DNA of 63,197 nucleotides from an uncultured Candidatus Peribacteria bacterium (GTDB lineage: Bacteria; Patescibacteriota; Gracilibacteria; Peribacterales; Peribacteraceae). The position numbers and the translations under genes were made by a program. Positions 1 through 63,197 of the stretch are shown in pieces. The stretch covers positions 1-63,197 of the forward strand of contig CAZLFU010000001.1 in assembly GCA_964558895.1 (NCBI GenBank). Direction: 5' to 3'. Below the pieces are notes generated by a model, which saw nothing but the letters and a program-made list of their open reading frames with translations, was not told where the DNA came from and did no database searches. Each line of letters opens with the position of its first letter. The first letter of the stretch is position 1.

Positions 1-1
1 A

Positions 2-1147
2 GATATCTGTATCCGCGGCTACTGCGTCGAAATCAATGATCAATACGGCGCTGATTTTTCAAATCTGTCACTTTCCACTCTTCCGAGAATAGACGTGCTG
101 ACGCTTTCTGAAGTGAAGTCGCAAATGTTACCAACGCAAACAGGTAGTACGATAGAAGACGAGAGTGGTACCGATACGGAATCGGACACAGAAGCGCAAG
201 GTGGAGATCCTCTGCTCGTCGCTGTTGCTGCATCTATTCCTACCTGCGATGGAATAACAGCGACAATCTATGTAAATAGCAGTGGCAGCATTGTTGGTGG
301 TCCGCAGAATGGACAGGCTTTTAGTGGTTCGCTACTTGGAACCGATGGTGACGATGTGATCGTCGGAACATTCGGAGACGATCGTATTTCTGGTGGCAAC
401 GGAGATGATGTGATCTGCGCCAGTGCAGGTAACGATGAAATAGATGCGGGTGCCGGAGAGGATCTGGTAAAAGGTGGTACGGGAAATGACACCATTCGTG
501 GAGAGCTCGGTGATGACCTTCTCTGTGGTGATGCAGGGAACGATCAGCTGGATGGCGGCGATGGTAACGATACCCTCTGTGGAAGCGACGGAGACGATCA
601 TCTGACAGGTGGTCTCGGGAACGATGAATTGGACGGAGGATCTGGAGTGGACGAGCTCTATGGGACGTCCGGTTTCAATACGTGTATGAATGGAGAAGTG
701 CTTTCCCAGTGCAAAAAAACGAAAATGATCAAAGCTTGCAACAAGCAGCCAGAACAGGAGGTTCCACCGGCAGATGGTGATGGAGATGACGACGGAGACG
801 GAGACGGTGATGGGGGCGGAAACGGCGATGACGACGGCGATGACAATCAGCCTCCTGCAGGGAATGGAGGAGGTGGTGGCGGTGGGGGAGGTGGAAATGG
901 TGGAGGTGGAGGCAGTGGACGGCGCCCTCGGGTTCCGCAGCCTTCTATTACTATTCCGTCTAGGCCCGAAGGAGGTAGTCCAGTTAGTATCCCAGTATCT
1001 ACACCGCTTCCGCCGCCGGTGGTTCCTACCGTGTTGCCCCCCGCAGGAAATGCTGGAACCGATCCAATTGCAGCTTTTGCAGCGTTCGGTTTCTGCCTTC
1101 TTCTTGTTGGCGCTTTATCCTGTGTGAGCTATGCGCGCCGGAAATAG
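2..1147 (+). CDS. RTX-like Ca-binding repeat surface protein with a C-terminal sortase sorting signal (5'-partial; frame is open to the window edge)
   Basis: Tandem GGxGxD-type repeats (GGNGDDVI, AGAGEDLV, GGTGNDTI, GDAGNDQL, GGDGNDTL, GSDGDDHL, GGLGNDEL). Asp/Gly and poly-Gly linker. C-terminus is LPPAGN + hydrophobic helix + RRK. The track start at 95 is GTG, and there is no in-frame stop upstream back to nt 2. Confidence 0.75.
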   Translation, partial: DICIRGYCVEINDQYGADFSNLSLSTLPRIDVLTLSEVKSQMLPTQTGSTIEDESGTDTESDTEAQGGDPLLVAVAASIPTCDGITATIYVNSSGSIVGGPQNGQAFSGSLLGTDGDDVIVGTFGDDRISGGNGDDVICASAGNDEIDAGAGEDLVKGGTGNDTIRGELGDDLLCGDAGNDQLDGGDGNDTLCGSDGDDHLTGGLGNDELDGGSGVDELYGTSGFNTCMNGEVLSQCKKTKMIKACNKQPEQEVPPADGDGDDDGDGDGDGGGNGDDDGDDNQPPAGNGGGGGGGGGGNGGGGGSGRRPRVPQPSITIPSRPEGGSPVSIPVSTPLPPPVVPTVLPPAGNAGTDPIAAFAAFGFCLLLVGALSCVSYARRK

Positions 1148-1808
1148 TGTGCGGTACATAATTGCTCGAGCAACTGCCGTCTGCGTGATAGCACTAGTTT
1201 TTACTGTTGCATTGCCGACGATAGAGCATGTGCTTTCTTCGGCATTGCCGAAAGAAGATGCGATAGTCACTCAAGATACCGCTGAGCCGGAGCAATCCTA
1301 TGGACGAGATAATTTACCGCCATCACCTATTCTTTCAGGAGTGGCAAAGGAGCAGCCGGTTCCCGCGGTGGAGATGCACCTGCAAATCGACCGCCTTGGG
1401 ATTGATGCGCCGGTGGTTCCAGTCGGCATGCGCAGCGATGGATCGATGGATATTCCTGCCGATCCCCTTACTGTTGGTTGGTATACACTGGGCAGGAGGC
1501 CTGGAGAGCCTGGCAATGCAGTGATGGCAGGGCATCTCGATGCACCGGGAGGAGTGCGTGGTGTTTTTTGGAATCTCAAAGAATTACAAGTGGGAGATAG
1601 TATTCTTGTGCGGGAGAAGGGGATCGTACGAGAATTTCGGGTGATTGATCTTCAATCCTTTATCTATAATGAGGCCCCTATGAAAGAGCTCTTTGGAGAA
1701 AATGAACATCAATTTCTACGCCTCATTACCTGTACTGGTGTATGGAATGCGAATGAAGGGATGTATGCAGAGCGTCTGGTTGTTTCTGCAAAAGCTGTGT
1801 CTCAATAG
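1131..1808 (+). CDS. Sortase (membrane-anchored transpeptidase)
   Basis: N-terminal TM helix; catalytic His context 'VMAGHLD'; 'LRLITCTG' Cys motif; downstream 'AERLVV' Arg. Overlaps the substrate gene by 17 nt. Confidence 0.85.
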   Translation: MRAGNSVRYIIARATAVCVIALVFTVALPTIEHVLSSALPKEDAIVTQDTAEPEQSYGRDNLPPSPILSGVAKEQPVPAVEMHLQIDRLGIDAPVVPVGMRSDGSMDIPADPLTVGWYTLGRRPGEPGNAVMAGHLDAPGGVRGVFWNLKELQVGDSILVREKGIVREFRVIDLQSFIYNEAPMKELFGENEHQFLRLITCTGVWNANEGMYAERLVVSAKAVSQ

Positions 1809-1954
1809 GAGATTCTACGTGCGCACGTTTCTACATGTCGAGGCTGTCGTCTTATAAAAGATGCGTGCTTTGTATATTTGGCTTACCAGCTTGCCTCCTT
1901 TTAGAACTAACGACAGCATATCCGGCCATTCAAAGCTTACGTCTTCCTGTAGTA

Positions 1955-1994
1955 CAAAAAAGCAGGATTGACATATTCAATCCTGCTTTTTTTC
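1955..1994. terminator. Bidirectional rho-independent terminator
   Basis: Stem agcaggatt (1961-1969) / aatcctgct (1979-1987), flanked by an A-run and a T-run. Lies between convergent genes. Confidence 0.7.
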
Positions 1995-1998
1995 ACGA

Positions 1999-2589
1999 TT
2001 ACTCAGCGTATCCCCAAGATTGCTGCCAGCTGCGCATTATATCAATTTCGCTCTTTTGGGTAGCAATAATATCCTCTGCCATATCTTTGATCTCTTGGTG
2101 CTTTGCAGACTGTTCTGCTGCACGAGCCATTTCAATTGCGCCTTGGTGATGGGGAATCATGCCCTCTATGAAAGCCTTATCGAAAGCGTCACCAGTTTTG
2201 CCTTTTAACATGGCAGACATGTCATCCATTGACATGCTCATCGCGTCACCACCCATGTGATGAGTAGTACCAGAATCATTTTGATCCATCATTCCTCCCA
2301 TCATTTTTTCCATCATCTGCATGTACATCATTTTTGTCTCAGAATTACTCATCATGCCTACGTCGCCCCATGGTGCTCCTCTCATGCCAATAGTTAGTAG
2401 ACACGCAATTGTCCCAATGACAGCCAGCGTAATACCCCATGTTTTAAGTTGATCTTGATTGAGAGTCTTTGCTGCCCACAAAATAAGCAGGATTACACCA
2501 ACAAAGAAGAGAATGACGGAGAGTACGTGAACTCCCCAAAGGGCAGCAAGGCCTACGCCTGTGCCGGTGCTGTTCATGGTGTGTATCAT
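1999..2589 (-). CDS. DUF305-family protein with N-terminal TM helices and a Met/His-rich segment (copper-associated)
   Basis: 'FDKAFIEGMIPHHQGAIEMARAA' DUF305-type motif. Met-rich tract 'KMMYMQMMEKMMGGMM...HHMGGDAMSMSMDDMSAM'. Adjacent to copA. Confidence 0.7.
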   Translation of the reverse strand: MIHTMNSTGTGVGLAALWGVHVLSVILFFVGVILLILWAAKTLNQDQLKTWGITLAVIGTIACLLTIGMRGAPWGDVGMMSNSETKMMYMQMMEKMMGGMMDQNDSGTTHHMGGDAMSMSMDDMSAMLKGKTGDAFDKAFIEGMIPHHQGAIEMARAAEQSAKHQEIKDMAEDIIATQKSEIDIMRSWQQSWGYAE

Positions 2590-2627
2590 AGAAATAAAGT
2601 GAAAAGAAATAAGAAAAAACAGGAAAG

Positions 2628-4955
2628 TTAGGAACTAATCCGTGCAAAGAACAGGAATAAGGCTGTAAAACTGATTGCCATAATCCAAGGCGCAAAATCG
2701 GAGATCCAGTTTCGGCGCACTGGATGGAAGCCCTTGAGTAGTAGGGAATTTGTGACAACAGCAACGGAACTGAAAGCCATGGCAAACCCCGCAAGTTCTG
2801 GCCGTAGAATAATGTCAAATTGTATGAAGGCTCGTGCAGCGATCGGTATACCTATCGCATTGAAGAAGAGTGCAAAGAACATGTTCTGTTTGATCTTGCT
2901 CACTGTTGCACGGCTCAATTTGATGGAGGTCACAACGTCGCGTAGGTCATTTTTCACGAGCACAATACCGCCTGTTTCCATTGCAATGTCTGTACCGCTA
3001 CCCATCGCAATGCCAAGATCTGCTTGCGCGAGTGCAGGGCTATCATTGATGCCATCACCAACCATCACAACTTTCTTTCCTTGTTCTTGGAGCTTCTTTA
3101 CCTCACTTGCTTTCTGTTCGGGTAGGACTTCTGCTAGTACGTTCTGAATGCCAATACTCGAAGCGATTGCCTTTGCCGTGCGACCGTTGTCACCCGTGAT
3201 CATGTAGACCTCAATGCCCATCTGCCGTAAGCGATCTATTGCTTCTTTTGAGGTTTCCTTTAGCGTATCGGCTACGGCAATGATGCCAAGCACCTTGGTC
3301 GTATCTGCAAGAAGCATGGCCGTCTTTCCTGCTTCTTCCAGTTTCTGAAGCACTGATTCATTCTCTCCAAGAGCAATCTGCTGTTTCTCCATGAGCTTGC
3401 GATTGCCGAGGTAGTAGAGCTTTCCTTCAACAGATCCTTCAACTCCATGTCCGGGTATCGCTTTGAATGCTTCGGCTCCACTCAGCGTGACATCCTTCTT
3501 TTTTGCACATTGTATGATGCTTTCGGCAAGCGGATGCTCTGAGCCTTGTTCTAGACTCGCAGCGATCTGCAGTACCTTCTCTTCGGTACTCTCGAACGCG
3601 AGGATATCCGTGACTTCTGGTTTCCCTTTAGTGAGTGTGCCTGTCTTATCAAAGACAATGGCAGAAATCTTGTTTGCCGCTTCTAAAGGTTCTCCGCCAC
3701 GGATCAAGATGCCATTTTCCGCGCCCTTACCAGTGGCAACCATAATGGCCGTTGGCGTCGCAAGTCCAAGAGCACAGGGGCAGGCAATCACGAGAACGGA
3801 GACAGCGGAAAGAAGGGAGAAGGTGAATCCCGCATCAAGGAACATCCAGATGGCAAAGGTAAGAATGGCAATGCCGATAACCGCAGGAACGAACCATGAA
3901 GACACCCAATCAGCAAAGTCTTGTATGGGAGCCTTCGATCCTTGGGCTTCCTCAACTAATGTAATGATTTGTGCGAGCGCTGTTTCGCTTCCTACTTTCT
4001 CTGCACGAAACTCTATAGAACCGTTGCCATTTATTGTCGCGCCAAAGACACGATCTCCATCTTTCTTTTCGACAGGAATGCTCTCGCCTGTGAGCATAGA
4101 TTCATCAACGGACGTGAGTCCTTTCATCACTATGCCATCGACGGGGATTTTTTCACCGGGACGGACGATGATAATGTCACCGACGATAACTTCCTCCATA
4201 GGTATATCAACTACCTCTCCGTTTCGCAGTACTCTGGCGGTCTTTGCTTGCAGCCCCATGAGCTTCTGAATTGCTTCCGATGTCGCGCCCTTCGCTCGCG
4301 ATTCCAGCCATTTTCCAAGAAGAACGAAAGTGATGAGCAACGCTGCGACCTCAAAGTAGAGATCGTGCATGTCTCCGATGGTCGTTCCTTCACTGAGAAA
4401 ATGCAAAATAAAGTTGAAGAGACTGTAGGCATACGCAGTCGAAGTACCGATCACAATAAGGCTATCCATACTGAAGGTCGCCATTTTCAAACTCGACCAG
4501 AAGCCTCTGTAGAAGCCAGCTCCAAGCCAGAATTGCACTGGAGTTGCAAGAATCAAGGATGCAATACCTGCATACGGCATAAGTACGGACATTAGAGGCA
4601 GTGTTGGCAGGAAGGTGCCGAGCATGAAATACAGCATCGGAAGGCTTAAGACGAGTCCAATAAAGAACTTGTTACGGTAATCAGCTATTTCGTCTTCTCG
4701 TCTCTTTCGATCCATCTCAATACCATGATGACCATGCTCATGTCGCATCTCAGCGCCGTATCCTGCTGATTGTACTGCAGCAATCAGACCTTCCTCGGTG
4801 ACCTGTGCAGGATCGTAGCGAACGCGCGCTTTATTGGCGGCGTAGTTCACATTCGCGTCTTCTACACCCGGCGTCTTTTTGAGCTTACGGGTGATGAGAG
4901 CGCTGCAACTGGCGCAGTGCATGCCGGTGATAGTGAGATCGCATTGAGTACTCAT
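2628..4955 (-). CDS. copA: Copper-translocating P1B-type ATPase
   Basis: N-terminal HMA 'GMHCASCS'; 'CPC' in a TM helix; 'DKTGTLT' phosphorylation site; '[10 protein letters not shown]' hinge. Confidence 0.95.
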
Positions 4956-5167
4956 AAAGTGGGGAGAATTTTGTATTTTGAATCAAGTGCCTCTATTTCA
5001 GTCGTCCATTTCTGCATATCAAAACTCTCATCGTGATCGAGTGTCACATTCCTTGTCTCAATATCGACATTAACGTTTTTGATAGCAGAAAATTCACTGC
5101 TTACATCTTTAATGAGAGCTGCACACGAAGCGCAGTGAATGCCGGGAATAGAAACGGTTGTTTGCAT
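4952..5167 (-). CDS. copZ: Heavy-metal-associated (HMA) copper chaperone
   Basis: '[11 protein letters not shown]' MxCxxC-type motif; 71 aa; 4-nt overlap with copA. Confidence 0.8.
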
Positions 5168-5187
5168 GGAGAAGTAAAGGAAAAGAA

Positions 5188-5457
5188 TTAACGACGAGAG
5201 AGACCGACAACATTCAGTACTTCATTGATGAAGGCCTCCTTGTCTGATGGAGAGGATAACTTCTTTGCTGCACACGTATGCAGATGGCTTTCGAGAACAG
5301 CTGATTGGATATGCTTGATGTGTCCCTGCATAGCGAGAGCGAGTTCAAGGATCTCTGCACAGTATGCATCTTCCTCGACCTGCTTTCGCAGTTTCACGGT
5401 CAGGCCTTCCAGCCGTTTAATCGCATCGAGTGTTTTTTTCTTGGCATCATCTCTCAT
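5188..5457 (-). CDS. csoR: CsoR-family copper-sensing repressor
   Basis: 'LKRLEGLTVKLRKQVEEDAYCAEILELALAMQGHI...LESHLHTC' (DUF156/CsoR Cys-His-Cys pattern). Start moved to the internal ATG at 5457; the track's N-terminal 42 aa read through the promoter region. Confidence 0.85.
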   Translation of the reverse strand: MRDDAKKKTLDAIKRLEGLTVKLRKQVEEDAYCAEILELALAMQGHIKHIQSAVLESHLHTCAAKKLSSPSDKEAFINEVLNVVGLSRR

Positions 5458-5473
5458 GATTGGAGGGGTAGGG

Positions 5474-5496
5474 GGTAGGGGTACTATATCCCTACC
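5474..5496 (-). promoter_or_regulatory. Candidate CsoR operator (7-9-7 inverted repeat)
   Basis: GGTAGGG-gtactatat-CCCTACC lies 17-39 nt upstream of the csoR ATG. It is a GC-rich pseudo-palindrome of the TACCC...GGGTA type known for CsoR operators. Confidence 0.45.
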
Positions 5497-5519
5497 ACTT
5501 CTAATGTCAAAGTAAGTGC

Positions 5520-5666
5520 TTAGAACTTGCCAATGAAAAAGCCGACGATCACGCCGACGAGTCCCATGGTGACTGCAAACCAAGGATTATTTACAGATGC
5601 ATTGGAAGCAGAATGCTTTTGCACAGGAGATTCGTCGGGCGAGTCTTGCCATTTGAGTTGAGCCAT
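5520..5666 (-). CDS. Possible small membrane protein (48 aa, C-terminal TM helix)
   Basis: Internal ATG at 5666, just after the stop of the upstream gene. C-terminal 'WFAVTMGLVGVIVGFFIGKF'. No family recognised. Confidence 0.3.
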   Translation of the reverse strand: MAQLKWQDSPDESPVQKHSASNASVNNPWFAVTMGLVGVIVGFFIGKF

Positions 5667-5680
5667 AAAAAAGAGAGAAG

Positions 5681-7048
5681 TTAGATCACGGTAAAGGAAC
5701 CTCGCACCATGCCCATGGAGCACATGAAGGCGAGTGTGCCGCGCTGCGGCGCAGTGAATTCAATAATATTTTCACCACTACGAAGTGGCTTAGAGATATT
5801 TAATGAGGGAATGGTGAGGATACTTGTACAGCCGTAGGCCTCTGTTCCATCAATCTTCCAACGGACTGGCACACCCGCTTTTATGGTGAGATTGCTTGGC
5901 TCGTAGTATCCGGCTTCTACCCTCATCGATACCTCCTGGACATCGCCGACCGTTGTCGGTGCAGGCGCGTTGCCTTGTTGATTGCTCGTGGCAAACACGT
6001 GAGACAGGTCAATACCTGTAAGTGCAAATCCGCTATGCAAATTGAAGAGTGCCAAGAGCAGTACGAGCGAACCAGAAAAGCGCAGGAATAACCGAGAGAA
6101 GTTGCCTGTAGCAGTTGAAGATATTGCACTGATTCCAATGAGAGACGGCAGTGTACCTAGGGCGAAAACGAACATGGTCATGGCTCCTGTAATAAAACTT
6201 CCCGAAGCCAAAGCAACAAGTTGTAAAGATTGTGTGAACCCACAGGGGAGGAAAAACGTGAAAGCACCAAGCACTAAAGGCGCTGCAGGATGGTCGCTCT
6301 CCGAGAGATTAGCGATCCAGCGTGAGAGTTTCTTTGGCGGTCTTAGCGGAAAGCTACCCTTTGGAATGACTTCAAGGATAGAGAGGGCAAGGTAGAGCAT
6401 GATCAGAGCCACGGCGATATTCAAGTAGCCCGTCATGCGTGTACTTAGCGTGATGGATTGCCCAAGAGTACCTACAAGCCCACCAAGGACGAAATACGAA
6501 GCTAGACGACCAATATTGAAGTGCAGAAGGGGTTGAAATTTCTGCCAAGGTGTCTCTGCCTGATGCAGTTCGTTATGTTTTGCGGCTAGTGCAAGTAGCA
6601 GGCCTCCTGTGACTGCAAGACAACTACTTGTGCCTGCGACTAGACCGATCAAAAGGACACCTCCAAGCGATAGAGCGCCAGAAGTAGATGGTGCAAGCGA
6701 AACAAGATCGAAAGCTTGAAGCAGTTTGTAGCCTGCAAAAATAATGAGAAGTGCAACACCAATTTCCATCCATTTCCTCTTATCGGGCGAGAGCGTAGTG
6801 ATGGACGGCGCATTTTCATCAATGATCATATAGCCAGCCTTTTCTATTGCGGCGGTAATGCGCTCAGCACTCGGGAGCTGGTCTGATTTGGCTGTGATAC
6901 GGGCAATTCCAGTTCTATGGCTGATGTCCACGTCTTTGATGCCTGGAATAGCTTTGAGCTTTCTTTCAAGCAGCAGCTCGCAACTGGCGCACGTCATTCC
7001 GCCTATACAGACTGTGGCATACCGTTCTTTTGGAGTATTTTCTGACAT
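5681..7048 (-). CDS. Fusion protein: HMA domain + polytopic DsbD_2/TauE-like membrane domain + C-terminal cupredoxin-like domain
   Basis: 'GGMTCASCELLLERKL' HMA motif; about 6-7 hydrophobic helices; C-terminal beta-rich domain ending 'LAFMCSMGMVRGSFTV'. Confidence 0.7.
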   Translation of the reverse strand: MSENTPKERYATVCIGGMTCASCELLLERKLKAIPGIKDVDISHRTGIARITAKSDQLPSAERITAAIEKAGYMIIDENAPSITTLSPDKRKWMEIGVALLIIFAGYKLLQAFDLVSLAPSTSGALSLGGVLLIGLVAGTSSCLAVTGGLLLALAAKHNELHQAETPWQKFQPLLHFNIGRLASYFVLGGLVGTLGQSITLSTRMTGYLNIAVALIMLYLALSILEVIPKGSFPLRPPKKLSRWIANLSESDHPAAPLVLGAFTFFLPCGFTQSLQLVALASGSFITGAMTMFVFALGTLPSLIGISAISSTATGNFSRLFLRFSGSLVLLLALFNLHSGFALTGIDLSHVFATSNQQGNAPAPTTVGDVQEVSMRVEAGYYEPSNLTIKAGVPVRWKIDGTEAYGCTSILTIPSLNISKPLRSGENIIEFTAPQRGTLAFMCSMGMVRGSFTVI

Positions 7049-7107
7049 GATGCGTAAGGAAGAAAAGTAAAAAGCGTGACGAATATCCGCACACGCGAAG
7101 TACTTTT

Positions 7108-7491
7108 CTACTGTCTAAGGACTATGGTTCTAATTCCTGTTTCAGGCGGTGGTCCCTCTGCAGTGAATTGCCAAGGGGGTTGATTAAGAATCGACTCAGG
7201 TAGTGTAACCAGCAAAACACTCGAAACTACAGGGGTTCGTATTTCAATAGTCATGCTTGATGACACCGATGTTTCTGATTTATGAGCAGACAAGCAATGT
7301 CCTGCATCACATGATGTCTTCTTTTCGGATTCATGCTCTTTATGGGGACAATCGTCACAATCTTCGTGCATCGAACTCACGTTTTGCATTGACAGTTCTA
7401 CTGGCATAGCATTTGCGATGGGCATCGTGCAGAAGCTACCGATGACAGCGTGAAGTCCAAAAGCCAGTGCAATCAGTTTTTTCTTGAACAT
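7108..7491 (-). CDS. Secreted Cys/His-rich protein (possible metal binding)
   Basis: Signal peptide 'MFKKKLIALAFGLHAVIGSFCTMPIANA'. 'HEDCDDCPHKEHESEKKTSCDAGHCLSAH'. Last gene of the copper cluster. Confidence 0.5.
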   Translation of the reverse strand: MFKKKLIALAFGLHAVIGSFCTMPIANAMPVELSMQNVSSMHEDCDDCPHKEHESEKKTSCDAGHCLSAHKSETSVSSSMTIEIRTPVVSSVLLVTLPESILNQPPWQFTAEGPPPETGIRTIVLRQ

Positions 7492-7651
7492 TTCACAGTG
7501 ATTATAGCGTATATTCGGAAATAATGGAGATATTGCTTTCGATGGTTTCGAGCCTCGTAATTTCAGATCAAAATTGGGAGATCAAATGGAAGAAACCCTT
7601 TGATGTAGTGGCAAAAACTACTAAAGCCAAGATGGGTAAACCGAAGTCTGA

Positions 7652-7805
7652 AATTGGCTCCGAACATTGAACCAAGCGAGAACCGAAATTAAGGACAATT
7701 GGGAAAGATTAGAAACAGCCTTTTCTTTGCCGCACAGAGCCGTAGCTTGATTGTTCTCCGATCCTGTTTTTTACAAAATGACACAAACGTGTCATGGTGA
7801 AGGCG
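7652..7805 (+). repeat. att-like module copy 1 (orphan 31-codon tail + hairpin)
   Basis: TGG at 7655 through TGA at 7748-7750 encodes WLRTLNQARTEIKDNWERLETAFSLPHRAVA*. Hairpin ATGACAC/GTGTCAT at 7778-7795. An in-frame TGA lies two codons upstream, so there is no gene body. Confidence 0.8.
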
Positions 7806-7849
7806 TGCTGGAATAATCTTCCATCCATTGCACACTAAATTTACCCTTT

Positions 7850-8272
7850 CTATTTCGCGTCAAAATCAATCATCCATTCAATGCCATATTTGTCTCTAAA
7901 CATTCCAAAATAGGAACCCCAAGGACTGTCAGCCATAGGCATTTCTATTGTTCCACCTGCTGAAAGTCCGTTAAAGAATTTGTCTGCTTCTTCTTTGCTT
8001 TCTGCACTGATTGAAATTTTACTTCTGTTTTCATTTTCGTTTACCTTCCCCAAAATTTCTGGAATGTCATTTGCTATTAAGATGTTTTTGCCGATAGGCA
8101 AAGCAATCCGCATTATTTTATTTTCCTCATTTTCTGCGACCGGAAATTCGGGGCTTGCTATGTCTTTGAAACGTATAATTTTTGCGAACTCTCCACCAAA
8201 TACTGATTTATAAAATGTAAATGCTTCTTCTGCATTTCCGTTGAAGTTAATCCAAGGATTGATAACTACCAT
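7850..8272 (-). CDS. VOC/glyoxalase-fold protein (PhnB-like)
   Basis: 'INPWINFNGNAEEAFTFYKSVFGG...MPMADSPWGSYFGMFRDKYGIEWMI' is typical of the PhnB-like family. Start set at ATG 8272 (the track start is GTG). Confidence 0.7.
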   Translation of the reverse strand: MVVINPWINFNGNAEEAFTFYKSVFGGEFAKIIRFKDIASPEFPVAENEENKIMRIALPIGKNILIANDIPEILGKVNENENRSKISISAESKEEADKFFNGLSAGGTIEMPMADSPWGSYFGMFRDKYGIEWMIDFDAK

Positions 8273-8326
8273 AATTTTTATGGTAAATAACACCTAACCA
8301 AAGTGCAAGTTATTTATGGTCGTACA

Positions 8327-8480
8327 AATTGGCTCCGAACGCTGTACGAAGCGAGAACCGAAATCAAGGAGACATGGCAAAGACTCGAAAGTGCATTTTC
8401 ACTGCTACACAGCGCCGCAGTTTAGCGTTTTAGCGATATCGAATTTCAAGAAATGACACGAAAGTGCCATGGTGCAGACA
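8327..8480 (+). repeat. att-like module copy 2
   Basis: TGG at 8330 through TAG at 8423-8425 encodes WLRTLYEARTEIKETWQRLESAFSLLHSAAV*. Hairpin ATGACAC/GTGCCAT at 8453-8470. Confidence 0.8.
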
Positions 8481-8596
8481 TATCTTTTTTAGGGATGTAT
8501 CTATCTTTATATGCTTTCTATTTGATCGCTGAAGCCGTTATAGCAATGTGAAACACATTATTTACAGTAGAAATTAATGTGGTAATATACACAATA

Positions 8597-9046
8597 ATGA
8601 AAACGCCGAATAACATCTTTGTATACGGCTCAATGCTATCTCCTGAAGTTGTTAAGGCGATAACAGGCGAGGAGGGTATTTCTGCAAGCGACGCATGTAT
8701 TAAGAACTTTGCGCGTAGAAAGCTTAAGGACAGAGATTATCCAGCAATAATTCAACACGAAGGCAGTATTGTAATTGGGAAAATTTTGCATGAGGTTCGT
8801 GAAGACTTAGTGCAGCTAATAGATACGTTTGAGGGTGATGAATATGTAAAAAAGGAAGTAAGAGCTGTACTCAGCGATGACTCTGAATTAAGTGCATTTG
8901 CTTATGTATGGAATGGTGACCCTGCAGATGTTCGTAATGAAGATTGGGATTTTGCGCATTTTGAATCACACAAATTACGCACTTTTCTTTTGCAAACTCT
9001 GGATATCATGTCGGGCAATCCATTAAAAGAACATTACAATGATTGA
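8597..9046 (+). CDS. Gamma-glutamylcyclotransferase-like (AIG2/GGACT family) protein
   Basis: 'NIFVYGSMLSPEVV', 'YPAII...GSIVIGKIL', 'LIDTFEGDEYVKKEV' match the AIG2-like fold pattern. Start at ATG 8597. Confidence 0.55.
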   Translation: MKTPNNIFVYGSMLSPEVVKAITGEEGISASDACIKNFARRKLKDRDYPAIIQHEGSIVIGKILHEVREDLVQLIDTFEGDEYVKKEVRAVLSDDSELSAFAYVWNGDPADVRNEDWDFAHFESHKLRTFLLQTLDIMSGNPLKEHYND

Positions 9047-10082
9047 CTATTCTTTTTACAGAAAAATAGGCACTGATGGAATTAAAGACGTTGCAGATAG
9101 TGGACTGCATCCAGATGATCTCTTGCATCAATTAGAAGCCTCTAGATCTGAACTTCCTTATGTCGATCAAATTGAAACAACAAATAACTGTAATTTGAGA
9201 TGTGTCATGTGTCCTCGCACAAAGCATATGACCAGAGCCATAATTAACAGTATGCGAATGGATTTGTTTTGCTGCATTATTGATGAAATTGAAGAATACG
9301 AACAAGAAAAGAAACATCTAGGTATTAGCGAAGCTGATTACAAGCTTAATGGCCCCTTCAATTTACAGTGGCAAGGAAGTGATCATGATATTTTTGATTT
9401 GAGATTGCATCACTTTGGAGCGCCACTTTTAGATCCAGAAATTATCAACAGAGTTCAGTATGTAACTGACAATGCATCTTTTGGCACGCAGTTATCTGAA
9501 ACAGTGATTAATTTAAAGATAGAAAAGGTTAGAGAACTTTTTCACGCAAATCTGCGTAGATTGATTATTGCAATCGATGCCACTAATGCCGATGAATTCA
9601 TTCAAATCAGAGGACGAAAAATTGATTTTGTAAAAGAAATGCAACGTGTTCAGGAAATTGTAGAATTAAAGAAAAAAGAAGGGGCATCAACAAAAATTGA
9701 TATTCAAGTAATCGAATTATCAAAGACAGATGCAGATGAATTCAGCAAGATTTGGGGGGCACATGAAAATGTTGGCATTCTTCGAAAGTCATTCTTCCCT
9801 TATCCTGATATTGATCGATCCTTGGGAAAGCAAAGTGAATCGGATTTTAGTGGTAGTTGTGACTTTCCTTATACGTCAATTACAGTGATGGCTGATGGCA
9901 GGGTTGTTCCGTGTTGTGCCGACTACAATGGCGAAGTGGTACTGGGAGATTTGAATACGCAAAATTTGTATGAAGTATGGAATGGAGATCCATTTAAATT
10001 ATTTAGAGAGAGATTTGTAAAATCTCTATTTTCTCCAAACGACTTATGTAAACGATGCGGCCACTATCCATTTAAGGATTAG
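9039..10082 (+). CDS. Radical SAM enzyme with a C-terminal SPASM-like Cys cluster
   Basis: 'ETTNNCNLRCVMCPR' (CxxxCxxC). C-terminal 'CDFPYTSITVMADGRVVPCCADYNG...CKRCGH'. Confidence 0.7.
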   Translation: MIDYSFYRKIGTDGIKDVADSGLHPDDLLHQLEASRSELPYVDQIETTNNCNLRCVMCPRTKHMTRAIINSMRMDLFCCIIDEIEEYEQEKKHLGISEADYKLNGPFNLQWQGSDHDIFDLRLHHFGAPLLDPEIINRVQYVTDNASFGTQLSETVINLKIEKVRELFHANLRRLIIAIDATNADEFIQIRGRKIDFVKEMQRVQEIVELKKKEGASTKIDIQVIELSKTDADEFSKIWGAHENVGILRKSFFPYPDIDRSLGKQSESDFSGSCDFPYTSITVMADGRVVPCCADYNGEVVLGDLNTQNLYEVWNGDPFKLFRERFVKSLFSPNDLCKRCGHYPFKD

Positions 10083-11109
10083 CTTCTTCAAAAAAATCAG
10101 ACAATATTGTTTTAAAAGTAAAATTGCGGATATTTTCTCTTATTTGATTTAGCGCTTCCGACGACTCATCTTTCGAATCGTCCAGATGTTCCTTGATCAT
10201 CTGCACAGCCTCCTCATTTGAACGGTATAAAAAATTTCTTGGGAAAAAATAGGGATAGCATTGATCGTCAGGCAGTACGGGGTGGCAACCAGAGAGAACA
10301 GATTTCATAACCGAATACCCAAATAGTTCCTGCTTTGCGCAGCTCAAAACGACTTTTGACGAGGCAAGCGTCAAGGCATGCTGTTCATCATTTTCACCAT
10401 GCAGTAATTCGATGTTATCCATTGCAGATAAGGCATCATAGTATTTGCTACCTTTCGCCTGATCCTGTTTTTGAGGAACTGGAATAGCAATTCTGGCTTC
10501 AGGTATACCTTTTGCTATATCAATCAAATCAACTATGCCCTTATCCTCATTTAATCGATGGGGGAATATAACGTCATATTTCTTGTCAGGTGAAGTCGCA
10601 GGTGAAAATGCATCCATGCCATGCGGCATAAACTGCGTCTTTTTCTTTAGTGGTTCTGGCAACTGCGACTCTATATATCGAGACGGCGTGTATATGCTGT
10701 CATACGTATTAGCCCAAGCTGTTTCGTAGCTGCTCAGCCAATCAAATGAATACAGATCTCCACTTAGGAACGAACCACCTGATAAAATAGACCCATATTT
10801 GCATCGGAGATCCCTTTGAAGATGTGCATACCTCAGTATGTCCAAACCTGGATTAAAGAAATCCAAGAATAGTACTTTTGCTAACCCTTTGCGTCTGGTG
10901 AGTTCTGAAATTACTGCGATTTGTCCTTCAATATAACTCTCATCATCCAACAGCTCTCCTTTTAGGTTATTTTCTAGGGGCTCAATTTGCCCTGTTATCT
11001 CAATGGGAATATTCATTTTCCCTGCGCTCACTACGAGAGCCTGTGTCATCTCATCAAACGATGTGCCTTTATAGTGCGGGGGAATTGCAATGACGTTTGA
11101 TGCTTCCAT
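10072..11109 (-). CDS. Glycosyltransferase-like protein (GT-B fold, GT4-like)
   Basis: C-terminal 'QELFGYSVMKSVLSGCHPVLPD' resembles the E(x7)E/GT1-GT4 motif; 345 aa. Overlaps the convergent radical SAM gene by 11 nt. Confidence 0.45.
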   Translation of the reverse strand: MEASNVIAIPPHYKGTSFDEMTQALVVSAGKMNIPIEITGQIEPLENNLKGELLDDESYIEGQIAVISELTRRKGLAKVLFLDFFNPGLDILRYAHLQRDLRCKYGSILSGGSFLSGDLYSFDWLSSYETAWANTYDSIYTPSRYIESQLPEPLKKKTQFMPHGMDAFSPATSPDKKYDVIFPHRLNEDKGIVDLIDIAKGIPEARIAIPVPQKQDQAKGSKYYDALSAMDNIELLHGENDEQHALTLASSKVVLSCAKQELFGYSVMKSVLSGCHPVLPDDQCYPYFFPRNFLYRSNEEAVQMIKEHLDDSKDESSEALNQIRENIRNFTFKTILSDFFEEANP

Positions 11110-11117
11110 ATGAAATA

Positions 11118-12173
11118 TTATGAAGAGAATCTAACTATGTCGCACTTATCCTTGTCTGGATGCATGCCGATAACTACATCATTCTGAGTGAGATCGCTGA
11201 CTGCATAATCTTCAAAATACTCCGAATGATCTTTATCTTTTTCATTCATCATTAGCGTAGGAATGCTTGCCGCTGTTAAGCGGATATTTGCTTCCAAGAT
11301 GCTTATGGTTGATCCATTTAACATGAAATCGATTCCAAAAAATCCTTCATAGTTTTCAATGAGAGGATGCAGTTTTTCAATACCAGACCTCAATTGCTCT
11401 TTTACTTCTGGCGTAATCGAATCCAAGCTCATCATTTCAGAGCCAGCGAAATGCTTGTTATCGATTATTTTTTGCTGTGAATACCCAAAAATGACAGTCC
11501 CTAGGGACTTACTTTTGACGACTTGTATGCTGGATGGAATACCTTGAACAGCATCTTCTACAAACCAGAGACTGAAACCATCATTGAAAATTTTATCCTT
11601 TATTTCTTCAACAGTACTAAACTCAGCAGATCGATGAAGAGTGTATCCGCCTGAACCGAATTGTCTTTTAAAATATACGTCACGTTTCAAGTAACTTTCA
11701 TCTACGCCTTCTGCATCAATTTTCCTCCATATTGGAGTCTGATCGCCCAACAGTTCTTTTTGAATTATCTTGTCGTTATTTTTTTTGAAATCGGAATATG
11801 AGTAATTAATGTTGAGATTATGATCAGTTGCAAAACGATCAGCATCTGGATGCGGAATGGCTACCCATAGCTCACTAACATTTTCTGGGATTTTTGCTGG
11901 TGACAATCGTTGGTAAACAGAAGAAGTTGCCTTCTCCGCCATGGGAATTTCCAAGAGAGAATTCGAAGAGCTATACTGGAGAGCACCTGAGAGCTCATTC
12001 GTTGCTACATGTTTGTTAGTGAGAACCCACGGCATGAGGTTTTCGTATTTCCACATGTCTACTATTTCCAAATCCAGTGATTCCCCAATCGCTCTGAAAT
12101 CAACCGAATATAAAGCGTGATCTCTTTGAAGAAAATCAATTTCCGAAGGCTTCAGAGCTTTGAAGGTAATCAT
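11118..12173 (-). CDS. ATP-grasp family ligase
   Basis: 'KRQFGSGGYTLH', 'FFGIDFMLNGSTISILEANIRLTAASIP' (ATP-grasp 'E-x-N-x-R' region). Confidence 0.55.
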   Translation of the reverse strand: MITFKALKPSEIDFLQRDHALYSVDFRAIGESLDLEIVDMWKYENLMPWVLTNKHVATNELSGALQYSSSNSLLEIPMAEKATSSVYQRLSPAKIPENVSELWVAIPHPDADRFATDHNLNINYSYSDFKKNNDKIIQKELLGDQTPIWRKIDAEGVDESYLKRDVYFKRQFGSGGYTLHRSAEFSTVEEIKDKIFNDGFSLWFVEDAVQGIPSSIQVVKSKSLGTVIFGYSQQKIIDNKHFAGSEMMSLDSITPEVKEQLRSGIEKLHPLIENYEGFFGIDFMLNGSTISILEANIRLTAASIPTLMMNEKDKDHSEYFEDYAVSDLTQNDVVIGMHPDKDKCDIVRFSS

Positions 12174-13231
12174 AAGTAATGTGTGTAAATAAGATGAGGA
12201 TCAATATAAGATTCCAGCTTACAGATATCAGGCTCTTCGGTCGAGAAGATGTATAGATTGGATGAGGAGCTATATTGTAAAGCCGAGGGATCAATTGAAT
12301 TGCTTTGCAGTAATTCGGATGCCCTACCTCTTTCAATGAAATTATCGGGCAATTCATATTGGCTAAAATTCTGACGTACTTCTTTTAGAGATATTCCACA
12401 TTCAGAAAGCATCTGATGTAAATTGCGCAAATTGCGCCCCATCATGGTAGGGTTAAGAATTACGTAAAATTCCTTTTCTTCCCTATCTTTCTTTAGGAAT
12501 TTCAACCCTGATGTGATGAAGGATAATGAGCCGTGTAGGGTATAGGGAGGATCTGTAATGAATGTATCTACCGTATCTACAATTGCTTCTTGTCCTAGTT
12601 CGGTTACATCACCTTCAATAATTCTCAAAGATGAATCTGCATTCTTTAAATAGCTGATGATTCTTGGATCTTTTTCAAAAACAACAACCTTCGCCCACGG
12701 CTCCCTGCCGAGTTCTGCACTCAGTAGATCGTCATCGCCAATGACAGCGACATTTAAATGTTCAACATTTGGATATCTTTCTTTTAGAAGAGCAACTCTC
12801 CGTATTCTGGAGGCAATATCACATGGAAACTGATTATACTCGGACATAGGTTCAATAGTTACTTGATGTTGGTCGTTTGCATTCAATATTTCGCCTCTTG
12901 TTCTAAACAATCGCTGGATTTGACCAGATGTATTAATGCTTATCAATTTCAGATTAAGAGACACTTCTAAAATTGGGCCAAGATTGTCGAAATCAGCGGC
13001 ACTCCTTTTTACAAAATCATCTAAATTTTCTGCATTCATCAGTATCTCCACTAATTGTGCGAATGCCAATCGACCTAGCCTGTTGTTACTCCTCCATGAT
13101 TCCACATTCCTTTGGTCGCCCCCTCTAAGATCGAGAGGAATGCTTTGCAAATAATCCTCATAAGCATGTTCAATTTCTGGCATAAAACGCAATGCTTCAT
13201 TGGGGCCAGATGATTGATTCTGAGTTTCCAT
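12170..13231 (-). CDS. BpsA/DUF43-like aminopropyltransferase (branched-polyamine synthase family)
   Basis: 'VAVIGDDDLLSAELG', 'VVVFEKDPRII', 'FITDPPYTLHGSLSF'. 4-nt overlap with the ATP-grasp gene. Directly downstream of the AdoMet decarboxylase. Confidence 0.55.
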   Translation of the reverse strand: METQNQSSGPNEALRFMPEIEHAYEDYLQSIPLDLRGGDQRNVESWRSNNRLGRLAFAQLVEILMNAENLDDFVKRSAADFDNLGPILEVSLNLKLISINTSGQIQRLFRTRGEILNANDQHQVTIEPMSEYNQFPCDIASRIRRVALLKERYPNVEHLNVAVIGDDDLLSAELGREPWAKVVVFEKDPRIISYLKNADSSLRIIEGDVTELGQEAIVDTVDTFITDPPYTLHGSLSFITSGLKFLKKDREEKEFYVILNPTMMGRNLRNLHQMLSECGISLKEVRQNFSQYELPDNFIERGRASELLQSNSIDPSALQYSSSSNLYIFSTEEPDICKLESYIDPHLIYTHYL

Positions 13232-13243
13232 AAAATTGAGGGA

Positions 13244-13645
13244 TTATCGCATTTTTCTTTCAAGTACACTTTTCACAATATTGTTGGATCTGAAGTGCGT
13301 ACTGATTTCATCAAACAAGGCATGAGCAGCTTCGCTGTTATCACGAGTATGATTGCAAACAAACAAATTAACGCTTACATAGCCTTCCATAGGCCATGTA
13401 TGTACGGCGAAGTGAGATTCTGCCAACGCAACGACTCCTGTAAAACCAACATCAAATTCATGATAAACAGACTGCAGCTCAGTGAGGTTATATTTATTGA
13501 GCAAATCTGATATTAGTTTTTTGAACTCAGTCATTTTAATACTTAAGAGGTATTCACAATCGCAGTCTTTGAGATCCCCAACTATCTCAATACCAGCAAT
13601 ATCTTGAGAATTGCCTGTGGGAAGCTCTGCGTCAGACATTGACAT
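13244..13645 (-). CDS. speH: S-adenosylmethionine decarboxylase proenzyme (pyruvoyl type, SpeH-like)
   Basis: 'VVALAESHFAVHTWPMEGYVSVNLFVC' contains the E-S self-cleavage site and HTWPE-type motif; 133 aa. Confidence 0.8.
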   Translation of the reverse strand: MSMSDAELPTGNSQDIAGIEIVGDLKDCDCEYLLSIKMTEFKKLISDLLNKYNLTELQSVYHEFDVGFTGVVALAESHFAVHTWPMEGYVSVNLFVCNHTRDNSEAAHALFDEISTHFRSNNIVKSVLERKMR

Positions 13646-13679
13646 ATTATTAAAAGATTGTTATAAATATGTCAAGTTT

Positions 13680-14012
13680 ATGGATAAATCCGATATTGAA
13701 GGCATATTAGAACGGGCCTATGAGTTTATTGAGGCCAATTCGGTCAGGGGTCATTCCACAGTGGATGATGTCATGATGGTCTCTCCTCATACTCATTCGC
13801 TCGATTCTGTACTGGCCTATATCTATCAGCAAAGAGCGGAAGTGGGTGATCAAATCACTCAGTTGCTCGAAACACGAATATTGGATCTGCGTAATGAAAT
13901 AGACATATTAGCCTTTTTATACCAAGCAGACGAGGATTCTTTGGCACGTGCTCATAAAGCCAAGCAGGATATAGCAGAAACTATTAGAGCGCATTTCCAC
14001 AAAACGACATGA
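13680..14012 (+). CDS. Hypothetical helical protein (110 aa)
   Basis: ATG at 13680 avoids overlap with speH. ATGA overlap with the next gene. No family recognised. Confidence 0.4.
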   Translation: MDKSDIEGILERAYEFIEANSVRGHSTVDDVMMVSPHTHSLDSVLAYIYQQRAEVGDQITQLLETRILDLRNEIDILAFLYQADEDSLARAHKAKQDIAETIRAHFHKTT

Positions 14013-14833
14013 ATTTACCAAGCCCTTTCGGTACGGATGAACCTCGTAAGGCAAGCGACTGTCGTCCAGGTGGAGATGATTTGGCGAATATCCAAAAAGA
14101 TCGCTCGGTTTTTCGAGCAGAGGAGGGTTCTCTGCGAGTATCGGGAGACAAGGTGTTCTATACAATTCAAGGGGAGGGCGTATCTATGGGTTCACCTGCA
14201 TCTTTTTTGCGTTTGCATAATTGCAATTTGAAATGTTCTTGGTGCGATGCATGGTACACATGGAATACGGATAGCGTAGAATTTTGGACGGAGAGCGTAC
14301 TGTGGACTATCGAAGAAACACGGAGAAATATTGAATCAAGTTGGGGATGCGAGAATGTTGCGATTTCCAAAAGATTGGTTGTGACTGGCGGCGAGCCATT
14401 GATTCAGCAGCAGGGAATTGAATCATTGTTAGGTGATATGAAAGATTGGTCTGTTGAAATAGAAACAAATGGCACTATTCTTCCCTCTGACTATCTTCTC
14501 AATCGTTGCCAATTTAATTGTTCCCCTAAACTAAGTAATTCTGGGAATCAGGTTCAGCGTCGCATCAGGGCAGATGTATTGAAAGTATTGAATCAGGCTA
14601 ATACGAATTTTAAATTTGTAGTACGCGACGAAGATGATGTTGAGGAAGTCGATACTGATTTTATCCAACCCCATTCTCTTGATGCGAATAAGGTTATTCT
14701 AATGCCCGAAGGCGTGACGATGGGGGAAGTGGCTGAGAATGCAAGGAAGGTAGTTGAGCTAACCAAAAAGAAGGGCTATCGCCTGCTTAATCGTTTGCAC
14801 TGCGATATATGGGGAGCAAAGCGTGCGGTATAG
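14009..14833 (+). CDS. QueE-like radical SAM enzyme (7-carboxy-7-deazaguanine synthase family) with a ~45-aa N-terminal extension
   Basis: 'FYTIQGEGVSMGSPASFLRLHNCNLKCSWCDAWYTW' is the QueE-type CxxxCxxC context. 'VVTGGEPLIQ'. Confidence 0.7.
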   Translation: MNLPSPFGTDEPRKASDCRPGGDDLANIQKDRSVFRAEEGSLRVSGDKVFYTIQGEGVSMGSPASFLRLHNCNLKCSWCDAWYTWNTDSVEFWTESVLWTIEETRRNIESSWGCENVAISKRLVVTGGEPLIQQQGIESLLGDMKDWSVEIETNGTILPSDYLLNRCQFNCSPKLSNSGNQVQRRIRADVLKVLNQANTNFKFVVRDEDDVEEVDTDFIQPHSLDANKVILMPEGVTMGEVAENARKVVELTKKKGYRLLNRLHCDIWGAKRAV

Positions 14834-14872
14834 GAAATGCAGTGTGTGACGTATTTGAATAAATATTTTATT

Positions 14873-15027
14873 CATTGGCTCCGAACCCTGTACCACGCGA
14901 GAACCGAGATTAAGGATACTTGGGAAAGACTTGAAACAGCGTTTTCCTTGCTGCACAGGGCGGCTGTTTGATTGTTTGTATTTTGCGTTTCTCGAACAAA
15001 TGACACATGTGTGCCATGGCGCAGCCG
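14873..15027 (+). repeat. att-like module copy 3
   Basis: TGG at 14876 through TGA at 14969-14971 encodes WLRTLYHARTEIKDTWERLETAFSLLHRAAV*. Hairpin ATGACAC/GTGCCAT at 15000-15017. Confidence 0.8.
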
Positions 15028-15072
15028 TGCCAAAGTTGATCAATCAAATAAAATATGTAAAAGTACTCTCTT

Positions 15073-15540
15073 ATGCAAAAGACGCATCAAGATAGAAAAT
15101 GGTTGGCGATTGCAGCGAGTTCAGTATTCGTGATTGCAGTGATCTTGGTTCAAATTATTTTCTTTCAAGGTGATTACATTTGGTGGATTTCATATCAACC
15201 ACTCTCTCCTTTGTCTTGGGATCAGATAGGCACTGTTACATTCCGCACGTTGGGCGCACTCCTTTATGGAACCGGATTTTATCTAGCGCTATATAGAGGC
15301 ATGAAAGCCCTGGGCTTTACTTTTGCGGATTATAAATACGTCAAACTCTTCGTTTGGCTTTCATTGATGGTGATTGTGGATTGGATACAGCGTTTCGTGG
15401 TTTATGGGTTCAACGAACTCTGGTCTCTATATTGGAATGTCATTCGATTGATAGTTTTTCTGTTTCCTTCTTACTGCATTATTATATTGGGATTCTTGGC
15501 ATTCTTCTTGGTTAGAAGAGCTTTGAAAAGAAAGATTTAA
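15073..15540 (+). CDS. Hypothetical integral membrane protein (4 predicted TM helices)
   Basis: Hydrophobic segments throughout; no family recognised. Confidence 0.5.
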   Translation: MQKTHQDRKWLAIAASSVFVIAVILVQIIFFQGDYIWWISYQPLSPLSWDQIGTVTFRTLGALLYGTGFYLALYRGMKALGFTFADYKYVKLFVWLSLMVIVDWIQRFVVYGFNELWSLYWNVIRLIVFLFPSYCIIILGFLAFFLVRRALKRKI

Positions 15541-15558
15541 CCGTGCAACAAATCATCT

Positions 15559-15780
15559 ATGAAGAAAAAGAGCCAAAAACCAGACATGATCATCAAGACG
15601 GGCAGAAGTGAAATACATCTCTATTCACACTATGAGAAGGACCCAGAGAAGGCGCGTCAGGCGAAAGAGGAATTCGACAGAGGACTCCGGTACATAGCCA
15701 AGCAGGGCGGTTGGCTAGATGCATTGGAAGAAAGGGATGCTGCTCTCGCAAGGCTTATGCAGTTATTGCCTCTCGATTAG
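15559..15780 (+). CDS. Hypothetical small protein (73 aa)
   Basis: ORF only; follows the membrane protein gene after 18 nt. Confidence 0.35.
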   Translation: MKKKSQKPDMIIKTGRSEIHLYSHYEKDPEKARQAKEEFDRGLRYIAKQGGWLDALEERDAALARLMQLLPLD

Positions 15781-16790
15781 CGACTGCGTTTTCTCTCCAA
15801 GAACAGGCTCTTTGATGGAACCCAGTCACGTGCGAGCTCATCAGCCTTTTGCAGCCAGCGATCAATTCTATCTTCAGGGGCTACGGATTCACCCCAGTAT
15901 TCAACGAACACTGCATCTTCGAGGCGTGCTGCTGCTTCCATCATTTCATTTTCAATGAGCTTCAGTGCGCGTTCAATATAGATTCCACCCTCATCGTCAT
16001 TATCAGGATTCGCCACGCTTCCAGCGGAAAACAGATCTCTTGCCTGATGGCAAAGAACGCCATGATAGGTAAGCAAATAGAGAACAGCATCATCGTACTT
16101 GTCCCTTGATCTGCCGGACTGCACGATCTTTGGACACAGCAATGCAGCTTCCGCACGCATTTTTGTTTTTTCTTCCATGGACAGTTTCGTGTAGAGGCGT
16201 GCTTGCACAGGAAGGGTGTGTCCAGGGTCGTCTGGTGAATCTTCCAACCACCACATGCGCTCACCTGGCTTTAAGCGACCACGCGCATAGGCGCGAATGT
16301 GGCGCATCTTGTCTTCCATCGGCAAGTCGCGGAATTCATCGTATGAAATTCCCATTTGCTCGAACAATGATTTCTCCGCTGCTATTTCCACTTCAAAGCG
16401 AGGAACGTGAGAAGTGCGCACATGCATAACGCATTTGTCGTATTCGTCCCATCGTACTTCGGGAGTTCCACCCATTTTGCCAAACACGAGGAAGATCTTT
16501 TTCACTTCCTTGATGCGGTTTGTTTCCAGCACGCTATTCGCAACGCTTCGCCAGGTGTCGCTCGTTGTGAATTTTACTTCAATGCCGAAATCGCCGATTG
16601 CTACATCTGGAAACGCTTGCGGATGCGGGTCAAAATCAATAGCCACTTTCATTCCCTTCATTATTTCCTGCGCGACTTCCCTAACTCGATCCTCAAATTC
16701 TTTGGAGGACTGAAATGGTTTTTGCCTAGCCTCTGCGGTCAATGTCTCGCAGATGGCTTTCAGTATTTTCTCAAAATCTTGCTGGGTCAT
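15777..16790 (-). CDS. Probable type II restriction endonuclease (PD-(D/E)xK)
   Basis: 'FPDVAIGDFGIEVKFT' gives a D...E-x-K catalytic pattern. Immediately downstream of a C5 methyltransferase on the same strand. Confidence 0.5.
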   Translation of the reverse strand: MTQQDFEKILKAICETLTAEARQKPFQSSKEFEDRVREVAQEIMKGMKVAIDFDPHPQAFPDVAIGDFGIEVKFTTSDTWRSVANSVLETNRIKEVKKIFLVFGKMGGTPEVRWDEYDKCVMHVRTSHVPRFEVEIAAEKSLFEQMGISYDEFRDLPMEDKMRHIRAYARGRLKPGERMWWLEDSPDDPGHTLPVQARLYTKLSMEEKTKMRAEAALLCPKIVQSGRSRDKYDDAVLYLLTYHGVLCHQARDLFSAGSVANPDNDDEGGIYIERALKLIENEMMEAAARLEDAVFVEYWGESVAPEDRIDRWLQKADELARDWVPSKSLFLERKRSR

Positions 16791-16824
16791 TGAGCGTTAT
16801 CTTGCTCGCAAACCGCATAATTGT

Positions 16825-17841
16825 CTATTTCTGCTTATCGAGGCAATCCTGTACCGCTTTTGCCAAATGCCAAGCAAAGACCGGCGCTACTGCATTGCCA
16901 ACCTGTCTTTCAGTTTCCCTTAACTTTGAATCAAAAATAAAGTCGTCTGGGAATGACTGGAAACGCGCTGCTTCTCTCATAGAGATGCGACGGCGCAGTT
17001 TGTAGTGGAACTGAATGTTGCCATGGCACTCTGCACGAATCGTATAGCCAGGACGTTCGGCAATTAGTTTCCTATTTCCCTGTTCGGAGCTTTTGTTAGC
17101 GCGACTCCAAACATGATTAAGATTTTCATTTTCAGGCATTGATTCCAGATCGCATATCGCCTCACGAGCAGTTATATGCTTATCCTTGGTTAAAGGTGCA
17201 ACAGGAGGATTGAAGTCAGCCACCTCTGGGCGAGTTCCTACAATAATCACCCTTTCGCGCGTCTGTGGAACGCCATAATCAGCCGCGTTGTAGAGCTTGA
17301 ACGAAATGTTGTAACCAAGAGCTTTAAAATCAGCAAGAACACGCTTTAAAGAATCTTCATTGTGCTTCATCAGCAATCCTTTCACATTTTCAGCCAAGAA
17401 AATCTTTGGCTGCACTCTTGATACCACTTCAACCATTGCCCGATAGAGACCGCTGCGCTTACCGTCTACACCGGCTCCTTTGCCGTTTACAGATATGTCC
17501 TGACAAGGAAAGCCCCCGATAACCACATCTGCCGTTTGGGGCATTTGATCCATTACTTGCCAAATATCTCCAGTCACGATGTCGGCCCCAACATTCTTTT
17601 TGTAGGTCCTGCAAGCAGCTTCATTAAGTTCATTCGCCCAAATGATTTCAAATGGCAAACGTTCATATTGCTTACCAAGAGACTTAAAATCTCCTCTGAA
17701 ACCCAAATCCATCCCGCCACAACCAGAGAATAGAGAAATAACCGAAAAAGTTCTTACTGGCTGCTGCATTCCAAGCTCAATGGCACGTTTAGTTATTGTT
17801 CCGATTTTTATTTCCTTTGGAGGTGCGATTGTTGGATTCAT
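16825..17841 (-). CDS. DNA (cytosine-5)-methyltransferase
   Basis: 'LFSGCGGMDLGF' (motif I), 'GGFPCQDIS' (motif IV), 'ENV', 'QTRER', 'GNAVAP'. Confidence 0.9.
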   Translation of the reverse strand: MNPTIAPPKEIKIGTITKRAIELGMQQPVRTFSVISLFSGCGGMDLGFRGDFKSLGKQYERLPFEIIWANELNEAACRTYKKNVGADIVTGDIWQVMDQMPQTADVVIGGFPCQDISVNGKGAGVDGKRSGLYRAMVEVVSRVQPKIFLAENVKGLLMKHNEDSLKRVLADFKALGYNISFKLYNAADYGVPQTRERVIIVGTRPEVADFNPPVAPLTKDKHITAREAICDLESMPENENLNHVWSRANKSSEQGNRKLIAERPGYTIRAECHGNIQFHYKLRRRISMREAARFQSFPDDFIFDSKLRETERQVGNAVAPVFAWHLAKAVQDCLDKQK

Positions 17842-17980
17842 CGGTGCGAATTATACATGGTTAACTCGGCACGCCCCACGCAAAATATGTCATTCTGGCA
17901 ACAAAGTAGCAGTTTTTCATATCCCATTCAGATAAACAGACGTTCTATATGCTCATAGAACAATCTGATAGATCGGTATA

Positions 17981-18406
17981 ATGATCAAGATGGAAACTCG
18001 TCGCAGAATAGGCAGACAAAGTGGTCGCCCTTCCAGTGCTACACCAGAAAAATTAGCAGTACTTATCGCTGCTATAGAGCATGGCTTTAGTTTAATTGAA
18101 TCGCTCCAACAAGCTGCATTATCGGATGATGCCTATCGGCGACTGATTAAAAAAAGCCCCAAGTTCCGTCAGGAAATTACAGCTGCCAAGATGAAATTAG
18201 TAATGCTTGCTCGTTCTAGTGTTGCCCGTTCAATCAATGAAGGGGATATGGCTACCGTTCGTTGGTATCTTGAACGGAAATGCCCAGAGGAATTCAGTAT
18301 GAGAGTTGTTAAAGATAAATCAGACAATCCACTGCCAGAAGGCACGGTGATTGTGCTGCCTGGTAGTCACCCTCATCCGCGAATTATCCCCGAAGAAAAG
18401 GATTAG
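17981..18406 (+). CDS. HTH DNA-binding protein (small-terminase-like / regulator)
   Basis: N-terminal basic HTH-like region. 'ATVRWYLERKCPEEF' resembles the C-terminal motif of phage small terminase/HTH proteins. Assignment is tentative. Confidence 0.4.
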   Translation: MIKMETRRRIGRQSGRPSSATPEKLAVLIAAIEHGFSLIESLQQAALSDDAYRRLIKKSPKFRQEITAAKMKLVMLARSSVARSINEGDMATVRWYLERKCPEEFSMRVVKDKSDNPLPEGTVIVLPGSHPHPRIIPEEKD

Positions 18407-18442
18407 ATCTAAATTCTCGCTATGTCCAACACAGCCGGAATG

Positions 18443-20236
18443 CTACTTCCAATGCTTACCAAACAATGGATGTTTGGGTGTAAGGACTATTACTGCCTCA
18501 TCTTCGATTTTACCTCCTGTGAGCTGTTCGGCTCCTGTGCCAAAATCCAAATCCTTAATTGTTCCCTCTTGATTCAAAGTAACTATGTATTGGAATTTTA
18601 AACCTTCACCTTCTTTTTTCATTAAAAAATTATAAAGGTGAACGAAATGTGCCTTATCAATCCCATCAAAAATTCCATCGTGAATTAAAAAGCGAGGACA
18701 ATGTATATTTTTTTCAATTGCATGGAATAAGACTGCAAGATCATAAATCAATGTGCGCCCCTTATTCTTACCGTATGAAAGATTTGATGGAATTATTACA
18801 TCCATATTAACCTTGGAATCCTTGTTCTTATTTGCAGAAAATACAAAATTTGCCTCATCTTTATTCTCTGCATAAATAGCATCGTGAACAAAGAAAAATA
18901 TCCTTCTAAAATCTTTTAACTGTTCTTTTATCTCAATACAAAATTGTTCGATCTCTGCATAGAGTGTAATGCTCGCTTTCTCCCTCTCTGTTACTTCTCT
19001 GCTTAAATCCTGATAAGTTTTTAGCTTTCCTTCAAGATCACTCAACCTCTCTCTTTTTTTACTTAAATCTAAATATGCTTCTGACAAATCCTTAATAGCC
19101 TCTTTGGCAGAGAGAAATTCGAAGAGTTGAGCACGTTTCTTTTCAAGCTCGGAAATCCGTTTTTCTTTTGTAGAAATTGTCGCTGTTAATTCAGTAACTT
19201 CTGATTCTAAAAATTCTTTCCTTGATTGTGCGATCTTCTTTCTGAATTTAATCGCCTCTTCCAAAGTTTTCTTGATATTATTTGCTAGCAGCTCATTCAA
19301 TTCCTTATACAGATTCTTTATCTTTGTGGGACGTATATCCTCATCGTCATAAGAAAAGCTTTCCTGATAGGCTTCAATTTGTTTGCGATCAGTAAAATTC
19401 TGATGCCAAAGCTCCTTAATCTCTTCGGTTAATTTATTCGATTGTGCTTCTACATCGGCATACTGACTAGCTAATTCAAACTTCCGTATGTGCTGCTCAA
19501 AGACAGAGATATTAGCTTGTAATTTATCCAGTTCACTTTCAGCCTGTCCGATGTCTTTCAAGTTATAAGTATCCTCCACGAGAGATTTAACTTCTCTTAA
19601 TGCCGGTTTCTTTGCTTTTATTTCCGAAATGATTTCGTAATTTTTCTGAAACAACCTATTGCTGATTCCCAGCAAAAATAAATGCAATGGTATTAGTTCA
19701 ATTTCTTTCGCTCTATCATGCAAATAGTTGATCGGATCTTTAAAGTTAGTTTTCGTATTAGACGATTGCGCTTTAATAAAAAAAGGCATTAATTTCCTAA
19801 ACCACGTATTTGAATATTTCCCTTCATAAGTCTCATTCTTAAAAATCAGATCACAAAGAATTTTGCTCAATTCATGATCGGTAGAAGTATGCCTGTATTC
19901 ATTTAGAGTTCCCGTCTTTTTGCCAAACATGATTTCTTTATTTGGATTCTGGAAACCTCTTTTTATAACATAAAGATCGTCCCCAACATAAAACTCAAGA
20001 ACAATCTTGTATTCTTCCAAATCATTATTCGCCTTTGCAGATTTAATATGACTAGTCTCACCAGACAGAAGGCAATAATCAATTAGGTTTAATAGCAAAG
20101 ATTTTCCTAAACCATTCAATGACTTCCTGCTGTCTCCATCTTCACCCTTTTTTGCATATACGAAATTGAATCCAGGCTTGAATTCAACGGCTTCAAATAA
20201 ACCTGCCGGCTCTGAATATAATTTATGCAGGAACAT
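18443..20236 (-). CDS. SMC-like ABC ATPase with long coiled coil (DUF2326 / ABC-three-component-system type, tentative)
   Basis: Walker A 'LNGLGKSLLLNLI'; ~250-aa coiled-coil-like Lys/Glu-rich middle; C-terminal 'RFLIHDGIFDGID' (Walker B/D-loop-like). Confidence 0.55.
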   Translation of the reverse strand: MFLHKLYSEPAGLFEAVEFKPGFNFVYAKKGEDGDSRKSLNGLGKSLLLNLIDYCLLSGETSHIKSAKANNDLEEYKIVLEFYVGDDLYVIKRGFQNPNKEIMFGKKTGTLNEYRHTSTDHELSKILCDLIFKNETYEGKYSNTWFRKLMPFFIKAQSSNTKTNFKDPINYLHDRAKEIELIPLHLFLLGISNRLFQKNYEIISEIKAKKPALREVKSLVEDTYNLKDIGQAESELDKLQANISVFEQHIRKFELASQYADVEAQSNKLTEEIKELWHQNFTDRKQIEAYQESFSYDDEDIRPTKIKNLYKELNELLANNIKKTLEEAIKFRKKIAQSRKEFLESEVTELTATISTKEKRISELEKKRAQLFEFLSAKEAIKDLSEAYLDLSKKRERLSDLEGKLKTYQDLSREVTEREKASITLYAEIEQFCIEIKEQLKDFRRIFFFVHDAIYAENKDEANFVFSANKNKDSKVNMDVIIPSNLSYGKNKGRTLIYDLAVLFHAIEKNIHCPRFLIHDGIFDGIDKAHFVHLYNFLMKKEGEGLKFQYIVTLNQEGTIKDLDFGTGAEQLTGGKIEDEAVIVLTPKHPLFGKHWK

Positions 20237-20465
20237 TTGTTTGCTTTAGAAAGATTTTATAATCATTGATTTCTATCAGATCTGCCGACCAAAGAAAGGT
20301 AAGCAAATCAAAATATCTTTTGATATTTAATTTTTTATTCCTCTCACTCAATTCCTGAAAAAGACTTTCAATATCATGCACCCTTTGTTTCAGCGCAGCA
20401 ATTGCCCACCCTCCCATTACAAGAAGATTGTCGTTAATATTCTCATATTTGGTTGGATAAAGCAT
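20223..20465 (-). CDS. Small helical protein, candidate ABC-3C 'middle component'
   Basis: 80 aa. Overlaps the ATPase gene by 14 nt and lies 2 nt after the upstream gene. The position matches the 3-gene architecture. Confidence 0.4.
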   Translation of the reverse strand: MLYPTKYENINDNLLVMGGWAIAALKQRVHDIESLFQELSERNKKLNIKRYFDLLTFLWSADLIEINDYKIFLKQTNVPA

Positions 20466-20467
20466 AG

Positions 20468-21061
20468 TTAGAAAAGTTGAGGATTTTGAGAATTTGCTCT
20501 TTCCGTTTCAGTTGCAGTCTTCTTGCCTATGTCACACTTCTCAAACACCAACAAGATGATCGCAATGCAAATATACAGAGCCTTTGAATTACCTCGATGA
20601 GTTTCTGGGAGATAATGTTTTGCCAAATCAACGATATGGTTTGCATCTTCCATTTTGTGATCACAACTTTCACTGTTGCAAAGAGATCTATATTCCCTTT
20701 GGACATCGAATACGAATCCAGTGACCACTTCTGGTTCTTTATCTCCTAATAAAACTTCGATTTCATTTTTATGTATCCATACCTTGCGAAACATAAGCTT
20801 AACATCCGTGGCTGCATTCGCAGTAAAATTTAATTCGATCTTCTCTTTTAAATCTCGCAGATAATCCGTGCCTGTCTGCATTGTTGAATCTTCAGGCGTA
20901 ACAGTTTGATTGGCAAAAATATGTTCCAGTATTTCAACGACTAATATTCTATCCGCTTCCTCTGTCTTTGCTTCCTCTGAATAATTCAAATTAACAGTGC
21001 TTCCACCATCTGCTTGAACTTGTATGGATTTGTTGCCGGCAGATTGATTCTGATCACTCAT
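20468..21061 (-). CDS. Candidate effector component of the ABC-3C-like operon (197 aa, no recognised domain)
   Basis: Operon position. The N-terminal 'QNQSAGNKSIQVQA' motif is shared with the upstream small TM protein. Confidence 0.35.
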   Translation of the reverse strand: MSDQNQSAGNKSIQVQADGGSTVNLNYSEEAKTEEADRILVVEILEHIFANQTVTPEDSTMQTGTDYLRDLKEKIELNFTANAATDVKLMFRKVWIHKNEIEVLLGDKEPEVVTGFVFDVQREYRSLCNSESCDHKMEDANHIVDLAKHYLPETHRGNSKALYICIAIILLVFEKCDIGKKTATETERANSQNPQLF

Positions 21062-21261
21062 GAATTTCCTCCGAGATGGATTTTTGAGTCATTTTGAGCT
21101 TGATACTGCTTCGATCCATTTCCTGCTGATTGATTCTGCGTATGATGAATCTTTGTAATATTTTTATTAGTCACAAAAAACCCAATAACAGCCACGAGTG
21201 TCGTGACTAACAGGGAGATTAATTCAGTAAGTGCGGGGTTGGCGTTTAGGTATTCAAGCAT
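21058..21261 (-). CDS. Small single-pass membrane protein (67 aa)
   Basis: TM helix 'LISLLVTTLVAVIGFFV'. ATGA overlap with the next gene. First gene of the 4-gene operon. Confidence 0.45.
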   Translation of the reverse strand: MLEYLNANPALTELISLLVTTLVAVIGFFVTNKNITKIHHTQNQSAGNGSKQYQAQNDSKIHLGGNS

Positions 21262-21471
21262 GGGCGCGAGTTTACCCTTTTTATATCCGCAGTTGTACTA
21301 GAAATTTGCTACCCCTTGCAGAATATCGCCACTGCACAAGTAACCAATGCCTTGGGAGGCTTTTGGATATACCCCAGACGCATCTTTGCTTCTTGAATGA
21401 CAAAGGGTGCATCGCGAAGATTCGGATACACCACAGGTCGTTTATGCAGACCGAAGCCCTGACAAATAATG

Positions 21472-21741
21472 CTACTTATTTGCCAGTATCCATTGTTGGG
21501 CTTTGTTCGCCCACGTTAGCGGCAGTTTCACTTTTGCCAGTTCTGCGCCGTTCCCAATGATCTTCAACATGCCTTTGCCCCATCCTAAACCGTCTACGGA
21601 TACTGTCGTAACATCTTTCAATGGCACACGAAAATTGTGGCTGTATACATCCTTAAATTCCAAGAAGCCGTTTTCGATGATCAATGTCTTGCCGCCGAGT
21701 AAGCCGCCAACGCGGTACTTTTTCTTTTCACTGTTTGCCAT
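21472..21741 (-). CDS. Bacterial PH-domain-like small protein (89 aa)
   Basis: 'KTLIIENGFLEFKD...VPLKDVTTVSVDG...GMLKIIGNGAELAKVKL' resembles the bPH/YokE-like beta-sandwich + helix pattern. Tentative. Confidence 0.4.
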   Translation of the reverse strand: MANSEKKKYRVGGLLGGKTLIIENGFLEFKDVYSHNFRVPLKDVTTVSVDGLGWGKGMLKIIGNGAELAKVKLPLTWANKAQQWILANK

Positions 21742-21782
21742 GGAAAGAGGGGGGAAGAGGCAGAACAGGTGGTATCGCCAAA

Positions 21783-21912
21783 GCGGGTATCCGACCTGGT
21801 AGCCTCAACATCGTTGCCCCGAAGAGCTAGACAGTGAGCAGGTGGATACCCGCTACGACCGTCTAGGAGCGCATAAATGCGCCCACGGAGCTTAAATAAC
21901 GATGGAGGCTAC
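21783..21912 (-). ncRNA. Candidate structured RNA or DNA element with crossing (pseudoknot-type) helices
   Basis: Helix gcgggtatcc (21783-92) / ggatacccgc (21844-53). Helix gtagcctc..atcgtt (21799-815) / aacgat.gaggctac (21898-912). Helix ctagac (21827-32) / gtctag (21861-66). C(UUCG)G-type hairpin on the minus strand (21816-27). G-U pairs favour the minus strand. Confidence 0.3.
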
Positions 21913-22049
21913 GGATGCATTATATGTTTTTACGGGTAAAAGTACACAAATGAGGTTTTTCAGTGCTTGGAATCCGCGAAATAGAAATAAGGATTAAGGT
22001 TTTAAATAAGCCAAATCTTTCAAAAATTGCATGAAATACCGCGGATAAA

Positions 22050-22817
22050 ATGCGGCATTTAAGGCGGCGATCTTTTGAAGAGAAAATGTATAATTACCGT
22101 GCTTTCCACTCAACATTGATCACAAAAGACTCCATTGGCGAATTGCGTGAGATTCATAAAAGACTCATGGCTATCGCCAAGCCTGGCATGGAAATTTATG
22201 CGGTCCTTGCCAATGACTTTGTTCCTTTCCTTGAATCGCATTCTTTCTTAAAGGAGGAATTTCAAAGGCGAGCGGAATATGAACAAGACCCCAATGAATT
22301 CATGGCTTATGATCTTTTTGAGAAGACGCCATCATTCAGATTTGTATCTGAATTATTGAAAGATTCCGATCACCGGCTTTCCAATCTGATTGATAGAGAA
22401 GAATTTTTTAGGGCTCAACAATTCATTTCTGATGTGTGCCTTGAATTGATTTCGTTCGCTGCCACAGCTTCGAAAAAAGCAGTACCCATTGAAAAGAATA
22501 AACGTGGCAAGGGAAGACCAAAGGAGTCCCAGTTCAAGAACGGCAACATTTACACCGCTATGGCAACTGTAAAAATCCGAAGTAATCCTCCCGTGACTCG
22601 CCTGTGCGAGAAAATGTTTGGAGTACCGATCGGCAAAACGATTCATTGGATTGATTTGTATGCACACGTGTACGAAGAGACTGAATCACCGCGCGATGGC
22701 TGGAGAAAGCTCGTTGCGATTATTCAGCGAATCAATGAAAACATGACCAACAGCGGCGAGGAGCCGATATTTAAGTTTGAAGGAGTAGAAAGCGGGAAAA
22801 TCACTAGGCTCTACTGA
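22050..22817 (+). CDS. Hypothetical protein (255 aa), basic C-terminal half possibly DNA-binding
   Basis: ORF with 'KNKRGKGRPKES' basic patch; no family recognised. Confidence 0.45.
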   Translation: MRHLRRRSFEEKMYNYRAFHSTLITKDSIGELREIHKRLMAIAKPGMEIYAVLANDFVPFLESHSFLKEEFQRRAEYEQDPNEFMAYDLFEKTPSFRFVSELLKDSDHRLSNLIDREEFFRAQQFISDVCLELISFAATASKKAVPIEKNKRGKGRPKESQFKNGNIYTAMATVKIRSNPPVTRLCEKMFGVPIGKTIHWIDLYAHVYEETESPRDGWRKLVAIIQRINENMTNSGEEPIFKFEGVESGKITRLY

Positions 22818-22884
22818 AATTTGCCGTGACCGTTGCCGTGACTCCCGTGACTAGGCGTGATTTTCGTTGCCTACGATCGCGGCG

Positions 22885-23493
22885 ATGGAAAGCCTGGTCG
22901 CCGTCGGCAATGCGTTGAATCTCTATCTTCGAGAAGTCGAAGCGCAGCGTGCATTGTGTGAAAAGTATTTGCCGACTGCTGCTATTCACAGCAAAGGACA
23001 GGAGTTACAGATATATCGTCAGTTTGATCGTCGTGAAGAAACCGCAGCATCCATCCGTAAATTTGGAGACTTACTGCCCAGTTGGGATACGACACTCGAA
23101 TGGGCAACGCAGAAGAATCATTTGATCAAAGTGCAAAAATCCATAGAAAGGAGAATGGAGAAGCATTCAAGACAGCATCCGATCTACACACGCGGTGTTG
23201 AGTGGGAACATCGTCCAGTTCTGATACATGCTTACAAATTTGAACCTGACCCGATATTAAAATTGGAGATTGTACTGCCTGTGGTAAAACGACACATCGA
23301 AGAATTGTCAGTGCATGTTCTTTGCTGTGCTCTGCGATGTCACGAGTACCTTGTTCCTGAATTCGTTGCACCGGCAAAGCCACCGTATGAAAGACATGAA
23401 ACAGAATTTTTAACACTCACAGAATACTTGTCGCAAACGATGCCGAAAGGGCTGCATGTGACAGAGGCAATTTCTTTCATCAAACCAAAATGA
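22885..23493 (+). CDS. Hypothetical protein (~202 aa)
   Basis: ORF; first ATG at 22885 (track start 22867 is TTG); followed by a hairpin. Confidence 0.4.
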   Translation: MESLVAVGNALNLYLREVEAQRALCEKYLPTAAIHSKGQELQIYRQFDRREETAASIRKFGDLLPSWDTTLEWATQKNHLIKVQKSIERRMEKHSRQHPIYTRGVEWEHRPVLIHAYKFEPDPILKLEIVLPVVKRHIEELSVHVLCCALRCHEYLVPEFVAPAKPPYERHETEFLTLTEYLSQTMPKGLHVTEAISFIKPK

Positions 23494-23522
23494 AAATAGA
23501 TACAAGTTAAACGTGCGTAGTG

Positions 23523-23582
23523 GGGATGCCCTGCACTCTTTCACGAGTGGAAAGCCAGGGCATCCCTTCTGTGCATTTTTTA
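23523..23582 (+). terminator. Probable terminator hairpin
   Basis: gggatgccctg (23523-33) / cagggcatccc (23556-66), an 11-bp stem followed by a T-rich tract. The loop is long (22 nt). Confidence 0.4.
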
Positions 23583-23601
23583 TTTTTATCCCCCATTTGT
23601 T

Positions 23602-23910
23602 ATGACAATTGACGCATTAGAATTATCGAATGACTCAACAATAAAAGAAGTTTTTGCATCCGATAAAGACTTTCAAAAGGCAGTATCAGAATTAACCAGC
23701 GCAGTCGCCGATGTTGATTTTGGTCATGTCTGCACATCTGTTTTGGGTGATGGTATCGCGATTGTCTTTATCGAGAGATGTATGCTTCAAGATTTAAAGA
23801 AATACGTTGATCAAACTGAAGACGGAAAAGAAACGCTCAAAGCCATGATCAATTATATGGAGACGAATTATGCCGAGGAGTCCCTTATTTTCAGAGTGAT
23901 AGAAGGCTGA
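23602..23910 (+). CDS. Hypothetical acidic protein (102 aa) directly upstream of the recombinase
   Basis: ORF only. The position is compatible with a recombination directionality factor or regulator (inference). Confidence 0.4.
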   Translation: MTIDALELSNDSTIKEVFASDKDFQKAVSELTSAVADVDFGHVCTSVLGDGIAIVFIERCMLQDLKKYVDQTEDGKETLKAMINYMETNYAEESLIFRVIEG

Positions 23911-23969
23911 ATTGGCTTACAAAAGCCAAGATAGACGATATAAGAATCCTATTTTTCCACCAATATTCT

Positions 23970-25502
23970 ATGAAACATGTCCAATCCTTCACCATTGGCT
24001 ACATCCGAAAGTCCACGGACACCGAGGACAAACAAGTGCGTTCATTGGAAGACCAGGAAAAACTCGTGCGGGAACAATATGAAAGTATGCCGCCAGAAGA
24101 AAAATTATTTCCGCTGAAAATAATGCTGGAATCAAGAAGTGCCTACCATCCTGGTAGACCGGTGTTTAATGAGATAATAGAAATGGCGGATAGAAAACAG
24201 GTTCATCGCATTATGGTTCTTGATCCAACACGACTTTCCCGCAATATGGAAGATGCTGGAAAGCTCATACAGAAATTAGCCGACGGTAAAATCCAAGACA
24301 TTCTTACCGCCAGCGGAAAGACTTATTGTCGAAGCGATACAGGGCAACTCCTGATGCTCATGCTTGAAACGACAATGGGCTGGAAAGATAGTGCCGACAA
24401 AGGAGCGCGAGTAAAAATTGGCATGAGGCAGAAAGCAAAAGAAGGCGGTTCAACCGGTCCTGCGCCCATTGGTTACAGGAACGTTGGAATGACCAAAGGG
24501 AAGAAATGGCTAGAAATTGACCCCGACACAGGACCCAAAGTGAAGAGTTTGTTTCTTCTGGCATCCACTTCTGCCTATTCATTGTCTGCTCTTTGTGTAG
24601 AAGCAAAGAAAATCGGTTTACGGACAAAGCCCACAAGGAAGCACATACATGGATTGCCAATCAAGCAAAGCACCATGCATCAAGTACTTCGGAATCCAAC
24701 CTATAAGGCGCTTAAAGTGTATCAAGGTGAAAGGTGTCAGGCATCTCATGCCCCCTTGGTGGAAACCGAAGTATGGGAGCGTGTGCAGATTATTCTTTCG
24801 GGACGCAGAACCAACACATGCAGATCGAAAGATGAATTGAAGCGCGAATTGTTCCTCCTTGCGGGATGCACTCGCTGCGGCAAGTGTAAGACTCACACGA
24901 TGAGTCCCGAAGGACCCAAGAAGGGGAAGTACATTTACTATTCCTGCAAGAATCGTAATTCACATTGCCGGAACTCCATTGAGCAGACCGTTCTCATGGA
25001 TCAGTTCCATGAAAAGCTCTCTCTATTGCAGGTGGAAGATGAGGATATGCCTTTCATGCGAGAGACGATGAAGAAAGACCATGAGCTGTATTACAACAAC
25101 TTCCAGGGTAAGCGCGAAGCCCTGGAGCGTGAGTATGCGCAGAACGAAAAGGACATTGGTGATATTTTCGCCCAGAGAGAGGATGCCCGTAAAATGGGCG
25201 TCCTCGATACGATAGATGCCAAACTGGTTACTCTGAAAGCAAAGAAAGAAGAGATACAGAACGCCTTAAATGAACTGCATGACACCAGCAATGACTGGAT
25301 TAATCATGTTTTGAGATGCTTCGAACTCGTGAAATTGGCTCAAGAAGCCATAAAGTATGGGTCTCCCGTTACCAGGAGCGCAATCATCAAATCGCTCGGC
25401 TCGAACTTCTATGTATGTGACGGGAAGCTAGTCTGTGATTGGGTTTCTCCCTTCCGACAGAAGGCAGAAAGTGAGGGTCGTACAATATGGCTCCCCCGGT
25501 AG
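23970..25502 (+). CDS. Large serine recombinase (integrase)
   Basis: 'IGYIRKSTDTEDKQVRSLEDQ' catalytic Ser region; 'RIMVLDPTRLSRN'; recombinase domain; Zn-ribbon 'CTRCGKC...YYSCKNRNSHC'; coiled-coil region. The last 15 nt overlap tRNA-Asn. Confidence 0.9.
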   Translation: MKHVQSFTIGYIRKSTDTEDKQVRSLEDQEKLVREQYESMPPEEKLFPLKIMLESRSAYHPGRPVFNEIIEMADRKQVHRIMVLDPTRLSRNMEDAGKLIQKLADGKIQDILTASGKTYCRSDTGQLLMLMLETTMGWKDSADKGARVKIGMRQKAKEGGSTGPAPIGYRNVGMTKGKKWLEIDPDTGPKVKSLFLLASTSAYSLSALCVEAKKIGLRTKPTRKHIHGLPIKQSTMHQVLRNPTYKALKVYQGERCQASHAPLVETEVWERVQIILSGRRTNTCRSKDELKRELFLLAGCTRCGKCKTHTMSPEGPKKGKYIYYSCKNRNSHCRNSIEQTVLMDQFHEKLSLLQVEDEDMPFMRETMKKDHELYYNNFQGKREALEREYAQNEKDIGDIFAQREDARKMGVLDTIDAKLVTLKAKKEEIQNALNELHDTSNDWINHVLRCFELVKLAQEAIKYGSPVTRSAIIKSLGSNFYVCDGKLVCDWVSPFRQKAESEGRTIWLPR

Positions 25503-25562
25503 GATTCGAACCTACGACCCAGCGGTTAACAGCCGCTTGCTCTACCACTGAGCTACAGGGGA
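25488..25562 (-). tRNA. tRNA-Asn (anticodon GTT), CCA encoded
   Basis: The reverse complement folds as a cloverleaf: acceptor TCCCCTG/CGGGGGA, D arm GCTC-AGTGGTA-GAGC, anticodon loop CTGTTAA, T arm GTAGG-TTCGAAT-CCTAC, then G-CCA. Length 75 nt. Confidence 0.9.
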
Positions 25563-25713
25563 ACGATGTACCGTATCAAAGAACGCGTCACGTATTATAC
25601 GGAAGAGGCTGGTTTTCAATAGAAAAATACGAGAAAAGTTCGCGTAGCGCTCTTCTAGAGAGATTTTCACTCGAAAACTACTATATTACAAGTTTTTTAC
25701 CGATAATTAGCGC

Positions 25714-27033
25714 TCAATGGACTATTTTGCAGCTTCCGTCTTTGCATCGCGGCCTTCTGTCTGCAATGTATTGGTAGACCCTTCTGCCTATTGGAGCGAC
25801 TCCAGGAAGGTGCAACAGGGGCTTGAGAGGCCAGAGAGTTGGTAGAGATCCTGCCAAGGATCGGAAGGCATCAAAGCCATCGAGAAGGTGGCCATCTGGC
25901 AGGCGGATATGAAGAGAGGTGAGCAACTCGTTCTTTGTCTTCGCGGGTGCATATTTTTTTCTCATGGCTGCATCATGCAAATTTACGATGCGTATGCGCT
26001 GCAGATGATCTGCAATACTTAGGAGAAACACAGATCGCATACAGAGAGAGCACTGCCCATCGTACAAAATAACGACAGAGTCTTTTGTATGCCTGTTGAA
26101 CCATGTACGAAGCACAGAGAAGTCTCTTTCTTGTAACGCGCCAAGGTATGCAGTGAACATAGCAAAGCAAAAAGAGCCCACATTCATGAGTATAAAAATA
26201 CTGCCGTGGAACAGAATGCCAAAGAACAGAAGAATGCGTTTGAGCGAATGTCGGCGAATCCAGAGTGGTAATTTTTGAGTGACAGAACGAGGGGTCAGAA
26301 GGAGCACCCACAAAAACTGCCACACAAGTGTGAGGTGGGTAGGGAGAGAAGAGTACGTTGCGAGTACGTCCATCACAGGCTTGGGCCATTTTGCAAAATG
26401 TGTATGGTGAAGTGCTGTTGCAATCGCAGTACCATCGTGCCACATATCACCCAAATATTTATCCCATGCAGAGGTGATGTATACCACTATCAATTGCCAG
26501 ATAAGAAGTCGATAGGGCCAGATGGACATAGTGAGAGGTGGCAGTAGCTTCTTATTCTTTTGCCACGATTTCCACTGATCCCCCAAACGATCGAGGGAGA
26601 AGGCTCTCAATTCTGGACTGATAAGCAGAAGGAAACCAACAACCCGAAGCATCGTATCTCCTCCATTGAGAGGTAGTCCATTGCGTTCATGAAAGGAAAA
26701 AAGAAGAAGAACACTCAAGCTAGTAGTAATGCGTGTCCACTTTCCAAGAGCGCAGCAGATGAGGAGTAGGATCAGAAGAATATAGAGTGCGTACACTGCT
26801 TCTGGTTTCGTGATGATATCCAGAATACTAAAGCGGTCATGAATGCGGGTGATAAGAGAAAGATCATCAACTGGTACCATCCCAGCATTGGAATAGAGCC
26901 ACCAAACATCCGGAGCTTTGAAGAGAAAGAACCCCAAGGTGATTGTTGCCCACGCAATGCGCATCATGCCAAAGCCACTTGCAGAAATAGACTGAAAGAA
27001 AAAAGCCTGGATGGAGAGGAAAAATTTACGCAT
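25714..27033 (-). CDS. HTTM-domain membrane protein fused to a C-terminal DCC-family thiol-disulfide oxidoreductase
   Basis: 'FGMMRIAWATITLGFFLF...WWLYSNAGMVP' is HTTM-like with multiple TM helices. C-terminal 'VILYDGQCSLCMRSVFLL' is DCC/DUF393. Start set at ATG 27033; the track N-terminus reads through a palindromic repeat. Confidence 0.65.
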   Translation of the reverse strand: MRKFFLSIQAFFFQSISASGFGMMRIAWATITLGFFLFKAPDVWWLYSNAGMVPVDDLSLITRIHDRFSILDIITKPEAVYALYILLILLLICCALGKWTRITTSLSVLLLFSFHERNGLPLNGGDTMLRVVGFLLLISPELRAFSLDRLGDQWKSWQKNKKLLPPLTMSIWPYRLLIWQLIVVYITSAWDKYLGDMWHDGTAIATALHHTHFAKWPKPVMDVLATYSSLPTHLTLVWQFLWVLLLTPRSVTQKLPLWIRRHSLKRILLFFGILFHGSIFILMNVGSFCFAMFTAYLGALQERDFSVLRTWFNRHTKDSVVILYDGQCSLCMRSVFLLSIADHLQRIRIVNLHDAAMRKKYAPAKTKNELLTSLHIRLPDGHLLDGFDAFRSLAGSLPTLWPLKPLLHLPGVAPIGRRVYQYIADRRPRCKDGSCKIVH

Positions 27034-27628
27034 AAGATGGGTGTATGGCACTGATAGTTGGGAATATGGGTTTCGGGTTTCGGGTTTCGGGTTTATCCTC
27101 TTTTTCAATTTCGAACCCGAATTTCGAACCCGAACCCGATACTTCTGGACAACTTGAATCCACTTCAATTCTACTATCCCACTCTGGTTTCCAATTTCTC
27201 CACCACGAGACAGACATCTGGATGCCTTCTTTGGGGATGACATGCCAATGACGGATGAGTCGTATCGGAGTAGTAGGCATCAGACGTAAATTGTCACAAA
27301 ACCGCAACAGATAGCGCTCTTTCAAAATGCCATACTTTGAGTTTTTTTCGTCTAACCTACGTATAATCTTCAAATTATATGCTCTGTTCCACCAGTGAAA
27401 ACTTTCGTGAGATATTCTCTTCTTTTCTTTCCAGGTTTCGTTTTCCAACACTTCCACACTAAATTCTGTTACACGTCTGGTTGGGTTGGGTGCAAAAATA
27501 TTCCAGAGTTGCCACTGGCTGGTTTGTAACACATACGGGACAATCACTTCTCGTGGATGATCTTTGAGCCACTTTGTGAAAGGATCTTTGGCATCTGGTG
27601 CTAGTGCATAGAGCGCAATTGCCGCCAT
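27026..27628 (-). CDS. Hypothetical protein upstream of the HTTM gene; the C-terminal ~40 codons read through a heptamer palindrome
   Basis: ORF with 8-nt overlap to the HTTM gene. The C-terminus 'SGSGSKFGFEIEKEDKPETRNPKP' is encoded by the repeat at 27067-27136. Confidence 0.5.
   Translation of the reverse strand: MAAIALYALAPDAKDPFTKWLKDHPREVIVPYVLQTSQWQLWNIFAPNPTRRVTEFSVEVLENETWKEKKRISHESFHWWNRAYNLKIIRRLDEKNSKYGILKERYLLRFCDNLRLMPTTPIRLIRHWHVIPKEGIQMSVSWWRNWKPEWDSRIEVDSSCPEVSGSGSKFGFEIEKEDKPETRNPKPIFPTISAIHPSYA
27067..27136. repeat. Palindrome built from heptamer repeats
   Basis: (GGGTTTC)x3+GGGTTT at 27067-27093 faces CGAACCCGAATTTCGAACCCGAACCC at 27111-27136. Confidence 0.85.
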
Positions 27629-27761
27629 GTGCCAAAGGCAGAAGAGAATGATGACAGTTTGGCCAATAGGCGTGAGCCTGCTGAGGAGCTTGGTTGAGGA
27701 GGGTTTGATTCTTCTAGTGTAGCAGGATGAAGGCTAGAGGTCGAAGGCTATGTTTTGTCTA

Positions 27762-28020
27762 AGGTCAAAAGTCTAAAGTCGGATGTCATGTTTTGACCCA
27801 TCGATACCTCGGAGTAAACTTATTCAAGACACTACCACGACATCTCACAGCACAAATTCTTTTAAGCATCACCCTCACCCCGCCTCTGATGAGGCACCCC
27901 TCTCCCGTCCTTCGACAGAGCTCAGGATGACACGGGAGAGGGGAAGACCCCGTAAAGACGGGGTCGGGGGTGAGGGTAAATGAAAAAGTAAAAAGCCCTA
28001 CAACTTATGACTTTTGACCT
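27762..28020. repeat. MITE/REP-like intergenic element with 12-bp terminal inverted repeats and nested GC hairpins
   Basis: AGGTCAAAAGTC (27762-73) / GACTTTTGACCT (28009-20). Inside: accctcacccc (27871-81) / ggggtgagggt (27967-77); cccctctcccgt (27897-908) / acgggagagggg (27932-43); gaccccgt (27946-53) / acggggtc (27958-65). Confidence 0.6.
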
Positions 28021-28027
28021 ACAACCA

Positions 28028-29290
28028 TCACTTTTTCGGTCTCAGCATCACAATTTCTCTTCCCAAGAACTGATCTGGTCTACGATAGAGGAGCGATGTA
28101 CGTCCAATGAGAGTAGGGGATACTCCTGGTGGTAAGACTGCTTCGTATCCTGCATCATCAATAGCTTTCCAAATTTTTTCGAGCATGACGCTGTCTTTGC
28201 TTCCGTACCATACTGGCCATGTGCATACCAATGGAACACCAGGGAGTGACTCCTTTGCGTTTTGTAGAAAGCTAGATTCTATCTTTTCCAGTTCTGCTCG
28301 GGCTGAAGTGATTTCTTTCTGAGTGGGACGTTTGGAAAAATTTGGTCCCAATGTTGTTTCTGTCACGATGACATCGGGGAAAGTTTTGAGAGCAAATTCT
28401 TTAAGAGCATCCTGTTTCCAAATAGTACACTCCACATCTTTCTTTAAAATTTTCTCTTCCTTGCGGAACCACTCAATGTTTTTGGTACAGCCATTGACTG
28501 CTTTCTGCGAGGAATCGGAAGCGAGACTGTGCCAACCGCGAGCAAGGCATTCCATTGGAATGACTCCAGTACCACAGAAGGGATCAAGCACAGTGAGAAC
28601 TTTTTTCTTCCACCGCTTCTTTGTAGGTTTGGATGATTGCACGTCTTCTTCTAGCCACAATCCAAAATTGAGAAGTATCTGAGCAAGCTTGGGAGGGAGG
28701 AGTCCTACAGTAGTATCGCGAACAGGTTTCTTGATGTCTCGTTTGGTATAGGCATTTACATCTTGTGCACCCATTGTTCTTCCGACCCAGAAGAAATTTT
28801 CATCTACCAAAATAGTCAGTTCGCAGCCATTTTTTCCAGTGAGCATATCGTGATCATGGAGCATTACAGGAAGAGCAGGCTTTTTCTCGTTGCCGATGTA
28901 CCGGCATCCACGACCTTTTTTCTTAAAGGCATCTTTCGTCACACGGTAGAGTGTATGGACAGCTTTTGGGGACACACCAATAGTGCGTATAGCAAAGACA
29001 ACCTTTCCTCGCGCTCCGGAAATTTGATCCACAAATGCTTTGGGGATTTCTTTGAGTGAATCTACTTTCGGTTCTAGTTGCTGTGCGAGAACAATGGTTC
29101 CACCAAGGCATCGCATAAAGTCTGCATCTAGCTCTTCTTCACTTTGAAAGACCACAAACTGCTTCTCTAGCACTCGCTCTAGTGAAAAACCGGGAACAGA
29201 TGCGGAAAGCTCCGCAATACTGATGTGTGGCTGGTGACCGAGGAACGCTGCATAACTTGGCATGCCAAGATGATACAGTGAGCGCTCCAA
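28028..29290 (-). CDS. SAM-dependent methyltransferase, probably RNA-modifying (UPF0020/Trm11-like)
   Basis: 'VLDPFCGTGVIPMECLARGW' SAM-binding motif I after a ~200-aa N-terminal domain. Confidence 0.5.
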   Translation of the reverse strand: MERSLYHLGMPSYAAFLGHQPHISIAELSASVPGFSLERVLEKQFVVFQSEEELDADFMRCLGGTIVLAQQLEPKVDSLKEIPKAFVDQISGARGKVVFAIRTIGVSPKAVHTLYRVTKDAFKKKGRGCRYIGNEKKPALPVMLHDHDMLTGKNGCELTILVDENFFWVGRTMGAQDVNAYTKRDIKKPVRDTTVGLLPPKLAQILLNFGLWLEEDVQSSKPTKKRWKKKVLTVLDPFCGTGVIPMECLARGWHSLASDSSQKAVNGCTKNIEWFRKEEKILKKDVECTIWKQDALKEFALKTFPDVIVTETTLGPNFSKRPTQKEITSARAELEKIESSFLQNAKESLPGVPLVCTWPVWYGSKDSVMLEKIWKAIDDAGYEAVLPPGVSPTLIGRTSLLYRRPDQFLGREIVMLRPKK

Positions 29291-29324
29291 AGTGGGAGAT
29301 GGTCTGTATTGCTCTGTTTCGTCT

Positions 29325-30725
29325 TTATTCCATTATTATAGTATCTTCTTGTTTCGAGAAAACTGGCTGAAGCAGAAGAACAATCAAAAAAACGATACAG
29401 GGAACCAGGTGGAGAAGCCCACGGGCATATCCGGTTTGTCTCAGTGCTTCTTGAGAGAGACTTGTGAAGAGGAAGAGGAATAGCTGGCCAAAGTACACAA
29501 TGAGAATGAATCCAGTGAGGACTACCAGCACACTGCGAAAAGCTTGTTTTGCTCGGGCGATCAGTAGGCCTATAAAGACTGCAAAGAGGAGTAGCCAGTT
29601 GCCTTCGAAGAATGTATTGATCCACACAGCTCGTACTACACCTGGCTGCCAGCCCAGTGTCATTCCTGTTACTTCTTTTGCATTCCCAAAGGTGAGACCA
29701 TGCGAGACTTTGTAGAGTACCCATGGAACAAGCACAGCGAGAATCGCGAGGGTGTACCACAAAATCATGCTTTTGAGTGGCAGTGAACGATTGCGAACCA
29801 AGCTGATAATAAGAATGAGAACAAGTGGTGGAAGATAGAGGAGAATTGCTTCGTTCTTTGTGAAGATGAGAAGACCGAGTGCAAGGGCAGCAATACGAAT
29901 GAATGCTTTTTGCGCATCTCCTTCTGCTCGCAGAACGTGCAAGATCATACTGAGAGCCAAAAAGAGATGTACCGAGAGAAAGACATCTGCATAGGCATTT
30001 GCTCCGTGCATCAAATAGAGTGGCAAACTAGCAAGGAGATATGTCCCAAGTGCAGACCATAGAACATTCACGTAACGTCTCAGCGCAAAGAAGAGCAGTA
30101 CAAGGGCGCTACAGTACCAGAGGAGATGAATGGAATTTACTAAGCCTTCGTCCCATGTTCCTGCAAGGGAAGCAAGCCATGCTTTGACCATAGGAACGGT
30201 TGGAGGATACGAACTTACCGCAGTAGAAGAGACAATTTCGTTCCCAAGTTCCAAATTGAGGACGATTTCTTGCTCCACAAAGAAAGCCTTTCCTCGCATA
30301 TTCCAGTTGTTGTAGACATCATCAAAGTAAGGAGGACTAAGCACCAGGAGCACACCTGCAATACTGACTTTGAGGAGAATCCATGCTCCCACTACTGCGC
30401 AGAGAGTTTTTATCCAGGGGGGAATTCCTGGAGAAGCCGCTGCCGTTACTCCTTCCATGGGTACTCTATTCCAGAACCAAATTCCACCACACACAAGTGT
30501 GAGAAGGCATTGCACAGAGAAGAAGCCTATAAAATTAAGTGAGATAAGTCCGCAGACATGCGTTAAGAAGGTAACGTACATCGTGAGTGTCAGCCCTAGT
30601 ACAAAGCCGATAGCCCATCGTTCTGTTCGAAAAAGAACAGATGTGTGTCCTTCCAGAATACGCAGAAGCAACCAACCTGTGAGAGTGGGAAGTGCGATGC
30701 CAATAGGGAGGAAGAGAAGATTCAT
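29325..30725 (-). CDS. Polytopic membrane protein, ArnT/PMT-like glycosyltransferase (tentative)
   Basis: About 12 hydrophobic helices; size and topology resemble GT39/GT83-type enzymes. Confidence 0.45.
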   Translation of the reverse strand: MNLLFLPIGIALPTLTGWLLLRILEGHTSVLFRTERWAIGFVLGLTLTMYVTFLTHVCGLISLNFIGFFSVQCLLTLVCGGIWFWNRVPMEGVTAAASPGIPPWIKTLCAVVGAWILLKVSIAGVLLVLSPPYFDDVYNNWNMRGKAFFVEQEIVLNLELGNEIVSSTAVSSYPPTVPMVKAWLASLAGTWDEGLVNSIHLLWYCSALVLLFFALRRYVNVLWSALGTYLLASLPLYLMHGANAYADVFLSVHLFLALSMILHVLRAEGDAQKAFIRIAALALGLLIFTKNEAILLYLPPLVLILIISLVRNRSLPLKSMILWYTLAILAVLVPWVLYKVSHGLTFGNAKEVTGMTLGWQPGVVRAVWINTFFEGNWLLLFAVFIGLLIARAKQAFRSVLVVLTGFILIVYFGQLFLFLFTSLSQEALRQTGYARGLLHLVPCIVFLIVLLLQPVFSKQEDTIIME

Positions 30726-31915
30726 TGTAGGTTGGATTCGAATAGAAACGTACCAGGTTCAAATTCATGAACGATGCGGCCAGGGAGTGATACTACTTGC
30801 CCCTCAACAACCAAAGCACCTTCGGAGTTCAGCAGAATATCTGGTCTCTCATAGACAACCCAGAGTCGTAGACCATCTTGCAGAGCTCTCTCTGGCATCG
30901 TTGGAAGAGATGGATACGTGTAATATCGAATGAGCCCTAAATAAGGCCATCTCTCCGATGCCATGAAGACATATTTGTCGTGGAGAACTGTGTACGATTG
31001 CACAGTCTCTGCAAATTGTATGAAGTGTTTTCGCTCACGGAAGATTGCTCTACTTGGAGTTTCTAAGTGGTATGTTTTCCAGTCATGCTGTGCGTAGCTG
31101 ATGATCTCTGCACCCATACGAATATCGTAGAGAAACCAGAGACCAGCAAGAAGAAGGAAAAATTGTAGAATTGCTTTCTGCTTCTTCTCCGGTTGGTCTT
31201 TTTCTTTTGTTAATTTGATTATCAACCACATGAAACCAATTCCAAGCAGTACGTAGAGCAGGCGATTGGCGGAGTGAGAGAGAGGTGGTAGATGAAGGAA
31301 GAGCTCTGCTCGTTCTACGGGTGAAAATCCAAGAAGGGGGCCCCAGAGAAAATTGATGCTATAAGGACGAAGAGAATCAAATGTCCAAAAGGAAATAAAT
31401 GCTTCTCGCAACTTTTCTACAGGATTCCATCCCCGGAATTCTATATCTGCAATAAGCACATTGCTCCCCGGTTCAAATGCAATTCCGAGTACATCTGCAC
31501 GTGGATCCCATTGTCTCATTGGTGCAATGTTGAGATCCATCTGCTGCATTCCATTTGTTGTAGTGAGTGTAAAAGGAAATTGCACCAGATCATTCTCTGG
31601 CGTACCACGAACATGCCAGAGGAGATATGCCTTCGTATCGGTATAGGCGGTATAGGTAAGGTGTACAGCATCGACGCGGTGTGACCACTCGGTGGAACGC
31701 GTCATCTTCCCCAGTGTGTTCGTGACAATATGAACACCCTGTCCCGTCGGCGTGATATTCGTTAAGCCTTTTACTTCCCATTCTCCAGGCACTGTTCCCT
31801 GGAAGTTCCATACAGTATTTTTCTCTGCGTGGGCAGAGAAGGGGATAATAAGAAGGAATAACAATGCAAGATATCGAGGGTGCATGGGATTCATTGTACG
31901 TGGTTCTACGGGCAT
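30722..31915 (-). CDS. Hypothetical secreted/membrane protein coupled to the ArnT-like gene
   Basis: Signal peptide 'YLALLFLLIIPFSAHA'; internal TM helices; 4-nt overlap with the downstream gene. Confidence 0.5.
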   Translation of the reverse strand: MPVEPRTMNPMHPRYLALLFLLIIPFSAHAEKNTVWNFQGTVPGEWEVKGLTNITPTGQGVHIVTNTLGKMTRSTEWSHRVDAVHLTYTAYTDTKAYLLWHVRGTPENDLVQFPFTLTTTNGMQQMDLNIAPMRQWDPRADVLGIAFEPGSNVLIADIEFRGWNPVEKLREAFISFWTFDSLRPYSINFLWGPLLGFSPVERAELFLHLPPLSHSANRLLYVLLGIGFMWLIIKLTKEKDQPEKKQKAILQFFLLLAGLWFLYDIRMGAEIISYAQHDWKTYHLETPSRAIFRERKHFIQFAETVQSYTVLHDKYVFMASERWPYLGLIRYYTYPSLPTMPERALQDGLRLWVVYERPDILLNSEGALVVEGQVVSLPGRIVHEFEPGTFLFESNLQ

Positions 31916-31920
31916 TCAAA

Positions 31921-33747
31921 TCATTTCTTTTCTTGTGCTACCTCTATTTCTTCTGGTCCACCTTCTACTACTGCTTTGATTCTTCGCACGCCAGAAGAAG
32001 AACTCTCTTCTTTGAGGATTTTAAAGGAACCTAACATGCCGGTACGGGCAACATGTGGGCCGCCGCAAATTTCTTTACTGAATGCATTTGAGCCCTCTCC
32101 CATAGAGTAGACCTTTACCTCTTCTGCGTAACGGTCATCAAAGACACCGATAGCCCCTTCTTCTTTTGCCTGCTCTACTGTTGCCATGTGGTAGGAGATA
32201 GGGAGGTCTTTTTCTATTGCAGAGTTTACGAGTCTTTCTACCTCCGCAATCTGTTCTGATGTCATTTTATCATCGTGAGAGAAGTCGAAACGGAGACGTT
32301 CTGTAGTTATGTTTGAGCCCTTCTGGTAGACGTGATCCCCCAATACATTTCGCAGAGATGCATTGAGAAGATGTGTAGCAGTATGCAACTTTGTTGTTTC
32401 TCCAGAATGATCAGCGAGCCCTCCTGCAAAACGTTTCTCTGCACCTTGACGAGATTTCTCCTGATGTTCCTCAAATGCTTTTTGAAATCCAGCTTCGTCT
32501 ACAATGCATCCTCTTTCCGCTGCGATATCTTTGGTAACCTCTAGTGGAAAGCCATACGTATCGTACAAATGAAAGGCAGTGATACCATCAATCACTGTTG
32601 TCTTGAGAGTTGCAATAGTCTTCTCAAATTGTTTTAGCCCTTCCTGTAGCGTTTTTCCGAACTGTTGCTCTTCGTGCGAGAGAACGTCGGAAATATGTTT
32701 TTTCTTCTGGAGAAGATGTCCATACGTGTGTCCATACTGCTCTATGATGGTGCTAGCAACACTCGCACAGAACATACCAGTGTGTTCTATTCCTAGCTTA
32801 CGAGCAGATCGAATGGCTCTACGAATAAGTCGTCGTAGAACATATCCTTGGTCTACATTGGAAGGCTGAATACCATCACCAATAATGAATACTGCTGCAC
32901 GGAGGTGATCGGTAATGATTCGCGCATCTCCCATCATCTTTGCTTTACCAGATTCTGTCATGGCAGAGAGCGCTAGTGTTGCCTGTACAATAGGTTGCAA
33001 TCGATCTGTTTCGTAGACTGTCTCAACTCCCTGTAACACTTTGGCTACTCGCTCTAGCCCCATGCCAGTGTCCACATTTTGTTGCGCCAAAGGTATAAAC
33101 GATCCATCTTCTTTTTTGTTGTACTGCATAAACACATCATTCCAGATTTCTAGCCAATCATCTTTGTGTGTTTCGGGGTTTCCTACAGGTTCACCTTTGC
33201 CTATCCAATAAAACATCTCTGTATCTGGACCACAGGGCCCAGTTTGGCCTGCTGGCCCCCACCAGTTATCTTTTTTGGGAAGGAAGCCGATACGATCAGA
33301 ACTCACACCATGACTCATCCAGTAGCCCGAAGCTTCTGTGTCTTGCGGCGCATCGTCATCTCCACGAAAGCACGTAAATGCCAGATGATCTTTCGGAATT
33401 TTGAGAATTTCCGTGAGAAATTCGAAGCTCATCGCGATCGCTTCTTTTTTGAAGTAATCACCCAAGCTCCAGTTTCCAAGCATTTCAAACATAGTAAGGT
33501 GGCTCGCATCTCCAACTTCGTCGATATCCTGTGTTCGCACGCAGCGCTGTACATTTGTGAGTCTGGTTCCTGCAGGATGTGTTTCTCCTAAGAGATACGG
33601 AACAAGTGGATGCATACCAGCAGTGGTAAAGAGCACCGTAGGGTCATTCTCTGGGATGAGTGATGCTCCAGGAATCACCGCGTGGCCTTTGCTCTGGAAA
33701 AAATCCAAATAGGCTTGCCGAATCTCATCTGTTGTCATTGGCTTCAT
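31921..33747 (-). CDS. alaS: Alanine--tRNA ligase, short form (608 aa)
   Basis: 'DEIRQAYLDFFQSKGHAVIPGASLIPENDPTVLFTTAGMHPLVPYLLG'. Editing-domain motifs 'HTATHLL' and 'CGGPHV'. Ends soon after the editing domain. Confidence 0.9.
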   Translation of the reverse strand: MKPMTTDEIRQAYLDFFQSKGHAVIPGASLIPENDPTVLFTTAGMHPLVPYLLGETHPAGTRLTNVQRCVRTQDIDEVGDASHLTMFEMLGNWSLGDYFKKEAIAMSFEFLTEILKIPKDHLAFTCFRGDDDAPQDTEASGYWMSHGVSSDRIGFLPKKDNWWGPAGQTGPCGPDTEMFYWIGKGEPVGNPETHKDDWLEIWNDVFMQYNKKEDGSFIPLAQQNVDTGMGLERVAKVLQGVETVYETDRLQPIVQATLALSAMTESGKAKMMGDARIITDHLRAAVFIIGDGIQPSNVDQGYVLRRLIRRAIRSARKLGIEHTGMFCASVASTIIEQYGHTYGHLLQKKKHISDVLSHEEQQFGKTLQEGLKQFEKTIATLKTTVIDGITAFHLYDTYGFPLEVTKDIAAERGCIVDEAGFQKAFEEHQEKSRQGAEKRFAGGLADHSGETTKLHTATHLLNASLRNVLGDHVYQKGSNITTERLRFDFSHDDKMTSEQIAEVERLVNSAIEKDLPISYHMATVEQAKEEGAIGVFDDRYAEEVKVYSMGEGSNAFSKEICGGPHVARTGMLGSFKILKEESSSSGVRRIKAVVEGGPEEIEVAQEKK

Positions 33748-33860
33748 ACGAGAGGGGAGTGTAACAGCCCTTCTGCGATGAGGCGAGAAACCTCTGAATA
33801 AATTTAAAAGTCAAATGCTATAAACTTGAATAATGTCAACTTTTGTGTAAAGTGTCGCAA

Positions 33861-34610
33861 ATGTTAGATTTTACTTCTCGAAAAGGCGGAGATATTACGG
33901 AAAGATTTCAAGTAGGGCCTCTTTCCGAAGAGCAATTTAGATCATTAGAAACAGACCTACGTCTTGGGATTTATTTTGCACTTACAAACAGAGAGAAGAA
34001 AAGAGATGGGATAGAGGTGCCAAGATTAAAAATTGGTGAGATGCCTTCGAATCTCATTCCTCAGGAAATAGATCGCCAGATGAAAGAAGTGCATTCGGAA
34101 ATACTGGGTGCAGCTAGAACCATTTTAGGAAGCGATATTTTCTCTTTTGATTCTATTCAGCAAAGACTTGGTACAACCTCTAATGTTTCTGGAATCCAGG
34201 AAAATGCTCTCAAATCTGCAACTTATGATATTGCAATGGCCGTAATGGAAGCACTTAAAAATTGTGCAGAACATGGTAATATCGATCCACGAAAAAGGAT
34301 TGAAGGCGATTATGCATATCATGAAGCTGAAAAGTTATTTCAAGTAACAATGTGGGACGAAGGGTGGGGCTTCTCGCCATCAAAACTCCTAGATGCAGAT
34401 GTAAAAAGCTGCAAAGGAAGAGGTATAAAGCTCATGCTTATTCATAGCGATGACTGTAGATTTGGTTTTGGTAATTCTACTGGTGCGTATGGTTCAAGTG
34501 TTGAACTTGATTTTTATCTCGATGAAAAGAGAAATAGAATAAAAAAAGGACTGGAAGAAATAGATCAAATGAGGAAAAAGGGATTCCTAAGAAGGTTATT
34601 GGGATCTTGA
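33861..34610 (+). CDS. HATPase-like protein (anti-sigma-factor/Ser kinase-like), tentative
   Basis: 'ALKNCAEHGN', 'VTMWDEGWGFS', 'GRGIKLM' resemble the N, G1 and G2 boxes of GHKL ATPases. Confidence 0.4.
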   Translation: MLDFTSRKGGDITERFQVGPLSEEQFRSLETDLRLGIYFALTNREKKRDGIEVPRLKIGEMPSNLIPQEIDRQMKEVHSEILGAARTILGSDIFSFDSIQQRLGTTSNVSGIQENALKSATYDIAMAVMEALKNCAEHGNIDPRKRIEGDYAYHEAEKLFQVTMWDEGWGFSPSKLLDADVKSCKGRGIKLMLIHSDDCRFGFGNSTGAYGSSVELDFYLDEKRNRIKKGLEEIDQMRKKGFLRRLLGS

Positions 34611-34886
34611 ATTGTCACTCTTTTCCTTTCGCTTCAAATCCTCATATTTCTCCAAGTACGATTCACCTAGATTCCCAAAGAAGGAAATGGTTCCCTTGGC
34701 AGCCTCTTTTGCTGTTTTGATGTACGGATTATTAGTATCATTCTTTTTCTGCTTGGTATCTGGTTGATCACCCAAATCTTTCATAGCGTGAAAAGCCCAT
34801 TTACCAAGGTTATCTAGTCCATTTTGGACATGGGCAAAACCATATCCCAATTGCTTTGCCAGAAACTTGAATTCTTGCTTTGCCAT
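34596..34886 (-). CDS. Hypothetical small protein (96 aa)
   Basis: ORF only. Confidence 0.35.
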   Translation of the reverse strand: MAKQEFKFLAKQLGYGFAHVQNGLDNLGKWAFHAMKDLGDQPDTKQKKNDTNNPYIKTAKEAAKGTISFFGNLGESYLEKYEDLKRKEKSDNSRSQ

Positions 34887-34940
34887 GCTTATAGCATAGT
34901 AATTTTGGCTCCAATATGCTATAATAATCGGATATCTTTT

Positions 34941-36353
34941 ATGTCAAAAACACATTCCAGATTCCTCTCCAAGGCATACTTTTTCTTTCCAGTCATTATG
35001 GTGCTTGGAGTGATAGGCTTTATGAGCTTGCTTCTTTTTACGAGAAGTAACGCGGTGATGTCACAAGAATTGAAACTACGCTTACAGAGTACGGCTGCAG
35101 TGGCCGCACTGCCATTTTCTGTCGATGATATAGAGCAGGTGTGGACAATGGCAGATATGCAGAAGCCTGTCTTTCGGAGTCTTGTCTTGCAGCTTCAACA
35201 AATTCGCGAAGTTATTCCTCATATTCGGTATGTGTACATCATGCGGAGAACAAGTGACCCAATGGTTCTCTCTTTTGTCGCAGATGCGGATGCTCTCAGT
35301 TCTGTAGAAGATTTGGATGAGAATGAGAATGGAGTTATCGACCCAGATGAACAGGTTTCTTATCCTGGCGATACGTACCCCATCGATGATATTGCAGCAC
35401 TTCGGCATGATGCTTTTTTGTTTCCAACTTCCGATGAGGAAATTACCTATGACCAATGGGGTGCATTGATTTCTGGATATGCACCTATTCGCGATAGCCG
35501 TGGTGAGACTGTGGCCATTCTTGGTATCGATATGGAAGCAGGGGAATATTTACGACAAGCTCGTAGGATCTTCTCTCCCTATATCATTTTACTCATTACT
35601 CTCATCGGAGTACTCCTTGCTGTGTACATTCTTCTCTTTCTTCGAGATAGGCGCATCAGCATGTTGCAGAAGCTCAACCAGGAACGAAGTGCTATGATGG
35701 ATCTTGCATCACATCAACTTGGAACACCTCTCTCTATTTTTAAATGGTGGGTAGAAATCATGAAAGAAAACCAAGGAAAAGTGACAGATACGCAAGAGGT
35801 GTGCACGCAGATGGAAAAGGGAATTGAGCGTATGGAATCTATTATGGATGCAATGCGAAAAGTGAATAACATGCACAAAAAATCTCATGTATCTACTTCG
35901 GGAGAAACTTCTTTGGACAGAGCAGTGAGGGAAGTGCAAGATCATCTACAATTCCAGCTGCAGAAGAATAAGCAAACTCTGAAGCATTCATTAGGAAAGG
36001 GGATCATGGTGAAAATGGAAAAAGAATTGCTTACAGGTGTTCTCGATGAAGTGCTGATGAATGCACTCTCCTATTCTCCAGAAGGTGAGACTATTTTCAT
36101 TCGTGCAAAAGCACAGAGAAAATTTGTGCAGATAGAAGTGGAAGATCGTGGTTGTGGAATCCCCGAAGATGATATCGATCATGTCTTCGAAGAATTTCGT
36201 CGTGGTTCCAACGCGGCAAAGTGCCAACCTGTTGGAAATGGCATAGGACTCTTTGTCGCCAAAGGTATTATAGAAACAGTGGGTGGCAAAATTTGGTTGA
36301 AGACACAGGAGGGGAAAGGCACAACAGTGTTCATAAAATTGCCGACGGAATAA
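34941..36353 (+). CDS. Sensor histidine kinase
   Basis: Two TM helices flank a periplasmic domain. H-box 'LASHQLGTPLS'; N-box 'VLMNALSYS'; 'VEDRGCGIP'; 'GNGIGLFVAKG'. Start at ATG 34941. Confidence 0.85.
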   Translation: MSKTHSRFLSKAYFFFPVIMVLGVIGFMSLLLFTRSNAVMSQELKLRLQSTAAVAALPFSVDDIEQVWTMADMQKPVFRSLVLQLQQIREVIPHIRYVYIMRRTSDPMVLSFVADADALSSVEDLDENENGVIDPDEQVSYPGDTYPIDDIAALRHDAFLFPTSDEEITYDQWGALISGYAPIRDSRGETVAILGIDMEAGEYLRQARRIFSPYIILLITLIGVLLAVYILLFLRDRRISMLQKLNQERSAMMDLASHQLGTPLSIFKWWVEIMKENQGKVTDTQEVCTQMEKGIERMESIMDAMRKVNNMHKKSHVSTSGETSLDRAVREVQDHLQFQLQKNKQTLKHSLGKGIMVKMEKELLTGVLDEVLMNALSYSPEGETIFIRAKAQRKFVQIEVEDRGCGIPEDDIDHVFEEFRRGSNAAKCQPVGNGIGLFVAKGIIETVGGKIWLKTQEGKGTTVFIKLPTE

Positions 36354-36647
36354 TGGGAGGATCATAATTTTCGTGATACATTGTTCTTCTCATTCGTCAG
36401 CTAGGCTGACTACTGAGGACGTGAAGGTGTAGTTCACTTAAACAACTGGGGATGACCCGCCTACATCCGCCTGAGGCAGATTACGGACGGGCAAGAGGAG
36501 AAAGTAATGATTTTCATTATTTGTAGCTCATTTACACCACTGGGGATGATCCTCCTTCGTCAGCGTTGGCTGACTACGGAGGACAAGCAGGCGACCTAGG
36601 AGGAGTCTCCTTCGTCACTTTTACAATATTTATGTCGCTTAGATTAT

Positions 36648-37095
36648 GGGGATGACAGGTATCGACAGCGTGAATCTAGGTATTGATCGCCCTGCACCAG
36701 ACACTTTGTGTCGATGCTGGGCAAGCTTCTGTTCGGGATGGCAACGGTTCCCGATACCCACTTGTTGCACCAACAATTGCAAACACTGCAATGAATGCTT
36801 TCCGTAACGCTGCTGCTAGAGGACAGGAACTCGCAAGAGGATTTGTTCTTCAGCCAGCTATGGTAGCTTAGTTCGCCCTTGCGCGAACACGTCTCTCCTT
36901 TGATCCTCGCTAAGAGGATGAGGCGTCACTAGCGAGGTGGGAATACACTTGATGTGATGTATTCCGTCATACAGCATCAACCCTCTCTTTTGTTCTTCGT
37001 CCGCTTCTTATAAAAGAGAGTATCGAAACGGACATGACAGTATGAGCACAGTGTCTACACGTTGGACCCGGGTTCAAATCCCGGCATCTCCACCA
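36648..37095 (+). ncRNA. ssrA: tmRNA (transfer-messenger RNA)
   Basis: 5' GGGGATGACAGGTATCGACAGCG. 3' GGACCCGGGTTCAAATCCCGGCATCTCCACCA (T arm CCGGG-TTCAAAT-CCCGG). Acceptor GGGGATG/CATCTCC has one G-U pair. Internal tag frame ends ...LQPAMVA-TAG at 36869-36871. Confidence 0.85.
36781..37095 (+). repeat. 315-bp direct repeat, copy 1 (3' part of the functional tmRNA)
   Basis: Identical by eye, base for base, to 44100-44414. Confidence 0.9.
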
Positions 37096-37171
37096 ACGGC
37101 TTTAGTAAGCCATTTTATAATGATTGACTAAATTTGCTAATATTTAAAAAAAGTGTATTGTAATTATTCCT

Positions 37172-38887
37172 ATGCGTAGTATTGAAAATGATAGGGAGTT
37201 GAATCCAGTTAGCCAAAACCCCTTTGCTACAGAGATATCACTTTATGAAAAAAATAGAAGTGCTGGAGATATTCCTGTGGCCGTAAGTGTCCCAGATTTT
37301 TACCCAGTTGCATTTCCGAATATTGGACATCAGATCATTGAAAAACGGGTGAATGATATGCAGGATTATTTTGCTTATCGATGCTACTTGTCGACTGATT
37401 ACAAAATACTTAGAGAATCTCAAATCCCTTCGGAACTCGTTCTTATTTCCATGAGTTATGAAGGTTCCTACATACGGGCTCTACGTGTTCTCGATCAATT
37501 AGGCATCCCATTAGAAGCAAACAAAAGAACTGAGGAAGATCCAGTGGTGGTTTTCGGAGGCCGTGCTGTTTCTATAAATCCGCTACCACTTTTTGATACA
37601 GCTGATGTAATTGGAATTGGAGATGGTGAAGAACTTATAGTAGAAATTTGTGATGCTTTTCGTGCAGCTCGAACATGTCGAAGTAAATTATTTGAACTTC
37701 TTAATGGTAAAAGGGGAATTGTAATTCCTTCGCGTTATCATGTTGAAACAGAAGGAGGTTATTTGAAAACTTGGGAACCAAAAAACGCGCCGCTAGATAT
37801 TGAGCCAAATCGAGGCTCATCGTTTCCTCATTCTTGGTATCTTTCTTCAGAAACAGATTATAACGATATTGGTTACTACGAAGGTCAAACATTTTTTTCA
37901 ATGGAGATTGTCAAAGCATGCGCTTCCAAATGTCTATTTTGTGCTGAAGGATTTAATAACGGAAGAATGCGTTTTACTGACGACACTGAAAATATTACGA
38001 AGCTTGGTAGTTGGGCAAAAGACAAAGGTGCTGACCTCGTAAAATTATTTTTTCCAGCGAATTCGACTGTGGAAACGACAAAAAATATCGTTCGCTCGTT
38101 ACTTGATCTTGGTTTACAACCACGAGTTGGCTCTGCAAAAGCTGAAAAAATAGATCGTGAATATATCGAGTTTGTAGGTAAATCAGGACAAGAAAAAATT
38201 GCTTTCGCCCCTGAAACTGGCGATTACGAACTGAGGAAGAAATTAGGAAAGCCCGGCATGACAAACGAAGTCTTGGATACAGTAATTACTAATGCTTTAG
38301 AAGCTGGTATTCCGAATGTTGATTTTTACTTCATTATGAACCTTCCTGGTGAGACACCTGAAAGCTTCCAAAGAACTGTAGATTTGATTGGACATTTTAG
38401 GGATCTTACTAGGAGGCTTGGGATGAAAGGAAGAATGAGAATGTCTGCACCGAATTTCTTTCCAAAGGCTTGGACTCCTTTCCAATATGCACCTTCCGGC
38501 GATATAAATTTATATAACGATAAAATTCATATGATCGAAGCGGTGCACGGAGACGGTGTTAAAGTTAGTAATATGCAGGGAAATGTTGATTTACTGTCAC
38601 AAAATATAATGTCCAGAGGCGGCAATGAAGTTGGCTCTTTACTCCGAAGGGTTTATGAAAGACAAAAGGAACGAGAGGCTCATACAGGCCAATTCACACC
38701 TGATACTTTCGAAGATTGGAGAGTGGCACTGCAAGAACTAGGATTGTCCGAGGAACAGTATTTTTCAGCAAAGGAAGGAGATTTGCCTTTGCCATGGCAC
38801 CATATACGAATGCACAATTCAGTTGATTCCTTACATAAAGCATGGGAAGTCTTCAAGGGTAGAACTATTCCTCTCCCTGTTATATGA
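37172..38887 (+). CDS. Radical SAM protein with an N-terminal B12-binding-like domain (TIGR03960-like family, function unknown)
   Basis: 'MEIVKACASKCLFCAEG' (CxxxCxxC). N-terminal 'VVVFGGRAVSINPLPLFDTADVIGIGDGEE'. Confidence 0.6.
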   Translation: MRSIENDRELNPVSQNPFATEISLYEKNRSAGDIPVAVSVPDFYPVAFPNIGHQIIEKRVNDMQDYFAYRCYLSTDYKILRESQIPSELVLISMSYEGSYIRALRVLDQLGIPLEANKRTEEDPVVVFGGRAVSINPLPLFDTADVIGIGDGEELIVEICDAFRAARTCRSKLFELLNGKRGIVIPSRYHVETEGGYLKTWEPKNAPLDIEPNRGSSFPHSWYLSSETDYNDIGYYEGQTFFSMEIVKACASKCLFCAEGFNNGRMRFTDDTENITKLGSWAKDKGADLVKLFFPANSTVETTKNIVRSLLDLGLQPRVGSAKAEKIDREYIEFVGKSGQEKIAFAPETGDYELRKKLGKPGMTNEVLDTVITNALEAGIPNVDFYFIMNLPGETPESFQRTVDLIGHFRDLTRRLGMKGRMRMSAPNFFPKAWTPFQYAPSGDINLYNDKIHMIEAVHGDGVKVSNMQGNVDLLSQNIMSRGGNEVGSLLRRVYERQKEREAHTGQFTPDTFEDWRVALQELGLSEEQYFSAKEGDLPLPWHHIRMHNSVDSLHKAWEVFKGRTIPLPVI

Positions 38888-39552
38888 ATAAAAGAATCAG
38901 CCATATCTTATTGGATCTCGACGGCACATTAACCAATAGCATGGATATTTTTTATGAGGTTGATAGACAATTCCTTGCAGCAAATAAAATAGAGCTGACC
39001 GAAGAAGATCTGGCACAGATGCAGCTTGAAGATGGGTTCGAGGTGCTTCGTTCGATTTTAGATACACGATCTAATTTAACAGAAGATGAAAAAGTTAAGA
39101 TTATGCAAAAAATTTTAGAGGCAAGTGTTAATGAATTAGCTGAGAAAGTGAGGTGGTATTCCGATGTTGAGCCATTCGTAAAAGACAGTTTATTGTATCC
39201 TGTAACTATCGGGATTGTTACTAGATCCAATGCACGAGATTTAGATACTATGCAGCATCAAATTCCTGTTCGCTCATTAATCCCTATTATAGTTCAAGGT
39301 GAAGATACCAAGGGTCGCCATAAGCCTAATCCTTATCCACTTATTCTGGCTGCAGAGAGATTAAATGTGGATCCAGAGAATTGTATTTATGTTGGTGATC
39401 ATCAAAATGATCTTCGTGCAGCTAAAGCAGCAAGTATAAAGAGTTGTATTATATTGAGAAAGCATGTTCCACAAGAACTTATACAGAAAGCGGATTTTTC
39501 AATAAATTCTCTTTCTGAACTTTTTTCAATTGCCCTAAACGAAAATGAATGA
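38884..39552 (+). CDS. HAD-superfamily phosphatase
   Basis: 'ILLDLDGTLTNS' motif I; 'VGDHQNDLRAAKAA' motif IV; 4-nt overlap with the upstream gene. Confidence 0.7.
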   Translation: MNKRISHILLDLDGTLTNSMDIFYEVDRQFLAANKIELTEEDLAQMQLEDGFEVLRSILDTRSNLTEDEKVKIMQKILEASVNELAEKVRWYSDVEPFVKDSLLYPVTIGIVTRSNARDLDTMQHQIPVRSLIPIIVQGEDTKGRHKPNPYPLILAAERLNVDPENCIYVGDHQNDLRAAKAASIKSCIILRKHVPQELIQKADFSINSLSELFSIALNENE

Positions 39553-40711
39553 ATTCACATTCCATTCTGCAGAATCCGTATTTCGCGGCCATCCGGATAA
39601 GATAGCTGATCAAATTAGCGATTCAATTGTTGATGCATATCTTCAACAGGATAAATATTCTAAGGTTGCCTGTGAAACGTTGGTAAAACAAAATTTAATT
39701 GTCGTAGGTGGTGAAGTAACATCTGCAATCGAGGTAAATATTGATGAGGTAGTTTGTGAAACAGTGAAGCGAATCGGATACACTGATTCTTCTAAAATTT
39801 TTAACGTTAATAATTTAGAAATAATTAAACGTATTACAGCTCAAAGTCCAAGTTTTACTGAAAAAATCGGCAATAAACAGCGTCAGGATGTCGTGGCATC
39901 TGACCAGGGTATTTTATATGGATTTGCATCAAATGAATCACCCACAAAGATGCCGTTGCCAATGTATTTGGCACAAAGTATTACGCAGGAAATCGAAAAT
40001 GCACGCGTCACTAAGCAATTGCCTTACCTTCAACCAGATGGGAAATGCCAAGTTACTGTAGCGTATAGTAAAAATAATCAGGTAGACCATGTTCATTCGG
40101 TGGTTGTTTCAGCTCAGCACAAGCCAGAGCAAGATCCTGAAAATGTCATTGCTGATATCCGATATCTTCTTGATGGAATTTTTGATCCACATTTGATTAC
40201 TCCTAACACTAAATTCTTCATTAATCATTTCGGAAAATTTATAAATGGTGGACCTGAATTTGATTGTGGAATAACAGGTAGGAAACTTTTAATCGATACG
40301 TATGGTTCTGCTGCAAGGCATGGCGGTGGAGCATTTTCCGGGAAGGATCCGAGTAAATTGGATCGTTCTGGTGCTTATGCTGCCCGATGGATTGCAAAAA
40401 ATATTGTTTCTGCAGATTTAGCAGCGCAATGTGAAGTTGAGTTAGTTTACGCGATGGGATATGAACAGCCGATCTCTATCGGTATTCAGGCAAAAGGTAC
40501 GGAAAAAGTTTCCATTAGCAAAATTGAAAAAGCTGTGAGGGGGGCATTTGATTTGAGACCATCTGCAATAGTAGAAGAGCTTGGTTTACGGGATATTTCT
40601 TCATATAAAGATCTCGCCTTCGGTGGCCATATGGGTCGTCATGATCTTACAATGCCTTGGGAATCAACTCAAAAAGCATCATTACTTTCAAAGGTGTTAC
40701 ATGGCTCATGA
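39545..40711 (+). CDS. metK: S-adenosylmethionine synthetase
   Basis: 'SAESVFRGHPDKIADQISDSIVDA', 'GAFSGKDPSKLDRSGAYAARWIAKN'. Confidence 0.95.
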   Translation: MNEFTFHSAESVFRGHPDKIADQISDSIVDAYLQQDKYSKVACETLVKQNLIVVGGEVTSAIEVNIDEVVCETVKRIGYTDSSKIFNVNNLEIIKRITAQSPSFTEKIGNKQRQDVVASDQGILYGFASNESPTKMPLPMYLAQSITQEIENARVTKQLPYLQPDGKCQVTVAYSKNNQVDHVHSVVVSAQHKPEQDPENVIADIRYLLDGIFDPHLITPNTKFFINHFGKFINGGPEFDCGITGRKLLIDTYGSAARHGGGAFSGKDPSKLDRSGAYAARWIAKNIVSADLAAQCEVELVYAMGYEQPISIGIQAKGTEKVSISKIEKAVRGAFDLRPSAIVEELGLRDISSYKDLAFGGHMGRHDLTMPWESTQKASLLSKVLHGS

Positions 40712-41852
40712 TTTGAAAAATTCAGGAGAATCTAATCAAGAAAACTGCATTGTTTTCACAGGAGCACCTTGTTCAGGTAAAACATCTACGCTTCGCTTGC
40801 TTCAACAAAGCGGATTTGGGATTTGTGACGAAGCTGCTGACTTATACGTTGTTAATGAATTAAATAAGGGTAAGACAATTGAAGATATTTTAGCTGACCG
40901 CTTATCTCTAGAAATTGGTGTTACGCGCCTTGCTTTAATACGAGAGGCAGGCATTGCCCCGGATGCCCTTCATTTTCTTGATCGTTCTGCAATTGACTCC
41001 GTAGGTTATTCAAGAACATATAATATCGATCCGATCCCCTTTGAAAGTGAGATTCGCAATAAAAGATATAATCCTAATGTTTTTTTCTTTGATCGATTGG
41101 GCCTGCTTAATAATAGGCTGGAAAGAAGTGAAATTGAAGTATTGGAGCTGGAAGGGCAATTAGAAGCTGCATATAAAGAACTCGGGTATGAAATTATCCG
41201 CGTTCCTTTAATGAGTGTTCGGCATCGAGCGTGGTTCATTCTCACGGAAATTCAGAAGAGGATAACGGATGTTAAATTTGGTGAAGCATTAAGCAGACGA
41301 TTGGGAATTTCCGAAGCATTGCGCTTAAATTATGAGAACTTTCAATTTTACGCGCCAAATAGAAGATTTGATGAACAAAGTGACGAACTGCTTAGGGTAA
41401 AAGCATCGCGTGAGGGTATATCTGGAATAAATATTAATATCATTGTTGTGAATGATAAAAATCATATTCTCTTTCTTAAGCGTGCCCTTCATGATTCTCA
41501 TGCCCCGGGAAGTATCGGATTGCCAGGTGGCACCCGTGAACCAGAGGAATCTCTGATTATTACTATGGAAAGAGAAATGAAAGAGGAAACAGGTATACAA
41601 GCGTCCGAAGAACTATATTTAGTGGGCTCATATGATATTGCTTCTGAAACAGCAACATGGAGATCTTTTACTTTCTTAAATAAAATTCAAGGATCAGAAG
41701 TATTATTAGATCCTGAAGAGCATTCTGGTTATTTTTGGGAGAATTTTTCTGACGAAAAAATGTTGCTGAGAACTGAATTACATAGTCCTGGTGAAATGAT
41801 TATGATTCATAATACTCAGGCAAATCTTTTGGCTAAGAGATTAATAGTATAA
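40701..41852 (+). CDS. P-loop ATPase (AAA_28/NadR-like) fused to a Nudix hydrolase domain
   Basis: 'FTGAPCSGKTST' Walker A. C-terminal Nudix box 'GLPGGTREPEESLIITMEREMKEETG'. Start set at ATG 40701 (the track start lies inside metK). Confidence 0.7.
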   Translation: MAHDLKNSGESNQENCIVFTGAPCSGKTSTLRLLQQSGFGICDEAADLYVVNELNKGKTIEDILADRLSLEIGVTRLALIREAGIAPDALHFLDRSAIDSVGYSRTYNIDPIPFESEIRNKRYNPNVFFFDRLGLLNNRLERSEIEVLELEGQLEAAYKELGYEIIRVPLMSVRHRAWFILTEIQKRITDVKFGEALSRRLGISEALRLNYENFQFYAPNRRFDEQSDELLRVKASREGISGININIIVVNDKNHILFLKRALHDSHAPGSIGLPGGTREPEESLIITMEREMKEETGIQASEELYLVGSYDIASETATWRSFTFLNKIQGSEVLLDPEEHSGYFWENFSDEKMLLRTELHSPGEMIMIHNTQANLLAKRLIV

Positions 41853-42293
41853 AAATCATATCCGTTCTAATGTTGGAGAATCTAGATTCTTTGTAATGCA
41901 CCAAGTTGCTTCGCCCATCCCATAATCAACTGCTCAAGGCGGTGTAAACTTTTTCGCAGCACCTCCACCAACCTCCGCAGGAGGTTGTCAACCATAGCCT
42001 CCGCGCAGCGGAGCAGTTGTTGACCTCTTTGGGCAACACTTCTTAGCTACGGTTGGTGGTCCTGCGGAATCATACGCGGCGGCTATCACACCTGGCTATG
42101 ACATGACATACTCATGACGTATCAAGGCAATGAATACAGATATCGCACAAGCACTAATGGTTCTATCGTTCGAGTCGAATAAGACTGCTTTTTCTTTCTG
42201 GTTGCTACTGTGAATCGATTGATTCTTTTAAAAGCTTATGCCCCATTCCATTCATCTCATTCAATAGATTCAAACTTTTCGTACCGATTCTAC

Positions 42294-42321
42294 AAAAAAC
42301 CCGACCATATGGTCGGGTTTT
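42294..42321 (-). terminator. Rho-independent terminator
   Basis: cccgacc-atat-ggtcggg flanked by A6 and T4. On the minus strand it follows the stop of 42346..43140. Confidence 0.75.
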
Positions 42322-42345
42322 AAAGACACTAGGTTTCAATATAAA

Positions 42346-43140
42346 CTACCGAATCCAGAAGACGTCGGTGATGATCTTGTTGCCGTTACCGAGATCGCGC
42401 TCGTATCGGTGGTCACTTATTTGTCGACCCCATGCTGAGGGGTTGTTGAGATCAATATCCTGCCCTACATTCGCGGGCTTTCCATTTCCTTTACCATTGC
42501 CACCTCCATCACTGCCACCACTGATAATGTATGTATTTACACTATCGAGGTGAGCGTAAATCGCTGTGAGCTGGTCATAGTCATGCTGGTTTGGATGCTG
42601 ATTTGGCGTTGGATCTGGGTCGGTGTAATCCATACACGTTCCGAGAGGAGCATTACCAAAATCTTCATCTTGATGACCAAGACCAAATATATGGCCAATT
42701 TCCTGACAGGTTACAAGACTTCTCCAAGCGGTTGTGTTGTACTTCGCAGTATTAAAGTATGTATCGTTGAGCTTTACTACTCCTTGAGTGATGTGGCCTC
42801 CACTGATCCAAATTTGAGCGATGCCGAGCCAGCCGGTATTACCATATGTACTATTACAGATTTCTGCACGGCCATTCGTTGCACTGCAGTTGCGAGGCTT
42901 TGATTTACCAGCCACAACAGAGGTATGAAGTACAGAAGAGAGATTCCAGTCGCTACTTGCAAGAGAAAGATGGCTATCCCATACATTGGAAACGTTATCA
43001 CCTAGTTCAAGTGGAAGGGGGTTTGCTGTGCGTCCCCAGTGATAACTAGCCCACGAGTGGCTAGCGTATGCACTAACGACAAAGGTCAATGAAGTTAAAA
43101 CAACTCCAGCTGATAGGAATGCATGTGAATATTTCTTCAT
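42346..43140 (-). CDS. Secreted metzincin-like protein with a variant zinc motif (QEIGHIFGLGH)
   Basis: Signal peptide 'MKKYSHAFLSAGVVLTSLTFVVSAYA'. 'QEIGHIFGLGHQDE' fits HExxHxxGxxH except that the first His is Gln (codon CAG read directly). Confidence 0.6.
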   Translation of the reverse strand: MKKYSHAFLSAGVVLTSLTFVVSAYASHSWASYHWGRTANPLPLELGDNVSNVWDSHLSLASSDWNLSSVLHTSVVAGKSKPRNCSATNGRAEICNSTYGNTGWLGIAQIWISGGHITQGVVKLNDTYFNTAKYNTTAWRSLVTCQEIGHIFGLGHQDEDFGNAPLGTCMDYTDPDPTPNQHPNQHDYDQLTAIYAHLDSVNTYIISGGSDGGGNGKGNGKPANVGQDIDLNNPSAWGRQISDHRYERDLGNGNKIITDVFWIR

Positions 43141-43210
43141 ACAATGAAATGTTATAGATAATAGGATATAATTATACTCTAAAATAACATCAAGTCAACA
43201 ATATTTAATT

Positions 43211-43946
43211 GGTTCATTTCTAGTTTAGAGGTCTTTTTCGAAAGAGCTTTAGTAACAAATTATAGAGGTTTTCCTTTCGATGGTTAAATCGAAATTCACA
43301 TTCCTTGAGATGAAGGTAGAAAGTAGATTTATGCATGCCTCTTGCTCTAGTCAGACGTACTTTTGCCAATCCCCAGAAGTTCTCAATGCCATTGATATGA
43401 CTTTTCCCACGAGCAAATTCATTGTCTCCATGGTGCACTCGATAATGTTTACGATAGCCAACGTCTACAAGTCCATCATACGCTTTCCAGTTGTCACTGT
43501 AGATAATACTGTCAGGATCAACTTTTCCCTTAATAATGCTATGAAGTGTATATCTATCTGCTTCTTCAATGATCTTTGTGTATACCTTTCCCTGTCTTTT
43601 TAGGAGTCCAAATACTGGTGTTTTCTTCCCTGCACCACGTCCTCTCTTCCCGCGTACACGCCTTGGATCAAAGTAGGATTCATCAACTTCAATATCACCC
43701 TTAAACAGAGATTCATTCTCACACTCCTCTGCAATACGCTTACGAATGATTTGGAAATATCGATGCACGGTGTTCGCATTTAAACCTGTTAATTCCACTA
43801 CTTTCGTTGCCTCCAAATCGAGACAAAAATACTTCAAAAGAGCTCTGAATTTCTCTTCAGAAATATGGGCTCTGTTGATGTAACGATTTTTTGGCTTCAT
43901 GGAGCTAAGAGAAGGATACCATCCTCTTCTTAACTAGAAATGAACC
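43211..43946 (-). mobile_element. IS1595-family insertion sequence (736 bp) with 15-bp perfect TIRs and an 8-bp target duplication
   Basis: TIR GGTTCATTTCTAGTT at 43211-25 and its reverse complement at 43932-46. Direct repeat ATTTAATT at 43203-10 and 43947-54. Confidence 0.85.
43220..43900 (-). CDS. IS1595-family (ISXO2-like DDE) transposase
   Basis: 'IEVDESYFDPRRVRGKRGRGAGKKTPVFGLLKRQGKVYT', 'IYSDNWKAYDGL', 'HINGIENFWGLAK'. Confidence 0.8.
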   Translation of the reverse strand: MKPKNRYINRAHISEEKFRALLKYFCLDLEATKVVELTGLNANTVHRYFQIIRKRIAEECENESLFKGDIEVDESYFDPRRVRGKRGRGAGKKTPVFGLLKRQGKVYTKIIEEADRYTLHSIIKGKVDPDSIIYSDNWKAYDGLVDVGYRKHYRVHHGDNEFARGKSHINGIENFWGLAKVRLTRARGMHKSTFYLHLKECEFRFNHRKENLYNLLLKLFRKRPLN

Positions 43947-44099
43947 ATTTAATTTTTTTGTGAATATTTTTCCAAACCCTCAAGAGTAGTCCTCAATTCC
44001 AGATACCAATCCATCATCTCCTCCATGTGGTTCTAGTTATTTTCTACCCCAATTAATCATGACTGAAGAAGACTGGAAACATGACGGTGAGCAATGGAT

Positions 44100-44414
44100 A
44101 AACACTGCAATGAATGCTTTCCGTAACGCTGCTGCTAGAGGACAGGAACTCGCAAGAGGATTTGTTCTTCAGCCAGCTATGGTAGCTTAGTTCGCCCTTG
44201 CGCGAACACGTCTCTCCTTTGATCCTCGCTAAGAGGATGAGGCGTCACTAGCGAGGTGGGAATACACTTGATGTGATGTATTCCGTCATACAGCATCAAC
44301 CCTCTCTTTTGTTCTTCGTCCGCTTCTTATAAAAGAGAGTATCGAAACGGACATGACAGTATGAGCACAGTGTCTACACGTTGGACCCGGGTTCAAATCC
44401 CGGCATCTCCACCA
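44100..44414 (+). repeat. 315-bp direct repeat, copy 2 (orphan tmRNA 3' fragment)
   Basis: Identical to 36781-37095. It lacks the tmRNA 5' part (no GGGGATG acceptor strand upstream). Confidence 0.9.
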
Positions 44415-44470
44415 CATTTAACCAACACACAATAAAGTGCTATCATCCCTATCCTATAATTCAATGAACT

Positions 44471-44989
44471 ATGTCGACAATCCGCTTTACAGCTACACCA
44501 TTGAACATAGGGTCATGGACTATTCTCGTGCTGCCAAAAACTGCAAGTACGAAGTTTCCGTCGCGCGGCATGGCTATGGCCGAAGGAACCATCAATGGTT
44601 TCCACTTTCAGACTGCTCTCGAACCGGACGGGAAGGGGAGTCACTGGTTCAAGATCGAAAAAGCTATGCCGGTAACTGCTGGAAAAGAAGTGACACTTGC
44701 GATCGAGCCTGTGAAAGAATGGCCCGATCCCAACGTACCCACAGATTGGAAGAGCGCACTTGCGGCCAATCCGAAGGTGCAAAAACTTTGGAAGGAAATT
44801 ACTCCGATGGCTCGCTGGGACTGGATTCGCTGGATACGAATGTCTAAAAACCCCGAGACGCGCAAGAAACACATTGTGGTGGCTCTTTCCAAGATGAAAG
44901 CGGGAGAGCGACGACCATGTTGTTTTAACCGTAGCATGTGCACAGAACCGGATGTATCGCAGAATGGAAAGCTCCTTGATCCGGCGTAA
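44471..44989 (+). CDS. DUF1905 + YdeI-like domain protein
   Basis: 'GSWTILVLPKTASTKFPSRGMAMAEGTINGFHFQTALEPDGKGSHWF' is DUF1905-like. C-terminal 'WIRWIRMSKNPETRKKHI' is YdeI-like. Confidence 0.6.
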   Translation: MSTIRFTATPLNIGSWTILVLPKTASTKFPSRGMAMAEGTINGFHFQTALEPDGKGSHWFKIEKAMPVTAGKEVTLAIEPVKEWPDPNVPTDWKSALAANPKVQKLWKEITPMARWDWIRWIRMSKNPETRKKHIVVALSKMKAGERRPCCFNRSMCTEPDVSQNGKLLDPA

Positions 44990-45025
44990 ACGACGGGCGG
45001 TCTCTTTCTATTGAGGGGACAAACA

Positions 45026-45616
45026 TCACTCATAACCTCTCTGTTGTACCGACGCTACGTCCAATGTTTCAACCTCAACAGTTATTGGAGTGGAGATATA
45101 CTCCATTCTACTTACATCTGCAAGCATGATCGTGGCGTCCTGTACAGTGAAGTGCTCGCCCCGAATGTGGCTGATATCTTTTGTAATTGCAGTTATGGTA
45201 TTGGCAGAACCACGGAGGTCTACAGAGGAATTGTCCTGAGTATTGACTGCGATAGCACTGAGAGAGACATCAGCTTCCACGTATGCGATATCTTGCGTCG
45301 TAATTGTCATGCTACTTCCCGAAAAGCTCTCGAGCCTGATGTACGAGCCATCCTCTGCAACGGCAGAATCGAGAGAAGGCATGGTTACATGCAATGTACT
45401 TTTACGGGAGAGACAAAAGATAACGCAGCGATCATTATTATCCGGGAGTGTTTGCAGAGACACTATGCCATTTTCGACAATCGGTTTGTGAGTTACTTGT
45501 GCGCGTTGAGTTCCTTCAAGGGTGACAGAGAATTCCGGTCCCTGCGTAACGAAGATCTGCTGAATTCCATTCGCAGAGACTCTAGTAAAATCCTCAAGTT
45601 CGAAAGACTCTTGCAT
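45026..45616 (-). CDS. DUF2807/GIN-domain-like beta-helical protein (tentative)
   Basis: Repetitive beta-strand pattern of the 'GPEFSVTLEG...' type. Confidence 0.4.
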   Translation of the reverse strand: MQESFELEDFTRVSANGIQQIFVTQGPEFSVTLEGTQRAQVTHKPIVENGIVSLQTLPDNNDRCVIFCLSRKSTLHVTMPSLDSAVAEDGSYIRLESFSGSSMTITTQDIAYVEADVSLSAIAVNTQDNSSVDLRGSANTITAITKDISHIRGEHFTVQDATIMLADVSRMEYISTPITVEVETLDVASVQQRGYE

Positions 45617-45664
45617 GATGAGATAGTATTTCTCCTTATGCGTTAAAAATCATATAATACGCCT

Positions 45665-46039
45665 ATGCGATATAAGAATTACAAAAGCGTAGATGACTAC
45701 ATCACATCACAAGAAACGCAAGTTCAACCGCTTCTTGCGAGTCTTCGTAGTATCATCCTCAAGGCAGCACCCAAGGCAGAAGAGGGCATCAGTTACAGTA
45801 TGCCAGGGTACAAATACATGGGAGTTCTCGTGTATTTTGGCGCATTCAAGCATCATATAGGTTTCTTTCCTGGTCCAGCTGCAATCATCAAATTTGCGAA
45901 AGAACTCAAAGCGTATGAGGTATCCAAAGGGACAATCCGATTTCCATTGGATGCCCCTCTTCCTCTCGACCTTGTGAAGAGAATTGTGCGGTACCGAGTG
46001 GAGCAGAACGAGGAAAAGGCGAAGAAAAAAAAGAAGTGA
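45665..46039 (+). CDS. DUF1801 (YdhG-like) protein
   Basis: 'VDDYI...LRSIILKAAPKAEEGISYSMPGYKYMGVLVYFGAFKHHIGFFP'. Confidence 0.7.
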   Translation: MRYKNYKSVDDYITSQETQVQPLLASLRSIILKAAPKAEEGISYSMPGYKYMGVLVYFGAFKHHIGFFPGPAAIIKFAKELKAYEVSKGTIRFPLDAPLPLDLVKRIVRYRVEQNEEKAKKKKK

Positions 46040-46135
46040 AACTCTAGAATCTTATTGAAATTCTGAGTACCTCTGTAGGTTGCCAAAGCTTTTGGAGCAG
46101 ACTCCTCTATAACAACAGCCCAATTTCGCACTCTC

Positions 46136-46522
46136 TTACGACCAGAGTGGCTTGTACTTCTCTTTGTTGATCCATAGGAAGTACGCATTGAGAACGAGCA
46201 AGATGTACGCAGGAATCGCAGGAGCACTGATAGTCGCTGCATCTAGGAATAAGTGGAAGCCAATTACATTCACCGTAAATGGTGCGAGGAGAGCTGCAGC
46301 GAGTGCAGTGCGATTCATCAAGAAGAGCACGCCACACACGAGGGAGAGCAGCGCAATCAATGGCATCATATATCCAGTATTCATGAGCGCAGACATAAAT
46401 GCCCAGCCTTCTGGTGAGTACATCTCTGCTGTTGGCTCAGGGAACAATTTCAAAGCGCCTGCTACTGGCATCAACAAAAAGAGGCCGAGAAGAATACGCA
46501 GAACCAAGTTGGTAGTTTTCAT
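46136..46522 (-). CDS. DoxX-like small membrane protein
   Basis: Four hydrophobic helices; 128 aa. Confidence 0.5.
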   Translation of the reverse strand: MKTTNLVLRILLGLFLLMPVAGALKLFPEPTAEMYSPEGWAFMSALMNTGYMMPLIALLSLVCGVLFLMNRTALAAALLAPFTVNVIGFHLFLDAATISAPAIPAYILLVLNAYFLWINKEKYKPLWS

Positions 46523-46620
46523 AGGGTAAGAGGAAGGAATAGAGGAATTGTAAAGAATGGAAAGGAGAAAGTCGATCGAAGGATTCTTGCCACTGGAAGG
46601 AGAGTGATATCATTTCCCAC

Positions 46621-47244
46621 ATGAGTGCTTGGCAAAAGGGGATCCTTGGCATTGGCATCGTTTTAATTCTTGGTATTGGTATCTGGGAGTACCAGTGGGA
46701 TTTTACCGTGATTTCGGATGTACTGAGACAGCATCCTTTTCTCGGTGCAGTTCTTTACATCGTTTTGCTCATTACGTCGGTTGTATTGCTACCACTTTCT
46801 TCATTGCCACTTCTTCCCCTGGCTGCCCATATCTTTGGCGTTTGGGTGACTGCGATCCTCAGCATTCTTGGTTGGTGGCTTGGGTGTCTTATTGCGTTTT
46901 CCATTGCAAGACGTGGAAGAGTGTACCTGGAAAAAATTGTATCGCTGGAGGCAGTGGATAGACTGGAGAAGAAAATTCCTGAGGATATCGGATTTGCGGG
47001 CATTGTCATCCTCCGCATGACACTCCCTGTAGACATCACCAGTTTTGCCCTTGGTCTCCTCAAGAAATTGCCATTTTCTACTCACGCCATTGCATCTTTT
47101 ATTGGGATCGTTCCCTTTGCATTGATGTGGAGCTATGCAGGTGGAGAAATTGCAGAAGGGGAGTACCTTCTTGCTCTCGTCATTTTCATCGTGATGACAT
47201 TTTTTGTAGTAGTCATTCGACGTGCATCGCGTCATCGTGATTAA
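46621..47244 (+). CDS. VTT/DedA (TVP38/TMEM64-like) membrane protein
   Basis: Multi-TM; 'LPLSSLPLLPLAAHIFG' is typical of the SNARE-associated/VTT domain. Confidence 0.55.
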   Translation: MSAWQKGILGIGIVLILGIGIWEYQWDFTVISDVLRQHPFLGAVLYIVLLITSVVLLPLSSLPLLPLAAHIFGVWVTAILSILGWWLGCLIAFSIARRGRVYLEKIVSLEAVDRLEKKIPEDIGFAGIVILRMTLPVDITSFALGLLKKLPFSTHAIASFIGIVPFALMWSYAGGEIAEGEYLLALVIFIVMTFFVVVIRRASRHRD

Positions 47245-47768
47245 AATTTTCGACTATCGTATGCCCAGTGTAGGAGTGCTTGTCGTTGTTTTTTCCGACA
47301 GAGAAAATCCCCTGGAATGCAGTTTCGTTGTATCTGGACGATGTGGCGCTTCATGGCAAGCCACCTGCGAATTTGCTTTTCATCCTCTTCTGGCATTCTG
47401 CGACCCATGTAGTACCGGCAGTACCACTGAAACCATCCTCTAGGATCTGCAGGGTGGATCCATCCTTTCCTTCTCCACTCAGAGAGTGGCTGGCTCGCAT
47501 TGATGCCAAACAAGTTGAGCTTTGGATCATGTTTCTCTGGGCAGAGCTTTGCATGTGCGAACCAATCTTTGGGAAATTCTTCTCTACAGTCTGTCATATA
47601 TTTTCCTCCAAAAACTCCCAGTTCTAACATTTCCTTTGGTGTGAGATCCGGTTTGAATCTTGGATCAAAGTTTGTACCCATTGGCGCGGTAAGCACATAC
47701 CGAGCAGTTTGCATCTTGTCTTTCACAGATACTGTGTATGGTCGTGCTTGGAGAGATTGTGTATCCAT
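47241..47768 (-). CDS. Conserved hypothetical protein
   Basis: Well-formed ORF ('GWIHPADPRGWFQWYCRYYMGRR'). Start set at ATG 47768. Family not recognised. Confidence 0.5.
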   Translation of the reverse strand: MDTQSLQARPYTVSVKDKMQTARYVLTAPMGTNFDPRFKPDLTPKEMLELGVFGGKYMTDCREEFPKDWFAHAKLCPEKHDPKLNLFGINASQPLSEWRRKGWIHPADPRGWFQWYCRYYMGRRMPEEDEKQIRRWLAMKRHIVQIQRNCIPGDFLCRKKQRQALLHWAYDSRKF

Positions 47769-48171
47769 CAATTCTGTAATTCTTTCATGATTGTAATCAG
47801 TTTGGCAACATAACCAAAGCCAACGCAATTTACTCCAAACATCCTCGTGTCCGCTGCACATGTTTGAGCGCGAAGCACTACATCAGTATTCTCCTTTCTA
47901 GCGCTCGAATGCCAAGTTGCGTAAGCAAGCTTGGTTGAGAGCGCGCACAGGTCTGTAAGAAAGAAGGATGGCTTTGCGCGAGCTTGCAGCGGACAAAGGC
48001 TTTTTGGTTCTTTTTAGCCTGTCCTGAGCTTGTCGAAGGGGCTCTCAAAAAGAACAAAGAGTATTGAGAAGCATGCTGCAACGGAGGTACCAGGAAGGAA
48101 ATTGTTTTGTATCACGAATTCTATTAGCTTAACTATACATGTGCGATTCTTCTCTTCGAGTGCTACTGTAG

Positions 48172-48777
48172 ATGTATATGGCCTTCTGTTCACTTCTTCC
48201 ACCTGGTTCCCAAAATATCCAATCGAAGCTGAAGAAGATCGAGGCGTATTCCGGCACTATTGCCGAGGCCCTCTTTGCTGGAGGATGCTTCTGGTGCATA
48301 GAATCTGCTTTTGAAGAGAAGGATGGCGTAGTAGCTGCTGTGTCTGGCTATACAGGAGGAGAAGAACAGCAAGCAAATTACGAGCAAGTTTCCTCTGGTT
48401 CTACCAAGCACTACGAAGCAGTGCTCGTTGTGTACGATCCCGAAAAAGTGTCCTACAAGGAGCTTGTAGACTACTTCTGGAAACAGATTGATCCTACCGA
48501 TGAGTATGGTCAATTTGCGGACAAGGGACATCAATACCGTACCGCACTACTATATTTTTCTGATGAGCAGAAGAGGATTGCAGAAACTTCCAAACAGGAA
48601 CTAGAAGCCTCTGGAAAATTTTCGAAACCAATTGCAACCACTATTCTTCCTGCAACTCCTTTCTATCCTGCCGAGGAATATCATCAGGACTACTCTAAAA
48701 ATAATCCTATTCGTTACTACGCGTACCGCACAGGTTCTGGTCGTGAAGGTTTTTTGAAGGAGACGTGGGGTCGATAA
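48172..48777 (+). CDS. msrA: Peptide methionine (S)-sulfoxide reductase
   Basis: 'LFAGGCFWCIESAFE', 'GYTGG', 'HYEAVLVVYDP', 'DPTDEYGQFADKGHQYRTA'. The exact start is uncertain. Confidence 0.9.
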   Translation: MYMAFCSLLPPGSQNIQSKLKKIEAYSGTIAEALFAGGCFWCIESAFEEKDGVVAAVSGYTGGEEQQANYEQVSSGSTKHYEAVLVVYDPEKVSYKELVDYFWKQIDPTDEYGQFADKGHQYRTALLYFSDEQKRIAETSKQELEASGKFSKPIATTILPATPFYPAEEYHQDYSKNNPIRYYAYRTGSGREGFLKETWGR

Positions 48778-48799
48778 AAACAAGGCGAGTTTTTTTGTT

Positions 48800-49090
48800 T
48801 TACCTTCTCAATAAGCTTTTTATTCTTCCTAAGAATCCTGCTTTTTTTGACATGATTCCAATCTGTACCAAGTGCGCCTCTAGAGCTCTTCTATGGTCTT
48901 CACTGAGTGGAGAATCTGATTTATCAAAAGCAGCAATAAGTATCCTGTCTTCAGCATCACTTCTTTCGAGAACCCCTGGTTGTTGCTGACGAAATTTCTC
49001 TCTGGCTTGCGAAACATCTGGATGATAGCGTAGTAGTTCACTTGCTTCGCCATATGTACGTGGCAGTGGAATTGAAGTTATAGTTTCCAT
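48800..49090 (-). CDS. Hypothetical protein (96 aa)
   Basis: ORF only. Confidence 0.35.
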   Translation of the reverse strand: METITSIPLPRTYGEASELLRYHPDVSQAREKFRQQQPGVLERSDAEDRILIAAFDKSDSPLSEDHRRALEAHLVQIGIMSKKAGFLGRIKSLLRR

Positions 49091-49284
49091 TGATTAGATA
49101 TAGAGAAGATACGCACACTTTTTATAACAGGTATCGTTTTTGATCAATATAGAGTATGAAGGTGATTGCACTGTTTGTTCATATTCTGAACATCAAATAG
49201 ATTTGTTCTGAGAACTATTCATAAGCAAATAACAAACATAGAATTGTATAGTCAAATAATTTTACAATTTGACAGAAGTAAATT

Positions 49285-50403
49285 CTATAGTTTTATAACT
49301 TTGAACGTCTCAAGGAGGCGATCAAATTCACGTTCTACCTTGGGGTCACTTTTTCCACAATTTGCTGTGAGACGGAAGAGGGAAGTATCGGTAAGGATCA
49401 GAGCCTTCTTAGAAACACAGTTTGCACCTTTTTCCTCATAGACCACAGTAAACGTAGTATTTGTTTCCCTATCAGAGAGAATGGTAACAGAGGTATCTAC
49501 CACTAGACCACCTACGGCATCATCCCAAATTTCGGGATCATATCCATCGATGAAGTAATCTCGTTCGATCACTTCGCCGTATCCTGTTGTCTCGTACTTG
49601 GGTCCGAGATAGAGCCTCCACAGAGAGCGTGCATAGGGAGATCTCTCGTCGTAGACACCACGTCCAAGGTAGATAGGTTCGCCCCATTGGCTGGGATACA
49701 AAAGTTGAAAACCATGTGTGGTATTGGAATAGGAAGAGAGGGGAGATTGTGTCACCAAGTCGGAATATGTTCGATAGCCTGTTGGATCTTCTGTTCGATT
49801 TGTATCCCACAGACGATAGATCATCTCTGCCATTTCTCCACGACGCACTGGTTGTTCGAAGGAAACGATACTTGGGGGAATGGCTTTCAGATCTTCCAAT
49901 GTTTTGACGTATGGTCGGTACCAGAGCTCGTTTAATTCTCCCAGGTTTGGCAGGTTTACGACATTGAGGTGAAAGGCGATGGAGAGAATTTTTGCAGCTT
50001 CTACGATAGAAATGCGCTGCTCCGGGCGAAATGTTCCATCCAAGTAGCCTCCTATAAGTCCAAACATTTGCGCTGTGCAGATACTTGGTCCGTACCAAGC
50101 ATCGTAGTCGATATCAAAAAAATGTAATTTCTCGTAGAGCGCTGTGTTGTTTTTAAAATCTGGTACACACTGTGCTATCACATGATAGGGGTACATCATG
50201 GACACAATAATTTTGGTAAATTCTGCACGATTGATTATCGCATCTGGTTTAAAAGTGCGATCGTTATAGCCACTGACAACTTGCTTTTCTTCAAGGAAGC
50301 GTATGGCATCTCGGTACGGGTAGTCATCATCCACATCTGCAAACTTGGCGTGTGCAGTAGGGGCAAACAGTACCAAGAGAAGAAGAAGTGCTCGCAAACT
50401 CAT
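49285..50403 (-). CDS. Secreted protein with two N-terminal SLH (S-layer homology) domains
   Basis: Signal peptide 'LLLLLVLFAPTAHA'. 'FADVDDDYPYRDAIRFLEEKQVVSGYNDRTFKPDAIINRAEFTKII' and a second 'GYLDGTFRPEQRISIVEAAKIL'. Confidence 0.65.
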   Translation of the reverse strand: MSLRALLLLLVLFAPTAHAKFADVDDDYPYRDAIRFLEEKQVVSGYNDRTFKPDAIINRAEFTKIIVSMMYPYHVIAQCVPDFKNNTALYEKLHFFDIDYDAWYGPSICTAQMFGLIGGYLDGTFRPEQRISIVEAAKILSIAFHLNVVNLPNLGELNELWYRPYVKTLEDLKAIPPSIVSFEQPVRRGEMAEMIYRLWDTNRTEDPTGYRTYSDLVTQSPLSSYSNTTHGFQLLYPSQWGEPIYLGRGVYDERSPYARSLWRLYLGPKYETTGYGEVIERDYFIDGYDPEIWDDAVGGLVVDTSVTILSDRETNTTFTVVYEEKGANCVSKKALILTDTSLFRLTANCGKSDPKVEREFDRLLETFKVIKL

Positions 50404-50506
50404 GGATAGCAGTATAGCAGGTTCTCCTCACTTCTCGGGTGCAGGTGCATGTGGCAGAAAAGTGCAGTCTGTTGTACGATGGCACTATCTTTTTCCTTCA
50501 TGCGCT

Positions 50507-50701
50507 ATGGATCAGAAAGAAATTGAAAAACGAGTAGCAGAGTTCCTGAAATCACTGGGAGTTCCCGCTTTCATCATTTTTGGATGGCAGAAGGCAGATA
50601 AAGAATTTGGCGTGGTATCCTCTCAGCACAAAATGCCACCCAAGGTAGCAATCAAAGGAATTTCCTGGGCGTTGAATGATGTGATTAATCGGAATCTTTA
50701 A
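50507..50701 (+). CDS. Hypothetical small protein (64 aa)
   Basis: ATG at 50507. The upstream part of the track ORF overlaps the SLH gene start. Confidence 0.35.
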   Translation: MDQKEIEKRVAEFLKSLGVPAFIIFGWQKADKEFGVVSSQHKMPPKVAIKGISWALNDVINRNL

Positions 50702-50800
50702 GTGAGTAGGCTGGTAGGTGGTAGGAAAGTAGGAAGTAGGTTTTTCGCTTTTTGAAATTACTACTTGTCTACAATCTACCTGCCTACCAGCCCTACTCAC
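50702..50800. terminator. Long imperfect palindrome between convergent genes (bidirectional terminator / REP-like)
   Basis: gtgagtaggctggtaggt (50702-19) pairs with cctaccagccctactcac (~50783-800). The arms are built from GTAGG / CTAC iterations. Confidence 0.55.
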
Positions 50801-50807
50801 CTACCTG

Positions 50808-51215
50808 CTAAACATGTTTCTCTCTATTGAGTAATTCCTTCACCAGCCAGTTGCCGATTCCAAATGCGGAGGCGATGACTATCCAGCCCCAGAGGCCGCC
50901 AAAAATTTCAAAACTGATGAGCTCTGGATCCATTTGAATGACAATCAAATGTGTAATCCATACGAAAATACCATTCACAATAATGACAGCGAGCAGCCTT
51001 GCAAAAATTTTGAGAGGTAGAGTGAGAAGATCCAATACAGGACGTACAAACAAGTTCATCAATGTAAGGAGTGATCCTACAATGACGTACGCAGCTGCGC
51101 CTCCTGTAAGTTGAAAGTACTTATCCAAAAATCGCGCAAGCAACCACACCAGCAGCATGTTGAGCAGCACTGTGAGAAGAATCTTAAGCGGGAGAGAGAT
51201 GCCTTCACCTTTCAT
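50808..51215 (-). CDS. Phage-holin-IV/DUF360-like 4-TM membrane protein
   Basis: 'LLTLMNLFVRPVLDLLTLPLKIFARLLAVIIVNGIFVWI...GLWGWIVIASAFGIGNWLV'. Start at ATG 51215. Confidence 0.6.
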   Translation of the reverse strand: MKGEGISLPLKILLTVLLNMLLVWLLARFLDKYFQLTGGAAAYVIVGSLLTLMNLFVRPVLDLLTLPLKIFARLLAVIIVNGIFVWITHLIVIQMDPELISFEIFGGLWGWIVIASAFGIGNWLVKELLNREKHV

Positions 51216-51250
51216 TACGAAGAGTGTAGCAGAAAAAAGAATTTGGACTA

Positions 51251-51367
51251 CCCTCACCCCAACCCTCTCCCGTCACGGGAGAGGGAGCACTATTGCTGGA
51301 CTAATAATACGTATTAGTAAAATAGTGCACCCTTCTCCCTCACAGGGAGAAGGGACGGGGATGAGGG
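51251..51367. repeat. REP-like nested palindrome (same family as the core of 27871-27977)
   Basis: ccctcacccc...ggggatgaggg is the outer pair. Inner hairpins are ccctctcccgt-cac-gggagaggg and cccttctccct-cac-agggagaaggg. gcactatt/aatagtgc and ctaata/tattag are central. Confidence 0.7.
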
Positions 51368-51376
51368 CAGTCCCTA

Positions 51377-54300
51377 TTACTTCTTCTCAAACGCAATCAC
51401 GACTTTTCGCCCATCCAAATCTACTTCGGTCTTCTCCCCTTTATTAGCTCCCAATTGAGATTTGGTTTCCTGTGTAATCATCTCTTCGTATTCTGCAAGT
51501 ACATCATCTGCACCCTCGATGGTCAGGAGGACTGTATCGGTAAATTGGAATCCGCGCTCTTTTCGCAAACGTTGAATAGATCGAATGATATCTCTCGCTA
51601 TCCCCTCTGTTTCCAAGGTTTGCGAAATTTCTGTATCTAGACTCACTACAATGCCACGATCTGCAGCAATGTCCTGCCCTTCTTTTCCTCGGTACATCAC
51701 CTGTGCTTCTTCCGGGCTCAAGACTTCATCCAGAATCAAAATGGAGCCGTCGTCCTGTACGGTATAGTTACCAGCCTTTCCTGCTTGAATAATTTCCTGC
51801 ACTCGTGCACCCAGGCGAGGACCAACCTTGCGTGCGTCTACCTGCATAATCGCTTCTGCAAGCGTTTCTGGGTCATTGGAAAATTCAATATCCTTCACAT
51901 TGAGTTCCTGCATAAGTACTTGCAAATCTTCTTCTCCAAATCGAACCTGGCTTAACTGACTTGGGGGAATAGCCACAACTGCTTTTTGTAATGGCTGCCT
52001 TATTTTCACTGTTTTCTCCGAGCGGATTTTATTACCCAGAGACACGATCAATCTTTGTAAGCGTGTCTTCTCCAGCAAAGCATGTTCTTCTGCATTTAGC
52101 TCTCGCGTTGCAGGCCAGTCGGTAAAGTGAATGGAACCATGTTCATCTGGAACCAAGTTGAGATAAATTCCCTCTGTAATGTAGGGGCAGAAGGGAGCGA
52201 GTAACTGCGAAATAGTGAGGAGCACGTCGTACAATGTATGCAGTGCATCCTGTCTTTCCTCAGGATTTTCTTTTCCTGCAAAGCGTCTCCTCGAAAGACG
52301 CACGTACCAGTTGGTGAGTGCATCGATCGTTTCGTGTAGTTCGTTGCAAGTGGCAGAGAGGTCGTACGCATCTAGCTCCTTTGTCATACGATTCACTAAA
52401 TCTTGTACCTCAGCGCGAATCCACAAATCAAGCGGGTGTGTAGAATGCTTCCTATTATCTATTGGCTCAAAAGAGCAGGCGTTTGCATACGTTACGAAGA
52501 AGCTATACGTATTCCATAGTGGCAGCAAAACTGCTCGCAGGGATTCCTCTACCAACTTTTCCGAAATCCGTAGATCTTCTGCACGCACCGCAGGGGAACT
52601 CATAAGGGTAAAGCGGATGGCATCTGCACCGTACTTATTGGCAAGCTCCATAGGATCTGGATAATTCTTGAGGCGCTTACTCATCTTCTTACCATCTTCT
52701 GCCAGTACGATTCCATTGACAACACAGTGCTGAAAAGGGGATTCATCGAAGAGTGCAGCCCCCAAGACTGTAAGCGTATAGAACCAACCACGCGTTTGAT
52801 CTGTTCCTTCTGCAATGAAATCCGCAGGGAACCCCTCTGGCTTGGTTAAACCTTTGTGCTTGAGTTCAAAAGGAAAATGCTGCTGTGCATAAGGCATGGA
52901 GCCAGATTCAAACCAGCAGTCGAAGACTTCTGGAATGCGTTTAAAGTGAGGATGTACTATGCACTCGTAGATTGTTGCATTTTCTACAGCTGCATCCACT
53001 CCTTCCCTGTACGACAAATTTTCTAGGAGCGTGCGCATTGCTTGTACATATCCACCATGTCCAACGATGAGTACTTTTTTCCCTGCATATTCTCTTAAGA
53101 GTGTATTGAGAAAATTCTGTGTACGTTGCAAAAATGCAGAGACACTTTCACCTTTTGGCGGAATGACGGGATGGAACGCAAAGCTCTTCATGGGAATATT
53201 CGTAAGTTTATTTTCCACTTCTGAATGTAACTTCCCCTGCCACTGACCGAAGTTTCTCTCTCGTAGTATTTCCAGCTGTTTTGCATCTGTAAGCCCGAGT
53301 GATTTGGTAATAATCTCTGCTGTTTGAACTGTTCGATCCAAATCTGAACAAAGGCAGACATCAAACTCTTTCCCTTTTAGTTTTGCAGCAGCTTTTGCTG
53401 CTTGCTCTTTTCCTACATCAGTCAACTGAGGAGACGTTTCTTGACCTTGAATGCGACCATCTTTATTCCATGTACTCTCTCCATGTCGTACAAAGGTCAC
53501 TTCTACACTTTTCTTCGACTGTGAACTTGGGAAGACGATATCATCGATACTATGTTTATGAAGATCCATCTGCGCTCGTTTATCGTGATCCCAAAAGAAC
53601 GTGTAGGGAGTAGCATAGTATGGGTATGGCTGATGCGATAATTTAACAGGGTCTTCCTGTGTAAAGAAGTGGCGAATGTTTTGGAGAGGGTCTGCATGGG
53701 TGACTACCACCACGTGTTCACTACGATGCTTGGGCAGAATTTCCTCCATAAAATTCGACATGCGCTTGTAAACGTTTTCCCATGTTTCCATTCCTTCAAA
53801 ATGATAGATGCTTTCTGGCTGGTTTTTGGCAAGCTTATGAGCGCGACGTGCTTTGAGGAATGTAAGATCATTAAAGTCCACACTCTTTCCTTCGTGCTTA
53901 CCAAATTCCACTTCTCGCAATCTCTCGTCGATGACAATCTCTGCGCCTGTCGCTTTCGCGATAGCTTCTGCAGTTTGCAGTGTTCGTGCCATCGGTGAAC
54001 AGTAGATGATATCAACCTTCTCATTCTCAAACATGGTGGTAGCGTGTTCTGCCTGCTCTCTTCCGCGATCAGTCAAATTTGTCCCTGGGAGTTCTCCTTG
54101 ATAAATGGGAATCAGATTTCCTTCGCTCTCGCCATGTCGCAAAGCTGTCAGTTTGGTGAAGCGAATTTTTTTCTGTTGCATGAGGGCATCTCTGCTCCCA
54201 AGAATCGTGATGTCTCCAGAGTCTTCCTCTCGCCAGAGAGGGAGGGGAGTACCCCAGTACCTATTGCGGGAGATGGCCCAATCGCGTGCGCCTTCCAACC

Positions 54301-55741
54301 AGTTTCCAAATCGTCCATCGCGTAGATGTGCAGGTACCCATTCTGTTTTGCTATTGGCATCTAGTAACTTCTGCTTAATCTGCTCTACCTTCACAAACCA
54401 AGAGCTGGTTGCATAGTTGAGCAGAGGGGAGTCGCAACGCCAACAGTGTGGATAACTGTGCTTATATTTCTGTGTCGAAAACACTGCGTTCTGTTTATGC
54501 AAGTACTCGATAAGTTTTCGATCGGTTTTCGAAGGGTCATCTGCAGGTTTCACATCCATGCCTGCGAAGTCGGTCACTGCGCTTATAAATTTCCCCTCCA
54601 TTGTTACGTGCTGTAGGAGTTCCACTTGTTGTGCTTTTCCTATTTGGAAGTCGTCCTCGCCAAACCCCGGAGCAATATGCACAACCCCTGTTCCTTCTGT
54701 TGTTGTCACAAAATCACCTTCCACAATGGTAAAGCATTGTGAGTACTTGTTTTCAAAGTATGGAAAGAGTGGCTTGTAGGTTCTACCAAGAAGATCTTTC
54801 GCATGCATCGTTTCGACGACCTCATGCTCTTTTCCTTTGAATACAGTTTCGACCAAGTCCTTTGCAAGGATATAGTAAGCATTTTCTGATGAGACTTTGA
54901 CGTAAGGAATATGTTTTCCTACTGCAAGAAACAGATTGCCCGGCAGTGTCCATGGTGTTGTAGTCCAAGCAAGAATAAACGTATTTGGGGTATCAGAAAG
55001 TGCAAATTTTGCTATAACAGATTGATCGGTTATATCGATATATCCTTGAGTCACTTCAAAATTACTGAGAGGCGTAACACAGCGTGGGCAGATGTGCATC
55101 GGCTTGTGCCCTTCGTATACCAATCCTTTTTTGTGAAGTTGCTCAAAAACCCACCAGATACTTTCCATATAGTCGGGGTCCATCGTGCGGTAATCCCAGT
55201 CCATATCTACCCATCTTCCCATGCGCTCCACAATCATTTGCCATTCTTTGGCATAGCGTTGGACAGAGCCTCTACAGAGCTCGTTAAATGCAGCAATTCC
55301 CATGGCTTCTATTTCCTGCTTGTTTTGAATGGAGTGTTCCTTCTCTACAAGATTTTCAATAGGGAGACCATGGCAGTCCCACCCAAAGCGTCTTTCCACA
55401 TACTTTCCCTTCATGGTTTGATAACGCGGAATTACATCCTTGATAGTTCCTGCGAGCAGATGTCCGTAATGAGGGAGGCCTGTGGCAAAGGGGGGACCGT
55501 CATAAAACGTAAAGGTCGAAGGTCGAAGGTCGAAGGCTCCCCCTTGTGCGGATGACTGAGGGCTCTTCGACTTTTGACTGATTCCCGGAGTGTTCAAAGC
55601 ATCCGCATTTCCATCATTCTGCTTTCTTCTGTGCATAGACCTCTTGAAGGTATCTTCTTCCTTCCAGTACTGCAAAATTCCTTCTTCCAACTTGGGAAGA
55701 GATTGTTTAGGGTCGACAGGGTCGAAGGAAGGTTTTGCCAT
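51377..55741 (-). CDS. ileS: Isoleucine--tRNA ligase (eukaryote-like type) carrying two inserted histidine-phosphatase (PGAM-like) domains
   Basis: '[20 protein letters not shown]' (HIGH), '[16 protein letters not shown]', '[21 protein letters not shown]', 'KMSKRLKN' (KMSKS). Inserts carry 'LRHGESEGN...VVVVTHADP' and 'VRHGESTWN...LIVGHGGY'. Start at ATG 55741. Confidence 0.9.
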   Translation of the reverse strand: [1454 protein letters not shown]

Positions 55742-55832
55742 GCAGAGCAAGTGTAGGGAATTTTCTTCTTTTAAACTACTTTTAATGGCAAAAAGTACAA
55801 CCAACAATTCCTTAAAAATTGCAGAAAATTTT

Positions 55833-57077
55833 TTACTCTGTTAGCTTTCCAGGAAAACTTGCTATTTTTTTTAAAAATGGAATTACACGATAATCGATAC
55901 TACCTACACTTACACATTCGTTACGAGTATGCTCGCCTGTTCCGAGTGGTGGAAAAACAATTGCTGGGATGTGTTTTGCGTGAGCTATAATTGCCTCATC
56001 TGCGACTGGCTTTGCTGCTTTTATGGCAACAGGCTGATTGTATACTTCACCTGCTAACATGTGTGCATTTCTAACAAAAGGGCTGTCTTCGGTTTCCAGC
56101 CACGGTTTAGTAAAGGGTATCTCTGAATGTCTCTTTTCAAATTTTACAGTGAAGTTATCGTCGCCCAATGCACTGCGAATTGCTTCTCGTACCATATGCT
56201 GAATTTCTGTTTTTGTTAATTCAGGATCTGTATAGAAAGCATTAATTTGAAATCTCCCTTCCGTAACAACACTTAGTGCTTGTGGATTTATTGATCCCCA
56301 TCTTCCAGGAACTAATATTGGTTTTCCTAGTTTTGCATCATAAGGGTGCTCGGAAAATCTAAATCCATTAAGTGCAAGTTTAGCTTTGGCATCTCTTGTC
56401 CATGATAAGCCATCAAGCATTTCGTGTGTCACTCCTCCGGAGTGTGTTGATGGTCCTTCTATGGTAACATCTAATCCAACGCGACCTTGCCTTCCAATAT
56501 ATATTGCTGGAGGGTCTTCCAATTGACCCTTCACTGGAATTTCGGTTGATACAACACATGATGCCCCATCTAGAAGATCATTATCTGGATGCAAAGCTGC
56601 ATGAGTACCTTCAGATTGATTTTCTTCTCCCCATACCAATAGAATTCTTATTTTTCTGTGAGTAGCAACTTGCAATTCGCGTGCAGCTTTGAGATAAGCA
56701 GTGACTCCACCAAGCATATCGTATGCTCCAAGGCCGTACACAATATCTGAATTTCTTTCATCCACGATTAATTCATGCGGATTGCGTTTAAAACCTTTAT
56801 ATTCTTCCGGAGGAGGAACTGTATCAAAATGACCATGGAAGATAACTAGTTCTTCTTCTCCGTCTCCAAAATCAATTGTTATATTCCTTGGTCTAGGATC
56901 TTGATCTGCAAAGCTGGCCCCAGTTGGAAACTCGTGAATTTTGAGGTCACCATGAATCCATCTGTCATTCATTTGCTTAATGACGTTCACCATGTTTACT
57001 TGCCCCTGTTGTGTAAATGATTTCACGGCTATCAATTCACCCAGCACATCCTGTGTTGATGGAAATTCAGTAGACAT
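55833..57077 (-). CDS. M20-family metallopeptidase/deacylase (ArgE/DapE-like)
   Basis: 'LVIFHGHFDTVPPP', 'LLVWGEENQSEG'. Confidence 0.7.
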   Translation of the reverse strand: MSTEFPSTQDVLGELIAVKSFTQQGQVNMVNVIKQMNDRWIHGDLKIHEFPTGASFADQDPRPRNITIDFGDGEEELVIFHGHFDTVPPPEEYKGFKRNPHELIVDERNSDIVYGLGAYDMLGGVTAYLKAARELQVATHRKIRILLVWGEENQSEGTHAALHPDNDLLDGASCVVSTEIPVKGQLEDPPAIYIGRQGRVGLDVTIEGPSTHSGGVTHEMLDGLSWTRDAKAKLALNGFRFSEHPYDAKLGKPILVPGRWGSINPQALSVVTEGRFQINAFYTDPELTKTEIQHMVREAIRSALGDDNFTVKFEKRHSEIPFTKPWLETEDSPFVRNAHMLAGEVYNQPVAIKAAKPVADEAIIAHAKHIPAIVFPPLGTGEHTRNECVSVGSIDYRVIPFLKKIASFPGKLTE

Positions 57078-57282
57078 AACTCATAGACGCGAAGATAAGA
57101 TATAATCTTCTTTGAAAAAACTTCTTCCCACAAGAAAAATCTGAGTGATATGTTGTACTGAGTGTATTAATACTATTATTAACAAAAAAGAAAAATTACA
57201 TTGTAAAGCGTATTTTCCATTCAAATTTCATGTTTTAATGTTTGACAAATAAGTCAAAAAAGAGAGAATATTTGTCCGTTTC

Positions 57283-57660
57283 ATGTTTTTTATGATTCAA
57301 AGACGTGAGGTAGATCATGGGCGCAATTCAGATGGTACCAGGTCTGAAGACTTAGTTGGAGAAGAGCTATTATCTACCATGCTTAGTAGAATTGATGGGC
57401 AAGACTTTATTGTGAGTGGAAGTGTATCAACTGCGTTTGACGTTGTTACTGAGGTAGAGAAGAAGATGGGTGATGTAGGATTTGGTGCGTTTCTAGCAGA
57501 AAAAGGGATTTCAAGAGAGCAATTAGTAACATCGTTAGCACATGATATTGCCGAAAATGTTGAAGCTGAAGGGCGTATTCCAACGCAAAGACTCAAATCA
57601 GTCATTAGTGCGATTGCGGGAAGGTTAAAAGACATTTTTGGTAAAGCCGCGATAGTTTGA
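57283..57660 (+). CDS. Hypothetical protein (125 aa)
   Basis: ORF only. Confidence 0.35.
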   Translation: MFFMIQRREVDHGRNSDGTRSEDLVGEELLSTMLSRIDGQDFIVSGSVSTAFDVVTEVEKKMGDVGFGAFLAEKGISREQLVTSLAHDIAENVEAEGRIPTQRLKSVISAIAGRLKDIFGKAAIV

Positions 57661-57796
57661 ATGCTAACACAATGTGAATTAATGGTGGTTCAATGACAAT
57701 TTTCTAGAACATTGATTAAGGGTTTTTTTGTTGCGTAGCTATAAACAAGAGTTATGATACTCTCGGACGATTTTTATAGTTTTCCCAGATTGTAGT

Positions 57797-58927
57797 TTGA
57801 CGGGCGAAAAACCATTTGAAGGGCATGAACCCCCTCAAGAAAGCGCTGAAAAGCGACTTTCTCAGGGCGGCGAACCTTTGCAAACATCTAGTGAAACCAG
57901 TGGATTAAGAGAAAAGGTTACTATTAAAGTCGCTCAAGTTCTTGAAAAAGAAAATAGAACAAGTAATTTCAAAGAATCAGATTTTGAGTTGATTACTCAA
58001 CATACTGAAAGTAGGGAATTAACACCAGATGATTGGGAAGCCGTTGGTGAACTTTATCAGAAGAGTGAAATGTCTACTGAAGTGTTTCAACATCTGGCAA
58101 ATAAAGATTATATAAGTGCGGAGCAAGAAGCAGCAAAGGGAGGAATGATAGATAAATGGATTTCTAATCCAAGAGAATTGCAAGCACTTAGAAATAGAAA
58201 TCCAGCGTATATTTCTTCTGGAGAAGAAATGTTGCGTTTTCTGAAAAGAGAATACAAGCCGGAATCGTCTGAGGCAGGAAAAGGTCGAGTGGCAGATTTT
58301 CGTATGTGGGGACAATTTGATAGAGATAAAAAGTTACGATCAGCAGCAGCCGCGTTTTTACCACCAAAAGATTCTGATTTACTAGAACGTCACACCGAGC
58401 AGATTCAGAAGCTTTTTACTGGTCAGTATACATATGATAGGCATGGAATTCAGTTTTACCCATCTGGCAAAAATTCTTTTTCGTATGCCGATGAACATCA
58501 AAAAAGAGCTCCAACAACAGCAGAATTTTATTTAATTCTACAGGATGTAAAAGGATCTGGAGCATTTATTATTCAAAAGATGCTGCAGGATCTGAAGGAT
58601 GAGGAGATGCAGATTACCGATTGGTACCTTTTGCGGTTTGGAGCATTGAAAGTACTAGAGCCGGAAGAGGATACGCGTTTAGCAAATTCCCTCGAAAATG
58701 ATGCAAGCAAAAGATTTTTTAAACACAGAGGGTTTAGAGATGTGGGAGTGTTTTCTTATAAGGATCAAATAGCAGCAAGAGAAGTTGGTAGTAGTGTTGT
58801 AATTGTAGAACCTGAATGGAAAGTTATGTGGAGTTCAAATGATGAGTTTGCATCTGGTAATGCTACCGAAGTCGCAGAAATATATAGAAAGGCAGAAGAG
58901 CATAAACCTCGAAGGGCTAGATCCTAG
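57797..58927 (+). CDS. Hypothetical protein (376 aa; TTG start in the track)
   Basis: Long ORF, no family recognised. Confidence 0.45.
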   Translation: MTGEKPFEGHEPPQESAEKRLSQGGEPLQTSSETSGLREKVTIKVAQVLEKENRTSNFKESDFELITQHTESRELTPDDWEAVGELYQKSEMSTEVFQHLANKDYISAEQEAAKGGMIDKWISNPRELQALRNRNPAYISSGEEMLRFLKREYKPESSEAGKGRVADFRMWGQFDRDKKLRSAAAAFLPPKDSDLLERHTEQIQKLFTGQYTYDRHGIQFYPSGKNSFSYADEHQKRAPTTAEFYLILQDVKGSGAFIIQKMLQDLKDEEMQITDWYLLRFGALKVLEPEEDTRLANSLENDASKRFFKHRGFRDVGVFSYKDQIAAREVGSSVVIVEPEWKVMWSSNDEFASGNATEVAEIYRKAEEHKPRRARS

Positions 58928-58935
58928 CTTGGAGT

Positions 58936-61698
58936 TTATTTTTTTGAAAATAACATTGGCAGCATTGCCCCAATACTTACTAGTACAGCTGCAATTAATG
59001 TTAGTGGACTAATAGGTGCCAATTCAGGAATGATAAGTACTTGACCAAGCATTGTCGAGAAGATAATGAGGAATGAGTATCTCAATACAAAATCAATTTG
59101 TTTATATGAGAGAAGATAGTAATACACATAATATGGTAATCCTGCAAAGACTATACTAAAAAGAATCATATCTGCGATAACGTAAGATTCATACGTATTG
59201 AGTGTTGAAAATGGTAGAAATGGTAGTGTCAGAATGGCGCTTAAAATAGAAAGCAGTAAAAAATACTGTGCAGAGCGGGAAGCTACATGCTGTTGTCTTT
59301 TGTATTGTTCACTCACAACAGAGAATGCAGAAAATGCTACAACAGCCAATAGCGTATAAACCATTCCCTTCAATGACCAACTTGGAGAAAATAGTGTAAT
59401 AATTGATGCTCCCAATATAAGCAAACCCCATGTTACTAGAAGAATGTTTTTGCGGTGCTTATTGACAATAGAAGTCAGGAGAACACCTCCTGTAGTCATT
59501 GGAATAGAGTAATGAATGGGGTAGGTTGATTGTAATGCTTCGTACGTGAAGAATGCGATGCATGCTAACAGAAAGACAGTAATAAGCAGTGAGCGATCAA
59601 TAATGGGTAAACGTATTTCAGGTAGATCATCGTGTGCTTTTTTCCAAAGAACCAGTACAGCACTTATGCAAGTGAGTGATAAGAAGCGGATGATGGTTAA
59701 GTCGAGTGCTGCAATATCATATGCATGAATAAGTTTGTATCCCACAGCTGGATCGAACCCCCATAAAACAAGAAGGAAAGCAATTCCTGTGCTGTGCCAA
59801 AGCTTCGACGAAGCATTACCAATATATACGTTTGTAGCTCCTATTGCCTCTAAAGATTTTTTTAATGCCTTTTGCTCATCCATAGTAAGCGGATGTTTTA
59901 TGGTTATATTCCCATGCATCATTGCAAATGGTTTAAATTTGAGAGAGCGTATATTTATTTTAAATTTCTTATACAATTGAATCGTATGGGTTACTGTGTC
60001 AATATCGTTTATATCCAATGAAAATTTAATGAGACTTTGTGTTTTATTCATGTCTTTGGTTTCTCTTTTTATTTCTCCAAACAGTAGTTCATAAGCATCA
60101 GTTGGCTTTAAGTGACCATCTGCTATGGCTTCATAGATCGTTTGCAAAGATTTATAACTTGTTCCAATTAGTTTTTCTTCAAGTTTTTTCTGGTTAAATT
60201 CTTCTATAAATCCTCTACGCTTTTCTGTCATTACTTCTTGAAAAATCTCTTTACCTATTGAATATTTTGTAGTGTCTGATTGATTTGAAAGTGCCTTACG
60301 AATTGTGGCGGTAGCTAATCCAGTATTAACGAAATTTAACCACGATCGATCTACAGTTTCATCTTTGTTAAATTCTGCGCGGATAGATTCTGCGTTACGC
60401 AATTGAGTATTGAATCCAACTTTTTTGCCATTAACTGTAATGGTAAGAATGTTAAGGGCCTTGTCTCCAAAACAGTAAAAAGCACCATCGAGAGCAGTGG
60501 CATCTTTTGGAATGAGAATGGCGAGATCTCCTGCACCATGAACAATAATAGAATCTCCCAAAATATCACTTTTCAAGCTTTCCCAAAATTCTCCACTGTG
60601 TTCAGCTGTATCTTCAGATAAAGAAGAAATACGCCCTGCCCATGGTAGATAATTTTGCAATCCCATTGATGTATTATCAAAGCAGAGCGAGGCAATTCCC
60701 ATATGGTGATACTCATGCATTCCTTCTGTGCGTATTTTACATCTGATACGTGTGCCATCCTCCATAATCATTGTTGTGTGTATTGCTTGATATCCGTTAA
60801 TTTGAGGTGAGTTGATAAAGTCTTGAAAAGAGAGAGTTTCTCGTTGCCACTGTTGATGTAGCATTCCTAAAACAAGGTAACAGCTTGGTATATCTTTGCA
60901 GATAAATACAATGGTATACTCCGAGAGACCAGTGATTGCAGAACCGCCTGCCTGTAGTTGTAGTTTTACCTTGTCCCATATTTTTGGTTCATAGAGCATT
61001 TTGATATCGCCCCATTGGTTGGGGTGTGTAACAGAGAATACTTCGTGGATTTTTTGAATGATTCCAATCACTTTTTTTTCATTCGCTTTTCGTAATTCGG
61101 AAAGCTGTGTAAATAACTCTGGTTCCAGAGTTTGCAAGCAGAGTCCTTCCATTTCGTCTCGTAAGTCCTGCATCGAAAGTCGATCTGCAATTTTTACAAA
61201 CACTTCCATTGTCTCTTGTGCATATGTTAATTGCCTCTCGGGTGACATATACTCAATGGTTTGCATGTTATGCAACCTATCTACCAATTTAATGATCATG
61301 ATGCGCACATCCTTTTCCATCTGTGTAAAAATTTTGCGAAGAGTTTCTATTTCCTCTTCCAGTGTTACATTGTCATCGATGTATTTCGATTTCAATTTGG
61401 TAACACCATCGATCAACATGGCAACATCCGAATTAAACTGCGCATCAATTTCTTTCAGTGTCAGGTTTGTATCCTCGATAGTATCGTGCAGAAGTGCTGC
61501 GATCAGGGTATCTGGATCTGCACCCATGTCTGCAAGCATATGTGCCACCGCAATAGGATGAGTGAAGTAAGGATCGCCCGACTTTCTTTTTTGATCTTTA
61601 TGGGATACTTTTCCAAGTTCAAACGCCTGTTCTACACGTGCTTGATCCTCTGTAGAGAGGTGCCGAATATGCGATCGAAACTCATTCCAGCGCATCAT
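58936..61698 (-). CDS. rel: RelA/SpoT homologue (HD hydrolase + synthetase + TGS + ACT-like) fused to a C-terminal ~10-TM membrane domain
   Basis: 'HPIAVAHMLADMG...LLHDTIEDT' (HD), 'GYQAIHTTMIMEDGTRIRCKIRTEGMHEYHHMGIAS' (synthetase), 'VNGKKVGFNTQLRNAESI' (TGS-like). The last ~294 aa are hydrophobic helices (EamA/DMT-like). Start at ATG 61698. Confidence 0.8.
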   Translation of the reverse strand: MMRWNEFRSHIRHLSTEDQARVEQAFELGKVSHKDQKRKSGDPYFTHPIAVAHMLADMGADPDTLIAALLHDTIEDTNLTLKEIDAQFNSDVAMLIDGVTKLKSKYIDDNVTLEEEIETLRKIFTQMEKDVRIMIIKLVDRLHNMQTIEYMSPERQLTYAQETMEVFVKIADRLSMQDLRDEMEGLCLQTLEPELFTQLSELRKANEKKVIGIIQKIHEVFSVTHPNQWGDIKMLYEPKIWDKVKLQLQAGGSAITGLSEYTIVFICKDIPSCYLVLGMLHQQWQRETLSFQDFINSPQINGYQAIHTTMIMEDGTRIRCKIRTEGMHEYHHMGIASLCFDNTSMGLQNYLPWAGRISSLSEDTAEHSGEFWESLKSDILGDSIIVHGAGDLAILIPKDATALDGAFYCFGDKALNILTITVNGKKVGFNTQLRNAESIRAEFNKDETVDRSWLNFVNTGLATATIRKALSNQSDTTKYSIGKEIFQEVMTEKRRGFIEEFNQKKLEEKLIGTSYKSLQTIYEAIADGHLKPTDAYELLFGEIKRETKDMNKTQSLIKFSLDINDIDTVTHTIQLYKKFKINIRSLKFKPFAMMHGNITIKHPLTMDEQKALKKSLEAIGATNVYIGNASSKLWHSTGIAFLLVLWGFDPAVGYKLIHAYDIAALDLTIIRFLSLTCISAVLVLWKKAHDDLPEIRLPIIDRSLLITVFLLACIAFFTYEALQSTYPIHYSIPMTTGGVLLTSIVNKHRKNILLVTWGLLILGASIITLFSPSWSLKGMVYTLLAVVAFSAFSVVSEQYKRQQHVASRSAQYFLLLSILSAILTLPFLPFSTLNTYESYVIADMILFSIVFAGLPYYVYYYLLSYKQIDFVLRYSFLIIFSTMLGQVLIIPELAPISPLTLIAAVLVSIGAMLPMLFSKK

Positions 61699-61799
61699 AG
61701 TGACTGTAAATTTTACACGTCGCTTTGCCAAAAGAACAGGAGTTTTGTGACTTATTTTGCCTATTTAAGCCAAAACTACTTATTCATTGTTCAAAAAAA

Positions 61800-62276
61800 T
61801 TACAACGCCAACAGCAGATACTTCTTCACATTGGCAAAAATATCTTTTTCTTCATCCAGTGCCTCTATCTCTTCCTTCGTAAACCATCTCAAGTCACTAC
61901 TTTCTTCTTCTGCCAATTGCAGCATTTGAGATTCGTCGAGTAGTTTTGCAAGAAAGAGAAAATCCATATGCTGGTGTGCTGGCTCTCCTCGTACCTCGGA
62001 TGCAGGGATATTCTCCAGGAGCATGGCAAAAGGCTTGGTAAGCATCATGCCTTCGCTTGGATCCGTTGCAAACAAATCCTTCTGGTCTTCGCCTATAATT
62101 TCGACGTCCAAACCTGTTTCCTCTTTACATTCCCTGCATGCTGCCTCTTGTGGTGTTTCATCTGGATCAATGTGTCCACCTGGTGGCATCCATCTCTCCA
62201 ATCGCTTATGCCATAAAAGCAATGTTCTCTTTTGAGAATCGATAATGAATGCTGTTGCGGTAAAGTGTTTCATCAT
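61800..62276 (-). CDS. Nudix hydrolase
   Basis: Nudix box 'GGHIDPDETPQEAACRECKEETG'. Confidence 0.8.
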   Translation of the reverse strand: MMKHFTATAFIIDSQKRTLLLWHKRLERWMPPGGHIDPDETPQEAACRECKEETGLDVEIIGEDQKDLFATDPSEGMMLTKPFAMLLENIPASEVRGEPAHQHMDFLFLAKLLDESQMLQLAEEESSDLRWFTKEEIEALDEEKDIFANVKKYLLLAL

Positions 62277-62363
62277 TAGTAGAGTGGAGTGTACTGTGGA
62301 ATCGGGTATGGGGCTATATAATTATGATTTCATGGCTACATGATTAAAGGGTTCAATGATGAC

Positions 62364-62454
62364 ATGACTACATGATTAGAATGTTGATGCAGTATTTGAT
62401 GTCTAGCGAAGTGGAGAAAAACATATGTAATTCGCTTGCGAATCATGTAGTCAT
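62364..62454. promoter_or_regulatory. 14-bp inverted repeat in a divergent promoter region (candidate operator)
   Basis: ATGACTACATGATT (62364-77) / AATCATGTAGTCAT (62441-54). A partial direct copy CTACATGATTA lies at 62336-46. Tandem CATGCATT follows at 62452-70. Confidence 0.35.
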
Positions 62455-62530
62455 GCATTCATGCATTCATGTAACAATGTAAACCAGCAACAAAGCATGG
62501 TATACTCAGTCCCTCCTTCCAAATCTCCTT

Positions 62531-63085
62531 ATGGTACTCATCAATGATAACTCTACTGTGCTTGCTATTGGTGACCCTCTTCCAAGTTTTTCCTTGCCAG
62601 CGACCGATGGAATGACTGTCGATTCACACATGATTAAAGACCCAGTTCTTGCAGTCATCTTCACATGCAATCACTGTCCGTATGCCCAAGCGTACGAAGA
62701 TCGGCTCATCGCGCTTGCGAATCATTTTGATGAAGAAGGTGTCCAGTTTGTGCTGATCAATAGTAATGATGCGACAAATTATCCAGAGGATTCCTTCGAG
62801 CAGATGACTGTGCGTCACGATGAAAAGAATTTCCCATTTCCCTACTGCCATGATGAGTCACAGGAGGTTGCCAAAGCTTTTGGAGCTCTCTGTACACCAC
62901 ACTGTTTTGTATTCAATCGAGACAGAGTGCTTAAGTATAAAGGAAGAGTAGATGACAGTTGGAATGATGAAGGTGCTGTCACCGAGAAAAATTTGTACAA
63001 CGCCTTAACTGCACTCGTACAAGACGAAGAGCCACCGGCACATGAAGCAAATGCAATTGGGTGCTCTATAAAGTGGAAGGATTGA
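62531..63085 (+). CDS. Thioredoxin-fold protein (AhpC/TSA-redoxin-like)
   Basis: 'VLAVIFTCNHCPYAQAY' CxxC motif in a redoxin-like context. Confidence 0.65.
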   Translation: MVLINDNSTVLAIGDPLPSFSLPATDGMTVDSHMIKDPVLAVIFTCNHCPYAQAYEDRLIALANHFDEEGVQFVLINSNDATNYPEDSFEQMTVRHDEKNFPFPYCHDESQEVAKAFGALCTPHCFVFNRDRVLKYKGRVDDSWNDEGAVTEKNLYNALTALVQDEEPPAHEANAIGCSIKWKD

Positions 63086-63197
63086 TAGAGCCTGAGGAAT
63101 TTTGAATTCTTAATGAGAAATTTTAAATTAAGAATTAAAAATTCGTACTGTCCTTCTTTACTTCCAGCACCATAATCTCAGGTGGTGCGAGTAACCT

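Follow-up and report, generated by a model that had tools for sequence, protein, structure and literature searches.

Integrase-less islands have been described at ssrA in Dehalococcoides, where they lie in tandem arrays beside islands that carry a serine recombinase (PMC3146451). The concept of cis-mobilisable elements (CIMEs) and of accretion at tRNA and tmRNA sites is cited in the same paper and has also been reviewed (PMC5704250). Here we describe an ssrA locus in a member of the Peribacteraceae (CPR/Patescibacteria), contained in a window of 63,197 nucleotides (the whole stretch of DNA that was analysed) from a 210-contig MAG that is 98% complete, with an estimated contamination of 4.6%. 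CPR bacteria have tiny genomes, and to our knowledge almost nothing has been described of their mobile-element biology. The segment behind ssrA is shown below to be a stack of separate insertions, the largest of which is a foreign four-gene cassette of a family apparently moved by a large serine recombinase (LSR).

Results

The window contains a complete tmRNA gene (ssrA) of 448 nt with a predicted 30-residue tag (36648..37095, + strand), which was found by ARAGORN and matches the full length of Rfam model RF00023 with 78.7 bits (gathering score 47). The perfect duplication of its 3' part that the initial annotation had reported is real: positions 36781-37095 within the intact gene equal positions 44100-44414 (both + strand) over exactly 315 bp, identity extends 0 bases further on either side, and in an all-against-all comparison of the 210 contigs this repeat is the longest in the assembly and the only one above 100 bp that is 100% identical. 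Its first base is the third of the predicted resume codon GCA, and its last bases are the CCA; no match to the 5' 133 nt of ssrA was found in front of the right copy. The locus has the claimed geometry of an insertion at ssrA, with the intact gene on the left and, on the right, an orphan 3' fragment still joined to the native downstream flank. As assembled, the order is left repeat, part A, part B, right repeat and native flank, an order that depends on the assembler.

Comparison with the ssrA loci of related genomes identifies both flanks as native. On the left, a histidine-kinase gene (34824..36353, + strand, HATPase_c domain) has homologues immediately in front of ssrA in four other genera, and on the right a YdeI-like gene (44471..44989, + strand, with matches to DUF1905 and OmdA) has homologues downstream of ssrA in five genera, at a distance of 4-12 kb in four of them and of only 55 bp in the fifth (G020). 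The segment is absent where relatives keep these flanks, as in G020, and the radical-SAM gene that it carries (below) was not found in any of 40 relatives searched.

The left part of the segment, cassette A (37096..41970, + strand, 4.9 kb), is recognised by its identity to Logan contigs, its composition and its direct repeat as a foreign insertion that has no integrase and belongs to the LSR-element family. It begins directly after the CCA of ssrA, and its last 7 nt, TCCACCA (41964-41970), repeat those of ssrA. It has its own short att-type repeat, CA[T/C]CTCCACCAAC, a 13-nt direct repeat with one mismatch that reads CATCTCCACCAAC at 37085-37097 and CACCTCCACCAAC at 41960-41972; insertion at the extreme ssrA 3' end with such a short direct repeat is the mark of an LSR-type ssrA island, and it is seen likewise in Logan contig L032. 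Contigs L032 and L033 carry cassette A at 92-94% nucleotide identity, again starting right after the CCA, here of an ssrA whose tag differs and whose upstream flank is unrelated. This ssrA is diverged and belongs to another lineage, a nearby shared gene being only 72% identical at the protein level. Homology between the window and the two contigs stops at the same base, and host-specific copies of the ssrA end follow.

The initial annotation had proposed a compositional comparison, and this divides the segment in two. Cassette A is foreign, with a GC content of 38.3% (in the lowest 1.5% of genome windows) and a tetranucleotide distance at the 98.8th percentile, whereas part B without its insertion sequence is native-like, at 43.9% GC and the 41st percentile. 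These findings show cassette A to be compositionally foreign and, to judge from the contigs compared, mobile and horizontally shared between lineages. Presence of the same cassette at the same site in two lineages also makes it putatively mobilisable by an LSR acting in trans.

Cassette A opens right after the CCA with a hairpin, GGCTT-TAGT-AAGCC (37098..37111, + strand), which probably also terminates ssrA transcription. The corresponding junction motif, TCCACCA-WY-GGCTTnnnnAAGC, was found in 24 of the 151 genomes of the family (a reversed-pattern control gave 0); several of these have it on the ssrA contig itself, 1.5-13.5 kb downstream of the gene, a sign of stacked arrays.

Four genes follow on the + strand. 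The first (37172..38887) encodes a B12-type radical SAM enzyme (Radical_SAM_N2 and Radical_SAM domains) of a distinct small clade, with about 40 orthologues at 53-96% identity, after which the next matches fall to 28%. A HAD-family phosphatase gene (38884..39552) overlaps its neighbours by 4 and 8 bp. The third gene (39545..40711) had been correctly named metK and encodes a second, divergent S-adenosylmethionine synthetase (TIGR01034, 426 bits against a cut-off of 309); the genome search that the initial annotation had called for finds the housekeeping metK on contig C163, which scores 574 bits and shares only 42% identity with the island copy, so the genome would still have a metK if the segment were lost. 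The fourth (40701..41852) encodes a protein of 383 aa, counted from the ATG at 40701, in which an AAA_28 P-loop domain is fused to a NUDIX hydrolase; its counterpart in L032 was called at the same length. PADLOC recognised no defence system among the cargo proteins and returned only a weak Nudix-domain match (PDC-S07, 2.9e-7).

At the right end of cassette A, in antisense, lies an orphan LSR C-terminal tail, LVEVLRKSLHRLEQLIMGWAKQLGALQRI to the stop (41882..41971, - strand), followed by the att core, an arrangement typical of LSR-type islands. Sixteen elements in 10 genomes, three of them LSR-carrying islands, have the tail peptide conserved at their right ends. The peptide is contiguous at the C-terminus in at least 19 of 120 database LSR homologues, and 54 of the 120 end in ssrA-antisense sequence. 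Against 22 such LSR tails the window tail has a BLOSUM62 score of 43.7, compared with -20.8 +/- 9.3 for shuffled sequences (about 7 sd above). LSR-bearing islands and integrase-less cassettes share this right end, whose antisense translation is conserved at the protein level; their left arms differ, so recognition of the LSR-less elements in trans is offered here as a proposal.

Five related genera have LSR orthologues (46-50% identity among them) whose genes overlap the 3' end of ssrA, and the clade comprises 2422 database proteins at E <= 1e-60. The ssrA 3' end is the attachment site for a large clade of LSR elements in Peribacteraceae. For every family element examined, recombination maps to the final 7-13 nt of ssrA. 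With a shared core of this size, the 315-bp repeat is not an att site of the family, and its right copy is in effect an unused attB, an unrecombined target site. The LSR gene that in such islands lies beside attL, convergent with ssrA and overlapping it, is absent from the window. No ssrA-specific LSR orthologue was found in the 98% complete host genome either (the best match is 22% identical), so no enzyme able to place cassette A is present there now.

The lack of any integrase or recombinase inside the segment, claimed earlier, held up: Pfam, NCBIfam and PADLOC gave no recombinase among the ORFs between the repeat copies (37096-44099), where an island would carry its integrase gene, and frame translations of the gaps and of B's non-coding stretches revealed no recognisable piece of an integrase. 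As mobility gene there is indeed only a transposase near the right repeat, in an IS1595-family insertion sequence (43200..43957, - strand; transposase 43220-43900, NF033547, 163 bits). Its inverted repeats are 30 nt long and 87% complementary, and no obvious target-site duplication flanks it. It is present in single copy in the assembly and ends 142 bp from the right repeat.

Part B (41971..44099, 2.1 kb) is absent from L032 and L033 and holds one gene besides the IS. A very stable multi-stem region (41950..42075, + strand; MFE -55 kcal/mol, z = -5.66) spans the A/B boundary and includes a GCA-triloop hairpin, CTCCGCGCAGCGGAG (41999-42013), that resembles the hairpin directly after ssrA in G003. 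Comparison with family right ends also picks out a second, degenerate att-like stretch of 19 nt (41976..41994, + strand), CGCAGGAGGTTGTCAACCA against the family right end CGCAGGATGTCCACCA, which we infer to be the scar of an earlier element. The gene of part B (42346..43140, - strand) encodes a secreted protein of 264 aa that has a metzincin-like motif, QEIGHxxGLGH, and matches no Pfam family; the IS is located in its promoter region. This gene is patchy and accessory, being present in 16 of 151 family genomes, and in none of the 12 genomes checked in which the tmRNA was found does it share a contig with ssrA. At the right end of part B, no LSR tail motif was seen in the antisense frames of 43958-44102 and no homology to the ssrA 5' part, and no clear microhomology is visible at the 44099/44100 junction.

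Discussion

The segment has a composite structure, and cassette A belongs to the LSR-element family. Our explanation of how the locus arose begins with that family, in which the LSR gene abuts ssrA and converges on it, with a reading frame that runs across the site of recombination. While the element is a free circle, the LSR would end in the conserved tail VDxVRKSWNxLExL..W.E, encoded at the element's other end, and on integration this tail would be exchanged for codons antisense to ssrA (VEMPGxEPGSNV). The layers of the present locus are, on this reading, the intact ssrA, cassette A, the 19-nt scar, part B (later struck by IS1595) and the 315-bp ssrA 3' fragment. Cassette A retains the family ends, namely the hairpin after the CCA at the left and the orphan LSR tail with TCCACCA at the right; since it has no LSR body, its movement would require an LSR acting in trans or accretion with an adjacent element.

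The 315-bp repeat itself would be the scar of a homologous and an illegitimate recombination that joined an occupied to an empty locus. A conspecific donor segment (ssrA, A, scar and B) may have been joined to an empty-site chromosome by a homologous crossover in or left of ssrA and an illegitimate one between position 44099 and ssrA nucleotide 134, which would duplicate 315 bp. A circle bearing the 3' part of ssrA, inserted by a single crossover of the Campbell type, would give the same product. We found no conspecific genome or contig that has an empty site or that has B immediately after ssrA, so the donor and recipient haplotypes are hypothetical. The order of events and the recombination route are what we infer here; the explanation as a whole, stacked LSR-family insertions with the repeat as a recombination scar, is the one that we favour, with modest confidence.

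The most serious competitor, which we regard as unlikely, is ambiguity in the assembly: an empty-site chromosome together with an excised 7.3-kb circle or a second haplotype might have been mis-threaded at the 315-bp de Bruijn node, or the perfect identity might stem from the collapse of two near-identical copies. The fragmentation and estimated contamination of the MAG are in keeping with this, as are other repeats of 100-270 bp and 95-99% identity at contig ends, which suggest that the assembler generally broke at repeats, and contigs that end less than 100 nt after ssrA in three relatives, which show that the locus is hard to assemble. However, the junction between B and ssrA nucleotide 134 has no homology on the B side and must therefore exist in real molecules, and the 7.3-kb circle has no replication gene, so that an integrated form must exist as well. 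In addition, if we understand assemblers correctly, a contig can cross the same 315-bp node twice only with linking information.

Less probable still are two successive site-specific insertions, with B excised imprecisely together with ssrA nt 134-448 and re-integrated (by an LSR or by homologous recombination) and A the latest arrival, at the rebuilt end of ssrA. Stacking of elements in arrays is the rule for the LSR-element family, and the sequence after A's att copy starts with hairpins, as would DNA that formerly lay behind an ssrA end. This route needs more steps, however, and it would have to accommodate a part B that is native-like in composition, lacks a family right end and carries a gene found away from the ssrA contig in every genome checked.

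The single island of the initial annotation, with the 315 bp as its att core, is improbable. It would require an integrase crossover near the resume codon, an identity block of 315 bp rebuilding ssrA, and loss of the integrase, perhaps by an IS1595-associated deletion. The geometry of intact gene and orphan fragment with native flank is the classical one, and an IS1595 without obvious target duplication is compatible with an adjacent deletion. However, the segment consists of at least two layers that differ in composition and history, and A, with its own 13-nt repeat, is common to another lineage that has neither B nor the long block; its separate history already disfavours a single island. 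The 7-13 nt used by all family elements examined, the lack of long ssrA repeats in the relatives' loci examined and the lack of a recognisable integrase fragment in B point the same way.

Finally, it is very improbable that IS1595 made the duplication, as had also been suggested, whether by composite, replicative or one-ended transposition. No other transposase occurs in the segment, and the element is close to the right repeat. However, the assembly has a single copy of it, not the two bracketing copies and few-bp target-site duplication of a composite transposon; the junction is 142 bp past its end; IS1595-family elements duplicate about 8 bp of target and not 315; and its promoter position looks like that of a simple late insertion.

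On the favoured explanation of stacked insertions, the locus indicates that accessory operons spread between CPR lineages in small cassettes that target the end of the tmRNA gene. These cassettes would depend on a widespread serine recombinase whose C-terminus is swapped at each integration. A tentative extension, which we think more doubtful than the explanation itself, is that Peribacteraceae, and possibly many other CPR and candidate phyla, have an integron-like cassette system at ssrA and some tRNA 3' ends. Small integrase-less cassettes would each have a terminator-like hairpin at one end and a detachable last LSR 'exon' at the other, the downstream cassette would set the LSR C-terminus, and the stack would be both gene-capture array and recombinase switch, with the radical-SAM/MetK/Nudix operon as one circulating, possibly defensive, cargo. 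Since the 315-bp repeat brackets it, the 7.3-kb segment could be deleted in one recombination step, and with it the second SAM synthetase and a radical SAM enzyme without assigned function. More generally, a long perfect repeat at an ssrA hotspot need not be an att site, a caution for automated island callers based on repeats.

Comparison with known systems

Classical tRNA and tmRNA islands of the Islander type, the subject of Williams's 'Traffic at the tmRNA gene' of 2003, reportedly carry tyrosine integrases. The present locus is like them in its intact target gene with a displaced 3' fragment, its sporadic distribution and its foreign composition; it differs in having no tyrosine integrase (the recombinase at ssrA in relatives is of the serine type) and in that the 315-bp block does not act as an identity block. 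Homology-facilitated illegitimate recombination and Campbell-type insertion yield a perfect duplication of host sequence with an arbitrary inner boundary and need no integrase. Both routes fit the perfect, integrase-free ssrA duplication seen here, which departs from them in having no known donor haplotype and no visible microhomology.

Like a CIME, part A retains attL- and attR-like ends, contains no recombinase or transfer genes and is stacked with other remnants; unlike one, it sits in a genome without the cognate recombinase, and its mobilisation is putative. The closest parallel is with the Dehalococcoides ssrA islands with DsiB (McMurdie et al. 2011, PMC3146451), which are inserted at the 3' end of the single-copy ssrA, have an LSR gene beside attL on the reverse strand and overlapping ssrA (here in relatives), are bounded by short direct repeats of the ssrA end and form tandem arrays downstream of it. 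Many of those islands also have no integration module and were read as cis-mobilisable (PMC3146451). The Peribacteraceae elements belong to a different phylum (CPR), recombine at a core of 7-13 nt rather than 20 bp, and are small, without the six-gene integration module. The outer boundary here is an exact 315-bp ssrA fragment that is absent from the Dehalococcoides islands. Among other possibilities, the 2011 paper raised that of a dsiB fully functional on a circular element (PMC3146451); the elements described here differ from those islands in that their right end encodes the recombinase's own C-terminal tail.

The repeat and its genomic setting

The window holds a single complete tmRNA gene (ssrA) at 36648-37095, identified by both ARAGORN and Rfam. 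The initial annotation described a perfect 315-bp duplication of its 3' part, and we confirm this at every base: 36781-37095, inside the intact gene, is identical to 44100-44414, an orphan ssrA 3' fragment, and the identity extends by not a single base on either side. The repeated block begins at the third base of the predicted resume codon and continues through the terminal CCA of ssrA; in a whole-assembly self-comparison it is the longest repeat and the sole exact one of more than 100 bp. No resemblance to the first 133 nt of ssrA was found ahead of the right copy, including the 142 bp before it, and none of the relatives' loci examined has a long ssrA repeat. The right copy is a long piece of genuine ssrA whose terminal core has not recombined and still adjoins the native flank; it amounts to an unused attB. 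Judged by its sequence, the feature is real. An ATG 41 nt ahead of the orphan fragment starts a 43-codon frame (MTEEDWKHDGEQWI..., 44059-44190) that continues in frame into the duplicated tag-coding sequence and is probably a by-product of the junction. Upstream of the true 5' end, the ssrA 5'-end motif (CTGGGGATGA) is found twice more in degenerate form within 36404-36591, where 36428-36470 repeats as 36522-36564 and 36404-36427 as 36568-36591; the relative G005 has a 25-nt copy of its own ssrA 5' end, 96% identical, 67 bp upstream (2053-2077 and 2120-2144 of its fetched locus, L028). Thus, duplication of the ssrA 5' end recurs in the family.

The contig is the largest of 210 in a 1.35-Mb MAG that is 98% complete with 4.6% estimated contamination, and the names of homologues support a Peregrinibacteria/Peribacteraceae placement. 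The comparison of related ssrA loci proposed in the initial annotation shows that the flanks are kept, and the radical SAM gene between the repeats is missing from all 40 relatives searched. In four other genera ssrA is preceded by a histidine-kinase homologue, and in five a YdeI/OmdA-like gene lies downstream, at 55 bp in G020, which is effectively the empty site, and at 4-12 kb in G004, G005, G013 and G024; both flanks are native. A search for a close strain with the upstream histidine kinase gave no homologue above 50% identity, exact-protein look-ups found no record of the YdeI-like or secreted proteins, and exact-pattern scans of metagenome and genome contigs gave zero matches to the junction of the ssrA end with the native flank; these look-ups and scans yielded no independent assembly of the species.

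In three of 12 further relatives the contig stops less than 100 nt past the ssrA 3' end (G130:C61:48-458, G109:C75:97-518 and G067:C4:93-493), which would agree with a hotspot whose content is repeated or differs between strains. A MITE-like dispersed repeat family of about 150-270 bp has at least 10 copies at 95-99% identity (window 47815-48097; C15:13375-13650; C158:2232-2488; C6:19378-19634; C32:3648-3878; C25; C124:1-187; C14:1-170; C12; C43), and since many of these are at contig ends the family seems to be a main cause of assembly fragmentation. An intergenic motif, GCCGCAGCGGAGTCGAAGGGCCC, common to the Logan contig L032 (5640-5670) and the G005 locus (L028 5578-5609 and 5749-5780), looks like a family-wide REP-like repeat.

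The segment between the repeats is composite

The segment opens with a tightly overlapping four-gene operon encoding a B12-type radical SAM enzyme (37172-38887), a HAD phosphatase (38884-39552), MetK (39545-40711) and an AAA_28-NUDIX fusion (40701-41852). After 373 bp of non-coding DNA there follow the gene of a secreted 264-aa protein with a metzincin-like motif (42346-43140, minus strand), an IS1595 element (43200-43957) and 142 bp of non-coding DNA before the right repeat. As first noted, no integrase or other recombinase is encoded here, and frame translations of the non-coding DNA of part B (41971-44099) revealed no integrase remnants. The concern that recombination across the repeat would delete an essential metK is resolved by a second metK on contig C163 (574 bits, against 426 for the island copy; 42% identical).

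The proposal of a single island in ssrA holds as regards insertion at ssrA; the segment is not one unit, since parts A and B differ in composition and history. The operon is present at 92-94% nucleotide identity in two Logan contigs, L032 and L033. In L032 it starts on the base after the CCA of the tmRNA gene, as it does in the window; that tmRNA has a different tag, diverged internal sequence and an unrelated upstream flank, and a neighbouring gene common to both loci is just 72% identical at the protein level. Homology stops at the same base in both; the window continues with CACCTCCACCAAC and L032 with GATGTCCACCATT, each closely resembling the end of the ssrA at that locus. Hence part A (37096-41970), 4.9 kb long, is a unit of its own that was horizontally gained at the same site in two lineages; samples SRR17828888 and SRR17828891 are examples that contain it. 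Set against the genome, A is foreign-like (38.3% GC, in the lowest 1.5% of genome windows; tetranucleotide distance at the 98.8th percentile), whereas B without the IS, at 43.9% GC and the 41st percentile, looks native.

The secreted-protein gene of part B is a patchy accessory, found in 16 of 151 family genomes at 56-74% identity for most, and it is on a different contig from ssrA in all 12 checked genomes in which a tmRNA was found. Its closest homologue, in G135, aligns within the coding region only, and the non-coding DNA of B matched none of the ssrA loci compared from relatives. The protein has no Pfam match; its QEIGHIFGLGH is the metzincin HExxHxxGxxH motif with the first His replaced by Gln. 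A second degenerate scar (41976-41994) directly follows the att copy of A, and then comes a GCA-triloop hairpin resembling the one directly after ssrA in G003. The A/B boundary (41950-42075) is predicted to fold into several stems of unusual stability (-55 kcal/mol, z = -5.66); its L032 counterpart is not significantly structured (z = -1.36).

Part A carries the detachable tail of a serine recombinase

In G024 a 571-aa large serine recombinase (LSR; Resolvase, Recombinase and Zn_ribbon_recom domains) is convergent with ssrA, whose last 158 nt it overlaps; orthologues 46-50% identical are found at the equivalent position in G015, G014, G022 and G096. The far ends of these LSR islands share a 30-60-nt right end, GGT(T/G)(C/T)(A/C)AAC(T)TTTT(T)CG-N7/8-TCCACCA, which is also found on many integrase-less units behind ssrA (in G004, G005, G013, G021, G003, G096, L032 and the window). 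Its antisense translation, (M/L/V)VDx(L/V)R(K/R)S(W/L)(N/H)xLxxL..W(A/Y)E with a stop after 26-37 codons, is conserved at the protein level despite diverged DNA. Among the best 120 database LSR homologues, 54 have the ssrA-antisense ending (VEMPGxEPGSNV), at least 19 have the tail peptide as their contiguous C-terminus, and several of the remainder end in apparent antisense of tRNA 3' ends. Since it is contiguous in these homologues, the peptide is the recombinase's natural tail. In the circular form the tail would be read across attP, and integration would swap it for ssrA-encoded codons; McMurdie et al. raised the tail possibility, among others, for Dehalococcoides DsiB and did not resolve it (PMC3146451).

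The window's copy of the tail (LVEVLRKSLHRLEQLIMGWAKQLGALQRI and a stop, 41882-41971, minus strand) scores 43.7 against 22 tails, and shuffles score -20.8 +/- 9.3. With the tail and att core present and the LSR body absent, A thus has a genuine family right end without the recombinase body. On the left, A opens with a hairpin, GGCTTnnnnAAGCC, set two bases beyond the CCA. A pattern joining TCCACCA to this hairpin was matched in 24 of the 151 family genomes; a reversed-pattern control gave no match. The matches stand behind real ssrA ends, at internal boundaries between cassettes 1.5-13.5 kb past ssrA and, in two cases, behind apparent tRNA 3' ends. In G013 two tandem cassettes open with the same 180 nt. 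These family-wide junctions and tandem cassettes indicate that integrase-less stacks behind ssrA are common in the family. Hairpin-led junctions were seen after apparent tRNA genes ending in TCCACCA or CCCACCA in L058 (G073:C137:1100-1830) and L070 (G014:C14:10320-11060), and cassettes may not be restricted to ssrA.

By eye, no dyad symmetry was seen in the reconstructed attP of A. As sources of an enzyme acting in trans we considered and rejected the genome's own four LSRs, each at most 22% identical to the ssrA clade. Three of the four end in apparent tRNA-antisense sequence, which suggests tRNA targets. Among this genome's LSRs, those at C33:~8559-10260, C19:~118-1880 and C1:23994-25680 have C-termini that resemble antisense tRNA 3' ends (...WGSNPRPSGPQPDA and ...RGERARTSDLTP are examples), and several tRNA sites here may show the tail-swap geometry.

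The cargo operon

The radical SAM enzyme is one of about 40 proteins that form a sharply delimited clade (53-96% identity, then a drop to 28%), and it is scattered over Peribacteria, Saccharibacteria, Acidobacteriota and Gammaproteobacteria. A NUDIX gene is its neighbour in all contexts examined, HAD and MetK genes often are, and twice the neighbour is a gene with Pfam tRNA-synt_1g and Anticodon_3 domains, which suggests a methionyl-tRNA synthetase paralogue. Some of the loci adjoin TIR, caspase-like or trypsin domain genes, and others an SMC-like ATPase, a helicase and a serine recombinase. The enzyme has no sequence relative in the PDB and no PHROG or PADLOC assignment, and a literature search on cargo function returned nothing relevant. 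The operon may encode a pathway that consumes SAM, which it would supply itself, to make or modify a small nucleotide-like molecule, possibly with a role in defence. A radical SAM orthologue stands beside MetK and a putative extra methionyl-tRNA synthetase in L044/L045 (JGI 3300009551, 3300025924) and L046 (SRR14877765), and near it in L044/L045 are a CAP12-PCTIR TIR-methyltransferase, a trypsin-like protease and a caspase-like protein; this neighbourhood looks methionine/SAM-centred and defence-like. L053, a 4799-bp contig from ERR3169472, holds just the four operon genes at 77% identity and is found in 19 samples, a pattern compatible with a self-contained unit whose flanks vary or are repeated.

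Origin of the repeat

We lean, at somewhat better than even confidence, towards a composite segment whose repeat was made by recombination; the composite structure and the family membership of A are much firmer than the route. In some conspecific the ancestral locus would have read ssrA, A, scar, B, and DNA of this occupied locus would have been joined to an empty-site chromosome by one homologous crossover, in or left of ssrA, and one illegitimate crossover linking 44099 to ssrA nucleotide 134. Equivalently, a circle bearing ssrA nt 134-448, A and B could have entered by a single homologous crossover. We infer this mechanism since such joining would explain the perfect identity, the arbitrary inner boundary, the lack of an integrase, the native-like composition of B and the intact right attB.

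An assembly ambiguity is unlikely. An empty site plus an excised circle would yield the same graph, and collapsing could make two near-identical copies look perfect; however, the junction of B with ssrA nucleotide 134 must exist in real molecules, because there is no homology there to mislead the graph, and a contig that crosses the same 315-bp node twice would need linking information. Two site-specific insertions, with B imprecisely excised, we regard as distinctly unlikely: the right end of B has no tail motif. A single island whose integrase was lost and whose identity block spans 315 bp is more doubtful still, given the separate history of A and the short core of the family. Every element examined shares just the last 7-13 nt of ssrA between its boundaries, and its outermost right boundary is its own mimic of the tail and no displaced part of the gene; the 315-bp block is not an att site of this family. 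An IS-mediated duplication is scarcely credible, as IS1595 is single-copy and, at 142 bp from the junction, occupies the promoter region of the secreted-protein gene.

The most useful outcome is the tie between integrase-less cassettes and a widespread serine recombinase through that enzyme's detachable tail. The locus itself is a variant of the known theme of ssrA islands and cis-mobilisable elements, a theme barely documented in this phylum.

Follow-up and report, generated by a model that had tools for sequence, protein, structure and literature searches.

Two histidine-phosphatase domains inserted in a Peribacteria isoleucyl-tRNA synthetase: a lineage-conserved, predicted multifunctional enzyme

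The ileS gene and its two inserted domains

The gene of interest, ileS, lies on the reverse strand of the window (the whole 63,197-nucleotide stretch of Candidatus Peribacteria DNA analysed here), where the coding sequence and stop codon occupy positions 51377–55741. The reading frame runs without a break through 51377–55807: a TTG at 55807 sets its upstream limit, and the ATG at 55741 yields a product of 1454 aa, matched from end to end with 100% identity by a protein in the public NCBI records (P0001). The unbroken frame is that of one gene, not an annotation fusion. Pfam matches in this protein are tRNA-synt_1 (437 bits), His_Phos_1, Anticodon_1 and DUF5915. The NCBIfam model for isoleucyl-tRNA synthetase (IleRS), TIGR00392, scores 856.9 bits against a cut-off of 621.4, with the match falling in two stretches and the inserts lying between them. 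Sequence comparison with solved IleRS structures gives E-values of 1e-192 to 1e-236.

All features described below are on the same, reverse strand. The HIGH signature reads HYGH (aa 91–94; positions 55460–55471) and is invariant in the homologue alignments. The CP1 editing-domain signatures TTTPWTLPGN (aa 260–269) and GTGVVHIAPGFGEDD (aa 350–364), which span positions 54650–54964, are likewise kept in homologues. Beyond the inserts, positions 51380–52951 encode the remainder of the enzyme: the end of CP3, the second half of the Rossmann fold (containing FDCWFESGS, aa 940–948), the anticodon-binding domain and a C-terminal DUF5915 domain. The KMSKS signature, here KMSKR (aa 1019–1023; positions 52673–52687), is conserved in homologues. 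These signatures show that the gene encodes, as far as sequence can tell, a complete type-2 (eukaryote-like) IleRS, with intact HIGH, KMSKS, CP1 editing, anticodon-binding and C-terminal domains. The models of the mupirocin-resistant IleRS MupA and MupB (NF000257 and NF000258) score 717 and 662 against a cut-off of 1900, values that reflect ordinary type-2 sequence similarity only. For the IleRS-with-GNAT model (NF040702) the score is 270.5 (cut-off 1999), and Pfam returned no acetyltransferase domain in the protein.

The position of the inserts emerges from alignment with yeast IleRS, in which window residues 483–533 pair with yeast residues 451–499, and window residue 932 with yeast residue 518. 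In yeast, CP3 comprises residues 459–526 and comes directly after the CP2-3 linker (453ARDWNVSRNRYWG465), which lines the tRNA A76/reveromycin pocket (PMC7955072). The corresponding linker and first part of CP3 in the window protein (WAISRNRYWGTPLPLW...GSRDALMQQKKIRFTK; aa 488–530; positions 54152–54280) run up to the first insertion site, S1. There then follow (i) a first histidine-phosphatase domain, D1, (ii) a native CP3 hairpin with the core DLHKHSIDD (aa 724–746; positions 53504–53572), and (iii) at a second site, S2, a further histidine-phosphatase domain, D2. The native segment MDLHKHSIDDIVFPS occupies aa 725–739 in the 1454-aa numbering; hairpin residues D726, L727, H728 and D733 are invariant in the homologue alignment, and the same motif, DLHR..ID, is found in insert-free IleRS. 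An earlier, sequence-only reading of this DNA had proposed two separate insertion points around a native IleRS segment, and the yeast and homologue alignments confirm this: D1 and D2 are two different phosphatase domains, one on each side of the DLHK hairpin. The same reading had placed them in the catalytic core; by alignment to yeast IleRS they lie instead in the small, peripheral connective-peptide subdomain CP3, outside the Rossmann core proper.

D1 covers aa 531–723 (LRHGESEGN...VVVVTHADP; positions 53573–54151) and D2 aa 747–930 (VRHGESTWN...LIVGHGGY; positions 52952–53503); both assignments draw on profile, alignment and fold matches, and agree to the nucleotide with the limits first proposed. 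Pfam His_Phos_1 (PF00300) scores 275.7 bits over two stretches against a gathering score of 21.7 and, searched singly, each domain matches histidine-phosphatase families at E-values of 1e-26 to 1e-33. No further histidine-phosphatase domain was found in the 63-kb window. The catalytic set of the family is Arg-His (the nucleophile)...Arg...Glu (the proton donor)...His. Its counterparts are R535, H536, R586, E610 and H682 in D1, each present in 120/120 of the closest homologues aligned, and R752, H753, R803, E828 and H895 in D2, of which the first four are present in 119/119 homologues and H895 in 117/119. Both domains thus retain, at the level of aligned residues, the full catalytic set. The homologue alignment also bears out the proposal that the RHG motif and the second His are kept in both domains; the RHG glycine is replaced by Ala in 51 of the 120 D1 sequences.

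Structure prediction gave an AlphaFold2 model of aa 524–935 (mean pLDDT 94.9, pTM 0.91) in which D1 and D2 form one compact unit. Foldseek returned PhoE (1H2E/1EBB) as the top match for the D1/D2 folds (E 8e-15; target-normalised TM-score, TMt, 0.77–0.81), with the riboflavin-pathway phosphatase 9MMH third by fold. A model of aa 76–1270 (pTM 0.84) superposes on yeast 7D5C, C. albicans 6LDK and T. thermophilus 1ILE at a TMt of 0.78–0.85. The modelling made use of a 52-sequence alignment. D1 and D2 are therefore predicted to pack together compactly on the synthetase body, which is modelled intact despite the inserts. The sequence-only reading had called for a domain scan and a structure prediction: the histidine-phosphatase fold is upheld by profile and fold searches alike (Pfam, NCBIfam, AlphaFold2 and Foldseek), as is the completeness of both domains, and the predicted pair leaves the IleRS body undisturbed.

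Which substrate the two domains would act upon is less readily predicted. The best PDB match of D1 is PspA (4IJ5, E 1.4e-21) and that of D2 is PhoE (1EBB/1H2E, E 5e-18). Against the curated models, D1 and D2 respectively score 34.9 and 62.7 for pgm_1 (TIGR01258; cut-off 81.7), 111.9 and 67.1 for dPGM_arch (NF038349; cut-off 225), 107.8 and 91.2 for the phosphoserine phosphatase PspA (NF045917; cut-off 350), and 91.0 and 113.3 for the alpha-ribazole phosphatase CobC (TIGR03162; cut-off 162.9). The whole-protein scores of 84.4 bits for pgm_1 and 193.6 for CobC are only sums over the two domains. Assignment of a substrate by family (dPGM, PspA, CobC, GpmB or SixA) was accordingly rejected: because every score lies below the curated equivalog cut-off, a substrate is not transferable from the characterised phosphatases. 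The possibility that D1 and D2 arose by recent tandem duplication was also rejected; they share 33% identity (BLASTP; ~25% family-wide), no closer than either is to unrelated family members.

Phosphatase-bearing synthetases among relatives

All 120 of the best homologues are PF00300-bearing IleRS. The D1-D2 layout is present in 116, which stem from independent Peregrinibacteria assemblies (NCBI, JGI, ENA and Logan); D1-D2-D2 is found in three, and D1 only in one. In the three longer proteins (~1640 aa) D2 was later duplicated, in this case a true duplication. The closed 1.25-Mb genome of Ca. Peribacter riflensis (CP013064.1) also carries the D1-D2 layout. Such a survey of architectures had been suggested as a check on the observation, and the shared layout, together with the closed genome, speaks against a chimera.

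Further afield, the number and position of the inserted domains vary. Single-phosphatase IleRS with the domain at S1 are widespread in Parcubacteria, and in 28 single-insert IleRS (35–46% identical to the first sequence of the alignment) all five of R/H/R/E/H are invariant. Two proteins, P0174 and P0131, carry the domain at S2 only. IleRS of Gracilibacteria and Abawacabacteria have phosphatase inserts at two additional sites, S3 and S4, the latter lying between the catalytic and anticodon-binding domains and hence away from CP3; up to three or four histidine-phosphatase domains occur per IleRS in relatives. In one relative (P0457) the histidine phosphatase is absent and two HAD_2 domains, phosphoglycolate-phosphatase/PpaX-like, are present. 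Finally, one genome combines an insert-free IleRS with a valyl-tRNA synthetase (ValRS) in which the insert follows directly on WCISRQIWWGHQIPVW in CP3; ValRS phosphatase inserts were also found at four metagenome loci (L088–L090 and L092). Insertion sites were typed with regular expressions that left many proteins unclassified, so the key cases were read by eye; under alignment-based typing, S2-only proteins (P0174, for example) come out wrongly as S1, and the neighbour-joining result gives a leaf order only, not a tested phylogeny.

Phosphatases are not the only additions to these enzymes. Related IleRS contain GNAT, serine hydrolase (esterase) and P-loop kinase domains; GNAT and histidine-phosphatase domains occur together in P0348, P0398 and P0409. 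Among protein families, the P-loop kinase comes closest to PSTK, the Ser-tRNA(Sec) kinase (E 4e-10, a score below the cut-off); among PDB entries, it comes closest to Pnkp1, an RNA-repair kinase (E 7e-4). Selfish-looking inserts, namely a DUF559 endonuclease-like domain and an IS200-type transposase, are found in the same IleRS genes. Next to insert-free ileS lies a gene for either a YbaK-type deacylase or an esterase-like protein. A RelA/SpoT gene lies near ileS both in the window and in Ca. P. riflensis; gene order and orientation differ between the two, and the proximity is possibly coincidental.

The two-phosphatase IleRS is a genuine, lineage-conserved, predicted multifunctional enzyme. 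Far from being the rarity first supposed, the two-domain design is the norm in Peregrinibacteria, and IleRS with a single such domain are widespread in the Candidate Phyla Radiation (CPR). The initial impression that no IleRS with phosphatase modules had been described does agree with the literature: we found no description of phosphatase-bearing IleRS or other synthetases in CPR, Peregrinibacteria or Patescibacteria, no mention of the phosphatase-bearing IleRS in the Peribacteria genome paper (PMC4736985), and no curated family for such proteins. Automatic annotation at JGI already names both activities, labelling such proteins 'isoleucyl-tRNA synthetase/bisphosphoglycerate-dependent phosphoglycerate mutase'.

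Possible roles of the inserted phosphatases

The conserved residues suggest that each module is an active phosphomonoesterase working via a phospho-histidine intermediate. We further infer that phosphatase activity itself is what selection keeps, because (i) inserts occupy at least four IleRS sites, (ii) a non-homologous HAD pair is found in one relative, and (iii) the same CP3 insert occurs in ValRS.

Our favoured explanation, a tentative one to which we give somewhat less than even odds, is that D1 and D2 are active phosphomonoesterases functionally coupled to the synthetase. They would act in cis with the class-Ia enzyme, taking phosphate off a species that, left as it is, would obstruct the acceptor-end or adenylate site. 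As substrate, the leading candidate is a tRNA 3' end bearing a 2'/3'-phosphate or a pyrophosphate, which could result from nuclease damage or toxSAS-type toxins; removal of the phosphate would make the tRNA chargeable again. Pyrophosphorylation of the CCA end has been documented and yields a tRNA species that blocks aminoacylation (10.1101/2021.04.30.441581; PMC11559606). In favour of coupling we count the retained catalytic residues, the compact packing, the recurrent association and the position of CP3 beside the A76-pocket linker. To these are added the GNAT, serine hydrolase and PSTK/Pnkp1-like kinase domains of relatives, and the YbaK-type or esterase-like gene beside insert-free ileS. 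Against it stand the S4 site, away from CP3, and the kinase similarities, which are weak and below curated cut-offs. Moreover, selfish-looking inserts in the same genes (DUF559, IS200-type) mean that IleRS may simply be insertion-permissive.

The tRNA-end version of the coupled mechanism is, taken separately, rather unlikely. Several further points weigh against the coupled mechanism in general. The nearest characterised relatives of D1 and D2 are all small-molecule phosphatases (PspA, PhoE, CobC, TIGAR, glucosyl-3-phosphoglycerate phosphatase and the riboflavin-pathway phosphatase), and the HAD variant is phosphoglycolate-phosphatase/PpaX-like too. A basic surface, sought as a sign of tRNA binding, is absent from the inserted domains (median pI ~6.5), which is weak evidence against extensive RNA contact. 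To our knowledge, no member of the histidine-phosphatase superfamily acts on RNA ends. Divergent phosphatases within one protein (D1 and D2 are 25–33% identical) would also appear, from their sequences, better suited to a range of small molecules than to a single task at tRNA ends. In its boldest form, the coupled reading would make the phosphatases of IleRS (and some ValRS) an unrecognised tRNA quality control, stripping an A76 2'/3'-phosphate or toxin-derived pyrophosphate in cis before charging; that is a long shot. On this same reading, the phosphatase would be the commonest piece of a CPR class-Ia synthetase toolkit that also includes the PSTK/PNK-like kinase, the acetyltransferase and the esterase.

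Nearly as likely as coupling is that D1 and D2 are ordinary housekeeping enzymes piggy-backing on IleRS: small-molecule phosphatases (phosphoserine, sugar-phosphate, phosphoglycerate or riboflavin-intermediate) with a chemistry unrelated to aminoacylation. Lodged in surface loops that tolerate insertion, within a large protein that is essential and constitutively expressed, they would be assured of expression and hard to lose in tiny genomes. The best matches are indeed metabolic (PspA 4IJ5 for D1; PhoE, TIGAR and CobC for D2; 9MMH third by fold), and the domains are neutral to acidic. D1 and D2 have diverged from each other as far as from unrelated family members, and the three or four domains of some relatives suggest distinct specificities. 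The unrelated inserts that these IleRS also tolerate (DUF559, transposase-like, GNAT, kinase) fit the same picture. Serine and riboflavin synthesis and lower glycolysis are predicted for Ca. Peribacter riflensis (PMC4736985), and such phosphatases or mutases would therefore be needed somewhere in the genome. However, hitch-hiking would more easily yield end-to-end fusions, and to any protein, whereas what is seen is in-loop insertion, at four or more sites, into IleRS and its closest paralogue ValRS. It also leaves a non-homologous HAD phosphatase at the equivalent place in one relative to be explained, and no per-domain score reaches a metabolic equivalog cut-off (PspA, dPGM_arch or CobC).

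A regulatory role is distinctly less probable. Here the domains would bind a phosphorylated metabolite or alarmone, which they might also slowly turn over, and would tune IleRS through their rigid attachment to CP3, so that translation follows metabolic state. Allostery is known to arise by insertion of a domain; in the models D1-D2 sits rigidly, as one body, on the synthetase (pTM 0.91 and 0.84) and adjoins the linker lining the A76 pocket, and a RelA/SpoT gene is close to ileS in both the window and Ca. P. riflensis. Yet no class examined departs from the nucleophile His or the proton-donor Glu, and this strict conservation argues for turnover rather than binding alone. The varying number and position of the domains, and their replacement by HAD, are hard to square with one tuned allosteric path. 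As for the RelA/SpoT gene, its differing order and orientation in the two genomes may well make its proximity a coincidence.

More doubtful still is an in-cis antibiotic defence, in which the phosphatases, and the GNAT and esterase of relatives, would inactivate an isoleucyl-adenylate-mimicking or phosphorylated natural inhibitor at its target. Microcin C-type systems provide parallels (MccE acetylation, MccF cleavage and the HinT phosphoramidase): GNAT, serine hydrolase and phosphatase classes, all of which occur as accessory domains in related IleRS, detoxify aminoacyl-nucleotide antibiotics. The P-N-cleaving superfamily member SixA is weakly matched. We know of no such IleRS inhibitor, however, and the targets of histidine phosphatases are terminal phosphomonoesters rather than the internal acyl-phosphoramidate linkage found in these antibiotics. 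Near-universal, ancient retention over whole phyla is also unlike patchy resistance traits.

An artefact (chimeric assembly, frameshift or a spliced-out, intein-like element) is effectively refuted by the uninterrupted frame, the exact public match and the recurrence of the layout in 116/120 homologues from independent assemblies and in a closed genome; G+C is much alike across D1 and core (GC3 0.46 in D1, 0.45–0.46 in the core and 0.33 in D2), no Hint, intein or LAGLIDADG/homing-endonuclease Pfam match was found in the window protein at E-values up to 0.01, and the junctions ...IRFTKLTALRHG... and ...FFWDHDKRAQMDLHK... are without splice motifs.

Aminoacyl-tRNA synthetases are heavily studied, and nearly all the add-on domains known in them serve for tRNA binding, for editing of mischarged products or for the assembly of complexes. 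An essential synthetase carrying one to four phosphatases, catalytically intact as judged by their conserved residues, across whole CPR phyla concerns a large share of bacterial diversity. If the phosphatases are coupled to aminoacylation, translation would gain a form of substrate quality control, or of repair, that is new in kind. If they are not, minimal genomes have an unusual way of housing metabolic enzymes, and pathway reconstructions miss enzymes hidden inside 'IleRS'. The recurring sites, the non-homologous substitute and the ValRS insert argue that synthetase-borne phosphatase activity is under selection rather than accidentally tolerated. Phosphatase-bearing IleRS should be easy to express and assay, which makes the question directly testable.

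Comparison with known systems

Among the closest known systems are type-2 IleRS and short, broad-specificity histidine phosphatases. The window protein has the same domain order as other type-2 IleRS (S. cerevisiae 7D5C/8WND, C. albicans 6LDK, T. thermophilus 1ILE and Priestia megaterium IleRS2 8C8U), on which its model superposes at a TMt of 0.66–0.85, and shares their signatures: HYGH, KMSKR, the CP1 editing motifs, the CP3 DLH(K/R)..D hairpin and the DUF5915 C-terminal domain. It differs in being ~390 residues longer, with two phosphatase domains looped out of CP3, and in lacking the CxxC zinc-knuckle cysteines present in CP3 of many bacterial type-2 IleRS. D1 and D2, for their part, share their fold (TMt 0.75–0.81) and catalytic residues with PhoE/YhfR (1H2E/1EBB), PspA (4IJ5), CobC, Rv3214 and TIGAR. 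They are of similar length (~185–195 aa) and, like these short phosphatases, have none of the extra segments of true phosphoglycerate mutases. The known enzymes are free-standing and usually dimeric, whereas here two diverged copies lie inside one synthetase chain.

The NF040702 family, 'ileS_w_GNAT', is a curated precedent in which IleRS contains an N-acetyltransferase domain as an accessory enzyme, although the window protein has no GNAT. The bifunctional RNase H/acid phosphatase (Rv2228c type, NF005567), which D1 and D2 match at 90–104 bits against a cut-off of 326, joins a CobC-like phosphatase to a nucleic-acid enzyme; there the phosphatase and RNase HI are fused end to end, in contrast to the insertion described here.

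The favoured, coupled mechanism would parallel the design of the CP1 editing domain, a hydrolase that is set into the Rossmann fold via a connective peptide and works in cis at the 3' end of the tRNA. All IleRS, ValRS and LeuRS have CP1, whose substrates are mischarged aminoacyl esters, whereas D1 and D2 have another fold, a predicted phosphoryl-transfer chemistry, a CP3 location and a lineage-restricted distribution. The end-healing enzyme T4 Pnkp combines a P-loop kinase with a HAD 3'-phosphatase, much as IleRS relatives combine a histidine or HAD phosphatase with a PSTK/Pnkp1-like P-loop kinase. Both T4 Pnkp and the hydrolases that reverse toxSAS pyrophosphorylation of the CCA end handle a phosphorylated tRNA 3' end, the substrate class proposed for the window IleRS. 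The families differ and the similarity is weak; the resemblance is one of possible function, not of membership.

IleRS reading frame and the position of the inserted domains

The ileS open reading frame occupies window positions 51377..55807 on the minus strand and, as claimed in the sequence-only reading, runs without a break. Its ATG at 55741 gives a 1454-aa product that, in a homologue search, proved identical end to end to a public NCBI protein (P0001). The product scores 856.9 against the NCBIfam ileS model TIGR00392 (cut-off 621.4), and retains the HYGH and KMSKR motifs as well as those of CP1 (connective peptide 1) editing. In Pfam, tRNA-synt_1 matches in two pieces (437 bits) and His_Phos_1 over two stretches (275.7 bits); the remaining matches are Anticodon_1 and DUF5915. 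The two His_Phos_1 stretches are the domains that the sequence-only reading had delimited, with exact coordinates: D1 (nt 53573-54151, aa 531-723) and D2 (nt 52952-53503, aa 747-930), both on the minus strand and flanking the native segment MDLHKHSIDDIVFPS, as it had said. Elsewhere in the protein, aa 38-75 (window 55517-55630) form a low-complexity, weakly conserved stretch, RRKQNDGNADALNTPGISQKSKSPQSSAQGGAFDLRPS, which lies after the N-terminal helix and before the first Rossmann strand, and varies among homologues.

Residues 483-533 align with yeast IleRS 451-499, and residue 932 onward with yeast 518 onward. Because yeast CP3 spans residues 459-526 (PMC7955072), this alignment puts both phosphatase domains outside the Rossmann core itself, in the small connective-peptide subdomain CP3 at its periphery. 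The earlier description of two separate insertion points therefore stands, but their assignment to the catalytic core does not. In yeast IleRS, the CP2-3 linker (453ARDWNVSRNRYWG465) lines the tRNA A76/reveromycin pocket (PMC7955072). Insert-free type-2 IleRS proteins have ~55 residues at the CP3 region, often with a zinc knuckle (CxxC ... DLHR..ID ... CxxC). D1 enters ahead of the DLH hairpin (site S1), and D2 enters past it (site S2), at the expected place of the second CxxC; the CP3 cysteines have been lost from the window protein.

Conservation was scored in the 120 best homologues (54-67% identical to the window protein, its own database entry apart). The D1 catalytic residues R535, H536, R586, E610 and H682 are conserved in 120/120; for D2, R752, H753, R803 and E828 are conserved in 119/119, and H895 in 117/119. 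In the hairpin, D726, L727, H728 and D733 never vary. AlphaFold2 modelled aa 524-935 with a mean pLDDT of 94.9 and a pTM of 0.91, predicting a single compact unit of D1 and D2; Foldseek matches this model to PhoE, PspA, Rv3214, TIGAR, CobC and a riboflavin-pathway phosphatase (target-normalised TM-score, TMt, 0.62-0.81). A model of aa 76-1270 (pLDDT 87.9, pTM 0.84) superposes on the yeast, Candida and Thermus IleRS structures (TMt 0.78-0.85), indicating that the synthetase body is intact. Profile match, fold match and retained catalytic residues all agree with the proposal that both domains are complete histidine phosphatases. The closest sequence relatives are the phosphoserine phosphatase PspA for D1 (E 1.4e-21) and PhoE for D2 (E 5e-18), and each domain falls below every curated cut-off for substrate-specific phosphatase families. 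The protein belongs to type-2 IleRS and to histidine-phosphatase branch 1, while membership in any substrate-defined family is not demonstrable.

Distribution and origin of phosphatase-bearing IleRS

PF00300 is present in all 120 best homologues, whose named members are Peregrinibacteria, Peribacteraceae or Ca. Peribacter riflensis. The layout is D1-D2 in 116, D1-D2-D2 in three (~1640 aa), and D1 only in one. The closed 1.25-Mb Ca. Peribacter riflensis genome (CP013064.1) also encodes the D1-D2 layout and has syntenic ileS neighbours, with holin-like and SLH genes on the downstream side and a RelA/SpoT gene close by. Given these counts and the closed genome, an assembly artefact was rejected. 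In the window, a 931-aa RelA/SpoT homologue (HD_4, RelA_SpoT, RIS) is encoded at 58936-61731 (minus strand), two genes upstream of ileS; in Ca. Peribacter riflensis, a 644-aa RelA/SpoT gene (L081 5598-7532) adjoins ileS, with an orientation and intervening genes unlike those of the window.

An exhaustive search with aa 491-990 returned 131 clusters (50% identity) at E up to 1e-30, most of them IleRS of ~1150-1240 aa with one phosphatase domain at S1. A profile built from 28 such single-S1-insert proteins, in which the five catalytic residues are invariant, retrieved 120 further proteins; all carry PF00300, and those named include Wolfebacteria, Campbellbacteria, Niyogibacteria, Paceibacterota and Parcubacteria. 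Other layouts include S2 only (P0174, P0131), S3 (various proteins, directly past FDCWFESG), and S4 (between the catalytic and anticodon-binding domains; Ca. Abawacabacteria and many Gracilibacteria/Peregrinibacteria-labelled proteins). The sequence-only reading called such insertions highly unusual, but the arrangement is not rare, and databases hold thousands of phosphatase-bearing synthetase sequences under generic or automatic names. A literature search found no description of a phosphatase module inside a synthetase, in line with the sequence-only reading, which knew of none in IleRS. Two free-standing tandem histidine-phosphatase proteins, P0265 (413 aa; 30% identity across D1-linker-D2) and P0239 (418 aa), may correspond to the D1-D2 pair in stand-alone form.

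D1 and D2 share 33% identity (BLASTP; ~25% mean across the family), no higher than their 22-37% identity to stand-alone or differently placed domains; recent duplication is therefore rejected. Within Peregrinibacteria, D1 is more conserved than D2 (62% versus 44%), and the S1 junction position is identical in Peregrinibacteria and Parcubacteria. This agrees with a single ancient insertion at S1 and a later gain of the S2 domain. S1-type and S4-type proteins fall largely apart in a neighbour-joining leaf order, which is not a tested phylogeny. Third-position G+C is 0.33 in D2, versus 0.46 in D1 and 0.45-0.46 in the IleRS core; since D2 is conserved throughout the clade, it is not a recent acquisition.

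Across the window, G+C is low (0.37-0.41) at 8001-14000, 18001-22000 (where 18443-20236 encodes a DUF2326 protein) and 56001-62000, and 0.43-0.51 in the rest. The window also contains a tRNA-Asn(GTT) gene (25488-25562, minus strand), a tmRNA gene (36648-37095, plus strand; tag peptide ANTAMNAFRNAAARGQELARGFVLQPAMVA), and an AlaRS frame (31921-33747, minus strand) that, at 608 aa, is short for AlaRS: tRNA-synt_2c and tRNA_SAD were found in a domain search of window ORFs, and the C-terminal domain was not detected.

Other inserted domains and ValRS hosts

Relatives' IleRS carry additional inserts: GNAT, serine hydrolase, P-loop kinase, DUF559 (endonuclease-like) and IS200-type transposase domains. 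These Gracilibacteria/Peregrinibacteria-type proteins (P0457, P0458, P0473, P0479, P0410, P0398, P0255, P0348) reach 1750-1860 aa, and some inserts lie within the CP1 editing region. P0457 has two HAD phosphatases and lacks the histidine phosphatase; the HAD insert is phosphoglycolate-phosphatase/PpaX-like. The kinase insert most resembles Ser-tRNA(Sec) kinase, though weakly (PSTK; E 4e-10, below cut-off), and also has a weak match to Pnkp1, an RNA-repair kinase (E 7e-4).

ValRS can also act as host. A 1337-aa ValRS (L085 13319-15204, plus strand) carries His_Phos_1 right behind WCISRQIWWGHQIPVW, a CP3 position equivalent to S1; the IleRS of the same genome (P0463) is insert-free. More such ValRS occur at metagenome loci L088-L090 and L092, the last with two histidine-phosphatase domains. 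In related genomes, other insert-free ileS genes have directly behind them either a small esterase-like gene with Ser_hydrolase/PGAP1 matches or a YbaK-type tRNA_edit deacylase gene (L084 9332-9841, minus strand; L087 9109-9585, plus strand).

Possible function of the phosphatase module

The work above characterizes an intact IleRS with two intact phosphatase catalytic sites, conserved over the long term, and a confidently modelled, compact two-domain unit. The association recurs: several insertion sites are used, two paralogous synthetases act as hosts, and a non-homologous phosphatase also occurs. We infer that D1 and D2 are both active phosphomonoesterases, and that selection retains phosphatase activity at the synthetase.

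Our favoured reading, a tentative one, is that the phosphatases are functionally coupled to the synthetase. D1 and D2 would remove a phosphorylated species that obstructs the adenylate or acceptor-end site; foremost among the candidates is a tRNA 3' end bearing a phosphate or pyrophosphate, a modification that blocks charging (10.1101/2021.04.30.441581; PMC11559606). Several observations count against coupling: (i) all nearest relatives are small-molecule phosphatases, (ii) the inserted domains are not basic, (iii) the presence of several divergent domains in one protein points to multiple specificities, (iv) site S4 is distant from CP3, and (v) selfish-looking inserts are tolerated by the IleRS of these lineages as well. 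In the main rival reading, only slightly less probable, D1 and D2 are metabolic phosphatases with housekeeping roles that have settled in an essential protein tolerant of insertions. Serine and riboflavin synthesis and lower glycolysis are predicted for Ca. Peribacter riflensis (PMC4736985), which therefore needs enzymes of such kinds. Both readings rank above a ligand-sensing role, which is unlikely, and in-cis antibiotic defence, which is very improbable.

Whether coupled or housekeeping, the phosphatase module of this synthetase is found across a phylum, recurs, keeps its catalytic residues and lends itself to direct testing. Accessory synthetase domains are already a known kind, exemplified by CP1 editing and the IleRS-GNAT family; the NCBI-curated 'ileS_w_GNAT' family provides the precedent for a GNAT domain in IleRS.
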